The notes below the pieces were generated by a model. That model was not told the DNA's origin. It made no database searches and was given only the letters and a program-made list of their open reading frames with translations. Source: Candidatus Latescibacterota bacterium (GTDB taxonomy: Bacteria; Latescibacterota; UBA2968; UBA8231). From it: DNA of 64,000 nt. Within the stretch, counting starts at the first letter, position 1; each line of letters opens with the position of its first letter. The position numbers and the translations under genes are program-made. Shown piece after piece: positions 1 through 64,000 of the stretch. The stretch is taken from NCBI GenBank assembly GCA_965223905.1, contig CBDCXV010000010.1, positions 128,001 to 192,000 of the forward strand, in the 5' to 3' direction.

Positions 1-1
1 G

Positions 2-592
2 CTGACCACCCTGCTCAAGCGTTTCAAGTGGGAGGCCGACGAAGCCGAGCTCACCCAGATCACGATCAAGGTTCCCGGGTCGGAAAAGCTGCAGGAAGCG
101 GCCAACATCATCCGCTCGATCCTGAGCCGCCGGCACCGGGGCGTAGACGACTTCAAGATCGCCATCCCCGAGGAGCTGCTGCGCCACAGCCAGAGCACGC
201 AGCGGATTTTCAACATCGTCATGGGCTGTATCGCCGGCATCTCGCTGGTCGTCGGCGGTATCGGCATCATGAACATCATGCTGGCCTCCGTGCTCGAGCG
301 GACGCGGGAGATCGGCATCCGCCGTGCCCTGGGAGCCCGCCGCAAGGACGTGATGGCCCAGTTTCTCGTCGAGGCGGTTGCCGTCAGCCTGATCGGCGGC
401 GTGCTCGGCGTGATCCTGGGGTATTCCCTCACCAAGCTCATCACCCTGTACGCGCACTGGAAGACCATCGTCTATTTCTGGACCATCGCCCTCTCCTTCG
501 GGGTCGCTGCCGGGGTCGGCATCACCTTCGGCTACTACCCCGCCCGCCAGGCGGCGCTGCTCAACCCGATCGACGCCCTGCGCTATGAGTGA
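2..592 (+). CDS. ABC transporter permease, MacB/FtsX family (5'-truncated by window)
   Basis: Frame open from base 2; SLVVGGIGIMNIMLASVLERTREIGIRRALGA and YYPARQAALLNPIDALRYE are the MacB-type C-terminal signature. Confidence 0.93.
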   Translation: MTTLLKRFKWEADEAELTQITIKVPGSEKLQEAANIIRSILSRRHRGVDDFKIAIPEELLRHSQSTQRIFNIVMGCIAGISLVVGGIGIMNIMLASVLERTREIGIRRALGARRKDVMAQFLVEAVAVSLIGGVLGVILGYSLTKLITLYAHWKTIVYFWTIALSFGVAAGVGITFGYYPARQAALLNPIDALRYE

Positions 593-1040
593 CGAGCGGG
601 GGGGGCCCGGAGGCGCCCCGGTCCGGGGCCGCGACCAGGAGAGCCGCCTCAAACCGGGACGCAGGCTGGGCCGGCAGGTGCTGATCGACCTCTACGACTG
701 TCCGCGCGAGATTCTCGACGACGAGAAGCTGATCGCCGCGAGCATGATTGCCGCGGCCCGGGAAGCGGGGGCCGCGGTCGTCGATTCGACCTTTCACCGC
801 TTCTCTCCCTGCGGGGTGTCCGGGGTGGTGGCGATTCGCGAGAGCCACCTGGCGATTCACACCTGGCCGGAATACGGGTACGCGGCGATCGACCTGTTCA
901 CTTGCGGGGACGGCGTCGACCCGTGGATCGCCCACGACGCCCTGAAGCGGGCCCTGGGGGCCGTCCGCGGCGAGGCCATCGAGCTGCCGCGGCCGGGGGC
1001 GAACGGCGGCTGGCCTGGAGAAGAGGTGACGTCGAAGTAA
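585..1040 (+). CDS. speD: S-adenosylmethionine decarboxylase proenzyme (class 1B)
   Basis: GRQVLIDLYDC, HRFSPCGVSGVVAIRESHLAIHTWPEYGYAAIDLFTCG; ESH pyruvoyl cleavage site. Confidence 0.9.
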   Translation: MSDERGGPGGAPVRGRDQESRLKPGRRLGRQVLIDLYDCPREILDDEKLIAASMIAAAREAGAAVVDSTFHRFSPCGVSGVVAIRESHLAIHTWPEYGYAAIDLFTCGDGVDPWIAHDALKRALGAVRGEAIELPRPGANGGWPGEEVTSK

Positions 1041-1104
1041 CGGTGGGGCCGCCTGGAACCAGGGGCCCTGCCCGGCGGACCGGGACCGGCCGCGAAGGGG
1101 GGAG

Positions 1105-2049
1105 CTACTGGCGGTCCTGGTGAAGCTCCTGCAGGTGCACCTGCAGGTGGTCGCGAAAAGCCGCGATGCGCTCCTGGACCACGGCTCCCATCTCCTTCAG
1201 CTCCTGCCGCCTGGCGTGCAGCTTGTGCAGCCGGAGCACGAAGTCCCGCGGCGCGACCACGGCGACCACCCCCTTCCGTGAATCGGTCGGGGACGGCTGC
1301 CCCGCATCCCCGACGAAGTTCACCGCAGCGCTGCCCTGGCCAGGTGATTCCGGCGAGGCACCGGAAGACACTTTCTCGAGGACTCCCTCATGCAGGCTGA
1401 ACTGGCGCGCCAGCGACCACACCTTGCGGCCCTTGTCTTCGAGCCACCGGATTCGCTTCTCGAGCTGGCGGGTTTCCTCCCCCAGCAGGCTGGCGCGGTC
1501 TTCCAGCAGGGCGAGCTTCTGCCGGATCTCGTTCGGTCCGTCGCTGGGGGCGACGGTCATGTCGACGGGATAGCGACCCAGCTCAGGTTCGATGACGTCG
1601 TAGCCCAGCTTCTGGCGCTCCTCCCACAGGATCATCATCTGCATCAGGAGCCCCCGGTCCAGAACTTTCGACAGCGCACCGAGCAGGCGGCTGATCTCCC
1701 AGTCGTAGGCGAGGCGCAGGCGCTCGCGAAGGGAATCCTCGGCCGCGCTCAGCTGTTCGATGCGCTGGTCGGCGTCGACGAGCATGCGCTCGATTGCCAT
1801 TGACTGGAAAAACGCCTTGCGCATCTCCCCCGATTCGGGGGCTACCCGCTTCAGGCTGTCGATGACGGCCGAGAGGTTGCCGGCGGTGCGGGCGAGTTGG
1901 TGCCGCGACTTGTGCATCGACTCCTGGATCACCCCGAGGTTCTCCCGCTCCAGCCTCAGGGCTCTGAGATCCCAGGCCTCGGTCTCCTCGCCGAGAGCCG
2001 GCGCACCCAGGAACGCCACGGCGACCCCGAGCAGTTTACGCCATGCCAT
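1105..2049 (-). CDS. Hypothetical exported coiled-coil protein
   Basis: Signal-peptide-like start MAWRKLLGVAVAFLGAPALG; heptad-rich L/E/R/Q segments; overlaps the end of the upstream regulator. Confidence 0.7.
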   Translation of the reverse strand: MAWRKLLGVAVAFLGAPALGEETEAWDLRALRLERENLGVIQESMHKSRHQLARTAGNLSAVIDSLKRVAPESGEMRKAFFQSMAIERMLVDADQRIEQLSAAEDSLRERLRLAYDWEISRLLGALSKVLDRGLLMQMMILWEERQKLGYDVIEPELGRYPVDMTVAPSDGPNEIRQKLALLEDRASLLGEETRQLEKRIRWLEDKGRKVWSLARQFSLHEGVLEKVSSGASPESPGQGSAAVNFVGDAGQPSPTDSRKGVVAVVAPRDFVLRLHKLHARRQELKEMGAVVQERIAAFRDHLQVHLQELHQDRQ

Positions 2050-3415
2050 ACTTTTCCAGCTTGTAATAGAGAGCACTCGTTTTCACTCCCAGCAGCTCCG
2101 CCGCCTGGGTCTTGACGCCGTTCGCTTCCTCCATCGCCCGGCAGATCAGGTCCCTCTCAAGCGTTTCCAGTTGATCGTTGAGGGCGAGTTTGCTCGCCGG
2201 GATCGGATCCGAATCCCCGTCCAGCTCGCCAGCCCCCTCGGCCAGCGGCAGGTCGCCGGGCCCGATCTCCTCGCCGTCGACGAGGACCACGGTGCGCTCG
2301 ATGACGTTTTCCAGCTCGCGCACGTTCCCGGGCCACGGATAGCGGCAGAGGAAATCGACGGCAGCCCCTGACAGACGCCTGAGGGGCAGGTTCATTTCCC
2401 GGCATTTTTTGCGCAGGAAGTGATCGACCAGCGGGGGGATGTCGTCCCGGCGCTCCCTGAGCGGGGCCAGGTGCAGGGGAATCACCTCGAGCCGGTAGAA
2501 CAGGTCCTCGCGGAAGCTGCCGTCCGCGACCTTCTCCTTGAGGGCCCGGTTGGTCGCGGCGACGACGCGCACGTCGGCGCTCAGGGTGCGCTCCCCCCCG
2601 ACGCGGTCGAACTCCTTCTCCTGCAGGACGCGCAGCAGGTTCACCTGTGTTTCGAGGGGAATGTCGCCGATCTCGTCGAGGAAGATGGTGCCTCCGGAGG
2701 CGAGCTCGAACTTGCCCTTCTTCAGCTTGACGGCGCCGGTGAACGCCCCCTTCTCGTGTCCGAACAGCTCGCTCTCGACCAGGGACACGGGCAGTGCCCC
2801 GCAGTTGACCTTGACGAAGGGGCCGGAGCTGCGGGCGCTGCGGTTGTGGATCGCCCGCGCCACCAGCTCCTTCCCGGTTCCGCTCTCCCCGTAAATCAAC
2901 ACGGAGGAATCGGTGGCGGCCACCCTTTCCACCCTCGCCAGGACCTGGGCGATATGCCGTGAGCGCCCCACGATTTCGCCGTAGCGATCCTCGATCTCCT
3001 CGCGCAGGTACTCGTTCTCCTCGCCGAGCCGGTCGCGCTCGCGGCGGTCGGCGCGGTTTCCAAGCACCCTCTTCACCTTGAGCTGCAGCGCTTCCATGGG
3101 GAACGGTTTGGTGATGAAGTCGACGGCGCCGATCTGCATCGCGCGCACGGCGATCTCGATGGTGCCGTGAGCGGTGATGATCACGACGTCGGTGTCGCCG
3201 AAGTCCCTCCTGATCGCCTCGAGGAGCTGCAGCCCGTCCATTTCATCCATCTTGTAGTCGGTAATCACAAGGTCGAAGGCCCCCTGGCGCGCCAACCTGG
3301 ACAGGGCCTCGACCCCGCTGGCGGCGGTGACCGCCTCGCACCCCATACGCTCCATCACCAGGGCGATCCCTGAGCGCATGGTTTCGTTGTCGTCGACGAT
3401 CAGTATCCGGCTCAT
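2036..3415 (-). CDS. Sigma54-dependent response regulator (NtrC family: REC-AAA+-Fis HTH)
   Basis: ILIVDD receiver, GESGTGKE Walker A, GAFTGA, FLDEIGD, WPGNVRELEN, C-terminal HTH; ATG 3415 overlaps kinase stop (ATGA). Confidence 0.95.
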   Translation of the reverse strand: MSRILIVDDNETMRSGIALVMERMGCEAVTAASGVEALSRLARQGAFDLVITDYKMDEMDGLQLLEAIRRDFGDTDVVIITAHGTIEIAVRAMQIGAVDFITKPFPMEALQLKVKRVLGNRADRRERDRLGEENEYLREEIEDRYGEIVGRSRHIAQVLARVERVAATDSSVLIYGESGTGKELVARAIHNRSARSSGPFVKVNCGALPVSLVESELFGHEKGAFTGAVKLKKGKFELASGGTIFLDEIGDIPLETQVNLLRVLQEKEFDRVGGERTLSADVRVVAATNRALKEKVADGSFREDLFYRLEVIPLHLAPLRERRDDIPPLVDHFLRKKCREMNLPLRRLSGAAVDFLCRYPWPGNVRELENVIERTVVLVDGEEIGPGDLPLAEGAGELDGDSDPIPASKLALNDQLETLERDLICRAMEEANGVKTQAAELLGVKTSALYYKLEKYGMA

Positions 3416-4950
3416 GCCTGCACCAGTTGGCTCGCCGCGGCGCCCCTCGCCGCGGGCAGGTGGAGGGTGACCCTGGTGCCCTTGCCGGGCTCGCTGGCGA
3501 TGTCGATGCGGCCGCGGTTCTTCTCGACCGCCTGGTGGGCAATCGCCAATCCCAGGCCGGACCCCTTCTCCCGGGTGGTGAAGAAAGGCTCGAACAGGCG
3601 CGCCTGAACGTGGCTGGGGATACCCGGACCGGTGTCCTCGATCTCGACGGCGACCCAGGCCCCGCCCGGTTCGGCGCGCATCGACAACCACCCTCCAGTT
3701 CCCGCCATGGCCTGCACGCCGTTCTTCATCAGGTTGACGAGGGCCCGCTTTATCTGCTCGGGATCGGCGAAGATGGCGAGATCCGGGGGGATCTGCTGGT
3801 CGTACTCCACCGAAGCCCGCTCCATCTCCGGCGACAGCAGGAAGGCCGCGTCTTCCGCGAGCCGGGCCACGAGGACGCTCTCCGGGTCGGGCGTGGCCTG
3901 GCGCGCGAAGGCGAGGAACTCGGCGATCACCCTGTCGAGGTTCCTGACTTCGGCGATCACCTTGCGGATGTGCTGCTTGCGCGAGTCTCCCTCCGGCAGG
4001 TCGTCGGCGATCAGGCCGGCGTAGATCTCGATGCCGCCCAGCGGGTTGCGGATCTCGTGGGCAACCCCGCTCAGCATCTGGCGCAGTTGCGCGTCCCTGG
4101 CCAGCAGCTTGAGGCGCATCTCCTCCATCGTCTCCCCGAGGTAGCCGATCTCGTCGCGCCCCGAGGTGTCGACGGCATTCTCCAGGTTGCCGCGCCCGAT
4201 CTCGCGCGCCGCGGTAACCAGCCTCTGGATCGGCCGCGTCAGGGTTCGCGCCAGGGTCACTGCCACCACCAGGGTCAGCAGCGCGCTCAGGCCGGCGAAG
4301 AGGTAGACGGAATCCCTGAAGCGATGGACCGCCATGGTGTACCCCGGGCCGATGTCGACGGCGACCCCGGCAACGACCTTGCCGCTTGCGGTGACCGGGG
4401 CGTACCCGGTCATGTAGTCGAGCCCGGCTTCATCGGTGAACAGGAGGGTGTGGGTCGGCTCCCCTTCCCAGAGTCTGGCCACCTCCATGCGGTCGCGGTA
4501 CTTCAGCCTGGGGTACTCGCGGCCAATGGCGATGCCCGGCTCGGTGTCGAGAAGGCTGCGGCCGTCCCGGTCGAAGACGTAGATCCTGCGAGCCCCGACC
4601 ATCTCCTGGGCGCGGCGCAGCCGGTTCGTCGAGTTGCGGTAGAAGCGGTAGGCCTCGTACCCCGGGCGCAGCCCCATGACGGTTTCACCGTCGATCCCCG
4701 AGGCGATCAGCTCGACCTCGGCGATGAGGTAATTCCCCATCTGCCGCTCGAGGCTGTCGAAGGCGCGTTCGTAAAGGACCCAGCCGCTGCCGCCGACGAC
4801 GACCATCGCCAGGAGCACGAAGCTGAGAACGAGGCGCCGTCCGATACGCCCGCGCCGGGCGACCCTTTCCCTGACTCCGGTTGCAGACAGGGTTTCCCGG
4901 CGGCGATCCTCCGCCCGGGGTTTCGCGGCTGGAACAGCAGGAGCGGTCAT
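3412..4950 (-). CDS. Membrane sensor histidine kinase with HAMP domain
   Basis: Two TM segments, HAMP (DEIGYL), H-box VAHEIRNPL, N-box NLMKNGVQA, DTGPG, FEPFFTT, GSGLGL. Confidence 0.94.
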   Translation of the reverse strand: MTAPAVPAAKPRAEDRRRETLSATGVRERVARRGRIGRRLVLSFVLLAMVVVGGSGWVLYERAFDSLERQMGNYLIAEVELIASGIDGETVMGLRPGYEAYRFYRNSTNRLRRAQEMVGARRIYVFDRDGRSLLDTEPGIAIGREYPRLKYRDRMEVARLWEGEPTHTLLFTDEAGLDYMTGYAPVTASGKVVAGVAVDIGPGYTMAVHRFRDSVYLFAGLSALLTLVVAVTLARTLTRPIQRLVTAAREIGRGNLENAVDTSGRDEIGYLGETMEEMRLKLLARDAQLRQMLSGVAHEIRNPLGGIEIYAGLIADDLPEGDSRKQHIRKVIAEVRNLDRVIAEFLAFARQATPDPESVLVARLAEDAAFLLSPEMERASVEYDQQIPPDLAIFADPEQIKRALVNLMKNGVQAMAGTGGWLSMRAEPGGAWVAVEIEDTGPGIPSHVQARLFEPFFTTREKGSGLGLAIAHQAVEKNRGRIDIASEPGKGTRVTLHLPAARGAAASQLVQA

Positions 4951-4953
4951 TCT

Positions 4954-5883
4954 TCAGGCCGCAGACGCAGGTTCCCGGTCGCGGCACTCCTGCTCCCAGG
5001 CCTGCCAGTAGCTGCGCAAGCGGCGGCAGAAGGCTCCCGGTTTCTCGGCGTAGATCCTGCGGGCGAGCCGCATCGACTCGGCCTGCAGGCCTTGCCGGCG
5101 CTCGGCGATGGCCCGGTCGAGTTCGGCCAGGGTATCCGGGTTCTCCGCAGCGGAAAGCTCACTGAGGGTGGTTGACAGGACGGAAAGGTCGTGATCGTTT
5201 CCCAGCATGTCGCCGAGGGCGTCGGCCTGGCCGATGGCGGTGGCCATCTGCTCCGGCCAGATCGGTCTGAGGATCTGGTGATGATACCATAGGTATTTGA
5301 CCCGCTTGCGCCATTCGTGGAGACCCTCGTCGGTGGGCCGGCGGGCAGCCTCGCCGAACTCGGCGGAGCCCTGCGCGTAGATACGCCGGAGGCCGCCTTC
5401 GAGCCCCTTCCAGCCGTCGCGGAGAGGCCATTCCGCGGCGCGGCCGTCCGCTTCCTCGAGCTCCTCGACCGCGGCCTCGACCGCAAAAGGGGTCACGCCC
5501 CCGGATCGATAGGCGAGCTCGCGGCCCTCCGCCAGACGGGAGCGAACGGCGCCGAAGCGGTCGGGAGGCAGCCGCTTCCCCAGCCGGGCCGTGAGGGCGT
5601 CGAACGTCTCCACCAGGGCCGCGGCATCCCGCAGCGCCGAAAGCTGTGCCGCGACCCCGCGGTAGCAGGCGTTCTCGCGACGGTAGGTCTCCTTCCCCAG
5701 CTCGGTCCGCACCAGGCGGACAAGGGCGCGCAGGCGTTTCATGCACTTGCGGGCTTCGTGTATCTGCTCGTCGCGCGGACCGGTACGGCTCCGCAGGTGG
5801 GCGACCGCGGCCTGGAGCTGCTCGCGAGCGATTCTGCGTACCCCGGCAGGAACTCCCTCGCCTCGGATCAGTCGGTAGGCCAT
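4954..5883 (-). CDS. CHAD domain protein (polyphosphate-binding family)
   Basis: IHEARKCMKRLRALVRL, LSALRD, LHEWRKRVKYLWY, LGNDHDL motifs; start MAYRL at 5883. Confidence 0.9.
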   Translation of the reverse strand: MAYRLIRGEGVPAGVRRIAREQLQAAVAHLRSRTGPRDEQIHEARKCMKRLRALVRLVRTELGKETYRRENACYRGVAAQLSALRDAAALVETFDALTARLGKRLPPDRFGAVRSRLAEGRELAYRSGGVTPFAVEAAVEELEEADGRAAEWPLRDGWKGLEGGLRRIYAQGSAEFGEAARRPTDEGLHEWRKRVKYLWYHHQILRPIWPEQMATAIGQADALGDMLGNDHDLSVLSTTLSELSAAENPDTLAELDRAIAERRQGLQAESMRLARRIYAEKPGAFCRRLRSYWQAWEQECRDREPASAA

Positions 5884-6033
5884 CTCGATTTCTGCAGTGA
5901 AACCATGCTGTCCGGATTTTGGGAAGTTACTCACCGCGAACCTGAATGTCCACCCTAAGGTATAGTACTTACTGATACTTCCATTCATTGCCCCCGGTTC
6001 CTGTAAAACCGTGGCGGCAGCTCCACCCGACCC

Positions 6034-6219
6034 CCTGGGCTATTTAGCGTAACTCCCTCTGTTTCCATATACTTGAGACAGGTTTGCCGGTCTGGCGGCC
6101 CGCTTCGGGAGTCCCCTGCCGCGGCATTGCTCGGGCAGCCGTCCCCACGGTTCCACCTTTGGGCCCTGAGCCGTCAGGCACGTCGGATCTAGGGTCCGCC
6201 CCCTGGCTCCCGGCCCAGG
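6034..6219 (-). ncRNA. Candidate structured RNA / leader element (unidentified)
   Basis: Closing stem CCTGGGC (6034-6040) / GCCCAGG (6213-6219) enclosing several hairpins, in the intergenic region upstream of the CHAD operon; strand uncertain. Confidence 0.3.
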
Positions 6220-6333
6220 TTTCATTGCCGCTCCGGCCGCCGCCGATGCCGGACAGGCCCTTCTACTGTTCTGCCGGGCCCGCATTCGCAGCCGATGAGC
6301 CGTGATTCCCCGGATGGAGCCTCCCCCTATCAG

Positions 6334-7398
6334 ATGAAAATCGCCACCGTCATCGGCGCCCGGCCGCAGTTCGTGAAGGCAGCCGCGGTATCCCGCCTTT
6401 TCGCCGCCAGGGCCGGCGACCGCGAGCTGCTCATCCACACCGGCCAGCATTACGACAGGGAGATGTCGGCCATCTTCTTCTCCGACCTCGGAATTCCCGA
6501 GCCGGCCTGCAACCTCGGCATCGGCTCCGGCGGCCACGGCGATCAGACCGGCCGCATGATGATCGCCCTCGAGCCGGTGCTCCTGGAAGAGCTGCCCGAC
6601 CTGCTGCTGGTGTACGGCGACACCAACTCGACCTTGGCCGGCGCCCTGACCGCGGCCAAGCTGCACATCCCCGTCGCCCACGTCGAGGCGGGGCTGAGAA
6701 GCTTCAACCGCCGCATGCCGGAGGAGATCAACCGGGTATTGACCGACCGGCTTTCGCGCTGGCTCTTCTGCCCGACTCCCGCCGCGGTGAGCAATCTCGC
6801 CAGCGAGGGGATTCTCCAGGGTGTCTTCCACACCGGGGACGTGATGTTCGACGTCCACCTGCTGTTCGCCGACCTGGCCGAGACCCGCTCCACCGTGCTC
6901 GCCGACCAGGGCCTGCGCGCCGGGGAGTATTACCTTGCGACCCTGCACCGGGCGGAAAACACCGACTTCCCCGCACGCCTTCGGGAGATATTCGCAGCAC
7001 TCGGCGACCTCGGCCGTCCCGTGTTCCTGCCCCTGCACCCGCGCACGCGCAAGGCGATCGAGGAGCTGGGGCTCGAGGTCGCTCCCCCGGTCCGCCTGGC
7101 GACCCCGGTCTCCTATCTCGACATGGTGATGCTGCAGAAACAGGCCCGGGCGGTTCTCACCGACTCCGGCGGCATGCAGAAGGAGGCCTGGTTCTGCCGC
7201 ACTCCCTGCGTGACCCTGCGCGACGAAACCGAGTGGACGGAGACGGTGGATGCGGGGTGGAACCGGCTGGCCGGCGCCGACAGGGAGGCGATTCTCGCCG
7301 CGGTCGACAGCTTCGAGCACCAGGCCCCCACCGGGACCGTCGACGCCTACGGCGACGGCACCTCCGCCCAGACCATCGTCGATATCCTGACATCCTGA
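6334..7398 (+). CDS. wecB: UDP-N-acetylglucosamine 2-epimerase (non-hydrolysing)
   Basis: MKIATVIGARPQFVK, HTGQHYD, GDTNSTLAGAL, HVEAGLRS, PEEINR, TDSGGMQKEA. Confidence 0.95.
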   Translation: MKIATVIGARPQFVKAAAVSRLFAARAGDRELLIHTGQHYDREMSAIFFSDLGIPEPACNLGIGSGGHGDQTGRMMIALEPVLLEELPDLLLVYGDTNSTLAGALTAAKLHIPVAHVEAGLRSFNRRMPEEINRVLTDRLSRWLFCPTPAAVSNLASEGILQGVFHTGDVMFDVHLLFADLAETRSTVLADQGLRAGEYYLATLHRAENTDFPARLREIFAALGDLGRPVFLPLHPRTRKAIEELGLEVAPPVRLATPVSYLDMVMLQKQARAVLTDSGGMQKEAWFCRTPCVTLRDETEWTETVDAGWNRLAGADREAILAAVDSFEHQAPTGTVDAYGDGTSAQTIVDILTS

Positions 7399-7566
7399 GT
7401 GTCCCCCAGTGTCCTGTCCCGGAAACGGATTGCCGAGGTTCGGCCCCCGAGGAATCGCGTGGGCTTTGGGGGGGGGCGTGCCGGCGGTGTACGGCGAGCG
7501 AAGGCAACGCAGCGATCCGGATGAATCGGCGGAAGAATGGCGGAAATTGACTGGACAGGACAGTAG

Positions 7567-9258
7567 ATGCTCGACCTGATCTCAGCTCCTCCTGCGGCCG
7601 GCGACAGGAATTTCGAGGAGGCGGCCTCCCTGTTCCGCCGCAATTTCTCCGTCCATTCCGGTATTGCCGTGTCTCCTGGCCCAGGCCAGGCACCTGTCGC
7701 TCTGGTGTACGGCGACTGCACTCTCGATTCCCTGCGGCCACTTGCCGAGAGCTACAGCGGCCTGGTAGCCATTCCCGCCCAGCCGCCGGCCGATCCGTCC
7801 GCCTGCGGAAATTCCGACACCTACCGGCTGAACGGGGCCGAGGTGCCGCTGTTTGCCCCTGTCGATGCGCAGGCGGTCCCGGGGTTCCGACCGTTCGCGG
7901 CGACCGAACAGGGGCGGACGCTGGCCTGGGAGGGCCGGCTCGGAACAGCCGAGGTAGTGCTCTTCACCGCGGACCTGGTCTCGGAATCGCAGCGGCTGCT
8001 CAGCGGCGGTTTCGAAGCGGCGACCGGGACCGACGGGCACGGGCGCCACAACCCGCCGCCCCCCGAGGTCTACCGCACCCCGGCGGTCTCCTTCCATTTC
8101 AACCTGGTCGCCAGGGCGGTGCGCCGGGTCTACGACAGGGCGGAGCTTCCCCTGCTCTCCATCCCGCGCTGGCCGGCCTCCGCACCGATGGCGCTGTTCC
8201 TCAGCCACGACGTCGACGCCGTTAAAAAGTGGACGGGCAAGCGGGTGCTGTACGAGCTGGCCCTTTCGGCGTTGCGACGGGAGAACCCTGGCCCGGCACT
8301 CCGCTCCATCGCCGCCGGCCTGCGAGGCCGGGACCCCTACTGGCGCTTCGACGAGCTGCTGGAGCTCGAAGCGGAGTCCGGGTTCCCTTCGACTTGGTTC
8401 TTCGCCCCTTTTGGCGGCGACTACGACCGCCGCACCCGGCCGATAGACCCGGTGTACCGGCGCCGGTCCGCCGAGCTGGTCGAGGCCTTCGCAAGGATCG
8501 GGAGCCGCGGCTGCGAGATCGGCCTTCACGGGGTTCGCGACGCCTTCGTAGAGGCCGCGGAGCTGAGGCGGCAGCTCGAACAGCTCGAGCAGCATGCCGG
8601 CAGCCGGCTCGACGGCCTCCGCTTTCACTACCTGATGTTCCGCCACGGAAGCACTTACGCCGCGGCCGCCGAAACCGGGCTCCGCTACGATGCGAGCCGC
8701 GGCTTCTCCGACCGCGCCGGATTTCGCGACGGCATGGCGGCTCCCTGGTTCCCCTTCGCAGAAGGGAGCGATCTGGTCGAGCTGCCCCTGCACTGCATGG
8801 ACGGTCTGTTCCTGCTCGCCGGGGACCCCGAGACCGCGGCCTCCGAGGTGCAGGAGGCCTACCGCCTTTCCAGGGCGGCAGGAGGCATGTTCAGCTTCCT
8901 GCTCCACCCCGGCTGTCTCGACCCGCTGGAGATCCCCGGGCTCGAGTCCTTCTACCGGGAGCTTCTTTCCCGGGCGCGCCGGGACGGCTGCCTCGGCATG
9001 ACCGGACGGCAGCTGTGCGACTGGTGGCTGGCAAGAGAACGCGTGCTGAAGAGCCTGGAATTCAGTCCCGGCCGCTGGCGGACCGCCGGGGTACCGGTCC
9101 CCGAGGAGATGGAGTTCGCCTTCTCCACTCCTCCCGACTCCGCGGCGGAGATGTCGCTGGAGAGCGGCGAGGTGGCGGCGCGGCGGCAAAACGGCGACCT
9201 CGTGCTACGCCCGGGGCCGGACGATCCCGAGCGCGGGATCACCTTCCTCTCCGGCTGA
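7567..9258 (+). CDS. Polysaccharide deacetylase-family protein
   Basis: LSHDVD, EIGLHG, RFHYLMF, YDAS-GF-GFRDG, ELPLHCMD motifs; lies in a polysaccharide locus. Confidence 0.8.
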   Translation: MLDLISAPPAAGDRNFEEAASLFRRNFSVHSGIAVSPGPGQAPVALVYGDCTLDSLRPLAESYSGLVAIPAQPPADPSACGNSDTYRLNGAEVPLFAPVDAQAVPGFRPFAATEQGRTLAWEGRLGTAEVVLFTADLVSESQRLLSGGFEAATGTDGHGRHNPPPPEVYRTPAVSFHFNLVARAVRRVYDRAELPLLSIPRWPASAPMALFLSHDVDAVKKWTGKRVLYELALSALRRENPGPALRSIAAGLRGRDPYWRFDELLELEAESGFPSTWFFAPFGGDYDRRTRPIDPVYRRRSAELVEAFARIGSRGCEIGLHGVRDAFVEAAELRRQLEQLEQHAGSRLDGLRFHYLMFRHGSTYAAAAETGLRYDASRGFSDRAGFRDGMAAPWFPFAEGSDLVELPLHCMDGLFLLAGDPETAASEVQEAYRLSRAAGGMFSFLLHPGCLDPLEIPGLESFYRELLSRARRDGCLGMTGRQLCDWWLARERVLKSLEFSPGRWRTAGVPVPEEMEFAFSTPPDSAAEMSLESGEVAARRQNGDLVLRPGPDDPERGITFLSG

Positions 9259-9277
9259 AGGGTCTGCGGAGAAACCG

Positions 9278-10522
9278 ATGAGCTCCCCCGCGCAGGTGCT
9301 GGTCCTGGTCGTCAACGAGGTCCTCGAGGACGCCCGCGTCTTCAAGACCTGCACCTCCCTTCTCGATGCCGGGGCGCAGGTCACCGTGGGCTGCACCAAT
9401 CCGGGAAGCCGTCCCGAAAAGGAACTGCGCGAGCGCATGCGGATCGTGCGCTTGCCCCACCCCCCCGACTTCTTCCTCAAGCGCTGGTACTCGCAGCTTC
9501 AGGGGCGCCTCGGACGCCGGATCGGCAGCGCGGCAACGAGCCTGCACGAGGAGGCCCCTCCCTCCGGGCTCCGGTCCCTCCTCCGCACCTCTGTGCTTTC
9601 GGCGAACTTCCGCCATCTCCTGCGCACCACAGCCGCCACCAACCAGCGGATGATCCGAGCCTTCTCGGGTGGGGGCTTCGATCTCGTTCACTGCAACGAC
9701 CTCCTCACTCTGGAGGCAGGCTTTGCCCTCAGGGATTCCGGTGCGGCCCGGGAGCTGCTCTACGACGCCCACGAGTTCTGGCCCGGCATGGCCTCCGAGG
9801 GCAGCCTGGCGAATCGAACCTGGGGGGAGATGGAGCGGAAAATGATCGGCCGCGCCGACCACGTGGTCACCGTCAACCCGTTCATTGCGGAGCTGCTGGA
9901 GAAGACCTACCGGCTGCCGCGCACGCCGGCAGTGGTCATGAACTGCCCACTTCTCTCAGCCGAGGAGGCAGGCCGTACTGCCGGCGACCCGGTGCGCGTG
10001 CTGTACCAGGGCAGGCTCCAGGCCTACCGCGGTCTGGAGGAGCTGGTTCTCGCCTTTGCCGCGGTCGAGGGCGGCACCCTGACGATTTCCGGGGACGGCC
10101 CGCTTCAGGGGGGGCTGGAGGCGCTGGTCGAGTCCGCGGGGCTCGGTGAAAAGGTCCGGTTCAGCGGCCGCTTCGCACGCGACGAGGGAATGCAGGTGGT
10201 CGGGGAATGCCACATCGGCGTCATCCCCTACAAACCGGTGAACCTCAACAACACTTATGCATCCCCCAACAAGCTGTTCGAGTACATGATGGGCGGCCTC
10301 GCCCTCGCCACCAGCGACCTCCCGTTCCTTTCCAGCGTCGTCAGGGCGGAAAATGCCGGGATCGTCTTCGAGAGCCTCGAGCCGCCCCAAATCGCCAGGG
10401 ATCTCAACAAGTTGATCGACGACCCGCGGAGTCTGCAACGGTTCCGCGACGCCGGCCGCGACGCCGCCCGCGAGCGCTACCACTGGGAAAGGCAGTTTGC
10501 GCACTATCCCTGGAGACCTTAG
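9278..10522 (+). CDS. Glycosyltransferase family 4
   Basis: DARVFK, VHCNDL, YDAHE, YQGRL, SPNKLFEYMMGG GT-B motifs. Confidence 0.9.
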   Translation: MSSPAQVLVLVVNEVLEDARVFKTCTSLLDAGAQVTVGCTNPGSRPEKELRERMRIVRLPHPPDFFLKRWYSQLQGRLGRRIGSAATSLHEEAPPSGLRSLLRTSVLSANFRHLLRTTAATNQRMIRAFSGGGFDLVHCNDLLTLEAGFALRDSGAARELLYDAHEFWPGMASEGSLANRTWGEMERKMIGRADHVVTVNPFIAELLEKTYRLPRTPAVVMNCPLLSAEEAGRTAGDPVRVLYQGRLQAYRGLEELVLAFAAVEGGTLTISGDGPLQGGLEALVESAGLGEKVRFSGRFARDEGMQVVGECHIGVIPYKPVNLNNTYASPNKLFEYMMGGLALATSDLPFLSSVVRAENAGIVFESLEPPQIARDLNKLIDDPRSLQRFRDAGRDAARERYHWERQFAHYPWRP

Positions 10523-10851
10523 CGCCTCCGGGGGCGATCCCGCGTGATTACGGCTGCTTCATCCTCAGGCAAAACCGCGGTTCGGTCGCAATCTCATCTT
10601 TGCGATTTTGCCATCGTCCTGTCCCGGGGTCAGGATCTTTCAATCTGTTTCCAGGACAGGAGACTGACGGGCTTTGGAAAAACCGGGCCCTGGAGCCCGT
10701 CCGGACCCGCCGGGCAGGCCAAGGATCAGGCCGGGGGGCTGCGTCCTGCTTCTCCGGGAACCGCCTGTCTCACCGTGCGTTTGCTGAAGCAACCTCGACG
10801 GGGTATTCGGCAGCCCGAAATGACCCATTTACCGGTTCAGGTTTACTATTC

Positions 10852-10878
10852 TGAGTAGTTCCAATTGAGTAGTTCCAA
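10852..10878 (+). repeat. 13-bp direct repeat TGAGTAGTTCCAA x2 (possible regulator site)
   Basis: Copies at 10852-10864 and 10866-10878, about 20 nt upstream of ATG 10900. Confidence 0.6.
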
Positions 10879-10899
10879 CCCATCACGCGGGAGGTTCTC

Positions 10900-11538
10900 A
10901 TGCCCCGGATTTCGTCCTTTTTTCTGTTTCTCTGCCTGTTCGCTCTGCCGCTTTCCGCCCAGGACGATGCTCTCACCGGAACCTGGGAGACGAGCTTCAC
11001 CGACCCGGAAGTCGGCGATATCACCATTAGCCTGACCTTCGAGGCGGGCGGCGGTTTCCAGCTCGACCAGGTTATCGAGGCTTCGGACAGCTTCCTGGCC
11101 GAGGCCGGAGACGCGGTGGCCATAGAGGAGTTCACCGCTCACGGCACCGGCACCTACCGGGTCGAGGGGGACAGCCTTTTCGCCGACCTGACCGAGCTGA
11201 ACATGTACGTCGACGGCCGCGACTTCGTCGAGGTGCTGACCGAGGTGGCCCGCGCCCTCGCCCGTATCGCCGCCGACTTCGGCGGAATCTCCGATGAGGA
11301 TTACCCGGCGTTCGAGCAGGCGGCTGTCGACGAGTTACTCGCTGGATTCGACGAGGAGCAGTTCCTCGGCGGATTTGCCGGGGGCGAGCTCGGCACGTAC
11401 GCCATCGAGGGCGACACCCTGTCGATCACCACAACGGTGGAGGGCGAAGTCGACTCCCTGGATTTCATGCGCATCGATACGGCCAGCGCCGTCGCCCCAA
11501 CCACCTGGGGCAGCCTGAAGGCGGATATGCGCCCGTGA
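10900..11538 (+). CDS. Secreted acidic hypothetical protein with C-terminal TTWGxLK motif
   Basis: Signal peptide (LFALPLSA-QD); D/E-rich; ends ASAVAPTTWGSLKADMRP; RBS GGAGG. Confidence 0.8.
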   Translation: MPRISSFFLFLCLFALPLSAQDDALTGTWETSFTDPEVGDITISLTFEAGGGFQLDQVIEASDSFLAEAGDAVAIEEFTAHGTGTYRVEGDSLFADLTELNMYVDGRDFVEVLTEVARALARIAADFGGISDEDYPAFEQAAVDELLAGFDEEQFLGGFAGGELGTYAIEGDTLSITTTVEGEVDSLDFMRIDTASAVAPTTWGSLKADMRP

Positions 11539-11648
11539 GCATGCTTTTGGCTCCGCCGGATTGACCTCCGCCTTCCCTGCCTGACAGCCGGCTTGCCGGC
11601 ACGCCTGGAGCTGCAAAAAAATTCGGCTTTGTTCTTGAGGGCCATTGG

Positions 11649-11701
11649 GATACCTTTATCGCAAGGTATCACCCGGTGGCCTTCTTTTTTTGGGCCACCG
11701 G
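11649..11701. promoter_or_regulatory. Two adjacent inverted repeats upstream of the TonB-receptor operon
   Basis: GATACCTT-N6-AAGGTATC (11649-11670) and CCGGTGGCC-N11-GGCCACCGG (11673-11701); function inferred. Confidence 0.4.
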
Positions 11702-11818
11702 ACAATGACAGACGGCCCTCGCAGCCGGCGCGGCGGTCAGCGCAACCGCTGCCCGGGATTTCGGTATGTGCTGCCGGATACCCGGCCGGCCGGGCCTGTC
11801 GAGAGAGGAAGGTTGCTC

Positions 11819-14800
11819 ATGCTGAACCGCCGTTTGCTCCCCTTGCTGGTGGCAGCCGGCTGCGCCGCCCTTTCAACGGCGGACAGCGCGGGAGCCACTT
11901 CGGGCAAAATCGCCGGCACGGTGAGCGATGCCGTTTCGGGCTATCCCCTGCCCGATGCCAACGTCGTCGTAGTAGAGACCGAAGCCGGGGCCTCGACCGA
12001 TTCCAGGGGGCGCTTCTTTCTCCTCAACGTCGACCCCGGCCTCTACACCCTGAAAGTCACCTACGTAGGTTTCCATCCCCTCACCCTGGAGGGAGTGCGC
12101 GTTTCCGCCGGCCTCACCACGGATATCGAGTTCGTCCTCAGCAGCGAAACCATCGAGGTCGAGGAGGTGGTGATCAAGGCGGAGCGCCCCATCATCGACA
12201 AGAACGCCACCAACGCGGTACGCATCGTCGGGGGCGAAGACCTCGAGATCCTGCCCGGGCGAGGGGTTGCCCAGGTGGTCAATCTGCAGCCCGGCGTGGT
12301 CTTGGACGAAGGCGCCCTGCACATCCGCGGCTCCCGCTCCGACGAGATCGGCTACTATGTCGATGGGGCCAGCGTGCGCAACCCGGTTACGGGCGGTGTT
12401 GCCGTCGGCCTGATCGACGAGGCCCTGCAAGAGATTCAGCTGCAGGCCGGTGGCTTCAATGCCGAATACGGCGGCGCCAACGCGGGTATCATCCTGCAGG
12501 AATTGCTCACTGGCTCGCCTGATTGGCAGATCGGCTTGCTGAGCGAGACGGATAATTTCACCTCCGCGTACAAAAAGCGCTTTGGCACCTATTCCTACGG
12601 CTATTCCAACCAGGTCATTACGCTGAGCGGTCCGGTGGCCGGCAACAAGAAAGTCCGGGCTTTCCTGGCCGGGCAGCGCCGGGTGCAGGATTTCCAGCCT
12701 TCCTATTGGGATGGCTTCCAGTTCGACGACCTGGTCGACTCGGGAGATCGCGGCGGACGGAGCCACTGGGCCGAGGACGCCGACGGCCATGCTGTGCCGG
12801 ATACCGTGGATCTGAATCTGCAACCGGGCAACATCGACCATACGAGCCGAGAGCGCCTTGACTTCAACGGCACCCTGCTGTTCGACCTGCAGCCCTTCCA
12901 ACTGCGCCTCACCGGCCTCTATTCCACCGAGGATCGGGAACTCAACCCCGCCCCCATCCGCAACATGCTCAATACGGCGCGCCTGCCCGAACTGGAGCGG
13001 GTGTCGGGCTTGCTCAATGTCAAGGGCACTCACTTTCTCAGTCCCAATACGTTCTACGAAGTGAACGTCAGTCTTTACAGCCAGGGCCGCGAGATCTTCG
13101 ACCCGGTCTTTAGAGACAACTTTATGCTCTACAACGACAGCTTGGCCGTGGCCCAGGCCAACCCCGATTTCACGCCGTATTCCGCCCAGGGCGTGGCGCC
13201 GCGCAACTACGATTTCAACGGCTTTCCCTTTGCCCGGCCGGGCACGCCGGTGTGGCCGTCAAACGGTACGTCCCGGTTCAGTCTTTACGCCGACGAGAAG
13301 GACAGCTACTACGGCCTTGGCGGCAGTCTGACCCGTCAGACCGATGTGCACGAGTACAAGGTAGGCTTCGACATCCAGCGCTGGACCTCGCGGCGCTATG
13401 GAATCGCCCTGAACTCGATCCGCAATGCCATCCGCAATACCTACCCCAAGCTGGATTCGGTCTACGTCGATTACTACGCCGGGGAGATCGCCGACGACGA
13501 GGTAATGGACGCGCTCATCGCCAAGGCTTCGACCCTGGACGACGACGAGGGCAGTCTGGATGATTTTGCCGCCCTGATCCGCAACACCAGTCGGACCGAC
13601 TACTTCGGCTTTGACGCCTTTGGGCGCCCGGACGAAGGCACCGGGCTCGAGGCACCGCGCAATCCGGTGCTGGCTTCGGCCTTTATCCAGGACAAGATCG
13701 AGTACAAGGATCTCATTGTGAACGCCGGGCTGCGCTGGGATTACTTCGATGTCGATAGCTTCCGCTTCAAGGATCCGGAAGCGCCCCAGCGTGACGCTAC
13801 CAACTTCACCATCGATCTCAATTCGATGGAAAAGACCCGCACCTTCCACGAGATCAGCCCGCGGCTCGGGTTCTCGTTCCCGGTGTCGGATGTGACGGTT
13901 TTCCACGTCCAGTACGGCCGCTTTTCGCAGATGCCGGCCATGCGCACCATGTTCACCGGCGGGGCGCGGTTGGCCCTGGAACTGGGCGGCCAGAACTTCA
14001 TCCCTACCCCCACTGCCTTTGACATTGAGCCGATCCGCACCACCCAGTACGAAATCGGCTTCGAGCGCCAGTTCACCGCGGTGGCTTCATTCGACATCAC
14101 CGGCTTCTACCGCGACGTCAAGGGACAGTTGCACCTGCAGCGGCAGGACATTTCGGCTGCGGCCGAGAACGCCAACGCGTACAACTTCCTGCAGAACGGG
14201 GACTTTGCCACTACCAAGGGCGTGGAATTCGTCTTCAAGTTGCGCCGCGTAAACCGCTTGCGCACCGAATTCAACTATACGCTGTCGGATGCACGCGGCA
14301 CTGGGTCGTCGACCAATTCGGCCGTTTCCGGGGTCGAGAACAACACCAACCTGCCGACGATCATCTCGCCGCTGGATTTCAACGAGACGCATCGGGGCAA
14401 TATCTTCCTCGACTACCGCTTTGCGCGCAACGAGGGCGGCGCCATCCTGGAAAATTTAGGTGCCAACCTGCTGATGAAGTTCAGCAGCGGCCACAACTTC
14501 ACCCTGTTCGGCGGGTCCATCGGCCAGCGCGGACCCGAAGAAGGCGGCATTTTGGCCAGCGACGACCCGCGCTCTCGCAAGCCCTTGGAAAGCATCAACG
14601 TATCTTCGACGCCCTGGAGCTTTGAGGTCGATCTGAAAGTGGACAAAGGTTTCAATCTGTTCGGCGCCGACGCCCAGGTCTACCTCTACGCCTATAACCT
14701 GTTCGACCGCAAGAACGTAATCAACGTGTACGGCCGCACCGGCAACGCCGAGGACGACGGCTTCCTCACCAACCCGGATCTGAGCAGCCAGATCGTCGAG

Positions 14801-14938
14801 GCCGGTGGCGGCCCGACTTACCGGCAGCTGTACGAGGCCATCAACTTGGCCAACCGGCAGCACTACTGGTTCAACGAAGGCGGCGATATTTTGGGCGATC
14901 CGCGCCAGATCCGCTTTGGCGTCAAACTGGGCCTCTAG
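11819..14938 (+). CDS. TonB-dependent receptor with N-terminal carboxypeptidase-regulatory-like domain
   Basis: Signal peptide, GKIAGTVSDA..PLPDANV, plug IRGSRSDE..YYVDG, GGFNAEYG, NAGLRWDYF, SPRLGFSFP, C-terminal PRQIRFGVKLGL. Confidence 0.92.
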   Translation: MLNRRLLPLLVAAGCAALSTADSAGATSGKIAGTVSDAVSGYPLPDANVVVVETEAGASTDSRGRFFLLNVDPGLYTLKVTYVGFHPLTLEGVRVSAGLTTDIEFVLSSETIEVEEVVIKAERPIIDKNATNAVRIVGGEDLEILPGRGVAQVVNLQPGVVLDEGALHIRGSRSDEIGYYVDGASVRNPVTGGVAVGLIDEALQEIQLQAGGFNAEYGGANAGIILQELLTGSPDWQIGLLSETDNFTSAYKKRFGTYSYGYSNQVITLSGPVAGNKKVRAFLAGQRRVQDFQPSYWDGFQFDDLVDSGDRGGRSHWAEDADGHAVPDTVDLNLQPGNIDHTSRERLDFNGTLLFDLQPFQLRLTGLYSTEDRELNPAPIRNMLNTARLPELERVSGLLNVKGTHFLSPNTFYEVNVSLYSQGREIFDPVFRDNFMLYNDSLAVAQANPDFTPYSAQGVAPRNYDFNGFPFARPGTPVWPSNGTSRFSLYADEKDSYYGLGGSLTRQTDVHEYKVGFDIQRWTSRRYGIALNSIRNAIRNTYPKLDSVYVDYYAGEIADDEVMDALIAKASTLDDDEGSLDDFAALIRNTSRTDYFGFDAFGRPDEGTGLEAPRNPVLASAFIQDKIEYKDLIVNAGLRWDYFDVDSFRFKDPEAPQRDATNFTIDLNSMEKTRTFHEISPRLGFSFPVSDVTVFHVQYGRFSQMPAMRTMFTGGARLALELGGQNFIPTPTAFDIEPIRTTQYEIGFERQFTAVASFDITGFYRDVKGQLHLQRQDISAAAENANAYNFLQNGDFATTKGVEFVFKLRRVNRLRTEFNYTLSDARGTGSSTNSAVSGVENNTNLPTIISPLDFNETHRGNIFLDYRFARNEGGAILENLGANLLMKFSSGHNFTLFGGSIGQRGPEEGGILASDDPRSRKPLESINVSSTPWSFEVDLKVDKGFNLFGADAQVYLYAYNLFDRKNVINVYGRTGNAEDDGFLTNPDLSSQIVEAGGGPTYRQLYEAINLANRQHYWFNEGGDILGDPRQIRFGVKLGL

Positions 14939-14958
14939 GATACGGAGGGAAAGACGCT

Positions 14959-17900
14959 ATGAAGAAATTCACCGCTTTTCTGGCGGCCGCAGGGCTTTTG
15001 CTGGGCGCGTCCGCCCCGGTCGAAAGCCGTAGCGCGGACAGCGCCGCCAGGGCCGCGCAGGCCAAGTTTGGCGAGCGGGCCTTGATGAACGTCAATAACA
15101 TGTCCATGTGGTTCAAGCGCGACGGCTGGTCCGGGCGCAACCCCCTCAACGACAATTCGGGCGTGACCTTTCCGCGCTCCACCGACCAAGTCATCTTTCA
15201 GGACGGCTTGATCTGGGGCGGTATTGTCAAGGACGGCGACCCCCAGGACTTGCGCGTCGGCGGCCAGACCTACGAGATCGGCACCGTTCCCGGCCGCATC
15301 ATCAGCAAGGGCGTGGCCGAAGATCCGAAGGATGAAAGCGTGCGTATCTACCGCATCCGCAGAGATTACCGGACCGTTGATCTGCGCCTCGATGCCTCCG
15401 AGAGTCTGGGGATTGGGCTGAGTGCGGTGACCGACAGCGAGGTCGAGGAATTGCGGGACCAGTACGAGCGCGACTGGCGCGAGTGGCCCTGGGAGAAGGG
15501 GGCCCCGTACTACGACAACGACGGCAACGGCTCCTACGACCCGGAGGTCGACGAACCCGGGGTAGCCGGGGCCGACCAGGTGGCTTGGTTCGCGGTCAAC
15601 GACCTCGACGTGGGGGCCGCTCAATCGCTCTACGGTTCCAAGCCCATTGGTCTGGAAGTGCAGATGCTGTTCTGGGGCTATGCCCGCACCGACGCCCTGG
15701 GCGATGTGATCTTCAAGAAGTACACGGTCATTTACAAGGGGACCAGCACCACCCCGGACACGGCCCGCATCGAGGATATGTACTTTGCCCAGTGGTCCGA
15801 CCCCGACCTGGGTGACTTTGGCGACGACTTCGCCGGGGCCGACGTCGATTTGAGCCTAGGGTACGTATATAACTCAACTGACGACGACTCGCACTACGTA
15901 CCCTTTGGGCTCGCACCGCCAGCCGTGGGTTACGACTTCCTCCAGGGACCCGTCGTTCCGGTCTTCCAAAAGGACGAAAATGGGGACATTCTGCTGGACG
16001 ATGACGGCGAGTCCGTCCTCGATGAGAGTTCGGAAGCCATTTTCAATTTTGGCCGGCGAGCCGGCTTCCGCAATCTGCCCATGACTTCGTTCGTGTACTT
16101 TGCCGCAGGTTCGGCTATCGGCGATCCGGAGTTGGGCGAGTACATCGGCACCCAGGAATGGTACAATCTGCTGCGCGGTTTCCAGCCCCAGCCCGACATC
16201 GATAACCCAGTGCCCTACACCAACCCCCTGACCGGCGAGGACACCTTCTTCACCCTCGACGGCGATCCGACCACGGCCCAGGGCTGGAACGACGGCATTC
16301 CGCTGCCTTCGGGCGACCGGCGCATCGTGCTCAATACCGGGCCTTTCGAGATGGCTTTGGGTGATACCCAGGAAGTGGTGGTCGCGCTGCTGGGCGGCAT
16401 TTCGACGGATCGCCTGCGCAGCGTCTCCAAGCTCAAGTTCAGCGATCAGTTTGTGCAGGACGCGTACAACAGCTTTTTCGCGGTGCCCAAGCCGCCGGTT
16501 GGTCCCGACGTGCGGGCTTCCCAACTGGACCAGACGGTTTTGCTCGACTGGGGCTGGAACGGGGCCATTATCGAGCAGACCGAGGGCGACGACGGTTCGG
16601 GTTTTGTCTTTGAAGGGTACAATCTCTACCAGTTCCCTTCGGCCGAGGCCACCCTGGACCAAGGTGAGCGCCTGGGCACCTTTGATGTGGAGAACGGGGT
16701 CACGGCCGTCCTGGGCATTGATCTGGACGACGCTTCGGGCGTCATCTTGGAGGTGCCTTTGCAGGTCGGTTCCGACTTTGGAGTGCGGCGGACGGTCCGG
16801 TTGACCCAGGACGCCCTTCGCGGCGGCCCCCTGGTCAACGGCCAGGAATACTATTTCGCGGTCACCGCGTACAGCCGCAATACCGCGGAAGGCGCGGCGG
16901 TGACAACGCTGGAAAGCACGCCCAGAACGCTCATTTGCGTGCCGCAGACGCCGCCTTTGGGCACGCGCTACCAGAGCGAAGCGGGTGAATCGATCGACAC
17001 TGAGCACGCCTCGGGCGTCAGCGATGGCTCGGTGGGGGTCGCGGTGGTCGATCCGACCCGCACCACGGGCGACGGGTACCAGGTGGAATTCGTCGAGATA
17101 GTAGTGGACGAAGAGACCGGAGAGACAGCGACCGCCTGGCAGTTGCGCAACAACACCCGGAACGAGGTGGTGGTCGGGGCCCAGACCGACCAGTCGGGTA
17201 CTGCGCTCTACGTCCCCAGCGAGGGCTTCGATATCCAGGTCTCGGGGCCTCCGCCGGGCATGAAGGACTGGGACATCCCCACGGGCGAGCGCTGGTTCAC
17301 CTGGGCCGGCGCCGAATGGGGCGCCGAAGGCTTCGGGGGCGCCATGACCGGCGATCCGAACCACGAGTGGTTTGCGCCGACTACCCTGACGCCGGACCAG
17401 TTGCGCACGGTGGAATTGCGCTTCACCAGCGTCGACGAGGCGGATGGCGAAAACCAGTACAAGCCCCTCGACCTCGACAACGAGAACGTGTCCTGGGCCT
17501 ACCGCTATCTCCGCGGGGCCGGCGCCGATCCGCCCGCCCCGGATTCCCTGACCACCACCGCCAACCCGTGGGACTTCGGCAACTATATCATAAACACCGA
17601 AGGCCCCGGGGTATACGTAAACCAGGACCGCGTGCCCATCGCCCTGTCGGCCTGGGACGTGGAGAGCGATCCGCCGCGGCGGCTCGAAGTGGCCTTTTTG
17701 GAGAACAACCAGCCTGGAGGTCTGGTCAACGGCGCGTACGGGCCGGCCTTTTACAATGCGGTGAGCAATCTCGCGAGTGGTGGGCCGCGGGAGTGGCTGT
17801 TCATCTTCGACCTGGAGTACACCGACCCGAACCAGGGCCGGAACAGCGATATCCTGCTGCGCAACGGCTTGATTCGCAACGCCGACAGCGAGGATAACCT

Positions 17901-18381
17901 GCCCTTCATGTGGATCATCTTCGCCGCCCGGCGCCAGGAAGACCGCTTTCCGCAGGACGGGGACTCCTTCCTGCTGATCGCCAACCACGTCAATACCCCG
18001 GCTGATGTCTTCAGCTTTGAGGTGCCGGGCACCCTGTTCGATCCCGACAGCCTGAAAGTGGATGTCGCGCTCATCAATGTCTTCCCCAACCCTTACTACG
18101 GGGTCAACTTGGCCGAGACCTCCCCCTACAGGCACTTCGTCACCTTCAGCCACCTACCGCAGAAAGCCGCGGTCCGGCTGTACGACTTGGCCGGCAACCT
18201 CGTGAGGACCCTGGACAAGGACGACAACGACCCGTTCCTGCGCTGGGACCTGAAAAACCACAACAGCCTGCCGGTGGCCAGCGGCATCTACCTCGCCCAT
18301 ATCGAATTGCCCGATATAGGCAGGAACCGGGTCCTGAAGGTGGTGATTCTGCAGGAGCAGCAGTTCCTGGAACGATACTGA
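14959..18381 (+). CDS. Large secreted protein with T9SS type A-like C-terminal domain
   Basis: Signal peptide; Ca-binding-like DNDGNGSYD; FEGYNLY and YYFAVTAY Fn3-like segment; C-terminal INVFPNPY...RLYDLAGNLVRTL...WDLKN...VASGIY. Confidence 0.85.
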   Translation: MKKFTAFLAAAGLLLGASAPVESRSADSAARAAQAKFGERALMNVNNMSMWFKRDGWSGRNPLNDNSGVTFPRSTDQVIFQDGLIWGGIVKDGDPQDLRVGGQTYEIGTVPGRIISKGVAEDPKDESVRIYRIRRDYRTVDLRLDASESLGIGLSAVTDSEVEELRDQYERDWREWPWEKGAPYYDNDGNGSYDPEVDEPGVAGADQVAWFAVNDLDVGAAQSLYGSKPIGLEVQMLFWGYARTDALGDVIFKKYTVIYKGTSTTPDTARIEDMYFAQWSDPDLGDFGDDFAGADVDLSLGYVYNSTDDDSHYVPFGLAPPAVGYDFLQGPVVPVFQKDENGDILLDDDGESVLDESSEAIFNFGRRAGFRNLPMTSFVYFAAGSAIGDPELGEYIGTQEWYNLLRGFQPQPDIDNPVPYTNPLTGEDTFFTLDGDPTTAQGWNDGIPLPSGDRRIVLNTGPFEMALGDTQEVVVALLGGISTDRLRSVSKLKFSDQFVQDAYNSFFAVPKPPVGPDVRASQLDQTVLLDWGWNGAIIEQTEGDDGSGFVFEGYNLYQFPSAEATLDQGERLGTFDVENGVTAVLGIDLDDASGVILEVPLQVGSDFGVRRTVRLTQDALRGGPLVNGQEYYFAVTAYSRNTAEGAAVTTLESTPRTLICVPQTPPLGTRYQSEAGESIDTEHASGVSDGSVGVAVVDPTRTTGDGYQVEFVEIVVDEETGETATAWQLRNNTRNEVVVGAQTDQSGTALYVPSEGFDIQVSGPPPGMKDWDIPTGERWFTWAGAEWGAEGFGGAMTGDPNHEWFAPTTLTPDQLRTVELRFTSVDEADGENQYKPLDLDNENVSWAYRYLRGAGADPPAPDSLTTTANPWDFGNYIINTEGPGVYVNQDRVPIALSAWDVESDPPRRLEVAFLENNQPGGLVNGAYGPAFYNAVSNLASGGPREWLFIFDLEYTDPNQGRNSDILLRNGLIRNADSEDNLPFMWIIFAARRQEDRFPQDGDSFLLIANHVNTPADVFSFEVPGTLFDPDSLKVDVALINVFPNPYYGVNLAETSPYRHFVTFSHLPQKAAVRLYDLAGNLVRTLDKDDNDPFLRWDLKNHNSLPVASGIYLAHIELPDIGRNRVLKVVILQEQQFLERY

Positions 18382-18416
18382 GCGGCCCGGACGAATGTTT
18401 GAAAAGGAGATCTGAC

Positions 18417-19454
18417 ATGATTCGGATTGACCAGCGCGCCCCGCTCCTCCTGGCGGCCTGTCTCGCCCTGGGCGGCGCGCAGGCACACGCCGACGGCCGC
18501 GACCGGATCGGCACCGCCGCGGCCCCCGAGTTGCTGATTCCGGTGGGGGCCCGGGACATGGCCCTCGGCGGCGCTTCCATCGCCACGACATCAGGCGTCG
18601 AATCGCTGCACTGGAATCCCGCGGGCCTGTGCCGTTCCGCCAACAACGTCGACCTGATGGTGTCGACCATGGATTACATCGCCGGCATCCAGGTCAACTA
18701 CGCCGCCGTGGGAAGCCTCTTCCCCTCCATCGGCAACCTCGCCCTGAGCATCAAGTCGCTGGACCTGGGGGATATTCCGATCACCACCGCGACCCAGCCG
18801 GACGGGACGGGGGCCACCTTCAAGCCGACCTTTCTGACCCTGGGGCTCCATTACGGCCGCAGCCTGACCGACCGCATCGGCGTCGGCTCGACGCTGCACT
18901 ACGTAACCAACCGGGTCGACCGCGCCCAGGCGACCGGCCTCTCCTTCAGCGCCGGGCTGCAGTATTCCAACCTCGGCGGTATCGAAGGGTTGGACCTGGG
19001 CGTAGTGGTCAAGCATATCGGCCAGCGGCTCAGGTACGAGGGCTCGGGCCTGTTGAACCAGGGGCAGCTCAATTCGCTGCGACGCGGCCCCTCCTTCTAC
19101 ACCGTCCAGGCGAGCTCGGCCGATCTGCCTTCGACCTTCGAGCTGGGCCTGGCCTGGAACTACCCGGTGCAGGAGATGGGGGAGCTGAATTTCAGCTCGG
19201 TCTTCGAGCACCAGAACTACAGCTACGACCAGTACAAGTTGGGAGTCGAGTACGTGTTCAACGACTTCCTGGCCTTGCGCGGCGGTTTCGATTACGCAGC
19301 CGGCACCGAAGACGACACCGTCCTGTTCGGCAACAGCTTCGGCCTGGGGCTGAGTCTGCCCGGCGGCAAGACCCGCTCCCGCCTCGACTACGCCTACGGC
19401 AGCGTCGACCGCTTCGACGCGCTCCACACCTTCACCTTCCAGGCCGGCTTCTGA
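18417..19454 (+). CDS. PorV/PorQ-family outer membrane beta-barrel
   Basis: GTAAAPELLIPVGARDMALGGA, HWNPAGL, LPSTFELG, LALRGG, LDYAY, terminal F; RBS AGGAGA. Confidence 0.85.
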   Translation: MIRIDQRAPLLLAACLALGGAQAHADGRDRIGTAAAPELLIPVGARDMALGGASIATTSGVESLHWNPAGLCRSANNVDLMVSTMDYIAGIQVNYAAVGSLFPSIGNLALSIKSLDLGDIPITTATQPDGTGATFKPTFLTLGLHYGRSLTDRIGVGSTLHYVTNRVDRAQATGLSFSAGLQYSNLGGIEGLDLGVVVKHIGQRLRYEGSGLLNQGQLNSLRRGPSFYTVQASSADLPSTFELGLAWNYPVQEMGELNFSSVFEHQNYSYDQYKLGVEYVFNDFLALRGGFDYAAGTEDDTVLFGNSFGLGLSLPGGKTRSRLDYAYGSVDRFDALHTFTFQAGF

Positions 19455-19596
19455 AGCGGCGGCGCAAGGTGAGGGTGCTTGTGCAAACTCGTGCCCCCGA
19501 GTTCAATCGCGGTATCTGACAGGCGGCCCCATTCATCACCACGTGGGAAGCGCCGATCGCTTGCCGCGCATTCCCACTCATGCATGAGATCCCTCG

Positions 19597-22500
19597 ATGC
19601 TGATCCGGCGACCGGGCATTCCGTGCCTCGTTTCCCTGTTCTTGCTCTTCCTGCCCGGCCGCTCCGGTGAGGCCCAGTCGCAGGCGACCACCGGGGTGAT
19701 CCGCGGTTTTGTCCGGGACCCGTTCGGCAGCCCCGTAGCCGACGCCGCGGTCGCGCTCAGGGAGACCCGGACCAACTACGAGCGCACCCTCGCCTCCTCC
19801 GACCTCGGGCTGTTCACCGCGGCCTTGCTGCCCCTAGGTCGCTACGACGTGACGGTGCGGGCACCCGGTTGGAGCGAGGTGCGGCAGACCGGGGTGCAGG
19901 TGCGGGTGGGAGAAACCGTGGAGCTGACCTTCAGTCTGTTGCCGCAGATGGAGGAGGTCGTCGTCGAGGCCGCCCTGCCCGCGGTGGACATGACCCAGAG
20001 CGAGGCGGCGACGCGGCTGCCGGAAGAGGCGGTGCGCGACCTGCCCAACAACGGCCGCAACTTCCTCAACCTGACGCTGCTGACCCCGGGGGTGGCCATC
20101 GTCCAGGGCCCCGACGGGGACGAGCTCAGCATCGCCGGGCAGCGCGGCATTCACAACAACATCTCCGTGGACGGCGCCGACTTCAACAACCCCTTCTTCG
20201 GCGAGCAGCGCGGCGGCCAGCGCCCGGCGTTCACCTTCAATCTCGACGCGGTCGAGGAGATGGTGGTGGTACCCCAGGGGGCCAACGCCGAGTTCGGCCG
20301 CTCCGGCGGCGGCTTCGTCAACGTCATCACGAGGTCGGGGAGCAACGAGCTGCATGGCTCGCTGCATTTCTTCGGCAAGAACGGGGCCCTGTCGGGGAGC
20401 GCGAGGCACGACGGACTGCGGCGCGAGCCGGATTTCCACCAGGGGCAGGCAGGCTTCACCCTGGGAGGACCTCTGCTGAAAGACCGGGCGTTCTTCTTCA
20501 CCGCGTACGATCAGCAGGTCCTCAGGGACACCCGGCAGCAGGAGAGGGAGCGCATCGACGGCGCCCTGCGCGCCTTCATGGATACGCAGTTCGGCGGCGC
20601 CCTGGCCGGCGACTACGGGCCTATCGACCGCACGGACGACGCCCGCGCCTTCCTCGCCAAGATCGACTGCCGCCTCTCCGACGATCAGTACGCCACGTTC
20701 AAGTACAACTACACCTGGTCGGAGCAGGAGAACGGCACCTTCGACGTCGATTCCTGGGCGCGCAGCGCCAACGCCGTGGAGAGGGACTGGTCCCACGCCT
20801 TCAACGGCAGCCTGCTGTCGCTGCTCTCTTCGACGGCGACCAACGAGTTGCGCTTCCAGGTTTCCCGCGAGGACCGCCCGCGTCCCTACAGGGGGCCGCT
20901 CAATCCCCGCACCGGGCGGCCCTTCCCCGACACGGCCATGGACTTCCTCCACGGCTACCGCTTCGGCATGCCCTACTTCATCCCGGTCGAGTACTACGAC
21001 ACCCGCATCCAGCTGCTCGACAACATTTCCGTTGCCAGGGGCGACCACCTGCTCAAGGCCGGGGTCGAGTGGAACCGGGTCGAATCGGTGCAGACCTTCA
21101 TCGGTTTCGCCAACGGCCGCTACCTCTTCACCTCGACAGACGGCTTTCTCAACTTCGTCGAGCAGGGCAACGGCTACGTCGAGTGCTCCGACGGCAGCAC
21201 CGGCACCGCCGGGGCCTGCCCCGACGGGACGGAGATCACCGGACCGGTGCTGATCTATCTGCAGCAGGCAGGCGCCGGGGGGATGACCGTGGAAGAGGCG
21301 GGCACCCAGGGAATCCCGCAGCACGAGCTGGCCCTGTTCGTGCAGGACAGCTGGAAACCCTCGAACAGGCTGACGATCAACTATGGCCTGCGCTGGGAGG
21401 CGCAGATCCAGCCGGATGTCATCACCGATCCGGACGCGGTCTTCTTCGCCGGTTTCATCGGCAAGACCGTTGCCAATGAAACCGGCACCTACGAGTTCCC
21501 CTCCGACGGCAGGATTCCCTCGGACCTGGACATGCTCCAGCCGCGCCTCGGGGTGGCCTGGGATCTGCGCGGCGACAACAGGACCCTGCTGCGCGTCAGC
21601 GCCGGGGTGTACCACGCCCGCATCCCCGGCCTGAACCTCGCCGGCACGCGCTCGACCAACGGCTCGCGCGGCCAGTCGATTTTCCGCTCCAGCGCGTTGA
21701 CCCCGGTTCTGGGGCCGCCGCCGGCCTACGGGGAGCTGCTGCCCTCCCCCGCAGGGGATCCCTTCCGGCCCAACATCTTCGTCTTCGACCGGGATTTCGA
21801 GAACCCGCGGACCATCAGTCTGCATGCGGGTGTCGAGCGCGAGCTGCATGCGTCGGGACTGGTCGCTTCCTTCGGGTACACCTGGTCCCGGACCGACCGG
21901 CTGACGCGCTTCGTCAACCGCAACGACGCGGTCTTCGGCTCCCCCTGGTCGACCGGCCTTGGGGCCGACGTCGGCAACGGCATCGGCGATCTGACCGTGG
22001 TCGAGAGCACCGCCCGGTCCCGCTACCACGGCCTCGGTTTCGGCCTGCGGCAGATTCTGCGGGAGGACCTGAAGTTCCAGGTCAACTACACGCTGTCGTG
22101 GGACAGGTCGGACGACGACAACGAGCGCGATCCCTTCACCTTCCGCTACGTCGACGCCGCCCGGCTCGACCGCGAGTGGGGCTACTCGGACCGGGACCAG
22201 CGCCACCGCTTCAACGCCTGGGCCCTGGCCGCGTTGCCAGGCGGGTTTTTGCTCAACAACCGCCTGAGCTACTACTCGGCCCAGCCGGTCTCCGAATCCT
22301 GCGGCGACGGCAACCGGGGCTCGGGACGGCCGGCGGTCAACCCCTGGGGGGCAGCCTCCGACCGCATATGCGGCGACGGCCGCATCCTCGCGCGCAACAC
22401 CCTGCGCAAGGAGAACGAGTTCTTCTCGTGGGACCTGCGCCTGTCGCGGCCCATTCCGGTGGGCGGCGGCCGGCTGGAGGCCATCGTCGAGGTCTTCAAC

Positions 22501-22626
22501 CTGCTCAACACCGACAACTTCCGCGACCCCTCCAGCGGCGGCCTGCTGTTCAATTTCGACGGCACCGTGCAGTCGGGCCTCGGCGACCCCCGCGAGGTGC
22601 AAATCGGCTTCCGCTACGTCTATTGA
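19597..22626 (+). CDS. TonB-dependent receptor, Oar-like
   Basis: LPNNGRNFLNL, VDGADFNN, AEFGRSGGG..NVITRSGSN, QDSWK..LTINYGLRWE, PRLGVAWD, terminal PREVQIGFRYVY. Confidence 0.92.
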   Translation: MLIRRPGIPCLVSLFLLFLPGRSGEAQSQATTGVIRGFVRDPFGSPVADAAVALRETRTNYERTLASSDLGLFTAALLPLGRYDVTVRAPGWSEVRQTGVQVRVGETVELTFSLLPQMEEVVVEAALPAVDMTQSEAATRLPEEAVRDLPNNGRNFLNLTLLTPGVAIVQGPDGDELSIAGQRGIHNNISVDGADFNNPFFGEQRGGQRPAFTFNLDAVEEMVVVPQGANAEFGRSGGGFVNVITRSGSNELHGSLHFFGKNGALSGSARHDGLRREPDFHQGQAGFTLGGPLLKDRAFFFTAYDQQVLRDTRQQERERIDGALRAFMDTQFGGALAGDYGPIDRTDDARAFLAKIDCRLSDDQYATFKYNYTWSEQENGTFDVDSWARSANAVERDWSHAFNGSLLSLLSSTATNELRFQVSREDRPRPYRGPLNPRTGRPFPDTAMDFLHGYRFGMPYFIPVEYYDTRIQLLDNISVARGDHLLKAGVEWNRVESVQTFIGFANGRYLFTSTDGFLNFVEQGNGYVECSDGSTGTAGACPDGTEITGPVLIYLQQAGAGGMTVEEAGTQGIPQHELALFVQDSWKPSNRLTINYGLRWEAQIQPDVITDPDAVFFAGFIGKTVANETGTYEFPSDGRIPSDLDMLQPRLGVAWDLRGDNRTLLRVSAGVYHARIPGLNLAGTRSTNGSRGQSIFRSSALTPVLGPPPAYGELLPSPAGDPFRPNIFVFDRDFENPRTISLHAGVERELHASGLVASFGYTWSRTDRLTRFVNRNDAVFGSPWSTGLGADVGNGIGDLTVVESTARSRYHGLGFGLRQILREDLKFQVNYTLSWDRSDDDNERDPFTFRYVDAARLDREWGYSDRDQRHRFNAWALAALPGGFLLNNRLSYYSAQPVSESCGDGNRGSGRPAVNPWGAASDRICGDGRILARNTLRKENEFFSWDLRLSRPIPVGGGRLEAIVEVFNLLNTDNFRDPSSGGLLFNFDGTVQSGLGDPREVQIGFRYVY

Positions 22627-22762
22627 GCGAGCCGGGGGAAATCTCATGCTCTTTACCTCGGGTCCGACAACTGGGCTACAGATGGTGAGGCTCCCAAGGG
22701 CGGGAGTAGCCCGTAGTCCCCCTGACCAAAGGGAGTGTCTCCATCATTGTCTTCTCCTATTT

Positions 22763-22785
22763 CGTGCATTACAATGTAATGCACG
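22763..22785. promoter_or_regulatory. Perfect palindrome, probable antitoxin operator
   Basis: CGTGCATTACA-A-TGTAATGCACG, 20 nt before the DinJ-like ATG. Confidence 0.75.
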
Positions 22786-22805
22786 TCAACAAGGGAGAAC
22801 CGAAC

Positions 22806-23069
22806 ATGCCTGCCAATCAACTTGTCCAAGCCCGCATCGATGGAGCCGTGAAAGAAGAGGCAGCCGCGGTGCTGGCTGCCATGGGGCTCACCGTGTCAGA
22901 CGCAGTGCGTCTGCTGCTGACCAGAGTGGCGCGGGAAAAGGCGCTTCCTTTCGAGCCCCTGATTCCAAGCGACGCCACTATCGAGGCGATGAAAGAGGCC
23001 CGAAAAGGCGGCCTGCCCCGGTTCGACAACGTGCAGGACCTCATGGACGACCTGCGAGCGGAAGATTGA
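22806..23069 (+). CDS. RelB/DinJ-family antitoxin
   Basis: VQARIDGAVKEEAAAVLAAMGLTVSDAVRLLLTRVAREKALPF..TIEAMKEAR. Confidence 0.9.
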   Translation: MPANQLVQARIDGAVKEEAAAVLAAMGLTVSDAVRLLLTRVAREKALPFEPLIPSDATIEAMKEARKGGLPRFDNVQDLMDDLRAED

Positions 23070-23190
23070 GCGCACCGCCCAGTTCAAACGCGATTTACTC
23101 CTCGACAATCCGACCTGCTCACTCAACCCTGCACTCGGCCCACAGCCTCTCGGCGGGAGGACGCTGGAAGACGTTGGCACGTTCTCCTGA
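23056..23190 (+). pseudogene. YafQ-like toxin remnant (no start codon, truncated)
   Basis: Overlapping frame reads (E)RKIERTAQFKRD, a YafQ-type N-terminus, with GAG where ATG is expected; unrelated sequence then stop at 23190. Confidence 0.65.
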
Positions 23191-23205
23191 CCGCATAGAA
23201 AGAGC

Positions 23206-23454
23206 ATGAAAAACCCCGACCTGTTGTCGCGCATAACCGCCCGTCCAGATGTCTTTGGTGGTAAACCTATCGTTCGCGACATGCGAATTTCGGTGGAACT
23301 CGTCCTGAGCCTGTTGACACAGGGCGTTACACCAGAGGCTATTTTGGAGGATTACCCCGAACTGGAACCGGACGACATTCGTGCGTGTACCGCCTACGCG
23401 CACGCGGTAATCTCCAGAGATACACTATCCGCCATATCGGTAGCGGAGGCGTGA
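23206..23454 (+). CDS. DUF433 protein (VapB45-like antitoxin)
   Basis: RITARPDVFGGKPIVRDMRISV..ILEDYPELEPDDIRAC. Confidence 0.9.
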   Translation: MKNPDLLSRITARPDVFGGKPIVRDMRISVELVLSLLTQGVTPEAILEDYPELEPDDIRACTAYAHAVISRDTLSAISVAEA

Positions 23455-23807
23455 GATTTCTTGTCGATCGCTGTGCCGGCCGCCGCCTGGCCGAATGGCT
23501 GCGCGACCAAGGGCATGACGTCGTCGAGTCCCGTGAGCTTGGGGCCGATCCTGGAGATTTGGCGCTGATCAAACGCGCCGCTGACGAAGGCAGAATCCTG
23601 GTGACGATCGATACCGATTTTGGAGAGCTTGTCTACGTAGGGAATGCTCCCCATGCGGGGTTGGTGCGCCTTCCAGATGTGCCGGTGGAGGGGCGCATTT
23701 CCTTGATGGCCGAAGTGCTTGACCGGCATCGGCATGCCTTGGAAATACAAGCCGTTGTCACAATTCGCGGCGAGCGGATCCGCATCTCCCAGCCTCCTCC
23801 GCCATAG
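23451..23807 (+). CDS. DUF5615 PIN-like protein (VapC45-like toxin)
   Basis: GTG start overlapping DUF433 stop; MRFLVDRC..LRDQGHDV..RILVTIDTDFGEL. Confidence 0.88.
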   Translation: MRFLVDRCAGRRLAEWLRDQGHDVVESRELGADPGDLALIKRAADEGRILVTIDTDFGELVYVGNAPHAGLVRLPDVPVEGRISLMAEVLDRHRHALEIQAVVTIRGERIRISQPPPP

Positions 23808-23910
23808 ATGGTTTTCAAATCCCGTATCGATCCGCGTCGAGTGCCATCAACCTGTTAGAACACGGCCACGGTTCAGAACGGCCGCGATCCTTCGCGCATT
23901 GCAGGTACGG

Positions 23911-25146
23911 ATGGAACGGCTGATCAGCCTGTTCGGACTCCTTGTGATGATCGCCCTGGTCTTCGCCCTGAGCGCCGACCGGCGCAAGGTAGACCCGCGG
24001 CTCGTCGCCGCCGGCGTGGGCCTGCAGTTCCTCCTCGCCCTGCTCGTCCTCAGGACCGGGCCGGGACAGGCGCTGTTCGCGTATGCCGGGGCCTTCTTCA
24101 CCACCCTGCTCAACTACGTCGACGCCGGCTCGAGCTTCGTCTTCGGCGAGCAGTTCGGCGAGCATTTCTTCGCCTTCAAGGTCCTGCCGACCATCATCTT
24201 CTTCTCCGCCCTGATGGGGGTGCTCTACCACCTCGGCCTGGTGCAGCCGGTGGTGGCGGCCTTCGCCTGGGTCATGCGGCGCACCCTGGGCACCTCCGGG
24301 GCGGAAAGCCTCGCCGCCGCGGCAAACATCTTCGTCGGCCAGACCGAGGCACCGCTGGTGGTGCGCCCGTACGTGGCCGGGATGACCCGGTCGGAGCTGA
24401 TGGCCCTGATGGTCGGCGGTTTCGCCACAATCGCAGGAGCCGTGCTCGCCGCCTTCGTCGGCCTGGGCATCGACGCCGGCCACCTGCTGGCCGCCTCGGT
24501 GATCTCCGCCCCTGCGGCGCTGATGGCCGCCAAGGTGATGCAGCCGGAAGTGGAGACCCCCACGACCCTGGGGCAGGTGTCCCTCAGGGTGGAGCGCACC
24601 GCCGGCAACGTCATCGAAGCCGCGGCCAACGGCACCCTCGACGGCTTGCGCCTGGCCCTGAACGTCGGCGCCATGCTTATCGCCGCCCTGGGACTGATCG
24701 CCCTGCTCGACGGGGTGATAGGGCTGTTGGGCCGGGGCGTGGGCTATCTCCTTGGCACGGAAGCGCTGCCGTGGTCCCTGTCCGCGGGGCTGGGTTACTT
24801 TTTCGCGCCCTTCGCCTGGTTGATGGGGATCGAGGCCGGCGACTGTCTTCATGCCGGCGAGCTGCTGGGCAAGAAGATGGTGATCAACGAATTCGTCTCC
24901 TACGTCCAGCTGAGCCAGTGGATGCAGCCCGGCTCCGGCGTGGAGCTGAGCCCTCGCTCCGTCGTCATTCTCACCTATGCACTGTGCGGTTTCGCCAACT
25001 TCAGCAGCATCGGCATCCAGATCGGCGGCATCGGGGGCATCGCCCCGGAGCGGCGCGGCGACCTTGCCCGCCTGGGTTTTCGCGCCATGCTCGGCGGCAC
25101 CCTGGCCTGCTTCATGACCGCCTGCGTGGCCGGGGTCCTGCTGTAG
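23911..25146 (+). CDS. Concentrative nucleoside transporter, NupC/CNT family
   Basis: FAFKVLPTIIFFSAL, AANIFVGQTEAPL, GGFATIAG, NEFVSY, YALCGFANFSSIGIQIGG. Confidence 0.95.
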   Translation: MERLISLFGLLVMIALVFALSADRRKVDPRLVAAGVGLQFLLALLVLRTGPGQALFAYAGAFFTTLLNYVDAGSSFVFGEQFGEHFFAFKVLPTIIFFSALMGVLYHLGLVQPVVAAFAWVMRRTLGTSGAESLAAAANIFVGQTEAPLVVRPYVAGMTRSELMALMVGGFATIAGAVLAAFVGLGIDAGHLLAASVISAPAALMAAKVMQPEVETPTTLGQVSLRVERTAGNVIEAAANGTLDGLRLALNVGAMLIAALGLIALLDGVIGLLGRGVGYLLGTEALPWSLSAGLGYFFAPFAWLMGIEAGDCLHAGELLGKKMVINEFVSYVQLSQWMQPGSGVELSPRSVVILTYALCGFANFSSIGIQIGGIGGIAPERRGDLARLGFRAMLGGTLACFMTACVAGVLL

Positions 25147-25337
25147 GTGGAAGGCAGCGCGCCCATCCGGGGTGCGGCAATAAATCCGGCAAGGCAACGG
25201 GCGGCTTCCGCGGATGGGGACCGGCCTTCCGGGGTTCGTCCAGGGCCGAGGACTTTCTTTGTAAATTGGTAGGGTGCTGCACCGGGGATCCGCCCCAGGC
25301 ATCCAAGACGAATGAGCAGCCCTCGAGGAAATACCGC

Positions 25338-26462
25338 ATGAACGCCCCCGGCCAGGACCAGCGGATTCAGACCATCTGTCTGCTCCTTCTCACCGTAGTC
25401 GCCGTGGCGGCAGCGCTCTTCTGGCTGCGCTCGGTCATGGTTCCCTTCGTGTTCGCCGTTCTCATCGCTTTCGGCCTGTCTCCCCTGATCAATCTTCAAG
25501 AAAAGCATCTCCGCTTCCCGCGAATCCTGGCCATTCTCGCCACTCTGGCCGCGGGGTTCTTGATCCTGGGTCTGATCGGCGTGCTGATCTCGACGTCGGT
25601 CGGGCAACTGGCGGCGCGGGCCGACGACTATCTGCAGCGGCTCGTGCAGCTTCTCGACGTCGCCGTGGCGGCGATGCCCGGGCACTTCGAGGACGAGGCG
25701 AGGCGCGCCGTCGATTCGCTGTCCGACATTTCCCTGTCGACGGCAGGAACCATTCTCGTCACCGTGACCAACGAGCTTCTCAGCCTGCTCTCGAGCGGCC
25801 TGCTGGTGATGATCTTCGTCGGCTTCATGCTCGCCGGAGGCTCGGAGCTCGAGCTGACGCGGGACCGGTTCTGGAACGAAGTGCAGTCCCGCATTCAGCG
25901 CTACATCATCGTCAAGTCGCTCGTTTCCGCCCTGACCGGGACGCTGGTCGGAATCATCCTGGCGCTGCTTGGAATCGATCTCGCCCTCGTCTTCGGCGTA
26001 TTCGCCTTCCTGCTGAACTTCATTCCGAGCGTCGGATCGGTCATCGCCACCCTCCTGCCTCTTCCGGTCCTGATCGTCAGCCCGGACCTCTCCCTGACTA
26101 CCTGCGTGCTCGCCATCCTGTTGCCGGCGACGGTGCAGTTCATCGTCGGCAACATCGTCGATCCGAAGCTGATGGGAAAAACCCTCGACCTGCATCCCGT
26201 CGCCCTGCTGCTGGCCCTGATCGTCTGGGGGACGATCTGGGGAGTGATCGGGATGCTTCTCGCCACCCCGATAACCGCCATCCTCAAGATCATTTTCGAG
26301 CGCATGGAGATCACCGCCCCGCTTGCGGAGATGCTTGCGGGACGCCTTAGCGGCGAGAATGGGGACGACCCTCGGCCCGAGGAAGAAGAAGCCGGCATCG
26401 AGGAAGACGAAGAGCCCGGGAGCCAGCCGGATGAGCCTGCTGACACAGACGTGAGGCGCTGA
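25338..26462 (+). CDS. AI-2E family transporter
   Basis: Hydrophobic; FLLNFIPSVGS, QFIVGNIVDPKLMG, WGTIWGVIGMLLATP. Confidence 0.9.
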   Translation: MNAPGQDQRIQTICLLLLTVVAVAAALFWLRSVMVPFVFAVLIAFGLSPLINLQEKHLRFPRILAILATLAAGFLILGLIGVLISTSVGQLAARADDYLQRLVQLLDVAVAAMPGHFEDEARRAVDSLSDISLSTAGTILVTVTNELLSLLSSGLLVMIFVGFMLAGGSELELTRDRFWNEVQSRIQRYIIVKSLVSALTGTLVGIILALLGIDLALVFGVFAFLLNFIPSVGSVIATLLPLPVLIVSPDLSLTTCVLAILLPATVQFIVGNIVDPKLMGKTLDLHPVALLLALIVWGTIWGVIGMLLATPITAILKIIFERMEITAPLAEMLAGRLSGENGDDPRPEEEEAGIEEDEEPGSQPDEPADTDVRR

Positions 26463-26480
26463 AGCGCCGGAACCCGGTTC

Positions 26481-27497
26481 CTACCCGGCCCGGGGGGCGA
26501 CCCCCTCCGGCAGCAGCCCCTCCTCCACGAGGTCCTCCCACAGGGCCGGCGGAATCTCTTCCTGCATCAGGCGCGCGTTCTCCTCCAGCTCGGCCACCGA
26601 GGCCGCGCCGGGCACCGCCGAGATCACCGCCTCGTGCCCGAAGGGGAACTGCAGGGCCGCGGCCCTCAGGTCTACGCGGTGGCGGTCGCAGACCGCCTTG
26701 AGCTCCCGGGCGCGTTGCACCAGGTGCCGGGGTGCGGGCTGGTAGTCGAAGGAGACAGGCCTGCCGAGGTCCCCGGCGAGGATGCCGCTGTTGTACGGTC
26801 CGCCGATGACCAGCTTCACGCCGCGCTCCAGGCACAGCGGCAGGAGCTCCGGCAGGGCGGTCTGGTCGAGCAGGGTGTAGCGCCCGGCCAGGAGGATGCA
26901 GTCGAGGTCGAAGCGCGCCACCATCCGCGCCGTCCGTTCCCACTCGTTCATCCCCATGCCGATCGCCCTGACCGCCCCGCCTGCCCGCAACTCTACCGCG
27001 GCCTCCAGCGCCTCGACAAAGACCTCGTTGCCGTGCTGCCCCATGAAGTCGCTGTCGTGGACGAAGAAGATGTCGACCGCGGCCAGCCCCAGCCGTTCCA
27101 GGCTGGAATCGAGGGATGCCCGCAGCCCCTCGGCGCTGAAGTCGAAGGCGCAGGTATAGCGCGGTATCCCCTCCTCGGTCCAGGGCTCCGGGTTTTCGGG
27201 GTCTGGCTGCAGCGTCCGCGAGCCCTTGGTCGAGATGGCGAACGACTCCCGCGGAAACTCCCCAAGCACCCGCCCGTAGCGCACCTCGCTGCGCCCCTCG
27301 CCGTACAGCGGCGCCGTGTCGAAATAGCGCACCCCCATCTCATGGGCGCGCCGGATGATGGCCAGTGCTTCCGCGTAGCCGCAGCCCCGGTAAATCCCGT
27401 CCGCCAGGACCATGCCCCCCAACGGCGCGCCCCCGAGGCCCAGGCGCGTCACCGTCACTCCCGTGCCGCCGATTTCCACCTTTTCGAAAGGGTTCAT
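26481..27497 (-). CDS. Aldo/keto reductase (D-threo-aldose/L-fucose dehydrogenase-like)
   Basis: LGLGGAPLG, YFDTAPLYGEGRSE, SLERLGL..FVHD, LLAGRYTLLDQ, GGPYNSGILA. Confidence 0.88.
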   Translation of the reverse strand: MNPFEKVEIGGTGVTVTRLGLGGAPLGGMVLADGIYRGCGYAEALAIIRRAHEMGVRYFDTAPLYGEGRSEVRYGRVLGEFPRESFAISTKGSRTLQPDPENPEPWTEEGIPRYTCAFDFSAEGLRASLDSSLERLGLAAVDIFFVHDSDFMGQHGNEVFVEALEAAVELRAGGAVRAIGMGMNEWERTARMVARFDLDCILLAGRYTLLDQTALPELLPLCLERGVKLVIGGPYNSGILAGDLGRPVSFDYQPAPRHLVQRARELKAVCDRHRVDLRAAALQFPFGHEAVISAVPGAASVAELEENARLMQEEIPPALWEDLVEEGLLPEGVAPRAG

Positions 27498-27501
27498 GCT
27501 C

Positions 27502-28398
27502 TCACTCCAGTCCGTAAAGCCGTTCGGCATTGCCGGTGAACAGCCCGGCCTGATCTTCCCGCGGCCGTGCCCGGACGATATCCCTCAGGGCCGCGGTCCA
27601 GGCGCCGAGGCTCGCCCCGAGGTTGCAGACCGGCCAGTCGCCCCCGAACACCACCCGCTCCGGCCCGAAGCTGTCCAGGCAGTGGTCGACGGTCGGCGCA
27701 AGGGTCCCGGCGCTCCATCCCGCCGGGGCGCGGGCGACGATACCGGAAATCTTGCAGACGACGTGCTCCCGTTCCCCCAGCGCCGCGATATCGCTCAGCC
27801 ACTGCTCCCTGGTGTGGCTGAAGGGGTTGTCCGGATCGTACCCGGCGGCGCCGTTGACGACGTTCGGGTCGGCGTTGCCGCAGTGGTCGAGGATGAAGCG
27901 GGTGTCCGGGCACTGGTCCACCAGCCCGACTGCGTCCCCCAGCTCCCCCGGCCGCAGGCAGAGGTCGAAGCTCAGGCCGGCCTCGCCGAGATATTGGACG
28001 TCGCGGACGAATCCCCGCTGCAGGCAGCGGCCCGGCCCGGCAGACGGAACGTGCAGCACCTGCCGCACCCCCTTGATGAACTTGAACCCCTTGAACCGGT
28101 CGATGTAGTCGCGGAAACCCTCCTCCCCCGGGCTCCCCGAGATCACCGCCCCCGAAACCGGATTGCCGCCCTCCGAACACAGAGAGATGGCGAACTCCGC
28201 CTCTTCGGCGCGCCGGGCAGGGTCGAGGTCGACCTCCATGTAGACGGTCCGGTCGATTCCGGTCCCCGCGGCCGCGGCGAGATAGTCGCTGACGAGGTGA
28301 TTACCGCGCAGCGGCCCGGTCCCCTCCCCGTCGAGCCAGGGCAGGGAAAACCGCTTCAGGTCCCACAGGTGCTGATGCGTATCGACGATCGGAAACAT
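27502..28398 (-). CDS. Amidohydrolase family (sugar lactonase-like)
   Basis: IVDTHQHLWD, GLSFDL, ILDHCG, CKISG, FGPERVVFGGDWPV. Confidence 0.88.
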   Translation of the reverse strand: MFPIVDTHQHLWDLKRFSLPWLDGEGTGPLRGNHLVSDYLAAAAGTGIDRTVYMEVDLDPARRAEEAEFAISLCSEGGNPVSGAVISGSPGEEGFRDYIDRFKGFKFIKGVRQVLHVPSAGPGRCLQRGFVRDVQYLGEAGLSFDLCLRPGELGDAVGLVDQCPDTRFILDHCGNADPNVVNGAAGYDPDNPFSHTREQWLSDIAALGEREHVVCKISGIVARAPAGWSAGTLAPTVDHCLDSFGPERVVFGGDWPVCNLGASLGAWTAALRDIVRARPREDQAGLFTGNAERLYGLE

Positions 28399-28558
28399 TC
28401 ATCCCTCCAGGTTTCGATTTCCCGAAGGTACTGTACCGACCTGATCTCGACCCGGCGCTCTCCAGGGGCGTGACCGGGGCCGTGCGTCCGGCGACTCGGT
28501 TGCCGACCCGGGAGCCGTCACGCCTTGGTGGGACAAGACCTCGGTATCTCAACTTTCC

Positions 28559-28582
28559 ATATGCGCCGTATGGGGCGCATAT
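28559..28582. promoter_or_regulatory. Inverted repeat in a divergent intergenic region
   Basis: ATATGCGCC-N6-GGCGCATAT between the amidohydrolase and rsbW-like genes. Confidence 0.4.
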
Positions 28583-28652
28583 AGTATCTTTCGTAAGCTG
28601 AACCGGTTGATCGCCCGGCGAGTCGGCATCCTGGTCCTGGAGGAGCGGCGAA

Positions 28653-29096
28653 GTGGAGGAAACTCTTGAGTTGGAGGTCAGGCTCGATCCCGAAGAGCCC
28701 AGGCGCGTAGCCGAGCAGTTCGAACGCTTCGGAGCCGAGCATGGGCTGCCGGACAGAACGATTTTCGGATTCCAGCTGGCACTGGACGAGATCCTGACCA
28801 ACGTGATCTCCTACGGATTCGAGGAGTGGGCTCACGATCCGGTCATCACGGTGAGTTTTGACCTCAACGACACCCGGCTCGAGGTCGTCGTCCAGGACAA
28901 CGGCCGGCCCTTCGACCCGCTCCAGGACGCCGACGAGCCCGATTTGACCCTTCCCGCCTCTGGCCGCCCTGTCGGCGGCCTCGGCATCCATCTCACCAAG
29001 GCATTCGTTCACACGCTTTCGTACGAGCGGGTGGACGAGTACAACCGACTGAACCTGGTGCAGCCCACCGAGGCGCACCCGGAGGACAATGCATGA
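28653..29096 (+). CDS. Anti-sigma factor / serine kinase (RsbW-like)
   Basis: LALDEILTNVISYG, QDNGRPFDP, GGLGIHL. Confidence 0.9.
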   Translation: MEETLELEVRLDPEEPRRVAEQFERFGAEHGLPDRTIFGFQLALDEILTNVISYGFEEWAHDPVITVSFDLNDTRLEVVVQDNGRPFDPLQDADEPDLTLPASGRPVGGLGIHLTKAFVHTLSYERVDEYNRLNLVQPTEAHPEDNA

Positions 29097-29428
29097 ACGT
29101 CGAGACCAGCCATACCGGAAGCACCGCAGTCGCGGCCGTTAGCGGCCGCGTTGATTCCGCCAACGCAAAAAGCTTCGAAGAGGAACTGAGCTCCATCATC
29201 GACCAGGGGGCCACCGGCCTCGTGGTCGACTGCGGCGAGCTCAACTACATCAGCAGCGCCGGGCTGCGGGTTTTCCTGATCGCCATCAGGAAGACCAGCG
29301 CCGCCGGGGGAGGCCTGGCCCTGTGCCGCGTTCCCGCACACATCCAGGAGGTGCTGGAGATCAGCGGTTTCTCGCGCCTGACGAAGATCTTCCCCACGGT
29401 GGAGGAAGCCCGGGACAGCTTCGGATAG
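29093..29428 (+). CDS. STAS anti-sigma factor antagonist (RsbV-like)
   Basis: GRVDS..VDCGELNYISSAGLRV..EVLEISGF. Confidence 0.92.
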   Translation: MNVETSHTGSTAVAAVSGRVDSANAKSFEEELSSIIDQGATGLVVDCGELNYISSAGLRVFLIAIRKTSAAGGGLALCRVPAHIQEVLEISGFSRLTKIFPTVEEARDSFG

Positions 29429-29571
29429 CCTCCGGTAATGAAGTGCCGCGCACCGGCATTCCCGCGGTTGCGGGCTCCCCGCCGGCCCATCATGCGACCC
29501 GGTGCAGCCACCCGGGCGCCTTACGCCGCCGCCATCGAAGGGCACTCCGTACCCCTGCCTGAGGAGGACGC

Positions 29572-30975
29572 ATGAACGCACGCCGACACCGATCCTCCAT
29601 TCTCCGCCGCCCGCGGATTCCCGGGGCGGCTGCAGCTTGCGGGCTCTTCGCCGCCGGCATCCTCCTGGCCCCGGGTACCGCGGCGGCCGCGGAGGAAACC
29701 GGCTTCATCCTCAACACCTTCTCGTTCCTCGTCTGGGGAGTCCTGGTGATGTGGATGTGCGCCGGCTTCACCATGCTCGAGGCCGGATCGGTGCGCTCCA
29801 AGAACGCCTCGATGATCTGCCTGAAGAACATCGGGCTGTACGCCATCGCAGGGCTCACTTACTACGTGGTCGGCTACGGTCTGATGTACGTCGATGTCGG
29901 CACCCTAGTCGGTTCGCTGAATCTTTTGCACGGTCCCTCCGCCGACGAAGTCTCCTTCCTGGGCGGTGACAAGGGGGCGATGGCCGCCGTCCTCGCGAAC
30001 AACTACTCGACCATGTCCAACTGGTTCTTCCAGATGGTGTTCGTGGCCACCACCGCCTCCATCGTCTCCGGAACCTTGGCGGAGCGGGTGAAGCTCTGGG
30101 CCTTCTTCGCCTTCACCGCGATCCTGACGGCGATCATCTACCCCGTGGTCGGCGCCTGGACATGGGGAGGCGGCTGGCTTTCCCAGATGGGCTTCCAGGA
30201 CTTCGCCGGCTCCACCATCGTCCACTCGACCGGGGGCTGGGCCGCCTTGGCCGGGGCCATCGTCGTGGGAGCCCGCTGGGGCAAGTTCCGCAAGGACGGC
30301 TCGGTCAAGATCACCCCTCCGTCCAACATTCCGGCGGTCGCTCTCGGCGTCTTCATACTCTGGCTTGGATGGTTCGGCTTCAATGGCGGCTCGCAGCTTG
30401 CCCTCGCCGGCGCCGCCGACGCGGTGGCAATGAGCAACATCCTCGTCAACACCAACCTCGCCGCGGCCGCGGGAGTGCTCACCGCCATTTTGGTTTCGCG
30501 TCCCATCCTCGGGCGCACCGACCTCTTCTCCGCCCTCAACGGCGCCATCGCCGGCCTGGTGGCGATCACCGCGGGACCGGACATCACCGACCCCTGGCTG
30601 GCGATAATCATCGGCGCCGTGGGCGCGATCCTCTGCACCGCCGGGCTGAAACTGCTCGAGCGCATGAGGATCGACGACGTGGTCGGCGCCGTCCCGGCGC
30701 ACCTATTCGCCGGTGTCTGGGGGACGCTGGCGGTCTGCCTTTCGGGGAAGAGCAGTTTCCTCGTGCAGCTTACCGGAGTCCTCGCCGTCGGTGCGTTCGT
30801 CTTCGCCACCTCCATGTTGCTGTGGTTCGTTCTGAGCCGCACACTGGAAGTCCGGGTCTCGCGCGATGTCGAGGAAATCGGCCAGGACGCCGCTGAGCTG
30901 GGAATCGACGCCTACCCCGAGTTCGCCCTCATGGTGGACCCGGACGAGGGGGGAGATTACCGCGATCCGGACTGA
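29572..30975 (+). CDS. amt: Ammonium transporter
   Basis: GFTMLEAG, FFQMVF..SIVSG, DFAGSTIVH, WFGFNGGS, DDVVGAVPAH. Confidence 0.95.
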   Translation: MNARRHRSSILRRPRIPGAAAACGLFAAGILLAPGTAAAAEETGFILNTFSFLVWGVLVMWMCAGFTMLEAGSVRSKNASMICLKNIGLYAIAGLTYYVVGYGLMYVDVGTLVGSLNLLHGPSADEVSFLGGDKGAMAAVLANNYSTMSNWFFQMVFVATTASIVSGTLAERVKLWAFFAFTAILTAIIYPVVGAWTWGGGWLSQMGFQDFAGSTIVHSTGGWAALAGAIVVGARWGKFRKDGSVKITPPSNIPAVALGVFILWLGWFGFNGGSQLALAGAADAVAMSNILVNTNLAAAAGVLTAILVSRPILGRTDLFSALNGAIAGLVAITAGPDITDPWLAIIIGAVGAILCTAGLKLLERMRIDDVVGAVPAHLFAGVWGTLAVCLSGKSSFLVQLTGVLAVGAFVFATSMLLWFVLSRTLEVRVSRDVEEIGQDAAELGIDAYPEFALMVDPDEGGDYRDPD

Positions 30976-31035
30976 AACCTCGAGGTGATCATCGGGCACG
31001 GCCGCTGAATCGCCCTCGCCCGATGAACCCTCCCC

Positions 31036-32448
31036 ATGAACTTCGACGCCTACGATCTCGACGCCGCGATCTACGACGAGATGTTCCTGCCGGACGGCAC
31101 GCCTCGCGGCCACTGCCGGGCCCTGCACGACACCCTGTGCCAGCTTCCCGCCGACGAGGTCGGCAGGATCCAAGAGCGCGTCACCCGCTCCTTCTCCAAC
31201 GAGGGGATCACCTTCACCGTCTACGGGGACGAGGAAGCCGACGAGCGCATCATTCCCGTCGACTGCGTTCCCCGCATCCTCTCCGCGGAGGAGTGGCGGC
31301 ACCTCGAGACCGGCCTCACCCAGCGCCTCGGCGCCCTGAATCGCTTCCTCGAGGACGTGTACGGGGAAGCCCGCATCATCGCCGAGGGCGTGATCCCCGC
31401 GGACCTGGTGCGCGGCTGTCCCCAGTACCGCCTCGAGATGTGCGGGGTACCGGTCCCCCCACGGCACCTGGGTCGCCGTCTGCGGCACCGACCTGGTGCG
31501 CACCAACGATGGCTTCCTCGTGCTCGAGGACAACCTGCGGGTTCCCTCCGGGGTTTCCTACATGATCGCCAACCGCAAGGTGGTCAAGTCGAGCCTGCGC
31601 CGCATCTACCGGGACTGCCGGGTGCGGGAGGTGGAGCAGTACGGGCAGGTGCTGCTCGAGACGCTTCGCGAGCTCGCCCCAGGAGGGCGCTCCGACCCCT
31701 GCATCGCCCTGCTCACCCCCGGGGTCGCCAACTCCGCCTTCTACAAGCACATATTCCTGGCGCAGGAAATCGGCGCGGCCCTCGTCGAAGGCCGCGACCT
31801 GCTGGTCAACGACGGCTTCGTCTACATGCGCACCACCGCAGGGCTGCGGCGGGTGGACGACGACTTCATCGACCCCCTCGTCTTCCGCCCCGATTCCCTG
31901 CTCGGAGTGCCCGGGCTGATGCACGCCTGCAAGAGCGGGCGCGTCGCCTTGGCGAACGCGCCGGGGACCGGGGTGCCGACGACAAGAGCGTCTATGCCTT
32001 TGTCCCCGACATGATCCGCTACTACCTCGGCGAGGAGCCGGTCCTGGCCAACGTCGAGACCTACCTGTGCCGGCGGCCCCGCGACCTGGAGTACACCCTC
32101 GACAACCTCGAGAACCTCGTGGTCAAGCGCGTCGGCGAATCCGGGGGCTACGGCATGCTCCTCGGCCCCCAGGCGACGCCGGAGGAGCGCGCCGCCTACG
32201 CCGAGGAGCTTCGCGCCGACCCCGCCGGCTTCATCTCCCAGCCGGTGCTTCCCCTCTCCCGCGCCCCCTGCTTCATCGAGGGCCGCGCCGAGCCTCGCCA
32301 CGTCGACCTGCGCCCGTTCGTCCTCCACGGCCGCGAGACCCGCATAGTCCCCGGGGCCTTCTGCCGGGTGGCGCTGCGCCGGGGCAGCCTGGTGGTGAAC
32401 TCGAGCCAGGGCGGGGGCGGCAAGGACCTCTGGGTGCTGGAGGACTGA
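31036..32448 (+). pseudogene. Circularly permuted type 2 ATP-grasp protein with two compensating frameshifts
   Basis: GITFTVYG and ADDK..HVDLRPF..VVNSSQGGGGKD lie in one frame; the conserved middle (GTDLVR, LEDNLRVPSGVSY, LLTPG) lies in another frame between about 31460 and 31975. Confidence 0.8.
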
Positions 32449-33423
32449 ATGCTCGCGCGCAGCGCTCAGGGACTCTATTGGATGGGCCGCTACCTCGAGC
32501 GGGCCGAACATCTGTGCCGCCTGTTGCGACTGCAGGTGGAGGCGCTGGTCGACCGGCCCGTCGAGGAGATCCAGTACGGCTGGAGCCGGATCTACGCCGG
32601 CCTCGGCCGGCAGCCGCCCGGGGGAGACCTCGGCACCGGCGGCAGCGACGACTACGTCCTGGCCGATTCCTACACTCTGGCGGGGGATCTCACCTTCGAG
32701 CGCTCCAACCCCGATTCGGTGCGCAGGTGCCTCGCCCTTGGCCGCAAGAACGCCCGCCAGATGCGTAACTGCATCAGCGCCGAGATGTGGACCTGCCTCA
32801 ACCTCTCCTGGCTGCGCATCCGCGACCTCGGCATCGAGGACATCTGGAAGGTCGCCCCGGAAAGCTTCTACGCGGAGACCACCCGGGAGATCGACACCTT
32901 CACCGGTGTCGCCGAAGCGACCATGTACCGCGACGAGGGCTGGCGCTTCATGCGCATCGGGCGTTTCATCGAGCGCGCCCAGCTTCTGTCCGCCTTCCTC
33001 CTCGCCCAGCTCGCCGAACGTGAGCAGGGCGGAACCTCCGACACCGGATGGACGAGCCTGCTGCACTCCTGCCAGGCGTTCGACACCTACAAGCGCAGCT
33101 ACAGCGTCGAGGTCCAGGCGGACCGGGTGCTCGACCTCCTCGTCACCGATCCCCTGCTGCCGGGCTCGCTGTGCCGCTCCCTCGACGCGCTATCCGCGGA
33201 GCTCGCTGCCAGTGGTCCCGGTCCGGGCGCGCGCGCCGGGGCCGCGGCCGAGCGCCTCTCCGGCCGGCTGTACGCCCTGATCCGCTACGATTGGCCGGAC
33301 TGCGAGGACCGCGAAGACCGGGAGGCCCTTCTCGCGCAAGTAGGCGAACACTGCCGGAAGCTCCACGAGCTCGTGAACGCGGAGTACATCGAGTACGCCA
33401 TCGAGGACAGCCCGGTGCACTGA
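32449..33423 (+). CDS. Alpha-E domain protein (DUF403)
   Basis: LYWMGRYLERAE and repeat RIGRFIERA; NARQMRNCIS. Confidence 0.9.
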   Translation: MLARSAQGLYWMGRYLERAEHLCRLLRLQVEALVDRPVEEIQYGWSRIYAGLGRQPPGGDLGTGGSDDYVLADSYTLAGDLTFERSNPDSVRRCLALGRKNARQMRNCISAEMWTCLNLSWLRIRDLGIEDIWKVAPESFYAETTREIDTFTGVAEATMYRDEGWRFMRIGRFIERAQLLSAFLLAQLAEREQGGTSDTGWTSLLHSCQAFDTYKRSYSVEVQADRVLDLLVTDPLLPGSLCRSLDALSAELAASGPGPGARAGAAAERLSGRLYALIRYDWPDCEDREDREALLAQVGEHCRKLHELVNAEYIEYAIEDSPVH

Positions 33424-33427
33424 CGCC

Positions 33428-34368
33428 ATGACCGGGCAGTCCGTTACGAGATCGAGCACCTCTCCCGCTTCAGCTACGATACCAGCGTGCGGCAGTGCGT
33501 CATGTTGCTCTGCCTGGAGCCGCTCCAGGACCGCGGGCAGCGGCTTCTCGACTTCGAGATCGGGACGCGCCCATTGGCCTTCCTCAACCGCGAGACGGAC
33601 TGTTTCGGCAACGCGCGGCACCTCCTCGACCTTCACCGTGAGCACCGGACCCTCGAGATCACCGCCCGCTCCACGGTCGAGGCTGCACTCGCCCCCGCGC
33701 TCCCCGAACGACTGGGGGCCGGCGTCTGGGAGGAGATCCGCTCCCCCGGCAACTCCTTCGCCGACTGGAGCTTCACGCGCCCGAGCGCGCTGGTGCGGTC
33801 ATCCCCGAGTCTCGAGGCGTTCGTCGACCGGCATGGCATCGAGCCCGGGAGCGACCCTCTCGAAAGTCTGTCACAGCTGTCCGGCACCCTGCACCGCTGC
33901 CTGCACTACATCCCGGGAAGCACCACGGCGGAATCACCGGTCGAGCACATCCTCGAGACCGGCAGCGGTGTCTGCCAGGACTACTCTCACCTCATGATCG
34001 CCATCGCGCGCTCCTGGGGCATCCCCGCCCGCTACGTCTCCGGCTACCTTCACCTTCCGGGGAGATCCGACGGGCAGCCGTCTGTCAACGCCACCCACGC
34101 CTGGGTCGAATGCCGGCTGCCGGGGCTCGGCTGGACAGGCTTCGACCCCACCAACCAGAGCCCTGCCGGAGAGGGAGGTGTGGTGCGCATCGCGACGGGG
34201 CGGGACTACCACGATGTGTCACCTACTCGCGGCATCCTCCACGGCGGAGGAGGAACCCGGCTCGATGTCGAGGTGCGGGTGCGCGCCGCCGGAGGGGATC
34301 CGGCCAGCGGGAAGTCGGACCCGGCAACGGCATCCTGCGGCACCTCCTCGATTGGAACCATCGCCTGA
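33428..34368 (+). pseudogene. Transglutaminase-like protein; ATG out of frame with the N-terminal domain
   Basis: GVCQDYSH, ARYVSGY, HAWVE, GFDPTN, GRDYHDVSP; N-terminal VRYEIEHLSRFSY is in frame with 33487 but not with ATG 33428 (a shorter form could start at GTG 33487). Confidence 0.7.
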
Positions 34369-34431
34369 ACATCAGAACCCCGGGGCGGCGACCACCGCTG
34401 CCGTCCATCCCTGACTCAAGGAGCGAACCTC

Positions 34432-34872
34432 ATGGACCTGCTCAAGCGCATCAGCGGCATTTATCTGATTGCATTGGCGGTGGCGGTCGCCGTCCACACC
34501 GTGGTCGAACCGCTCTATCACGCATCCAGTCCCGGGCAGCCGTACAGCCCTCTCTGGGACGTCCTGGATCCCTTGATGGCACTGGCCATCGCGTTGGCCC
34601 TGATATTCGGCTATCTCCGCAAGCAGGAGGTTGACCGCGAAGGGGGCGGTGCCGGGGTGACCCGGGAATTCGTCGCCGCCAACACCCATTTCTACGGGTT
34701 CCTGTTCGTCGGCATCCTGTTCTTCTGGAACTGGTTCAACCTGCTCATGCCCGCGTTCACCGCCCCGGGCGAGAATACGGTCACCCTGGTGTGGATACTC
34801 ATCGACGCCATCCTGCCGCTTCTGGCCGGCGCCATGGGGATCTTTCTGCTGCGCCGCGGCCGCGGCAAATAG
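34432..34872 (+). CDS. Hypothetical 4-TM membrane protein
   Basis: RBS AAGGAG; four hydrophobic segments. Confidence 0.75.
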   Translation: MDLLKRISGIYLIALAVAVAVHTVVEPLYHASSPGQPYSPLWDVLDPLMALAIALALIFGYLRKQEVDREGGGAGVTREFVAANTHFYGFLFVGILFFWNWFNLLMPAFTAPGENTVTLVWILIDAILPLLAGAMGIFLLRRGRGK

Positions 34873-35029
34873 CCTCGGAGGAAGTGGAGGTTGCAGGGCG
34901 GGCCAGTGGGTACGGGCTCGCCCTTGCCGGAGGGAAGGGAACCGGTGTGGTGTCTTTCCCGAGTGCCGGCGCATCTCACCTATCTTTGATACAGCTGTCA
35001 CTGACATATCCGCAATCGAAAGGAGAACC

Positions 35030-35965
35030 ATGGGAAAGCATCTGACAGCAATAATCATTCTGGGGCTTGCCTGTCTCTTTCCCGCAGCGCATCCCGCCGT
35101 TGCCCAGGACCTGGAGGTAACGGCCGGTGACGTGGTGGACCGGGAAACCCTGAAAGCCTTTGTCGAAGGGGCAAAGGGGTCCCTGGAGAGCGCCACTGAC
35201 TTTTCCGAGGTCGCAAGCCTGGTGGGGGCGTTCAGGAGCGAGGGAGATTGGAAGGCCGGCTCGATCTACCTCGTTATTCTGACTCCCGAAGGTGTGGTGC
35301 AATTTCACGGGGAGGATCTGACCTTCGAGGATAATAGCGTGCTCGATCTCGAAGATGCCCGTGGCAACAAGGTCGTCCAGGAGATCCTCGACGCTGCCGC
35401 TGCAGGCGGCGGTTTTGTCGAGTATTACTGGGATGATCCGACGGTAGAAGGCGACGAAGACGCTGACTCTCCCAAGCTGACGTACGCTGTCCCCGCGACC
35501 ATACAAAGCCAGGAGTTTATCGTAGCCGCCGGCTTTTACATGGATCTGTCGGGCGTCGGCGATGAGGCAAACATCTTTGAGATCCTGGAGACAACGGCCC
35601 GGGATGTGAAGGACCGGGAAACCCTGAAAGCCTTTGTCGAAGGGATGCGAGTTCTTATTCCCATTCTTGAGGAAAACGGTCCTGCCTACTTGGCAACTAT
35701 CCAGGCTGCAATCAGGACCGAAGGGGAGGATTTCAAGTATGACTCGATTTACCACATTGTCCTGGATACCGACGGCCTGGTGATCTTTCACGGAGCCAAC
35801 CCGAGCTTCGATGGACAAAACATGATTGATCTCGAAGATGCCAACGGGGTCAAAAAGGAGGAGACAACCATGAACCGACGTGCACGAGACCACGAAGGCT
35901 ATCGAGCGGTTCGGGCGGAAGGCGTTGTCCGAAGAGAATGCATATCCATACCGTTTACCGTCTAA
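35030..35965 (+). pseudogene. Exported tandem Cache-domain protein, 3'-truncated/chimeric
   Basis: Signal peptide; two repeats DRETLKAFVEG...Y...FHG...DLEDA.G; GGGFVEYYWDDP; second repeat breaks after DANGVK (about 35853) into unrelated sequence. Confidence 0.7.
35137..35644 (+). repeat. 34-bp identical intragenic repeat marking the Cache-domain duplication
   Basis: GGACCGGGAAACCCTGAAAGCCTTTGTCGAAGGG at 35137-35170 and 35611-35644. Confidence 0.9.
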
Positions 35966-35984
35966 AAATGAAAGGGGTGCCATC

Positions 35985-36811
35985 GTGAAGCGCATGACAG
36001 CAGCAGTCATTCTGGGACTGGTCAGCCTCTTCATCACCCGTCACGCCGCGGCACAAAACCCGGAAACAACCGCCGGCGAGGTAGTGGACGCGGCAACGCT
36101 GGAAGCCTTCGTATTGTATGCGCTATCACAGGCGGCAGCCGTTTCCGATCCGAACGACGTCGCGCCGTTTATCATCAGTTTGGGTATCGAAGGAAAGTGG
36201 AGGCAGGGGAACACGTTCCTCATCCTCATGCAGCCGGATGGCACGGTGTATTCTCACGGCGGTGACACGAGTGTCAGCGGAAAGAACATTTTGATGTCAG
36301 GGACAGCAGAGGCAGTACGGTTGTACAAGACCTCATCGCCGCGGCGAACATGGGCGGAGGCCACGTCCACGGCTTCTACCAGGCCCGCGCCAGAAACGCC
36401 GACGGCGGCGACGTCGGACAGTGGTACAGCATTTCCCTCAACCGCGGCAGGCGGCAGGTGCTGGAGCTGACCCTGGGGGGCGGCGTGCGGGTGGTGGGGC
36501 CGAGCGACTGGACGCCGCCGAGCAGGGGAGCCGGGTGCCGGCGGCCTGGAGCCCAACGCCCCCAATCCCTTCAACAGCAGCACGCAAATTCCCTACCGCC
36601 TGGCCAACCCCGGTCCGGTGCGCCTGGTGATCTACAACGCCCTCGGCCAGCAGGTGCGCACGCTCGTTGATGAGTTCCAGGCCGCCGGGGTGTACCAGGT
36701 CCATTGGGACGCCCGCGACCGGCAGGGCTCCGCGGTGGCCGCGGGGTCTACTTCGCACGCCTGTCCCATCCGGGTGGGGTACAGACACGGCGGATGCTCT
36801 ACCTCAAGTAG
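35985..36811 (+). pseudogene. Signal peptide + Cache domain + FlgD/T9SS-like C-terminal domain, frameshifted and probably internally deleted
   Basis: TLEAFVL..YSHG..KNI, frameshift about 36290 to DVRDSRG..AAANMGGGHV; later GLEPNAPNPFNSSTQIPYRL..IYNALGQQVRTLVD..WDARD, frameshift about 36745 to VYFARL..RRMLYLK stop. Confidence 0.75.
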
Positions 36812-36904
36812 TCCGGAGCGCGGAAGCCCGTCGGGGAAGGATGGATACCAACCCGGCAGGGTCCGTGCCCGTCACGAAAAACGATGGGAAGAACAGGAGG
36901 GTGC

Positions 36905-37751
36905 ATGACGGGACTATCAGAGGGAGAACGGGAAGCGCCATCCACCTCGCCATCCGGAAATGCAGTGGACGGCCTCCGGATGGCCCCCGAGCTCATGGTC
37001 GACCTCGCTCGCAAGGCGGCAGAGCTCGTGGTGGAGCGGATCGAGGGCCTGCCGGAAGAAACCCGCCTGGGACGGTGAGTTCCGGCAGGTGCTCGAAGCC
37101 CGTGGCTGCACGTCGACGCCGCGTACGGAGGCTTCGCCGCGGTGACCGAGGAAGGCGGCAGGCTGTTGCGCGGAATCGAGCGCGCCGATTCGATCGGGCT
37201 GGACGCGCACAAATGGTTCTTTCAACCGTACGAGGCCGGCTGCCTGCTGGTGAAGGACGCCGGCACCCTCGAACAGGCATTCGGCGTTCACCACGACATC
37301 CTCCAGGACACCGTGTGGGGTGCGAACCTCTCGGACCGCGGCCTGCAGCTGAGCCGCTCCTTCCGCGCCCCGAAGCTCTGGATGTCGGTCCAGACCTTCG
37401 GAATGGCGGCGTTCCGGCGGGCGGTTTCCAAGGGGATGGAGCTGGCCGCCCGGGCGGAAGGGTACGTCCGCGAGAGCCGGACCCTGGAGCTGTTGACCCC
37501 GGCGTCGCTGGGAATCGTCTGTTTCCGCAATCAACCCCGAAGGCACCCCCGTCGGCGAAGAATCCCTCGAAGAGGTCAACCGGACCGTGCTCGCCAGGGT
37601 CTTCTGGGATGACCGCGCCTTCATATCGTCGACGCTGCTCCGGGGGAAGTTTTCTCTCAGGATGTGCATCATCAACCACACCACCACCTGGGACGACGTG
37701 CGCGAAACCCTGGAGGCTGCCGAGAGGTTCGGGTCCGAGGAATTATCCTGA
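36905..37751 (+). pseudogene. Group II PLP-dependent decarboxylase, large internal deletion plus frameshifts
   Basis: N-terminal helix joined at about 37100 directly to WLHVDAAYGG..ADSIGLDAHKW..LQLSR..LRMCIINH; frameshifts about 37060 and 37529. Confidence 0.85.
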
Positions 37752-37858
37752 TTCGAGAGAGAGGCGGGACCAGAATAGGCGGAAACGGTCCAGCTAATGC
37801 ATTTTCCAATCATCCAACCATAACCATGACATTGCCCGATTCCATGGAGGAGAAGCCC

Positions 37859-39208
37859 ATGAGACTCGTTTCTTCTTTTCTGCTCACCTGCGCCTTGACC
37901 CTGGGCGGCTGCTCCGACCACGATCCGGTTTCCTCCAACCAGCCGGAAGCGGCGGGCAAGCGGATATCCAGCAGCCTGACCTTGAGCGCCCCTGTCGCCG
38001 GGCTGGCCGAGTCCAGGCCCTCCAGGCCCCGCTTCGAGCCCGGACCGCTCGGCGCCGTCGAAGTCGAAGAGGGAGAGGCGGTACAGATCCGGTCGTTGCT
38101 CGCGCACACCGTAGCGCCATCCCTTGGCGTGCCATCCCGGCAAAGCATCGAGTTGGCCGTGGCGGACTTCGGACCCGTTCACGGCCGCGAGGTCGAGCTC
38201 GGAGAGCCTGTAGACGCCATGTGCTCGCCGGAAGGGGGAAGCGCGGGCGCAGGGCAGATCGTCGCCGACCCGCAGGTGCTCGGCGTCATCGGCACCTCCT
38301 GCTCGGCCGCGGCGGTAGCGGCCTCACGGGTGATCGGGGAAGCGGGGCTGGTGATGATCTCGCCATCCAACACCTCCCCTTCGCTCACTTCCGATCTGGC
38401 CGGCAACGCCAATCCCGACCACCACCCCGGGTATTTCCGCGTTTCCATCAACGATCTCTACCAGGCGCAGGCGGTCGCCGACTTCGCCTACACCGAGCTG
38501 GGCCTGCGGAGCATGGCCGCGGTCGACGACGGAGATCCGTACACGACGGCCCTGGTCAGCGCCTTCAGCGACGCTTTCACCGCACTCGGAGGGACGCTTG
38601 CAGCCACCGCCCGGGTCGAGAAGGGGGAGACGGACATGACCTCTATCCTGGCGGAATTCTCGGAAGCCGGGCCGGACGGCATCTTCTTCCCGCTCTTCGT
38701 AGTGGAAGGCTCCGCATTCGCCGAGCAGGCGCGGGCCTTCGACGGGCTGGAAGGGGTGACGCTCATTTCGGGTGCGGCCCTTCTGGTGTCCGAGTTCCTC
38801 GGCACGCCGCAGTCGGAGGGCATCTACTTCGCGGGGCCGGAGTCGGATCTCGGCTCGAACGTCAACGCGGCGACCGGCAAGAGCGCCGAGGAAGTGCTGG
38901 ACGCATTCGCCGCGGCTCACGGCGGGTCTCCGGGGACTCCCTACTGGGCGCACTCCTACGACGCTGCGACGCTGCTGCTCGGCGCCATCGAGTCCGTTGC
39001 CGTGGCCGAGGTCGGGAAGCTGTACGTCGACCGCGCCGCGCTGCGGGAGGAGATCGCGGCGACGGACGGCTTCCAGGGCCTCGTAGGAACGGTTTCCTGC
39101 GACGATTTCGGAGACTGCGGCACCGGGCGCATCAACATCTACCACCACATGGACGCGAACATCACCGATCCCGCGCAGCTGCCGGTGGTCTACCGGTTCG
39201 CTCCCTGA
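37859..39208 (+). CDS. Branched-chain amino acid ABC-type substrate-binding lipoprotein (no adjacent permeases)
   Basis: Lipobox LGGC; LGVIGTSCS, MISPSNTSP, YFRVSIND, SYDAATLLL. Confidence 0.88.
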   Translation: MRLVSSFLLTCALTLGGCSDHDPVSSNQPEAAGKRISSSLTLSAPVAGLAESRPSRPRFEPGPLGAVEVEEGEAVQIRSLLAHTVAPSLGVPSRQSIELAVADFGPVHGREVELGEPVDAMCSPEGGSAGAGQIVADPQVLGVIGTSCSAAAVAASRVIGEAGLVMISPSNTSPSLTSDLAGNANPDHHPGYFRVSINDLYQAQAVADFAYTELGLRSMAAVDDGDPYTTALVSAFSDAFTALGGTLAATARVEKGETDMTSILAEFSEAGPDGIFFPLFVVEGSAFAEQARAFDGLEGVTLISGAALLVSEFLGTPQSEGIYFAGPESDLGSNVNAATGKSAEEVLDAFAAAHGGSPGTPYWAHSYDAATLLLGAIESVAVAEVGKLYVDRAALREEIAATDGFQGLVGTVSCDDFGDCGTGRINIYHHMDANITDPAQLPVVYRFAP

Positions 39209-39234
39209 GCCTTGTCTCCCGGCTGCTGGGGCAG

Positions 39235-39431
39235 TTCCGCCAGGGACGGAGCTGGGAGGATTCGTCGATGCCGAGGGGCATCGGCCGCAGGACTCCAAAA
39301 GGCCCGGGATGGTGCTTCGTGAGCTGGGCATCCTACCCGATAGGGACCCGGCTGAACGGCATGCGGGTCCGCGTTCTCCCTGGTCCACCCGAAGGGGAGC
39401 TCGTTCAGCGAGCGCCGTGCTGATTCCGCCA
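39235..39431 (+). ncRNA. Candidate structured RNA with possible kissing loops (unidentified)
   Basis: Hairpins 39264-39285, 39344-39370, 39399-39413; loop CTGAA complementary to loop TTCAG; flanked by TTCCGCCA direct repeats. Confidence 0.3.
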
Positions 39432-39678
39432 CTGCGCCTGTAGCGGATAAATGGACCTTGTCGAGAACCAAGGATCTACTCGACCGCTCACCCAACAGGA
39501 CATGCCCGTGGGTGGGAAGACAGCCTACCGCGTTCGAAAGACTAGGAAAAGAAACGGGATCAGGCAGGCGCCTTCAGCTCGAGGAATTACGCATCAACGC
39601 AACGCATTCCTCCGGTGTTCCAGTTGTAGAAGCTGCCTCTTCAGGCAGGAAATCCTATTCTACGCTCTGAACCACTAA

Positions 39679-39834
39679 CAGCCCGTTGATAAAGTTGCGC
39701 TGCAGGCGAGACCGAGTCATTGCGGTCGAAGACAAGGCGCGCGACCGAAGTGTAAAACGGCTCGGGTAATTCCCATACGGTTCGGAAGTGGTGGTCAAAT
39801 CCCTGTCCCCCGGGGAGTCATCTTTCAACCGGTG
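39679..39834. mobile_element. Possible degenerate MITE / IS-end scar
   Basis: Imperfect terminal inverted repeats CAGCCCGTTGATAAAG ... TCTTTCAACCGGTG; no ORF. Confidence 0.25.
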
Positions 39835-39885
39835 CGTTTCGACCCGCGCAGAAATTTCCAGCCCTCCAAGAGAGATCGCCGGAAA

Positions 39886-40635
39886 TCAACAAAGCCGAGG
39901 ATCGGAATCCGGGGCCACTTCATGAGCGATGGCGGCAGCGAAATCCTCGTTGCCCAGATCCTCCAGCCGCCATCTGACTTCCGGCATCCGGGGAAACCGG
40001 AATATGGTCGTCGTCATGCCGCGGCGCATGGCCAAGGGGATCTCGAATTCGGACATGCCCGAAGAAAGGCCTGTGCCAAGCGCCTTGAGCAGTGCTTCCT
40101 TCATTGTCCAGAGATTGTAGAACAGGTGGAGCTTGTGGCTTCCACGCGCCAATGCGAGCTCGGCCTTTTCGCCCGGGCCGAGCACGGTCCTTATCAGTCC
40201 GTCGAGGTCGCCACGGGGGACCCGTTCCTCGACATCCACGCCCAGCCGCCCTTCCGGCGCCACCGCGATCAATCCATGTCCGCCCCCGTGACTTACGTTG
40301 AAGCTTATGGTCGCCGGCGCCCCATCCAACAGGGCAAACGGCTTTCCATAACTGGATACAGCGAATGCAAGTTGTTCGTTTCGGCAGCCGAGTCGCTTGC
40401 AGAGAATTGCGCGGAGCGCCGCACGGCACAAGGCGAATCGACGACGGGGACCGGCATGCAGGTAGCGTTGCCAGCGTGACTGTTCCTTTTCGTCAAGGTA
40501 CTCAAGGGCGTCCGCCTCCCGGGAAGCATGTGGCGAAAGATCGACGTATGTGACGGCGGCGTTGCCGATCTTTCTGAAGGGACGCCACCAGCACTCGGCA
40601 ACGGAAGCTGGTATTGTTTGTCGGGGGAGCTGCAC
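39886..40635 (-). CDS. Sfp-type 4'-phosphopantetheinyl transferase (SupC/D-like)
   Basis: GKP, FNVSH, GVDVE, WTMKEALLKALGTG motifs. Confidence 0.9.
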   Translation of the reverse strand: MQLPRQTIPASVAECWWRPFRKIGNAAVTYVDLSPHASREADALEYLDEKEQSRWQRYLHAGPRRRFALCRAALRAILCKRLGCRNEQLAFAVSSYGKPFALLDGAPATISFNVSHGGGHGLIAVAPEGRLGVDVEERVPRGDLDGLIRTVLGPGEKAELALARGSHKLHLFYNLWTMKEALLKALGTGLSSGMSEFEIPLAMRRGMTTTIFRFPRMPEVRWRLEDLGNEDFAAAIAHEVAPDSDPRLC

Positions 40636-40697
40636 CAGTCCTTCACAAAGCCGCAGATCTTCGCTGGAGCAGCGGACACCCCGTATCCAGGGGGCGT

Positions 40698-40897
40698 TCA
40701 GCCAGCGTGAGTATCGAGGTGCTCGATGAATTCCCGTACGCTGTTATCATCCGCACAATCTTCGGGAGTAAACGTATCGTTGGATTCCTGAGCGACCAGT
40801 TTCGCGAACGCAACGAGTTTCACGGAGGATACGCCGGCATCGATCAGGCTGAAATCCATATCCTCCCGCAGCCCTACGGGAATAATGCCAACGTGGG
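40698..40897 (-). pseudogene. Acyl carrier protein fragment (SupB-like), N-terminus lost
   Basis: Frame not in ORF track: DMDFSLIDAGVSSVKLVAFAKLVAQESNDTFTPEDCADDNSVREFIEHLDTHAG stop; DAGVSS pantetheine-attachment motif. Confidence 0.7.
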
Positions 40898-40930
40898 CTC
40901 AGGATGGACAGCACCATCCATTTCCCCGCA

Positions 40931-41164
40931 CCCGACCCCGGAGCCCGGAACACCCTCGGTCACCCCGTTCTTCCCGGCTTCGAGCAGCCGCCAGAAAGCC
41001 GAGAGGTCCTCTGCCTTTGGGAATCGGCACGCCATGCCCACAATCGCTATCGGCTGTGCGGACCGGTTCCCCTTCTGTTGCCCGACCCCGGTTTCAGGAA
41101 CGGGTTCTCCGGAAGGATCGAAGGACCCGTCCAGTCTCAACATGCTACCGGTTTCAGAATTCAT
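40931..41164 (-). pseudogene. 5' fragment of a type I PKS ketosynthase (SupA-like)
   Basis: QPIAIVGMACRFPKAEDLSAFWRLLEAGKNGVTEGVPGSGVG, then homology stops abruptly. Confidence 0.85.
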
Positions 41165-41514
41165 CTCGGCAACCCTTTCTTCAAAATCAAAACACCGGTC
41201 GTTGCCCGGCCCCTCCATTTCTCCGACTCCAAAACAATACCACGTGTATATGAAACCCACCAAGCGACACCGCCACCTCGTTGCGTGAGGATTCCGTCGC
41301 GCCCTTGCCGGGGATGGCGAAATTCACTTGCGCGAAGACAAACCGCGCTACAATCAACGGGCTGCAATCGATTTGGTTATCTTTTTCCGTCTTCGTCCGC
41401 ACCTTCACCCGTTTCTTTGGAAACAGGGACCGCGCCCACAAGAGCGAACGACTGCCAATACCTGGAAGGCAGGCCTTTCGCCGGCACGTAATGATGCGGT
41501 GACCTTTGGCGCCG

Positions 41515-41554
41515 GTCCGAACTTCCATCCTCTGGTCCGAACTTCCATCCTCTG
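41515..41554 (+). repeat. 20-bp tandem duplication
   Basis: GTCCGAACTTCCATCCTCTG x2. Confidence 0.9.
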
Positions 41555-41671
41555 ATCGACTGATGCGACCCTTGCCGCCGCGCAACGGCTGCCCTCTCGC
41601 GGGCCCTTCCGGCAACACCCCCTACCACCCCGTCCGGTGACTTCCGGACCATACAAACCTGGAGCGCCTCG

Positions 41672-42829
41672 ATGGCCAAGATCCTAGTCGTAGACGACGA
41701 GCCGGACCTGGAGCTGCTGCTGCGGCAGAGATTCCGGCGCCGGACCCGGTCCGGAGAGCTCAGTCTCGTTTTCGCCCAGAACGGCGTCGAGGCCTTGCAG
41801 CAACTCGAGGAACACGACGACGTCGACCTGGTGCTGTCGGACATCAACATGCCGGAAATGGACGGGCTCACCCTCCTGCAGCAGCTCGGCAGTCTCGACT
41901 ACGACCTGCGGGCGGTGATGGTCACGGCGTACGGGGACATGAAGAACATCCGCACCGCCATGAACCGGGGGGCCTTCGATTTCGTGACCAAGCCGATCGA
42001 CTTCGACGACCTCGAAGCGACGATCGCCAAGACCCTCGAGCACCTCGGGGTAATGCGGGAGGCGCTGCGATCGCGGGACGAGCTGGTGGCCCTGCGGCAG
42101 GAGCTCGGGGTGGCGGCGCAGATGCAGGAGTCCATTCTCCCCACGGACTTCCCCGTGAACCCCCGCTACGAGATACACGCCTCGATGACCCCGGCTCGCG
42201 AGGTCGGCGGCGACTTCTACGACTTCTTCCGGATCGAGGGCGAGCGCATGGGGATCGTGGTGGCGGACGTGTCGGGGAAGGGAGTGCCGGCCGCCCTCTT
42301 CATGATGGTGAGCCGGACCCTCATGAAGGGGACCGCCATCGGCGAGAGCAACCCGGCGAAGTGCCTCAACGAGGTCAACGAGCTGCTGACCGAGTCGAAC
42401 GAGGAGTCGATGTTCGTCACCGTGTTCTACACTACCCTCGACCCGGTCACGGGGCGCGTCGAGTTCGCCAACGCCGGGCACAACCTGCCGTACGTGGTCA
42501 AGCAGTCCGGCGAGGTGCGGCAGATCTCCTGCGACCCGGGGCTGGTCCTGGGGGTGCTGCCCTCCTTCGAGTTCCCGGAGGGTAACATCGAGCTGGACCC
42601 GGGGGACGTGCTGTTCTTCTACACCGACGGCGTCAACGAGGCGATGGACGAGAACGGCGTCGAGTTCGGCGACGAAAGGCTGACCCAGGTCCTGGCGCAG
42701 GCCGCGGGTGCCAGCGCCGCCGAGTTCAGCAGCCGGGTGGTGCAGGCGGTGCAGGATCACGCCGGGGAAGCCCCCCAGTCCGACGACATAACCTGCATGG
42801 CTGTGCGCTACATCGGGGATCCTGCGTAG
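41672..42829 (+). CDS. Response regulator receiver + PP2C/SpoIIE phosphatase (RsbU/RsbP-like)
   Basis: ILVVDD..LSDINMPEMDG..TAYG..KP; EVGGDFYD, ADVSGKG, MFVT, YTDGVNEA, QSDDIT. Confidence 0.93.
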   Translation: MAKILVVDDEPDLELLLRQRFRRRTRSGELSLVFAQNGVEALQQLEEHDDVDLVLSDINMPEMDGLTLLQQLGSLDYDLRAVMVTAYGDMKNIRTAMNRGAFDFVTKPIDFDDLEATIAKTLEHLGVMREALRSRDELVALRQELGVAAQMQESILPTDFPVNPRYEIHASMTPAREVGGDFYDFFRIEGERMGIVVADVSGKGVPAALFMMVSRTLMKGTAIGESNPAKCLNEVNELLTESNEESMFVTVFYTTLDPVTGRVEFANAGHNLPYVVKQSGEVRQISCDPGLVLGVLPSFEFPEGNIELDPGDVLFFYTDGVNEAMDENGVEFGDERLTQVLAQAAGASAAEFSSRVVQAVQDHAGEAPQSDDITCMAVRYIGDPA

Positions 42830-44014
42830 ATGGGTCGCTTCGCCCTCCTCGCCGCGGCAGCGGCGGGACTGGCGCCTGTCGCCGCGTACGCCGCCCCCCC
42901 GGCCGTCAGCGACGGGGTGTTCCCCGACTCGATCCTCTTCGGACAGTCCGCGGCCCTGAGCGGCCCGGCCGGGGAGCTGGGGAGAAACATGAACCTCGGG
43001 GTGCGCGCCGCCTTCGAGGAGGCCAACCGCTCCGGCGGCATCCACGGCCGCCAGCTCCGGCTCCTCGTGCGGGACGACGGGTACGAGCCCGAGGCCGCGG
43101 TCGCCAACACCAGGGAGCTGATCGCGCTCGGCGTCTTCGGCCTCATCGGCGCCGTCGGCACCCCCACCTCCAACGCCGCCGAACCGATTGCCAGCGGCGC
43201 CTCGGTCCCCTACATCGGCCCCTTCACCGGCGCCGACCTGCTCAGGGGGGACGACCAGCGGTACGTAGTGAACGTCCGCGCCTCGTACTACCAGGAGACC
43301 GAGGAGATGGTGGAGCGGCTGACCGCGGACCTGGGATTCCGGCGCATCGCCATCCTCTACCAGGACGACAGCTACGGAACCGCCGGCCTGACAGGGGTGC
43401 GCCGTGCTCTCGACCGGCGCGGCATGAAGCTGGTCGGCGAAGTCACCTACATGCGCAACACCATCGCCGTGAAGCGGGCCCTTCTCGGCCTCCTGGACAG
43501 CGACCCGGAAGCGGTCATCATCATCGGCGCCTACCGGCCGGCAGCCCACTTCATCAAGTGGGCCCGGAAGATCGGCATGGAAGCGGTCTTCGTGAACATA
43601 TCCTTCGTCGGCAGCAACGCCCTCCTGAAGGAGCTGGGCGGGGCCGGCGACGGGGTGGTGGTCACCCAAGTCGTGCCCTTCCCGCGCGACACCGCCATTC
43701 CGATAGTGGCCCGGTATCACGCCGCCCTGAAAGCGGCCGACGGCGCCGCGCAGCCGGGATTCGTCTCCCTTGAGGGGTACCTGGCGGGGCGCCTGGCGGT
43801 CGATGCCCTGCGCGCCTCCACCGCCCCTGGCGACGGTGAAGGGGCCCTGCCGACCCGTGAGGCTTTCCTCCGCACCCTCGAGGAATCCGGCCCCATCGAT
43901 CTGGGCGGCTTCGAGGTCGAGTACGGTCCCGGGGACAACCAGGGGTCCGACCAGGTGTTCCTGACCACGATCCGCGGGGGCGGTTTCGTCCCGGTGACGC
44001 GGCTGTTGCGATGA
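42830..44014 (+). CDS. Periplasmic binding protein type 1 (ABC ligand-binding-like)
   Basis: Signal peptide; GQSAALSGPA, DDGYEP, GAVGTPT, NVRASY, SLEGY. Confidence 0.88.
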   Translation: MGRFALLAAAAAGLAPVAAYAAPPAVSDGVFPDSILFGQSAALSGPAGELGRNMNLGVRAAFEEANRSGGIHGRQLRLLVRDDGYEPEAAVANTRELIALGVFGLIGAVGTPTSNAAEPIASGASVPYIGPFTGADLLRGDDQRYVVNVRASYYQETEEMVERLTADLGFRRIAILYQDDSYGTAGLTGVRRALDRRGMKLVGEVTYMRNTIAVKRALLGLLDSDPEAVIIIGAYRPAAHFIKWARKIGMEAVFVNISFVGSNALLKELGGAGDGVVVTQVVPFPRDTAIPIVARYHAALKAADGAAQPGFVSLEGYLAGRLAVDALRASTAPGDGEGALPTREAFLRTLEESGPIDLGGFEVEYGPGDNQGSDQVFLTTIRGGGFVPVTRLLR

Positions 44015-46245
44015 ACATCTCCGAGCAACGCATCCAATCCACCTTCGAAAGCGTCCTGGCGCGGCTCCCCGGCCCCCTCGGCGAACGCCTCCGGAAAGCG
44101 ACCGGGGGACGGTTCGGCATCGGCAGCAAGATCGCCGTGGTCCTGGGCGGCGGCGTCACCCTGACCATCGGCGCCGTCGTTCTCGCGCTGGGGCTGATGA
44201 GAATAGTCAGCACCCGCCAGAGCGAGGTCACCGAAGGGTACATGCCGGCTCTGGTCGCCGCCTTCGAGGTCGCCCGGAGCAGCTCCGAGTTGGTGCGGGC
44301 TTCCCCCCGGCTCCTCGCCGCCGACGATCCCGACGACCTCGGGTTGGTGATGTGGGACGTGGTGCGGGAGGAGGAGACCTTGCGGAAATGGCTTTCCGAA
44401 GTAAGGCGCGCCGAATCGAAGGGAGGCGCCGAGGGAGACATCGGAAGCGCGGTCGTGCCGCTGGCCGACAGCCTGGTGGAGAGCATCAGCCAGATCCAGG
44501 AGTCGGTCGGGCGCAGGATGCAGTACCGGGCCCTGCTCCGGAAGCTCGAAGGGCAGGTCGAGAGCCTCGGCCTCGAACTGCAGCTATTGCTCGAGGAGCT
44601 GGTCGACGATCAGCATTTCTTCATGCACACCGGGCTCCGCGGTCTCGACGATGCCCCGGCCTCCCCGGACCGGAGGACGTCGAGGGCCGAGCTCGATCAC
44701 TACGCCGGCCTCCTCGACTTCCAGGCTTCGCAGAACGTCACCACCACCCTCATCCAGCAGGCGATGACGGAGAACGACCCGGAGCTGCTGCGGGCGAACC
44801 GGGAACGGGTGGAAACGGCCATGAGCGACGTGCGCCGGGCCCTGGGCGGGATCAGGCCGGCGATCAGGTCCCGGCTGCAGCCGCAGGTGGAGAAGCTGAC
44901 CGGCTTCTACGCCGCTCCGGACGGGGCCTTCGAGACCCGCACCCGCGAGCTCGAGGAGATCCGCCGCTCCGAAGATCTCCTGGCCCGCAACCAGCAGACC
45001 ACCGCCGACCTCGTGGCCATGGTGGAAGGACTGGTGAAGGAGGCCGAGGTCTCCACCCAGAACGCCGCCAATCGCTCCCGCAACCTGGTGCGCCTCGGGT
45101 TCTGGTTTCTGCTCGGGGTCACCCTCCTCACCCTCGTCGCCGCCTACTTCGTCTGGATGTTCTTCGGCAAGCGCCTGCTGGCCCGGTTGGGCAGGCTCTT
45201 CGACGCCACCCAACGGATGTCGAAGGGGGATCTCGAAGTGCAGGTGGAGATCGAAGGGAACGACGAGGTGACCGACATGGCCGGGGCCTTGGAGGTCTTC
45301 CGGCAGCACGCCGTCGAGGTGCAGCGGCTCAACCTCGTCGAAAAGCTCGCCGCGGAGGTCCAGGCCAAGAACGCCGCGCTCGAGACCACCAACTCCGAGC
45401 TGGAGACCACCCTGGAAGACCTCAAGCGCACTCAGCAGCAGGTCATCAGCCAGGAAAAGCTCGCCTCCCTGGGGGCCCTCACCGCCGGCATCGCCCACGA
45501 GATCAGGAACCCCCTGAACTTCGTCAACAACTTCGCCGGCCTTTCGTCCGACCTGATCGACGAGCTGCGGGAAGAGCTGAAGGGAGAGGGGGAGGGCGGC
45601 ATGGACCAAGAGCTGATCGACGAGATCCTCGACGACCTCGGCGGCAACGCGGGCAAGGTGAAGGAGCACGGGGAGCGGGCCAACCGCATCGTCGAGGGCA
45701 TGCTGGCCCACTCCCGCAACGAGGCGGGACAGGTGGAATCAGTGGACATCAACCTGCTGGTCGACGAATACGCCAAGCTCGCCTACCACGGACTAAGGGG
45801 CACGGATTCGACGTTCAACGTCAACCTGGTCCAGGAGTACGACGAGGGCGCCGGGCGGGTCGAGGCGAGCACCCGGGACCTGAGCCGGGTCTTCCTCAAC
45901 GTGGTGACGAACGCCTGCCACGCCACTGCCGCCCGCGCCAGGGAGTCCGACGGCTCCTACAAGCCCAAGGTGTGGCTCAGGACCGAGGGCAGCGAGGACG
46001 GCGTTCGCGTTTCCATCCGCGACAACGGCACCGGGATTCCCGCCGAGATCGTCGACAGGATCTTCGACCCGTTCTTCACCACCAAGTCCGGCACCCAGGG
46101 GACCGGGCTCGGACTTTCGATCTCCCACGAGATCGTCCGCGAGCACGGGGGGGAGTTCCAGGTGGAGACCGAAGAGGGGGAATTCACCGAATTCAGGATA
46201 GTCCTGCCGAGGAAGGGCGTCCTTTCCGCCGCTCCTGCTTCCTGA
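44011..46245 (+). CDS. Sensor histidine kinase with large helical periplasmic domain and HAMP
   Basis: TM, long helical TorS-like sensor, TM, HAMP (NDEV), LTAGIAHEIRNPLNFVNN, DNGTG, FDPFFTTK, GTGLGL. Confidence 0.92.
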   Translation: MNISEQRIQSTFESVLARLPGPLGERLRKATGGRFGIGSKIAVVLGGGVTLTIGAVVLALGLMRIVSTRQSEVTEGYMPALVAAFEVARSSSELVRASPRLLAADDPDDLGLVMWDVVREEETLRKWLSEVRRAESKGGAEGDIGSAVVPLADSLVESISQIQESVGRRMQYRALLRKLEGQVESLGLELQLLLEELVDDQHFFMHTGLRGLDDAPASPDRRTSRAELDHYAGLLDFQASQNVTTTLIQQAMTENDPELLRANRERVETAMSDVRRALGGIRPAIRSRLQPQVEKLTGFYAAPDGAFETRTRELEEIRRSEDLLARNQQTTADLVAMVEGLVKEAEVSTQNAANRSRNLVRLGFWFLLGVTLLTLVAAYFVWMFFGKRLLARLGRLFDATQRMSKGDLEVQVEIEGNDEVTDMAGALEVFRQHAVEVQRLNLVEKLAAEVQAKNAALETTNSELETTLEDLKRTQQQVISQEKLASLGALTAGIAHEIRNPLNFVNNFAGLSSDLIDELREELKGEGEGGMDQELIDEILDDLGGNAGKVKEHGERANRIVEGMLAHSRNEAGQVESVDINLLVDEYAKLAYHGLRGTDSTFNVNLVQEYDEGAGRVEASTRDLSRVFLNVVTNACHATAARARESDGSYKPKVWLRTEGSEDGVRVSIRDNGTGIPAEIVDRIFDPFFTTKSGTQGTGLGLSISHEIVREHGGEFQVETEEGEFTEFRIVLPRKGVLSAAPAS

Positions 46246-46399
46246 TGTTTGCCGCTGCCGAGGGTGGTCGGGGCTTTGCGGACAAACCCCCTCCACGGGG
46301 CGCCGCCCCGGATTCACGGCCACCCGTTCTACCACGATGACCGGAACCTTGCTGTCCCCGATCCCACCTTGTTGACCGCAACCCGAACCTTCCCGGCAA

Positions 46400-46414
46400 T
46401 GGCGATCATCTTGC
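46400..46414 (+). promoter_or_regulatory. Possible sigma54 -24/-12 promoter
   Basis: TGGC-GATCATC-TTGC (GG-N10-GC spacing), about 70 nt upstream of ATG 46484. Confidence 0.35.
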
Positions 46415-46483
46415 GGCAAGGAGCCGCAAGCCATCTCTGCAGAATCCCGGAAAAACCAGACCTGGTACAACGAGGACAGCCGG

Positions 46484-47257
46484 ATGGAAACAGCATGCGC
46501 AGCGGTTTCGGCGGCCGCACTGCTGGCCGCCTGGACTGCGACCCCCGCCCGAGCCGAGTTCCACCTGCAGTACGGCAAGCTGCTGAACCCATTCTCGGCA
46601 GCGGAGCAACAGACCCTTGTCTTCACCGTGCAGCGGGCCGCGGGATGGAAGTACGGCGACAGCTTCTTCTTCATCGACTACCTCGACGACGGCGGAGAGG
46701 ACGGCTTCAACGACAGGGAGTTCTACGCCGAGTGGTATCCGACCCTGAGCTTCGGCAAGCTCGCCGGCAGGGCGTTCCGCCTCGGCCCGATCGCTGATTT
46801 CTCCCTCGTTGCCGGGTTCAACGCCACCGGCGACGGCAAAGTCGTGCAGTACCTGCCCGGTCTGAGAGCCTCGTGGAACCTGCCGGGATTCCTGTTCCTG
46901 AATACGGACCTCACCGCCTATATCGACGGCAGCACCGGCATCGACGGCGGGGGGCCTCCCGAAACCGGCAGCAGCTTCATGTTCGACGTCAGCTGGGTCT
47001 TTCCCTTCGAGGCGGGCAGCCAGTCGTTTGCCATCGCCGGCCATGCGGAGTACCTCGGCGGCAGCACCAACGAGCTCGGCGAGGAGGTCAACGGGTCGAT
47101 TCTCGCCCAGCCGCAGTTCACCTGGGATCTGGGCAAGGCCGTATTCGCAGCGCCCCATCGGTTCCTGGCCGGCATCGAGTACCAGTACTGGCGCAACAAG
47201 CTCGGAACGGACCTCGACGAGAGCACGGCGCAGCTGCTGGTGGTGTGGCGCCCCTGA
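46484..47257 (+). CDS. Tsx-like nucleoside-specific outer membrane channel
   Basis: Signal peptide; GWKYGDSFFFIDY, YAEWYPTLS, QPQFTWDLG, GIEYQYWRNKLG. Confidence 0.8.
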   Translation: METACAAVSAAALLAAWTATPARAEFHLQYGKLLNPFSAAEQQTLVFTVQRAAGWKYGDSFFFIDYLDDGGEDGFNDREFYAEWYPTLSFGKLAGRAFRLGPIADFSLVAGFNATGDGKVVQYLPGLRASWNLPGFLFLNTDLTAYIDGSTGIDGGGPPETGSSFMFDVSWVFPFEAGSQSFAIAGHAEYLGGSTNELGEEVNGSILAQPQFTWDLGKAVFAAPHRFLAGIEYQYWRNKLGTDLDESTAQLLVVWRP

Positions 47258-47374
47258 AGGGCTTGCAATTCCGGGATCGGGGTTCGCAGGGCTTTCAGCA
47301 TATCTTCGCCGGGATCGTTCGCTGAATTTAATTTTGTCAATTTTGGTTTTTTTCTTACAAGCTACTGGGAGACA

Positions 47375-49144
47375 ATGGATTTGGATACAGCAAAAGCGAA
47401 TGAAAACATCCGCTTCGAGCCCGACGAGCTCCCTCCCCACTCGGTCGCGGCCGGGGTCGGATTTCAGGCCGCGGTCGTCGTCCTGGCGCCGGTGGTGCTC
47501 AGTGCCGTCATAATTGCCCGGGCAGCCAACCAGCCGGCGAGCTACCTGACCTGGGTCGCCTTTGCGGCGCTGATGGTCAGCGGCGTGAGCACGGTGCTGC
47601 AAGCGGTCCGGATCGGGCGTATCGGGGCGGGGCACGTGCTCATCATGGGGACCTCCGGAGCCTTCATCGCGGTCTGCATCACGGCGCTAGTGAAGGGCGG
47701 ACCCCCCTTGATGGCGAGCCTTATCGTCGTTTCGTCGCTGTTTCAGTTTCTCCTGGCGGCGCGGCTGTCGCTGGTGCGCCGGATCATCACGCCGGTCGTC
47801 TCCGGAACGGTGATCATGCTGATCGCAGTCACGGTCATGCCGGTCGTGTTCGACCTGCTGGGGGACGTTCCGGACGACACGCCTGCGGCTGCGGCACCGG
47901 CCGCGGCCGCAGCCACCCTCGCCGCCCTCCTGGTCCTGGCGCTGCGCGCGCCCGTGGCCTGGAGGCTATGGGCCCCGCTCATCGCCATCGTTGTCGGCTG
48001 CGCCGTCTCCGCCCCCTTCGGGCTGTACGACGTTCAGCCGGTGCTCGAAGCTGCCTGGATCGGTTTTCCCGACTACGCCTGGCCGGGACTGGACCTGTCG
48101 CTCAGCGCGGAGTTCTGGGCACTGCTGCCCGCGTTCGTGGTCGTCACCATGGTAGGGGCGATCGAGACCATCGGCGACGGCGTCGCCATTCAACGGGTCT
48201 CGCGGCGGCGCCCGCGGGCAACCGATTTTCGCCTCGTCCAGGGCGCTCTCAACGCCGACGGGGTGGGCAATCTGCTTTCCGGGCTCGTCGGCACGCCCCC
48301 CAATACGACCTACTCCACCAGCATATCCCTCGCCGAGCTCACCGGGGTCGCCGCCCGCCGCGTCGGCGTGTATATCGGCGTCCTCTTCGTGTTGCTGGCG
48401 CTGTCGCCCAAGGTGACGGCCCTCATCATCGCCATTCCCAACCCGGTTGGCGCCGCCTACGTAACCCTGCTGATAGGCATCCTCTTCGTGCAGGGAATGA
48501 AGATCGTCGTCGGGGACGGCCTCGATCACCGCAAGGCCGCGGTGGTGGGTCTCGCCTTCTGGATCGGCGTCGGCTTCCAGAACCGGGTGATCTTCGCCGA
48601 CCTGCTGGGCGGGACCTTGGGCACCTTGCTCGGCAACGGCATGACCGCCGGGGGGATCGCGGCGATCGCCCTGACCGCCTTCCTGGAGCTGACGGCGCCC
48701 CGGAGCCGGCGTCTCAAGGTCGAGCTGGCCGCTTCGGCGCTGCCGGAAATCGACGCCTTCCTGCGCGCCTTTGCCTCAAAAATCGGCTGGAAAGATCCGT
48801 CGGAAGGGCGGCTGCGCTCCGCGGGAGAGGAGACCCTGGCGGTCCTGCTGCAGCAGGCCGAAGAGGAAGACGCGGGCCCCGAGGGGCGGAGCCTGATCGT
48901 CACCGCCCGCCTGTCGGAGAAGAGTGTGGAGCTGGATTTCCTCGCCGCCTCGAGCGCCGAGAACCTCGAGGACCGGCTCGCCTACCTCAGCGAGCAGCCC
49001 GAGCTGGTCGACGAGCACGAGATCTCCTACCGCCTGTTGCGGCATTACGCCTCTTCGGTGCGGCACCAGAAGTACCACGACGTCGACATCGTCTCGGTGC
49101 TGGTCGAAGGCTCGCCCGAGTCCCGCCCGGAGCAGGGCGGATGA
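47375..49144 (+). CDS. NCS2 (xanthine/uracil) permease with extra C-terminal RsbW-like domain
   Basis: GVSTVLQ, MGTSGAF, TPVVSGTVIMLI, IETIGD, ADGVGNLLSG..PNTTYS; soluble tail of about 140 aa after about 48700. Confidence 0.85.
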   Translation: MDLDTAKANENIRFEPDELPPHSVAAGVGFQAAVVVLAPVVLSAVIIARAANQPASYLTWVAFAALMVSGVSTVLQAVRIGRIGAGHVLIMGTSGAFIAVCITALVKGGPPLMASLIVVSSLFQFLLAARLSLVRRIITPVVSGTVIMLIAVTVMPVVFDLLGDVPDDTPAAAAPAAAAATLAALLVLALRAPVAWRLWAPLIAIVVGCAVSAPFGLYDVQPVLEAAWIGFPDYAWPGLDLSLSAEFWALLPAFVVVTMVGAIETIGDGVAIQRVSRRRPRATDFRLVQGALNADGVGNLLSGLVGTPPNTTYSTSISLAELTGVAARRVGVYIGVLFVLLALSPKVTALIIAIPNPVGAAYVTLLIGILFVQGMKIVVGDGLDHRKAAVVGLAFWIGVGFQNRVIFADLLGGTLGTLLGNGMTAGGIAAIALTAFLELTAPRSRRLKVELAASALPEIDAFLRAFASKIGWKDPSEGRLRSAGEETLAVLLQQAEEEDAGPEGRSLIVTARLSEKSVELDFLAASSAENLEDRLAYLSEQPELVDEHEISYRLLRHYASSVRHQKYHDVDIVSVLVEGSPESRPEQGG

Positions 49145-49399
49145 ATGAGGGCAGTGACCGCAGGTCCCGGATCTGTCGGTGCGGAGTGCCGCGATAGCCT
49201 GAGTGCCTGCCCTGTGCCGGCATGTGCCCCGGCCACCCCCCCGGCCTTCTGTTGCAATCCGTTGCAAGCCGGGAACCGGCCGGCATGGGAAAGGCGGGCT
49301 GAGGCGCAGTCACGGCCCCGGCAACAAGTCGGCTGGCTCGAATCCCGGGTCCCGCGGCTGGACCCGGCCCTGAGGCTGGCGCAGGTGAAGCCGGAACCG

Positions 49400-50518
49400 C
49401 TACGAGCGGGACAGCCTGTGGGCGCGGTACGGGTTGCTGCAGGGCGGACCGTCGGCGACCTCCAGAGTGCCGGCGGAGACATCCATGACCACCGAGGCCA
49501 GGGTTTCCAGGACGAGCTCGTCCGGCTGGTCTTCCCGGTGCCGGCAGATCGATTCCGGCCGGTTCTCGTGATCGCGGAGAATGGCCTTCAGACGCTCGCT
49601 GCCCGCCTCCCCTTCCCCGATCAGCTCTCCGGCCCGCCGGGCGCGGTCGCAGAACCCGGGATACTGAACGGCCAGGCGGTCCTCGAGGCCGCGCTCCCGG
49701 GGAGGGCCGTCTTCACTGGCATCTGCAAAGACATTGCAATGCGACGCCCGCCCGCCCGGGGACGCGGCGACCACGGCGACGTCCGCGGGGCTCACCTCGA
49801 GCGAGGCGACCTTCCCCTCCCCCGAGCCCGGGGCACCCGGTTGCGCCATGGTGAAGTTGACCGAGGCTACCCGTTCGGCCGGCTCCAGAGTGCGGCGCGC
49901 CTCGTCGATGCTCGAGCAGTTGAGCGCGGCGCGCGCCAGCACCCAGACCGGCACCGCGGCCTCGAAGCGGTCGAGCTGCGATCCCATGGCGTTGGCGCAC
50001 AGGGCGAGGCCTTCGGAGTTGATCCCCTTGTGGCCGACGAACCCCGCCTCGACGTGGGTGAGGATGTCGGGGCGGTCCTCCTGCCGGACCTCGAGCAGAA
50101 TGCTGACCTCCCCGACCGGCACCGCCCAGTCCCAGTTCTGCCCGACCAGGGTGTGGCCGCTTTCGCTGGCCCGGGCGATTCCGAGGGAGGTGCATTCACC
50201 GCTTCCTGCCGGCGCTCCGGCGAAGAGGGTCGACAGCATGATCTCGTAGCGGCCGTTGACGATCAACACGTCGTCGACCGCGAGCCCGGAGCCGGCGGCG
50301 ATCCCCTCGATCTCGGTCAGAATCTCCGCGTCGAAATCCCCAATCTTCCCGGCGAAACCGGAGATGATCTCGATCAGCTCCCCCCGGGTGCGGCCGCTCC
50401 CCTTCTCCCACATGTCGACGTAGAACTCGACCCCCTTGCGGATGAGGGGGCCGGCCTGCTCGCCGTACTGGCGGCCGCGTTCGAACGCGCCGCCGCTGAT
50501 GGTCACTTTGCGGGGCAT
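49400..50518 (-). CDS. Peptidase C45 family (Ntn hydrolase / acyltransferase)
   Basis: RGRQYG, EIEGIAAG, N.RYE, ECTS nucleophile site, GQNWDW, GINSEGL. Confidence 0.88.
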   Translation of the reverse strand: MPRKVTISGGAFERGRQYGEQAGPLIRKGVEFYVDMWEKGSGRTRGELIEIISGFAGKIGDFDAEILTEIEGIAAGSGLAVDDVLIVNGRYEIMLSTLFAGAPAGSGECTSLGIARASESGHTLVGQNWDWAVPVGEVSILLEVRQEDRPDILTHVEAGFVGHKGINSEGLALCANAMGSQLDRFEAAVPVWVLARAALNCSSIDEARRTLEPAERVASVNFTMAQPGAPGSGEGKVASLEVSPADVAVVAASPGGRASHCNVFADASEDGPPRERGLEDRLAVQYPGFCDRARRAGELIGEGEAGSERLKAILRDHENRPESICRHREDQPDELVLETLASVVMDVSAGTLEVADGPPCSNPYRAHRLSRS

Positions 50519-50618
50519 CGTTCTTCTCCGGACCCCCGGACCTGCATTGAGCGGTCAATCAGGTTGTGGCCCCGCGCGCCCGGCCTGACTCCCCTGCACC
50601 TCGAATACGCGGACATCT

Positions 50619-50993
50619 CTACTCCTCCATCACCGTCTGCCTGTCCGCGGAGGAAAAGGAGATGAACAGGACCGCCTCCTCGGTTTCGGACAGGTTGCGG
50701 GCCTGGTGTGGGACTCCCTCGGGAATGGCGACGGTGTCCCCGGGGCCGAGCTCCGCGACCTCGCCTGCATCCAGGGTGTGGGAGATCCCGCCCGAAACGA
50801 CGACGAGCACTTCCGAGCAGTTGGGATGGTAATGCCGGAGATTGGCCTGCCCCGGTTTCAACCGCGCCGTGCCCACGGTCATCTCTCCCGAATTGCCCAG
50901 CGAGCCGCTGGCGTGCCAGCGCAGCTCTCCCCAGTCGAAATCGACGACCTCGCACTCGTTGGTGCGCAACACCGAAATTCCCGCTTCTTCCAT
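50619..50993 (-). CDS. Cupin domain protein
   Basis: HYHPNCSE..GDTVAIPEGVPH. Confidence 0.88.
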   Translation of the reverse strand: MEEAGISVLRTNECEVVDFDWGELRWHASGSLGNSGEMTVGTARLKPGQANLRHYHPNCSEVLVVVSGGISHTLDAGEVAELGPGDTVAIPEGVPHQARNLSETEEAVLFISFSSADRQTVMEE

Positions 50994-51159
50994 GACAGTC
51001 TCCTTTGCTTCAGCCCGTGGACAAGTTGTTCTGCAGGCGGGGCCCAGTCATGGCGGTGGAAGACAATACTCGCTGACCGCAGGGCCCGCCCCAGCCCGGA
51101 TGGGCTTCTTCAACGTGCTGTCGGGTCTGCTTTCCGCTGATAGCGGGCAGGCGTAGTAT

Positions 51160-53253
51160 ATGGCGGCTCCGAAACCGACACCACGCACACCCTCTCACAT
51201 GCCCAGGCTGCACACCTCACAGGAGCTGTCGCGGCTGCGCCGGCGCGCCTCGCAACCGGCCTTCGCGGCCGCGGTCGCCGGGCTGCGCCAGCGGACCGAC
51301 GACTTCCTCGCCGGCGAACTCCCAGTTCCCGAACGCTCCGCCGGCTTCTACCACGATTACTTCTGCCCCGAGCACGCCGTCGAGCTCACCTTCGACCCGG
51401 ACTCCCCCACCCGCCACCGCTGCCCGAGCGACGGCCGTCTCTTCTCCGGGGAGCCGTTCGATTCGGCCTGGCTGTGGTTCGTCAACAACCGCCTGTCGAA
51501 CATGGCGCTCTCCCTGGCGCTGCGCTGGTGCATCGACGCGGAACCGCCCCATCTCCGGCGCGCCGCGGAAATCCTGACCGGGTACGCCGCCCGTTTCGGC
51601 AGCTACCGTCCGCTGCGGCCGCGGGAGTTCGGAAACGGCAAGGCGACCTTCCAGTCCCTCGACGAGGCGGTCTGGCTGATCCCCCTGGCGAGGGCCTACG
51701 ACCTGGTGCGGGACGGCCTGGCGGAAAGCGAGAGGAACGAGGTCGAGGAGCTGCTCCTGAGACCCGCGGCGGAGCACATACTCGACCAGAAGTACCACCG
51801 GATCCACAACATCGAGAACTGGCACAACACCGCCATCGCCGCGGTCGGCCTGCTGCTCGGCGAGGAGCGCTTCCTGCGCATCGCCCTGGAGGAGGAAAAC
51901 GGCTTCCACCACCAACTCGCAGAAGGAGTGCGGGACGACGGGCTCTGGTGGGAGGGATCGTCGAGCTACCACTTCTACGCCCTGACCCCGATGATCGCCC
52001 TGGCCCAGGTCTGCGCAGGACGCGGTCTCGAGCTGTGGAACCACGAGCGCTTCGAGAAGATGTTCCGCGCCCCGATCGATATGCTGCTTCCCGGTCTCAG
52101 GCTGCCGGCCAACAACGACTGCTGGTTCTTTTCCAGCCTCGTCGCCGATGTCTGTCACGGGGTTCCGGCCGCGGCGGCCTTCTACGAGGTCGCCCACGCC
52201 TGGTACGGCGACCCCGCCTTCGCCTGGGTTCTCACAGAGAACTACCGGCACGGGAAGCGCGACTCCCTGGAGGCCCTGCTCCACGGCCGCGACGAGGTGG
52301 CCGAAGCCTCGGCCCCTTGCCTGCGCAGCGTCAACTTCGAGCCGACCGGATGCGCCCTGTTCAGGTCTCCGGGGCCGCTGGAAAAACAGGACTGCCTGCT
52401 GCTCAAGTACGGCCCCGACGGGGGCGGACACGGCCACCCGGACAAGCTCGGCACCTTCGCCTGCGCAAGGGGCATCGACCTCTCCGCGGATCTCGGCACC
52501 CCCGGGTACGGTATCGGGCTCAACGACACCTGGTACCGGCAGACGCTCAGCCACAACACCGCCATCGTCGACGGCTGCTCCCAGCCCCTCGCCGAGGGAA
52601 GGCTGGTCCGTTTCCAAAGCGGCGAACGCGACTTCGAGGTCGCCGACGCGGAGGTCGAATTCGACGAGCCGCCCTGGGAAGGGGTGTCGCTGCGGCGGGT
52701 CATCCTGTGGATGCCGGGGTACTACCTCGATTTCACCCGGGGGAGGTGCGACCGCGAAAGGCAGATCGATCTCCCCTGCCGCATGCGAGGGGGCGCCTTC
52801 GATGCCCGCGGCCTCGAGCCCTGCCCCGACCCGCCGCGGCTGCAGGGAGCGGGATACGAGCACGTGAGCGGGGCGCAGGTTTTCACCGCCCCCGGAGTGG
52901 CGGAGCTGCGCTGGCGACAGGAGACCGGCTCCACCGCCCTTCACCTGCCCGACGGAGGGGATTCCGAGATCATCCTCGGGCAGGTTCCCGGCAATCCCGC
53001 GGCCGACTGCAGCGCAATCGTCATCCGGCGGCGGCATGCCCGGGAAACCGCCTTCCTGTCGGTGGTCGAGCTCTCCTGCGAGGAGCGGCTGGAGGTGTCC
53101 CTCTGGCCGGGGGGCACTGATGGTTTCCGGGGGGTCGTGGTGAAACAGGGAGCGCGGCAGAGGGCCTGGGCGATCTGCGGGCCCGGATGCGAGCCGCCCC
53201 CGCTGCCGCCCGGGGCCGCCGGGACGACGACAATCGAACGCTACCAGCTGTAG
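51160..53253 (+). CDS. Alginate lyase / heparinase II-III family (PL17-like)
   Basis: QSLDEAVW, IHNIENWHN, DGLWWEGSSSYHFYAL, GHGHPDKL, HNTAIVDG; alternative start 51199. Confidence 0.82.
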   Translation: MAAPKPTPRTPSHMPRLHTSQELSRLRRRASQPAFAAAVAGLRQRTDDFLAGELPVPERSAGFYHDYFCPEHAVELTFDPDSPTRHRCPSDGRLFSGEPFDSAWLWFVNNRLSNMALSLALRWCIDAEPPHLRRAAEILTGYAARFGSYRPLRPREFGNGKATFQSLDEAVWLIPLARAYDLVRDGLAESERNEVEELLLRPAAEHILDQKYHRIHNIENWHNTAIAAVGLLLGEERFLRIALEEENGFHHQLAEGVRDDGLWWEGSSSYHFYALTPMIALAQVCAGRGLELWNHERFEKMFRAPIDMLLPGLRLPANNDCWFFSSLVADVCHGVPAAAAFYEVAHAWYGDPAFAWVLTENYRHGKRDSLEALLHGRDEVAEASAPCLRSVNFEPTGCALFRSPGPLEKQDCLLLKYGPDGGGHGHPDKLGTFACARGIDLSADLGTPGYGIGLNDTWYRQTLSHNTAIVDGCSQPLAEGRLVRFQSGERDFEVADAEVEFDEPPWEGVSLRRVILWMPGYYLDFTRGRCDRERQIDLPCRMRGGAFDARGLEPCPDPPRLQGAGYEHVSGAQVFTAPGVAELRWRQETGSTALHLPDGGDSEIILGQVPGNPAADCSAIVIRRRHARETAFLSVVELSCEERLEVSLWPGGTDGFRGVVVKQGARQRAWAICGPGCEPPPLPPGAAGTTTIERYQL

Positions 53254-53290
53254 CCGGGGAGGACCTGTTCATGGCTGAGGGAGGCCGCCA

Positions 53291-54358
53291 ATGAGAGCAT
53301 TCTTTTTCTGGGAAGACGGACGCGGCATCGCCATCAGGGGGCGCAGCAACCCCTACGCCGGGCTGCTGGGGCGCGCTCTCGAGAAGCGCGGCATCCATCT
53401 CGACGAGGGGCTGTACCGGTTCGAGCGGGAGTGGCTGGAGGAGGGCCGCGAGGACCACGAGGTCCTGCACCTGCACTGGCTGCACGGCTTCTACCGCACC
53501 GGGGACCTGCAGTCGACGATCGAGAGGTGCAACCGCTTCTGCGACACTCTCCGCTACGCCAAAGCGACCCTCGGGTACCGCATCGTCTGGACGATGCACA
53601 ACTTCTACCCGCACGAGCGCCCCTTCCCCGAGGTCGACCACCTCGCGCGGCTGTTCGTCGCCCGCGAGGCCGACGCCGCCATCGCCCACTGCCGCTACGC
53701 CGCGGAGCTCTGCAGGAAGCAGTTCCATTTCGAGGGGGAGGTGAACGTCATCCCGCACGGCAACTTCATCGACGTCTTCCCCGACGAGGTCACCCGCGCC
53801 GAGGCCCGGGAGCGGCTCGGCCTTCCGCCCGCTTCCTTCGTCTACCTGTTCTTCGGCAACGCGCGCACCTACAAGGGGGTCGACGCCCTGATCGAGGCCT
53901 TCCGCGAGATCGACCCGGACGACGCCGAGCTGTTGCTGATGATGCGCGCCTCCTTCAACCCGCAGTACGCGCAGGAGCTGCGCGACCTCGCCGCCGGGGA
54001 CGCGCGCGTGCGCATGCACACCTCCGACTTCTTCCCGGAGGAGGACTTCCAGGTCTTCCTCAACAGCGCCGACGTCGTGGTGATTCCCTTCTCCGAGGTG
54101 CTGACCTCCGGATCGACCATCGCCGCGCTGGGGTTCGGCAAGCCGGTGGTGCTGCCGGCTCGCGGCTGCCTGCCCGAGCTCATCGACGACTCCATGGGCA
54201 TCCTCTTCGACCCGGACCGCGAGGGGGCCCTGCAGGAGGCGATGCGGGAGATCAGGGATCGCGACCTCGAGGCGGCCGGACGCGCCGCCCGCGCCTGCGC
54301 CGAGAGCCTCGACTGGGAGGAGATCGCCGACCGCCACGCGAGCCTGTACAGGGGGTAG
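53291..54358 (+). CDS. Glycosyltransferase family 4
   Basis: NPY, LHLHW, WTMHN..PHE, IPHGN, FFG..YKG, TSGS..ALGFGKPV. Confidence 0.88.
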   Translation: MRAFFFWEDGRGIAIRGRSNPYAGLLGRALEKRGIHLDEGLYRFEREWLEEGREDHEVLHLHWLHGFYRTGDLQSTIERCNRFCDTLRYAKATLGYRIVWTMHNFYPHERPFPEVDHLARLFVAREADAAIAHCRYAAELCRKQFHFEGEVNVIPHGNFIDVFPDEVTRAEARERLGLPPASFVYLFFGNARTYKGVDALIEAFREIDPDDAELLLMMRASFNPQYAQELRDLAAGDARVRMHTSDFFPEEDFQVFLNSADVVVIPFSEVLTSGSTIAALGFGKPVVLPARGCLPELIDDSMGILFDPDREGALQEAMREIRDRDLEAAGRAARACAESLDWEEIADRHASLYRG

Positions 54359-54510
54359 CCGCGGAGCGGAGTCCGCGCCGTCCCCAAGAGTTGCCTGCCC
54401 GCCGTCGAGCCAGAAGTGGGCAGGTGGTCTCCCCGCAAAGCAACGCTCATCACCCGGTAACGCGGCCGTATCGATTTCAGTTCTTTCAGCTTACCGAAAA
54501 GGAGAATCGA

Positions 54511-55574
54511 GTGGACATCTACGAAGAGCTGGGAGTACGCACCCTGATCAACGCCGCCGGCGCCATGTCGCGCTAGGGGGGATCCCTGATGGACCCCGGG
54601 TTGTTCGATGTAATGCGCGAGGCGGGCGGGAAGTTCTGCATGCTCGACGAGCTGCACGAAAAGGTCGGGGAGCGCATCGCCGGCCTGCTCGAGGTCGAGG
54701 CGGCGTACGTGACCGCCAGCGCCGCTTCAGGCCTGGTGCTGACCACCGCCGCCTGCATGGCCGGCACCGATCCGGAGCGCATCGCGCGGCTGCCCGACAG
54801 CAGCGGGATGAGATCGGAGGTCGTCATCCAGCGGCTGCACCGCATCGGCTACGACCAGGCGATCCGCCTGGCAGGGGCCACCTGGTGGTCGTCGAGGACG
54901 ACGGGGAGCCTCCGCTCGGGGCGATGGGGGACGCGGTCGGCGGCGACACCGCGGCGATCTTCTGCATGGCCCACAGGCTCGAGGAGCCCGGGTCCCTGCG
55001 GATCGAGGATTTCGTCGCCCTGTCGAGGGAGTCGGGAGTGCCGCTCGTGGTCGACGCCGCCTCCGAGTGCCCGCCGATGTCGACGCTGACGAGGTCCTGC
55101 CGGGAAGGGGCGGACCTAGTGATCTTCAGCGGCGGCAAGAGCCTGCTGGGGCCCCAGTCGACCGGACTGGTGGTAGGACGGCGCGACCTCATCGCCGCCT
55201 GCGCCGCCAACGGCAACCCGTTCGCGACCGTCGGACGGCCCATGAAGGTCAGCCGCGAAGAGGTGATCGGCTTCCTGAAGGCGCTCGAGAGCTACCTCGC
55301 CCGCGACCACGAGGCGGACCGGGCGCGCTGGCAGGCCCAGGTCCGGCACGTGGAGGAGGCCCTTACCGGACTTCCCGGCATCGAGCTGCAGCACCTGGTC
55401 AAGTGCGGGACCTACACCGTCCCCCTGCTCGGGGTGCGCCCGCTGCCCGGCGCCGGGTTCACCCGCTCCGACATCTTCGCGGCCCTGCGGGCCGGGCACC
55501 GTCATGTCAGGGGACGCCTGCGATTGCAGCGGATTTTCCGGCATGGCTCAGAAGCGCAGCTTGGCGACTGCTGA
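54511..55574 (+). pseudogene. SelA-like/DgaE PLP enzyme: in-frame TAG, frameshift and 3' truncation
   Basis: IYEELGVRTLINAAG, TAG at 54574, GGSLM; frameshift about 54882; VVDAASE, DLVIFSGGK, GRPMKVSREE; homology ends about 55496. Confidence 0.85.
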
Positions 55575-55812
55575 TATTCCTCTCCCGGGGCTGGGAATCA
55601 GACCGACGGAGAATCGGCGGGATTCAGGAGGTTTGCGCGATAGTTCCGATGCTATCGTCGCCGAAGCGACCGGTAACAAAAGTGAAGCCGCTCCCCCGTT
55701 ACTTGCCCTGTTGTGCGCAAATCCAATTACAAACCCCAAAATGCTTGCAGCCAGAGGGTAAACGAACCGATCATGTCGATCTAGCAAACTCACCCCCGAA
55801 TGCGGATCCTTA
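55548..55812 (-). pseudogene. C-terminal remnant of the paralog family at 56394-58661
   Basis: GVSLLDRHDRF...RRFSVGLIPSPGRGISAVAKLRF matches the two upstream paralogs; no N-terminus. Confidence 0.75.
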
Positions 55813-55909
55813 CTCCCCGGATTCAGCGGTCCAGTTTATCGGTTGAAAAACTCGAGCCCCGCAGAACCAGCGGACCAACTGCTCCCGTTGCAGGACCGCA
55901 ATGTTAGGC
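55807..55909 (-). mobile_element. Degenerate integron attC-like site
   Basis: Minus strand: GCCTAAC overlapping the SRPBCC stop, imperfect internal palindrome, CCGCTGAATC, then GTAAGGA (one change from GTTAGGA); 103 bp. Confidence 0.5.
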
Positions 55910-56347
55910 GGTCAGGTGCTCGTCCAGAGAGGCGAGGCAGCCTTCCCATCCGCTCTGGTGACGGGCGCCGACATCCTCGGAGCTGAAACCTTCGTGGATC
56001 AGCTCGATCACCGTCCCCTTGCCGCTTCGGCGAAACTCGATGGTGACTGTTGAAACCTCCCCGTCCATGCTGGTCTGCTCCCATTCCCAGGTCATTACCA
56101 GCCTGCGGGGCGGGAGGATTTCCCGGAAAAACCCCTTGACGAACATGTGATCCCCGTCCGGCGCCTGCATCTCCAGGCGATAGACCCCGCCGACCTGGAG
56201 GTCGACCTCGGCGCTCGGCGTGGTGAATCCGGGCGGGCCCCACCAATCCATCAGCTGCTCCGGATCGGTGAAGGCGGCGAACACCGCATCCGGTTGCGCG
56301 GTTGTTTTGTGGGTCAGGCGGAGGGATATCGCGCCAGCCGCGGTCAT
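55904..56347 (-). CDS. SRPBCC/AHSA1-like domain protein
   Basis: VFAAFTDPEQLMDWWGP, DLQVGG.YR, PPRRLVMTW, HQSGW; RBS AGGAG. Confidence 0.9.
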   Translation of the reverse strand: MTAAGAISLRLTHKTTAQPDAVFAAFTDPEQLMDWWGPPGFTTPSAEVDLQVGGVYRLEMQAPDGDHMFVKGFFREILPPRRLVMTWEWEQTSMDGEVSTVTIEFRRSGKGTVIELIHEGFSSEDVGARHQSGWEGCLASLDEHLTA

Positions 56348-56393
56348 TTCAGGAAACTCCTGAATCGCACCGTATCGGGTTTTGCGGACATGC

Positions 56394-57536
56394 TCAGAAG
56401 CGCAGGGTAGCGGCCGTGGACAATCCCCCTCCGGGGGTGGGCACCAGACCGACGGAGAATCGGCGCGCTTTCGGGAAGTCACGCATCATGAAAATGGATT
56501 TTGGGAACCAATTGGCGAAGCGTTCCAACTCGGTGGCAGATACAGCCCCGACGATTTGCCCAACACAGTAGGGCCATGATTCCCATATCGCCTCCCATAT
56601 AGTCCTGCTGTGATACCAATGGTCGAAAATATTGTCCGGGCCGATGGTGCGGGCCGCCAGGAACCCAACTACACTACCACCCAGTGCCGTGGCAAATGAA
56701 CCGTCTGGATCGATCCGACTTACGCCAACTGCAGTTCCGACCGGATATCCTATCACACCCCCAGCCAGACCTCCAAGAATGACTACTAAACCATACCCCT
56801 CACCCTCATCACGGCAAATTGAACAAGTTGCAACTCCAAGGACAGCTATCATGCTTCCGCCCACGAAGCCCCCGCCTAAGCCCCATATAGCACCGGCAGC
56901 CAGCTCTTTGGCTATCCTTTTCCCCGCACCCATGTCGTCGTCCCCTTTCTTCGTTCTCAGAAGGGTATTCGATGCCTCCATGAGATTGCTGCGAGAACGC
57001 CCGGTATCGACCTGCGTACTGTCGCTGGACTCGCGGACAGAAGACGCTGCGGCTGTTGCCGTTCCCTTCTTCCCCACACGCGACCGAGTACGGTCACCAT
57101 AACCAAGTCTCAGGGATGCGGGTTTCGCTTTGCTGGAAATCGGTTTGGCCTTGCCCATGCGGTCCCCGGCCTCCGCCCTCCGGGAGGGCGATCCCATCAG
57201 GACGAGTGTTTGAATACGTTCCACTGCTATCCACTCCGGTTCGCCATCCCATCCGCGGAACAGGGTCAGCACCTCCGCATCGACAGCATGCACGTAGCCT
57301 CTCGACGTAAGAAGTTGCTCCCACTCGCCCGAAACCGGATACCGCCCTCCCTGCCCGTGAATGACCACGACGTAGGAACCGACCGCCACGGTGCTGCTGT
57401 CGATCTCGCCGGGTTCCAGAATCACCCGGTCCGCAGCTTCGGCTGCGTCGACTGCGGAATCCGCAAGCGCAGGGTCGGCCATTGACAGGAGCGAAACTCC
57501 TGAAGCTGCCAGAAGGAATGGAAGAGCATTACTCAT
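56394..57536 (-). CDS. Exported hypothetical protein, Gly-rich hydrophobic region, C-terminal beta-signal-like end (paralog 2)
   Basis: Signal peptide; N-domain nearly identical to 57648-58661; ends RRFSVGLVPTPGGGLSTAATLRF. Confidence 0.8.
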   Translation of the reverse strand: MSNALPFLLAASGVSLLSMADPALADSAVDAAEAADRVILEPGEIDSSTVAVGSYVVVIHGQGGRYPVSGEWEQLLTSRGYVHAVDAEVLTLFRGWDGEPEWIAVERIQTLVLMGSPSRRAEAGDRMGKAKPISSKAKPASLRLGYGDRTRSRVGKKGTATAAASSVRESSDSTQVDTGRSRSNLMEASNTLLRTKKGDDDMGAGKRIAKELAAGAIWGLGGGFVGGSMIAVLGVATCSICRDEGEGYGLVVILGGLAGGVIGYPVGTAVGVSRIDPDGSFATALGGSVVGFLAARTIGPDNIFDHWYHSRTIWEAIWESWPYCVGQIVGAVSATELERFANWFPKSIFMMRDFPKARRFSVGLVPTPGGGLSTAATLRF

Positions 57537-57647
57537 GCCATCAGCTCCCATTCTTCGGACTTGGCGGCAAGGTTCTGGTGGGCTGATCTCGATTCAGGCA
57601 TCATCAGCCAGTTACACGTACTGCTTTGATTTCTCTCGGCGAATCGG

Positions 57648-58661
57648 TCAAAAATGCAGTTTGGCGACCGCCGACAATCCCTTCTTTGGGTTGGGTACCA
57701 AGCCGACGGAGAGACGGGGGACTCCGTGGCGATATCGAGAAAACTCGGAGAATAGGGTCGCCCCAATGGTAGATCCAGCATAGAAGGGCCATGGTCCCAA
57801 GAGCGAGTAGGTCCAATCATCGGAGGCGGCGACAACTATGCCTCCGACCCCGGTTCCCACCAGGCTACCTAATAACGAAATCATGAATCGATCGTGTGGA
57901 TCCACCCGACTCACGGCAACCGCCGTTCCGACTGAATAGCCACTTACCCATCCGGATAGACCTCCATATGCTGCAGCCAGTCCACACGATTGATCACCAG
58001 AGCAATTCCTTCCCCCTAAAAAGTAATGGCCTGAGACGGCACCCAAGATTGCACCCAAAGAGGCTCCACAGAAACCGAACACAGTACCGTGCAGCAACTT
58101 GCCAACAACCCGCCCGCCGTTCCCTCCCTCCGTTCCCTTAGACAGTGTATCCGACGTTTCCGTCAGACGGCCAACGAGGCGGTTGGTGTCAGCCCCTGTA
58201 GTGCAATACCTGGCAGCCTCGACCTCCCCGGCTGCCTGTATACTGTCCGCGTTTCCCACACTCGGGGAAAAAGATTCGGTTTTATTGGCCTTCTCTAACT
58301 CCTTCCGGGAGCGCGACCCGGACTGGACCAGGGTTTGAATGCCACCCACGGGAATCAGCTCCGGTTCGCCATCCCATCTGCGAAAAAGAATCAGCGTTTC
58401 CGCATCGACAGAATACACGTAGCCTCTTGACGTAACGAGTTGTTCCCACTCTCCCGACACCGGGTGCCGCTCTCCCTGCCCGTGTATGACCACGACGTAG
58501 GAACCGACCGCCACCGTGCTGCTGTCGATCCCGCCGGCTTCCAGAACCACCCGGTCTGTGGCTTCGGCTGTGTCGACCGCGGAATCCGGCAGCGCTGGGT
58601 CGGCCATCGACAGAAGGGAAATGCCTATAGCTGTCAGCAAGAAGCGAAAGGCCGGATTCAT
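57648..58661 (-). CDS. Exported hypothetical protein, Gly-rich hydrophobic region, C-terminal beta-signal-like end (paralog 1)
   Basis: Signal peptide; IDSSTVAVGSYVVVIHGQG..SGEWEQL.TSRGYV; ends RLSVGLVPNPKKGLSAVAKLHF. Confidence 0.8.
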   Translation of the reverse strand: MNPAFRFLLTAIGISLLSMADPALPDSAVDTAEATDRVVLEAGGIDSSTVAVGSYVVVIHGQGERHPVSGEWEQLVTSRGYVYSVDAETLILFRRWDGEPELIPVGGIQTLVQSGSRSRKELEKANKTESFSPSVGNADSIQAAGEVEAARYCTTGADTNRLVGRLTETSDTLSKGTEGGNGGRVVGKLLHGTVFGFCGASLGAILGAVSGHYFLGGRNCSGDQSCGLAAAYGGLSGWVSGYSVGTAVAVSRVDPHDRFMISLLGSLVGTGVGGIVVAASDDWTYSLLGPWPFYAGSTIGATLFSEFSRYRHGVPRLSVGLVPNPKKGLSAVAKLHF

Positions 58662-58739
58662 GCTGGTTTTTTCACCTGCCTTGTCAGTCGCGCAGGCCTG
58701 ATGGCAACAGGGCCTTGGCTACCCGGCAAACCCCGCCCC

Positions 58740-59726
58740 TCAGGCTTCGGCCCCCGCCCGCTCCATCTCGCGCGTAAAGCGATGGCTCGCCGCGTCGAGC
58801 CGGGCCATCAGCTCCGCGGGAACGGCGAGCGCCGTCCCGTCCAGCATCTGGTCGACGTGCTCCTCGCTTTCGCTGCCGGCGAGGACGCTGGTCACTTCGG
58901 GGCGGGCCAGCACCCAGGCGACGCAGACCGATGCCCGCGACACCCCCAGCTCTCCCGCGACCGCGTCGAGCTCGGCGAGGATCCTCTCCATCGGGGGGCC
59001 GTGCTCGACCTTCCTTCCCGGGGCCAGGAACCCCTGGTCCATCGGGCTGAAGGTCATCACTCCGAGACCCAGCTCGCGGACCACCGGGAACATCTGGCGC
59101 TCGAACATGCGGGTGCGGGCCTGGTTGTCATCCGACACGGCGGCGCCGGCCACGGTGTAGTAATCCTCGATCCCGGCAGGTGTGCTCGTTCCGGCTTCCA
59201 GGGCGGTTTCGTTCAGCTCGGAGACCGCCGCGGCGGAGTGGTTGGAGACCCCCCAGTAGCGGACCTTGCCCGCCTGCACGAAGGCATCCATCGCCGCGCA
59301 GATATCCGCGAAGCCGGTGACGCCGTCGGGCTGGTGGAGGAGGAACAGGTCGAGGTAGTCCGTCCCGAGTCTGCGCAGCGACCCGTTCAGCTGGCTTTCG
59401 AGGTAGTCATGCGTGAACACCGCTGGCTCCCCCGGCTCGCTGTCCGAGGGGGGGGCCTGCGAGTTGGCAACCTTGGTGCAGATGACCGCCTGATCGCGGC
59501 GGCCGGCGACCCCCCTGCCGAGGGCCTTCTCGGCGCCGCCCCAGCCGTAGGCGATGGCGGAATCGAAGAAGTTGACCCCCGCATCGAGGCAGTAGCGCAG
59601 GACATCGACCCCCTTCTCGTTGGCTTCGCTACGCGCCATCGTGCGGAAGGCGGTCCCCTGGCAGAGCCGCGACACCTGAAGATCGGTGCGGCCGAAGCGG
59701 ACTTTGGACACCTCGCGGGCGGCCAT
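58740..59726 (-). CDS. Aldo/keto reductase
   Basis: FGRTDLQVSRL, NFFDSA..YG, SLRRLGTDYLDL..HQPD, GKVRYWGVSN. Confidence 0.9.
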   Translation of the reverse strand: MAAREVSKVRFGRTDLQVSRLCQGTAFRTMARSEANEKGVDVLRYCLDAGVNFFDSAIAYGWGGAEKALGRGVAGRRDQAVICTKVANSQAPPSDSEPGEPAVFTHDYLESQLNGSLRRLGTDYLDLFLLHQPDGVTGFADICAAMDAFVQAGKVRYWGVSNHSAAAVSELNETALEAGTSTPAGIEDYYTVAGAAVSDDNQARTRMFERQMFPVVRELGLGVMTFSPMDQGFLAPGRKVEHGPPMERILAELDAVAGELGVSRASVCVAWVLARPEVTSVLAGSESEEHVDQMLDGTALAVPAELMARLDAASHRFTREMERAGAEA

Positions 59727-59728
59727 GG

Positions 59729-60535
59729 CTACAGCCCCGTCCTGGCGGCCAGGTCCCGGGCCCAGCCGTACGCGGTGCGGTGGTAGTCGGGCGGGAACCA
59801 GGGGTAGGCGACGATCTCGACGAAGCCGGCGAACCCGGTCTCAGCGAGGGTTCGGAAGACCGCCTCCCAATCGACGATGTCCCCGGGCGAGCCGGCCGGC
59901 GCCTGCTGCGCGAACGGGTAGTGCCCGTGGATTCCCTTGACCCGGACGTGGCGGATATGGGCGGCGTGGTCCCTGATCGCCCGGCAGGGGTCGTCGAGCA
60001 GCATCGCGAGGTTGCCGCAGTCGATGTTGATCCGCAGCCGCTCGGAGCCGACGTGCAGGCGCAGCAGCTCGAAGCCGTTGGCGGTGTCGATCAGGTGGTT
60101 CTCGTGGTTGTGCATCAGCAGGTCGGCGCCGGCTTTTTCCGCGTGATGGCAGAGCTTCCGGAGCACGTCGATCATCCCCTTCCACCCCGCGGCCTCGCCC
60201 CCGGCGAAACTCCCGGGGAGAAACTTCACGCCCCCCGCCCCGATCTCCGCGGCGAGGTCGATCGCCCTGGTGTAGAACGCCTCGGTCTCGCCGCTCTCGA
60301 TGCCGGCGGCGAAGCCGCCGACCTTCCAGGGGTTGAGGATGCTGAAGGAGATGCCCGCGTCCGCGGCCAGCATCGCGAGCCGCTCCTTGTCGGAACTGCT
60401 GGCTGCTTCCGGATCGAGGTGGGTGCCGGGCCCGGTGCAGGGGCCCACCCCGTCGTAGCCGATTTCCGCCAGCTCGGAGACCGCCTCCTCCAGTGAGTAC
60501 CACTCCAGCCCGCAGGTGTGAAAGCTCAGTTTCAT
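59729..60535 (-). CDS. Sugar phosphate isomerase/epimerase (xylose isomerase-like TIM barrel)
   Basis: EIGYDGV, HNHE, NIDCGN, HVRVK, GDIVDW..GFAG..E. Confidence 0.82.
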   Translation of the reverse strand: MKLSFHTCGLEWYSLEEAVSELAEIGYDGVGPCTGPGTHLDPEAASSSDKERLAMLAADAGISFSILNPWKVGGFAAGIESGETEAFYTRAIDLAAEIGAGGVKFLPGSFAGGEAAGWKGMIDVLRKLCHHAEKAGADLLMHNHENHLIDTANGFELLRLHVGSERLRINIDCGNLAMLLDDPCRAIRDHAAHIRHVRVKGIHGHYPFAQQAPAGSPGDIVDWEAVFRTLAETGFAGFVEIVAYPWFPPDYHRTAYGWARDLAARTGL

Positions 60536-60544
60536 GAACCCCTC

Positions 60545-61492
60545 TCAGTCCTCACGCAGTCCGGCGAGAATCGCCTCGGCCAGCTCCATAGTCTTCACGG
60601 CCTCGTCGAGGTTGGCCCCCGGCAATCCGACCGGGCGGTCGTCGAGGATGCAGTCGAGGAAATGGCGGTCCTTGTCGCGCTGGGTATCGGCGTCGTCCTT
60701 GGTCAGCTCGCGCACCTGCCCGTCGCAGACCAGCTTGCCGGTCCGGATCCCCTCGAGGTAGGCGGAGATTTCGCGGCCGTGGATTTCGTAGCGCTCGAGC
60801 CGCGCATCGGTGGTGTAGTTGGCGCTCAGGTGGGCGACGCATCCGTTCTCGAACAGCACCAGCGCCGCGTGCACGTCGTTGTACCGCGAGAAGCGCCGCT
60901 TGACGATGCTGTGCACCTCGGCGACGTCGGATCCGGCCAGGGACCTCACCAGGTCGATGGCGTGGATCGGCGACTCCATCAGCATCCGCTCCATCACGAT
61001 CTCCGGGAAGCGCCCGCCCCGTTCGAAGCCGGCCATGCTCTTGTGGAACTCCCCGACGAGCTGAACGATAGGCCCGCGCTCGAGGATCGCCCGGCGCGCC
61101 TCGACCACCATCGGGTCGAAGCGCCGCTGCCAGCCGACCATCCCCTTGGCCCCGGAGGCCTTCGCGGCATCGCGCAGCCGGCGCGTCTCCCCGACGTGCA
61201 TGCCGGGGGGTTTTTCGAGCAGGGTGTGCACCCCTGCCTCGAGGCAGGGGAGGGCCGACGGGGCGTTGAGATGGGCCGGGGTCGTCACCCAGGCGGCGTC
61301 GATTCCGCCGGCATCCAGCATCTCCTCGATCGACTCGTGGCGGCGCTGTATGCCGTGCTCGTCAGCAGCCCGGTTGCGGGCCTCCGCCACCGGATCGCAG
61401 ACCGCGGCCAGCTCGACGTCGTCGAACTGTGACAGGTTATCCAACTCGCCGCGCCCGCGGCCTCCGCAGCCGATTACAGCAACTCGTATCAT
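60545..61492 (-). CDS. Gfo/Idh/MocA oxidoreductase
   Basis: RVAVIGCGGRG, AVCDP, LLEKPP, QRRFDP, IHAID. Confidence 0.9.
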   Translation of the reverse strand: MIRVAVIGCGGRGRGELDNLSQFDDVELAAVCDPVAEARNRAADEHGIQRRHESIEEMLDAGGIDAAWVTTPAHLNAPSALPCLEAGVHTLLEKPPGMHVGETRRLRDAAKASGAKGMVGWQRRFDPMVVEARRAILERGPIVQLVGEFHKSMAGFERGGRFPEIVMERMLMESPIHAIDLVRSLAGSDVAEVHSIVKRRFSRYNDVHAALVLFENGCVAHLSANYTTDARLERYEIHGREISAYLEGIRTGKLVCDGQVRELTKDDADTQRDKDRHFLDCILDDRPVGLPGANLDEAVKTMELAEAILAGLRED

Positions 61493-61579
61493 GCTCTCCT
61501 CGTTCTGATGAACCGGGTGAAAACGCAGTTTTGGGAATGCCCGCGGCAGCCCCGAAGGAAAATTGCTCTTCCCGCCCTG

Positions 61580-62617
61580 TCAGGCCGCGGCCGCCACCCT
61601 GGCGAACGCCTCGATTGCGAGTTCGACGTCCTCCGGGCCCAGGTGCCGGTGCAGCACCAGCCTGAGATCGTTCGGCGGCCTCTGAATCGCCAGCACTCCT
61701 TCCGCGGCGACCTGCTCCCCGAAATCGGAGCTCGACCATCCCAGTCCGGCAGCGTCGACCATCACGAAGTTGGTCGGGTTGGGCGGCTGCCTCGGGGTAA
61801 TCCCCTCGATTTCGGCCAGCCCCTCGCACAGCAGGCCCGCGTGCCGGTGATCCTCGGCGAGGCGGTCGACCATCCTGTCGAGGGCGATGATGCCGGCGGC
61901 AGCCACCGTGCCGGCCTGGCGCATCGTGCCCCCTATGCTGCTGCGCACCTTGCGCGCCTTGTCGATGAATTCGCCCCTGCCGCACAGGAGCGAGCCGACC
62001 GGGGCGCTCAGCCCCTTGGAGACGCAGAACATCACCGAGTCGACGTGCCCGGCGTACTGGCGCGGCTCGACGCCGAGGGCGACGCAGGAGTTGAACATGC
62101 GCGCCCCGTCCATGTGGACCTTGAGGTCGAGATCATGGGCAGCCCCTGCTGCCGCGGCGACCTCCTCCGGCAGCCAGGCGTAGCCGCCGCTGTGGTTGTG
62201 GCTGTTCTCGAGACACAGCAGGCCGGGTTTGCCGCCGCCGGCGCGGTCTCTCTGCACGAGATCGGCCAGCTCGTCCGGAGCGATCACCCCGAACTCCGCG
62301 GCGAAAGTGCGCGGCTCGATGCCGGCGGCGGTGTGGAACGGAGCCCTCCCCATCACGTGGCCGCGCTCGTGACTCAGGAAAGTGTTCCCCGGCTCGGTGT
62401 GGACCAGCAGGGCCAGGCCGTTCCCCATGGTTCCGGAGGGCACGAGCAGGGCCGCTTCCATTCCCAGCCTTTCGGCGGCTTTCTCCTGCAGGAGGTTGAC
62501 GGTGGGATCCTCGCCGAAGGCGTCGTCGCCGACCGCGGCCGCCTGCATGGCGGCGCGCATCTCCGCGGTCGGCCGCGTCGTGGTGTCGCTTCTCAGGTCT
62601 ACTGTTCTGTCTGCCAT
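61580..62617 (-). CDS. ltaE: Low-specificity L-threonine aldolase family
   Basis: [55 protein letters not shown]. Confidence 0.88.
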
Positions 62618-62622
62618 CGCTC

Positions 62623-63398
62623 TCAATCGAAGTTGGCCAGCCAGCCGCCGTCGACGTAGATGTCCTGCCCGGTGATGTAGCTGCCGGCGTCGGATGCCAG
62701 CAGGAGCACGGTTCCGGCGAGGTCCGCCGGCTGACCCCAGCGCTTGAGGATCGTCGCCTGCCGGCGCCGCTCCCGCAGCTCGGGGTCGTTCCAGCTGAGG
62801 CTGGTCATGTCGGTCCGGATGTACCCGGGGCCGATGTTGTTTACGCGGATTCCGTACTTGCCCAGGCTCACCGCCAGGGATCGGGTCATCGACCGCACCC
62901 CCCCTTGGCAGCGCCGTACGCCGGGTTGTCCGGGGCGCCCCTTTCAACCGCCAAGCTGGTGATGTTGACGATGGCGCCGCCCTTCTCCGCCATCAGCCGC
63001 GCCATACCGCGGCACAACCTGAACGGCGCCTCGAGGTTGATCTTCAGGGTCTTCTCCCACGCCTCGTCCGGGTACTCGAGCACCTCGTTCCAGCCGCTGG
63101 TGACACCGGCGGCGTTGACGAGGACATCGAGACGGCCGTGCTCCTCTTCGACGAAGCGGCACAGGCGGTCGATCTCGCCGGCGGATTCAAGGTCGCAGCG
63201 GCAGGAGGAGGCTTTCGGCCCGGCGGCGCGAAGCTCGGCGGCGGCCGCCTGCAATCGATCCCCGTCGGCGCTCACCAGGATGACCTCGGCGCCGGCTCCC
63301 AGCAGGGCCTCCGCCATGCCCCGGCCCAGGCCCCGGCTGCCGCCGGTTACGACCGCCAGCTTCCCTTCGAGGGAGAACAACTGCTCGAGATAGCTCAT
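62623..63398 (-). pseudogene. SDR oxidoreductase (gluconate 5-dehydrogenase-like), split at a G7 tract
   Basis: TGGSRGLG, LVNAAG, YGAAKGG then frame change to [27 protein letters not shown]; one extra G at 62898-62904 restores the frame. Confidence 0.8.
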
Positions 63399-63500
63399 TG
63401 TCCGATTGCTGGTCCGGGTGAACGGGGCGACTACTTTATGCGCTCCCGCAGGGCATGTCCAGTTGCGTAAGACCCGTTACAGCTTCGGAGGATGGACGCT

Positions 63501-64000
63501 TTGGAAACGCGACAGCTCATCGTTACCGAACCCGGCAGCATCGAGCTGCAGGCCGCGACGCTCGACCAGGCGCTGGCCCCGCACGAGGCCCTGGTGCGCA
63601 CCGGGTACTCCATCGTCAGCGCCGGGACCGAGGGGGCCGGGTTCACCGGCCTGGTCAAGGAGATGCCTTTCGGCGATAGCGGCAGGTACCCGCGCCCCAC
63701 CGGGTACGGCAACCTCGGCGAGGTGATCGCCGTCGGCTCCGGAGACCTGATGTGCCGTCCCGGCGACCGGGTGCTGAGCTTTTCCAGCCACGCCAGCGTC
63801 GTCAAGGCGGATGCCGGCCGCTTCGCGCTTCCGGTCCCCCGCGACGCTCCCGGAGAGCAGATGGTCTTCGCGCGCATGGCCGGGGTCAGCATCAGCGCCC
63901 TGCGCTCGTCGTCGGTGCAGCCCGGCGACACGGTGCTCGTTATCGGAATGGGGCTGGTCGGAAACTTCGCCGCCCAGCTGTTCCGGCTCGCCGGCGCCGA
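63501..64000 (+). CDS. Zinc-binding alcohol dehydrogenase (MDR) family, 3'-truncated by window
   Basis: ETRQLIVTEPG..SIVSAGTE..GYGNLGEV..GDRV..VLVIGMGLVG; RBS GGAGG; alternative ATG at 63492. Confidence 0.82.
   Translation, partial: METRQLIVTEPGSIELQAATLDQALAPHEALVRTGYSIVSAGTEGAGFTGLVKEMPFGDSGRYPRPTGYGNLGEVIAVGSGDLMCRPGDRVLSFSSHASVVKADAGRFALPVPRDAPGEQMVFARMAGVSISALRSSSVQPGDTVLVIGMGLVGNFAAQLFRLAGA

Follow-up and report, generated by a model that had tools for sequence, protein, structure and literature searches.

Kinases of the RsbW/SpoIIAB/UsfX type (HATPase_c_2) are stand-alone proteins whose usual partners are STAS proteins and PP2C phosphatases, and the Asn of their N-box coordinates Mg-ATP. 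Transporters of the SulP/SLC26 family have long been known to carry a C-terminal cytoplasmic STAS domain, which is the antagonist-like half of the partner-switching toolkit. In AmtB-GlnK and in inducer exclusion by EIIA-Glc, a small signalling protein whose covalent modification reports nutrient status binds to a transporter from the cytoplasmic side. Here, we describe a permease from a member of the Latescibacterota that has the 7+7 inverted-repeat architecture in common with SulP/SLC26 and likewise bears a C-terminal domain borrowed from the partner-switching toolkit. In this protein, however, the domain resembles the opposite partner, the kinase; the link to SulP is one of analogy only, and in contrast to RsbW, SpoIIAB and UsfX, it is fused to a 14-helix transporter.

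An NCS2-fold permease with a soluble C-terminal domain

The window, i.e. the whole stretch of 64,000 nucleotides that was analysed, contains the following features on the plus strand:

28653..29096 (+), genuine RsbW-type Ser kinase with intact motifs (HATPase_c_2, E 7.2e-21)
29093..29428 (+), single-domain, RsbV-like STAS protein with a Ser-Ser-x-Gly loop (STAS, E 7.2e-21)
29572..30975 (+), ammonium transporter Amt, directly 3' of RsbW-STAS (Pfam, E 1.5e-97)
41672..42829 (+), RsbU-like SpoIIE/PP2C phosphatase with a receiver domain (REC-PP2C), first in its run (SpoIIE, E 4.5e-55; Response_reg, E 1.3e-26)
42830..44014 (+), periplasmic binding protein, Peripla_BP_6 (Pfam, E 3.8e-60)
44011..46245 (+), sensor histidine kinase, HAMP-HisKA-HATPase_c (Pfam)
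46484..47257 (+), outer-membrane protein of 257 aa, distant Tsx-family channel (Channel_Tsx matches of orthologues)
47375..49144 (+), NCS2-fold permease with a predicted C-terminal RsbW-like pseudokinase domain (open reading frame, 589 aa)
47375..48694 (+), its membrane domain, aa 1-440, divergent NCS2/NAT subfamily (PF00860 at 166 bits)
48707..49108 (+), its soluble tail, aa 445-578, very probably a degenerate RsbW/SpoIIAB-type Bergerat-fold domain (AF2, VIA, Foldseek, hhalign)

The permease gene has exactly the coordinates given in the initial annotation (47375..49144, plus strand, 589 aa). Its product matched Pfam Xan_ur_permease (PF00860) over residues 28-400 (E 1.2e-48; 166.2 bits, cut-off 27), and UapA (E 5.8e-15) and UraA (E 1.1e-13) were its sequence matches in the PDB. 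With the full-length AF2 model (pLDDT 84, pTM 0.79), Foldseek returned SVCT1 (TMt 0.70), UapA (5i6c, TMt 0.78) and UraA (8oo1, TMt 0.85) as best matches, and thus the 7+7 transmembrane fold of UraA and UapA; the SulP/SLC26 structures SLC26Dg, BicA and prestin ranked after the NCS2 structures. We class the permease as a secondary transporter with the NCS2/NAT fold; it has Pfam family and fold in common with UraA, UapA, XanQ and SVCT1. In the full-length model the last membrane helix stops at residue 440 and is followed by a structured alpha/beta domain (residues 445-578); accordingly, the soluble tail that had been proposed at about 48700-49110 is real. No bacterial NCS2 member in the PDB has such a tail. 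UraA, at 429 aa and aligned to residues 65-424 of the permease, leaves no room for one, as had been claimed.

The membrane domain diverges from its relatives at the substrate motif. The NAT signature in TM10 reads Q/E/P-N-x-G-x4-T-R/K/G. In our alignment, the UapA sequence QNNG, which we take to be this signature, stands opposite TSIS in the permease (UapA '...FAQNNGVIALTR' opposite permease '...YSTSISLAELTG'): the Q/E-N and G positions are occupied by T-S and S, whereas the T is unchanged. Elsewhere, AIETIGD of the permease and ACECIGD of UapA align at their acidic residue. None of the four NCBIfam nucleobase-permease models that we tried reached its cut-off (pbuX, 215.5 bits against 414; ncs2, 191.7 against 291.8; uracil permease, 74.6 against 477; RutG, 45.6 against 758.65). 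Because of the altered motif and the missed cut-offs, the substrate may differ from those of known NCS2 members; the purine or pyrimidine substrate assumed in the initial annotation was not borne out, and the transported compound is possibly nucleobase-like or another nitrogen-rich one. As the substrate motif differs, the label xanthine/uracil permease is unsuitable for these proteins whatever the tail binds, and should be dropped.

Fold, residue conservation and spread of the tail

The tail of about 140 aa had been read as an anti-sigma-kinase-like domain, and its AF2 model (pLDDT 86, pTM 0.80) supports this reading. VIA gave a Z of 15.1 for UsfX and of 14.3 each for RsbW, the RsbW domain of Rv1364c and SpoIIAB (rmsd 2.0-3.5 over 103-122 residues), followed by SiaB (11.4), LvrC (10.7) and the CA domains of histidine kinases (at most 7.0). 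The same proteins took the top ranks in Foldseek (E 1.5e-7 to 7.4e-6, probability 1.00), and both comparisons thus place the Bergerat alpha/beta sandwich of the tail closest to anti-sigma kinases, with which it shares fold and secondary-structure order. In the ESM Atlas the best clusters were unnamed; one, at 0.92, carries HATPase_c_2 on 15% of its members, which we regard as a lead only.

Pfam gave no match for the window's own tail at E<=10, so that the gathering score of HATPase_c_2 (PF13581) was not reached, and BLASTP gave no alignment with the window's RsbW at E<=100; ordinary sequence searches therefore do not reveal the likeness to RsbW. When PDB sequences were searched with the tail by phmmer, and with its profile by hmmsearch, matches were at chance level only (for example GAL4, E 0.02; RpoD, 0.6). 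An hhalign comparison of 42 tails with 32 RsbW homologues was collinear over 129 columns (E 4.5e-4, probability 33%); with this probability and no Pfam match for the window's own tail, sequence-level homology between the two is weak. The alignment nevertheless reproduced the register that had been drawn by eye (LKVEL/LEVRL, FLRAFASKIG/FERFGAEHG, AGEETLAVL/ALDEILTNV and ISYRLLRHY/LGIHLTKAF). HATPase_c_2 was also the only recurrent Pfam family among the 42 tails, weakly matched in 8 of them (best E 0.0066), and one relative, P0201, scored 26.2 bits against a cut-off of 27.4. We conclude that the tail is very probably a degenerate domain of the RsbW fold.

The residues required for nucleotide binding have been replaced. 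RsbW N50, D82, G84 and G111 stand opposite V50, A84, S86 and S111 of the tail in the hhalign alignment. Across 273 tails, the column of the N-box Asn holds I (97), S (86), T (29), V (27), a gap (14) or C (9); that of the G1 Asp (RsbW D82, tail A84) holds A (204), S (37), V (11), T (9), G (7) or I (2); and that of the G2 Gly (RsbW G111, tail S111) holds S in 256. Asn, Asp or, at position 111, Gly is not among the six commonest residues of these columns. The lack of the N-box Asn, the G1 DxG and the G2 GxG, first noted for this one protein, hence extends to the whole family. Other positions are nearly invariant among the 273 tails, namely E46 (255 of 256 non-gap rows), N90 (268 of 271), S111 (256), R113 (259), H124 and D131, and E46 corresponds to the N-box Glu of RsbW, which is kept. 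E46, N90, S111 and R113, which align to the former nucleotide pocket and lid, are thus under strong purifying selection. Judged from its sequence, the tail would be a pseudokinase that can no longer bind Mg-ATP.

The tail domain belongs to no Pfam family, and the fusion family, of which at least 500 loci were found with a 10-sequence tail alignment, is large and unannotated. It comprises at least 2103 clusters at 90% identity and at least 528 at 50%, from Latescibacterota, Chloroflexota/Dehalococcoidia, Gemmatimonadota, Acidobacteriota, Binatia, Acidimicrobiia and Gammaproteobacteria, with up to five paralogues per genome among the matches listed. Where public records give these proteins a name, it is 'hypothetical protein' or 'xanthine permease' only, and a full-text literature search found no description of the fusion. 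PF00860 was present in all 120 full-length matches listed, so that the tail always follows an NCS2 domain, and a scan of 18 proteins of odd length gave no convincing other architecture: these were NCS2 fragments, or tails behind which the sequence appears to be frameshifted, and a DctM fragment ahead of one tail is of doubtful reality. A STAS-NCS2-tail triple fusion, suspected from open frames of about 900 aa, was rejected as well; several stops separate the STAS gene from the permease in the translation of L091, and the 934-aa frame of L093 crosses the binding-protein gene upstream of the permease in another reading frame. Short proteins with a tail (369 of at most 322 aa, some on Mb-scale contigs) do not prove stand-alone forms, because split permease matches occur in several long-read assemblies.

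Partner-switching genes around the permease

The permease closes an operon-like plus-strand run with small gaps, in the order REC-PP2C, periplasmic binding protein, histidine kinase, Tsx-like channel and permease, and RsbW-STAS-Amt lies 18 kb upstream. The usual partners of RsbW-type kinases, STAS and PP2C, are thus found in its neighbourhood. The start of the histidine kinase gene, which is syntenic in loci L041, L043, L044 and L111, overlaps the end of the binding-protein gene by 4 bases. From this position, and from a TorS-type sensor domain in paralogous kinases of L046 and L050, the binding protein is probably a co-sensor of the kinase. The 7.9-Mb genome has two SpoIIE matches, that of the REC-PP2C being by far the stronger, one small HATPase_c_2 protein (the RsbW at 28653..29096) and two stand-alone STAS proteins. 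In the RsbW family, E46, N50, D82 and G108-G111 are invariant and G84 is kept in at least 90%; in the STAS family (23 homologues), S54, S55 and G57 are invariant. The order RsbW-STAS-Amt recurs in L093, L094, L095, L099 and L158. A promoter and terminator scan of positions 41000-49700 gave nothing informative.

The protein encoded directly upstream of the permease, annotated initially as a Tsx-like channel, has no Pfam match itself. Channel_Tsx is the only Pfam match in 9 of its 14 orthologues, above the cut-off in 3, which supports a distant Tsx-family channel; in relatives, too, this gene directly adjoins the orthologous permease.

Within the phylum, the permease clusters with a complete partner-switching kit. 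A stand-alone STAS gene lies within 12 kb of it in 26 of the 71 tail-bearing genomes and in 6 of 10 genera, among the matches listed (the count of 26 was read from tables covering 150 of 164 matches in one case and 150 of 153 in the other). The arrangements differ: in G167, about 13 kb of one strand read RsbW-STAS-Amt-PBP-RECPP2C-PBP-HK-Tsx-NCS2tail; in G106 and G107, two STAS/RsbW modules flank the permease; and in genus g24, STAS, a 94-aa open reading frame and a permease paralogue stand in a row in 12 of 15 genomes among the matches listed. Genera g12, g21 and g25 showed no STAS adjacency among the matches listed. STAS is present in 70 of 71 genomes with a tail compared to 21 of 97 without, and, by genus, in 10 of 10 compared to 12 of 39 (again among the matches listed); related genomes in the clustering counts are not independent of each other. 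Beyond the phylum, a dehalococcoidial locus (L138) has HK-PBP-RsbW-RECPP2C adjoining the permease, but 63 of 64 such loci had no STAS, RsbW or PP2C gene within 10 kb on either side (tblastn, HMM and Pfam sampling). The tail is equally well conserved there. STAS-only proteins in all five fusion-carrying Chloroflexota/Acidimicrobiales genomes discriminate nothing, since such proteins are widespread and occur in 10 of 14 control genomes.

The association of homologues with STAS, RsbW and REC-PP2C genes that the initial annotation had anticipated therefore holds within the phylum and largely fails outside it. A role for a sigma factor received no support, as the clusters annotated and examined encode none. 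The initial annotation had stated that a non-Bergerat fold, or homologues without STAS/PP2C association or STAS binding, would speak against it; the fold is of the RsbW type and its homologues do associate with STAS, RsbW and REC-PP2C genes, so that neither outcome was observed. Together, the conserved, dead RsbW-like tail and the position of the gene among partner-switching genes suggest a connection between nutrient uptake and a protein switch. Alternatively, the clustering could have arisen because nutrient-scavenging genes are transcribed under common control, or because synteny was inherited, and the co-occurrence of tail and STAS could track genome size or lifestyle.

Possible functions of the tail

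Complex prediction of the tail with the window's STAS protein scored 0.41 (runs 0.41, 0.42 and 0.41) compared to 0.16 for the best control, which is graded as weak support; the partner had a pLDDT of at least 89, and contacts were the same between runs in at least 94% of cases. When the method was calibrated, the mark was reached by 116 of 157 solved complexes and by 2 of 215 mismatched pairs, counts that hold roughly because own alignments were used; scores of 0.60 or below comprised only 18 of the passing solved complexes and both passing mismatches. As RsbW-RsbV complexes have already been solved, the pass may also reflect likeness to these. The association of the genes speaks for STAS binding as well, though indirectly. 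We consider STAS docking a plausible function of the tail, with a chance close to, if short of, even.

The tail would then retain the second activity of RsbW and bind a single-domain STAS protein in its unphosphorylated state. Control of the REC-PP2C phosphatase would lie with the periplasmic binding protein and the histidine kinase, and the phosphatase together with the genuine RsbW would set the phosphorylation state of STAS; the unphosphorylated form would dock on the dead kinase domain of the transporter and change uptake, and since this domain cannot phosphorylate STAS, it could not release it either. If, instead, STAS were sequestered depending on the state of transport, the permease would be a transceptor. 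What the sequence shows is that signalling genes are linked to the permease, and the evidence is equally compatible with both directions. The broader proposal, that the output of partner switching in these bacteria is transporters instead of a sigma factor, with the phosphorylation state of STAS gating NCS2 uptake or the permease titrating STAS off RsbW, is possible but on balance doubtful. In concept, the proposed docking resembles GlnK plugging AmtB, and an Amt gene lies in the same cluster; the protein families are, however, unrelated, and the proposed dock is a dedicated fused domain.

Should the tail dock STAS, partner switching would be linked directly and post-translationally to nutrient uptake. 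Such a link would complement the STAS domain of SulP/SLC26, and it would give a concrete and testable idea of the targets that partner-switching modules without a sigma factor have in uncultured phyla.

Alternatively, the tail may be an intrinsic structural or gating module that acts without an external partner, dimerising under the membrane domain so as to stabilise it or gate it allosterically, in the manner of the C-terminal STAS domain of SulP/SLC26 transporters. Both RsbW and SpoIIAB form homodimers, and the homodimer is also the working unit of NCS2 transporters. The invariable place of the tail behind NCS2 is in line with this, as is its undiminished conservation in phyla without nearby partner-switching genes; moreover, the conserved tail positions 124, 126 and 131 coincide with conserved positions of the last beta-hairpin of RsbW and may determine the fold or dimer contacts. 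There is also a parallel in bacterial SLC26, whose STAS domain is required for stability and function according to a review (PMC8256260). Such a module would leave unexplained both the near-invariant polar residues E46, N90, S111 and R113 of the former ATP pocket and lid and the recurrent clustering, in varied arrangements, with STAS, RsbW and PP2C genes, and we rate it as rather unlikely. The polar residues, whose positions correspond in the alignment to the N-box Glu, the lid and the first part of the G2 helix, would be accounted for if the former nucleotide pocket bound a nucleobase, nucleotide or second messenger and the tail served as a cytoplasmic feedback sensor. This would work in every phylum without a neighbouring partner gene; it again leaves the gene clustering unexplained, and we think it improbable. 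RsbW-family proteins are dimers and bind sigma factors, and in G106 and G107 the 3' ends of the permease gene and of a convergent, genuine RsbW gene are about 50-100 bases apart, but heterodimerisation of the tail with RsbW (tethering the kinase to the membrane) or sequestration of a sigma factor as by SpoIIAB is highly improbable, since RsbW is absent near the permease at most loci and no annotated cluster has a sigma-factor gene.

If the tail does dock STAS, SulP and NCS2, two sister families of 7+7 transporters, would each have acquired a different half of the partner-switching pair. At several loci a SulP-STAS gene is only a few kb away from the permease, and the permease tail might dock the STAS domain of such a neighbouring SulP transporter.

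Fold of the permease and its C-terminal tail

47375..49144, + strand: NCS2 permease with tail, 589-aa ORF
48695-49141, + strand: soluble C-terminal tail of the permease

Residues 28-400 of the permease correspond to Pfam Xan_ur_permease (E 1.2e-48, 166 bits). The AlphaFold2 model of the full-length protein (32-sequence input; pLDDT 84, pTM 0.79) displays membrane helices whose last one ends at residue 440; a compact domain of alpha/beta type occupies 445-578. Its closest PDB structures are SVCT1, UapA and UraA (TMt 0.70-0.85), with SLC26 transporters next, so that the membrane part is a genuine transporter of the NCS2/NAT fold. By sequence, the permease is a divergent NCS2/NAT member. It remains below every NCBIfam cut-off (pbuX 215 vs 414, ncs2 192 vs 292, uracil permease 75 vs 477), and in a HMMER alignment the 'QNNG' of UapA, the NAT signature, stands opposite 'TSIS'; the acidic residue of 'AIETIGD' is retained. 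In view of the missed cut-offs and the 'TSIS' replacement, neither xanthine nor uracil is accepted here as the substrate.

In Pfam the tail matched nothing at E<=10, BLASTP did not align it with the window's RsbW, and PDB sequences yielded no relative. Its AlphaFold2 model (42-sequence alignment; pLDDT 86, pTM 0.80) has the order beta-alpha-alpha-beta-beta-alpha-alpha-beta-beta and was compared with known structures by an all-against-representatives structural search and by Foldseek.

Structural neighbours of the tail model (structure; Z; rmsd; aligned residues)
UsfX 8ih8; 15.1; 2.4 A; 115
RsbW 6m36; 14.3; 2.0 A; 103
RsbW domain of Rv1364c, 3ke6; 14.3; 3.5 A; 120
SpoIIAB 1l0o; 14.3; 2.8 A; 122
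SiaB 6kko; 11.4; 3.0 A; 121
LvrC 9qih; 10.7; 3.6 A; 123

Histidine-kinase ATP-binding domains follow after LvrC with Z 7.0 or less, and the top Foldseek ranks are the same anti-sigma-kinase set (E 1.5e-7). The initial annotation had read an RsbW-like domain in the tail by eye; the Bergerat fold is borne out by the UsfX, RsbW and SpoIIAB matches (Z 14.3-15.1), no non-Bergerat fold having been predicted, and hhalign reproduced the proposed register in a collinear 129-column alignment of the tail and RsbW profiles (E 4.5e-4, probability 33%). There are weak sequence bridges to HATPase_c_2, which is matched by 8 of 42 tails (best E 0.0066) and by one relative at 26.2 bits, where the cut-off is 27.4. 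Very probably, the protein is a transporter of the NCS2 fold whose C-terminus is a pseudokinase of the RsbW/SpoIIAB fold, and it belongs to a large unannotated family.

Within the family of the window's RsbW (32 homologues), no variation occurs at E46, N50, D82 and G108-G111, and G84 is kept by 90% or more. In the hhalign alignment (RsbW first, tail numbered separately), these residues pair as E46-E46, N50-V50, D82-A84, G84-S86 and G111-S111. For 273 tails aligned to their HMM, residues were counted column by column.

Tail columns at ATP-binding positions of RsbW (273 tails)
Column 50, vs N50 (N-box Asn): I, S, T, V, C
Column 84, vs D82 (G1 Asp): A 204, S 37, V 11, T 9, G 7, I 2
Column 111, vs G111 (G2 Gly): S 256

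The absence of the N-box Asn, DxG and GxG, already noticed in the initial reading, thus extends across the family. Almost invariant instead are E46 (255), N90 (268), R113 (259), H124 (259) and D131 (249). By these counts, the ancestor of the tail family had already lost the ATP-binding residues, and something other than ATP binding is under strong selection.

Size and spread of the tail family

The tail is matched by 2103 protein clusters at 90% identity (E<=1e-3) and, in an exhaustive HMMER scan, by 528 clusters at 50% identity. PF00860 is also present in 120/120 tail-matching clusters among the matches listed, with lengths mostly of 575-589 aa. The tail is strongly conserved though invisible to ordinary searches. 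Within the Latescibacterota, 71/168 genomes carry it (families f1 31/75, f3 18/22, f4 20/31, f2 1/3), with up to five copies per genome and nearly all in frames of ~575-600 aa. At least 500 further tail loci came from a pattern scan in which each species was represented by one genome; 80 of them were kept, and 64 of these are titled as other phyla, mostly Chloroflexota/Dehalococcoidia, then Acidobacteriota, Binatia, Acidimicrobiia, Gammaproteobacteria and Ca. Multivorans.

Tail-bearing proteins are publicly named 'hypothetical protein' or 'xanthine permease XanP'. A full-text literature search found no account of an NCS2 permease fused to an RsbW/GHKL-like cytoplasmic domain, and excerpts of a STAS review treat only SulP/SLC26-STAS transporters (PMC8256260). 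The fold and the signalling logic are known; new here is the architecture, with a possibly new output type.

The window's own genome harbors a second, partial tail copy (G000:C1:373382-373669; locus L002 1375..1797), a 140-aa ORF that is 53% identical to tail residues 43-139 and is not preceded by a permease. Convergent to it is a SulP-STAS gene with an apparent frameshift, its membrane part being in another frame than its STAS part.

Genomic neighbourhood

The permease gene is the last of a same-strand run that starts at REC-SpoIIE/PP2C, and it has RsbW, STAS and Amt eighteen kb upstream.

28653-29096, + strand: genuine RsbW
29093-29428, + strand: STAS
from 29572, + strand: Amt ammonium transporter
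41672-42829, + strand: REC-SpoIIE/PP2C phosphatase
42830-44014, + strand: Peripla_BP_6 binding protein (PBP)
44011-46245, + strand: HAMP-HisKA-HATPase histidine kinase (HK)
46484-47257, + strand: outer-membrane protein, 257 aa, between histidine kinase and permease

The 7.9-Mb genome has one small RsbW, two stand-alone STAS genes and two SpoIIE phosphatases; therefore, its main partner-switching kit shares a 20-kb block with its only pseudo-RsbW. The outer-membrane protein had been taken for a Tsx-like channel. Channel_Tsx is the only Pfam match in 9/14 of its orthologues (above cut-off in 3), the window's own copy gives no Channel_Tsx match in Pfam, and the protein is a distant Tsx relative.

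A further uptake gene, 3.5 kb before RsbW-STAS-Amt (23719-25146), encodes a concentrative nucleoside transporter with the domains Nucleos_tra2_N, Gate and Nucleos_tra2_C. Between Amt and REC-PP2C, 36254-37612 holds two short fragments that look like decayed genes, one of FlgD_ig (96 aa) and one from the C-terminus of a pyridoxal-dependent decarboxylase (156 aa). Downstream of a binding-protein gene (37664-39208) follow ~2.4 kb of lower G+C (0.56-0.61) without a convincing ORF (39209-41671). In genome G164 (L093), a second paralogue of the permease with tail comes after the orthologous binding-protein gene; such a paralogue seems to have been lost from the window, where only a 31-aa trace (E 0.81) is left.

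Latescibacterota relatives repeat the association of the permease with partner-switching genes in several layouts. In G167, RsbW-STAS-Amt-PBP-RECPP2C-PBP-HK-Tsx-permease lie on one strand within ~13 kb; its Tsx-like gene matches in three short out-of-frame pieces (L044 11877-12174 / L099 3877-4174) in a long-read assembly, for which either decay to a pseudogene or assembly frameshifts would account. In G106, G107 and G102, SulP-STAS, GPP34, STAS, REC-PP2C and RsbW converge on the permease, and a second run, STAS-RsbW-PBP-HK-Amt, diverges from the Tsx gene. Short tail and RsbW fragments flank the intact G102 permease on both sides (L046 6421-6546, 11729-11866, 11868-12086), which suggests that the cluster was once duplicated or rearranged. 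In genera g1 and g18, a second paralogue of the permease has RsbW-STAS-Amt at a distance of 8-11 kb, and in five genomes of g31 STAS-RECPP2C-RsbW-PBP is found ~5 kb from the permease. In 12/15 genomes of g24, a conserved ORF of 94 aa stands in a row between a divergent STAS gene and a paralogue of the permease. This acidic ORF (L092 8384-8665; also L091, L098, L100, L101) has no Pfam family and shows 76-94% identity among five loci.

Overall, a STAS gene lies <=12 kb from a tail-bearing permease in 26/71 tail-bearing genomes and 6/10 genera, among the matches listed. By our estimate, chance would give ~1-2% per genome (~2 copies of each gene, ~5.6 Mb; related genomes are not independent). Co-occurrence agrees with this: STAS occurs in 70/71 tail-bearing genomes vs 21/97 others (by genus, 10/10 vs 12/39). 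The Latescibacterota genera g12, g21 and g25 show no adjacency of the tail-bearing permease to partner-switching genes. The other-phylum neighbourhoods were covered by tblastn, by Pfam on 113 ORFs of 15 loci and by STAS and RsbW HMMs in all six frames, and only 1/64 loci (L138, Dehalococcoidia) has RsbW, REC-PP2C, PBP and HK within 10 kb. The anticipated association of homologues with STAS/PP2C genes is thus seen in part of the Latescibacterota and is lacking at 63/64 other-phylum loci, which speaks against STAS being a general partner. Stand-alone STAS is encoded elsewhere in 5/5 other-phylum tail-bearing genomes, a count that is uninformative because STAS is common.

Candidate roles of the tail

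In complex prediction, the tail (42-row alignment) and the window's STAS (23-row alignment) scored 0.41 vs 0.16 for the best control, a pass that is weak by the tool's calibration and possibly due to likeness to solved RsbW-RsbV complexes; we weigh it on neither side of the docking question. As the most likely function we tentatively propose that the tail retains RsbW's protein-binding role and docks unphosphorylated STAS. The binding protein and histidine kinase would feed the REC-PP2C/RsbW partner-switching module, and STAS docking on the tail would link that module with uptake in either direction. A less probable role, with the STAS domain of SLC26 as its parallel, is that of an intrinsic dimerisation or gating module. 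That the tail senses a small molecule through the former ATP pocket is improbable, and it is more improbable still that it pairs with the genuine RsbW or binds a sigma factor, no gene for which is present in the 20-kb block.

At other-phylum loci, the neighbour that recurs most often follows the permease directly on its downstream side; it is a DUF1330 gene of 95 aa, whose product could be an alternative partner of the tail. This arrangement occurs at 19 loci (L053 8547-8831, L121 10501-10785, L167 10488-10772, L189 10531-10815 and others) in Latescibacterota, Chloroflexota, Gammaproteobacteria and Acidimicrobiales, sometimes with a GHMP-kinase-like gene alongside. At 14 loci (L045, L049, L050, L051, L118-L120 and others), the 3' end of the permease has a conserved neighbour in a bacterial gene for GPP34 (Golgi phosphoprotein 3-like), often with a SulP-STAS transporter beyond it.
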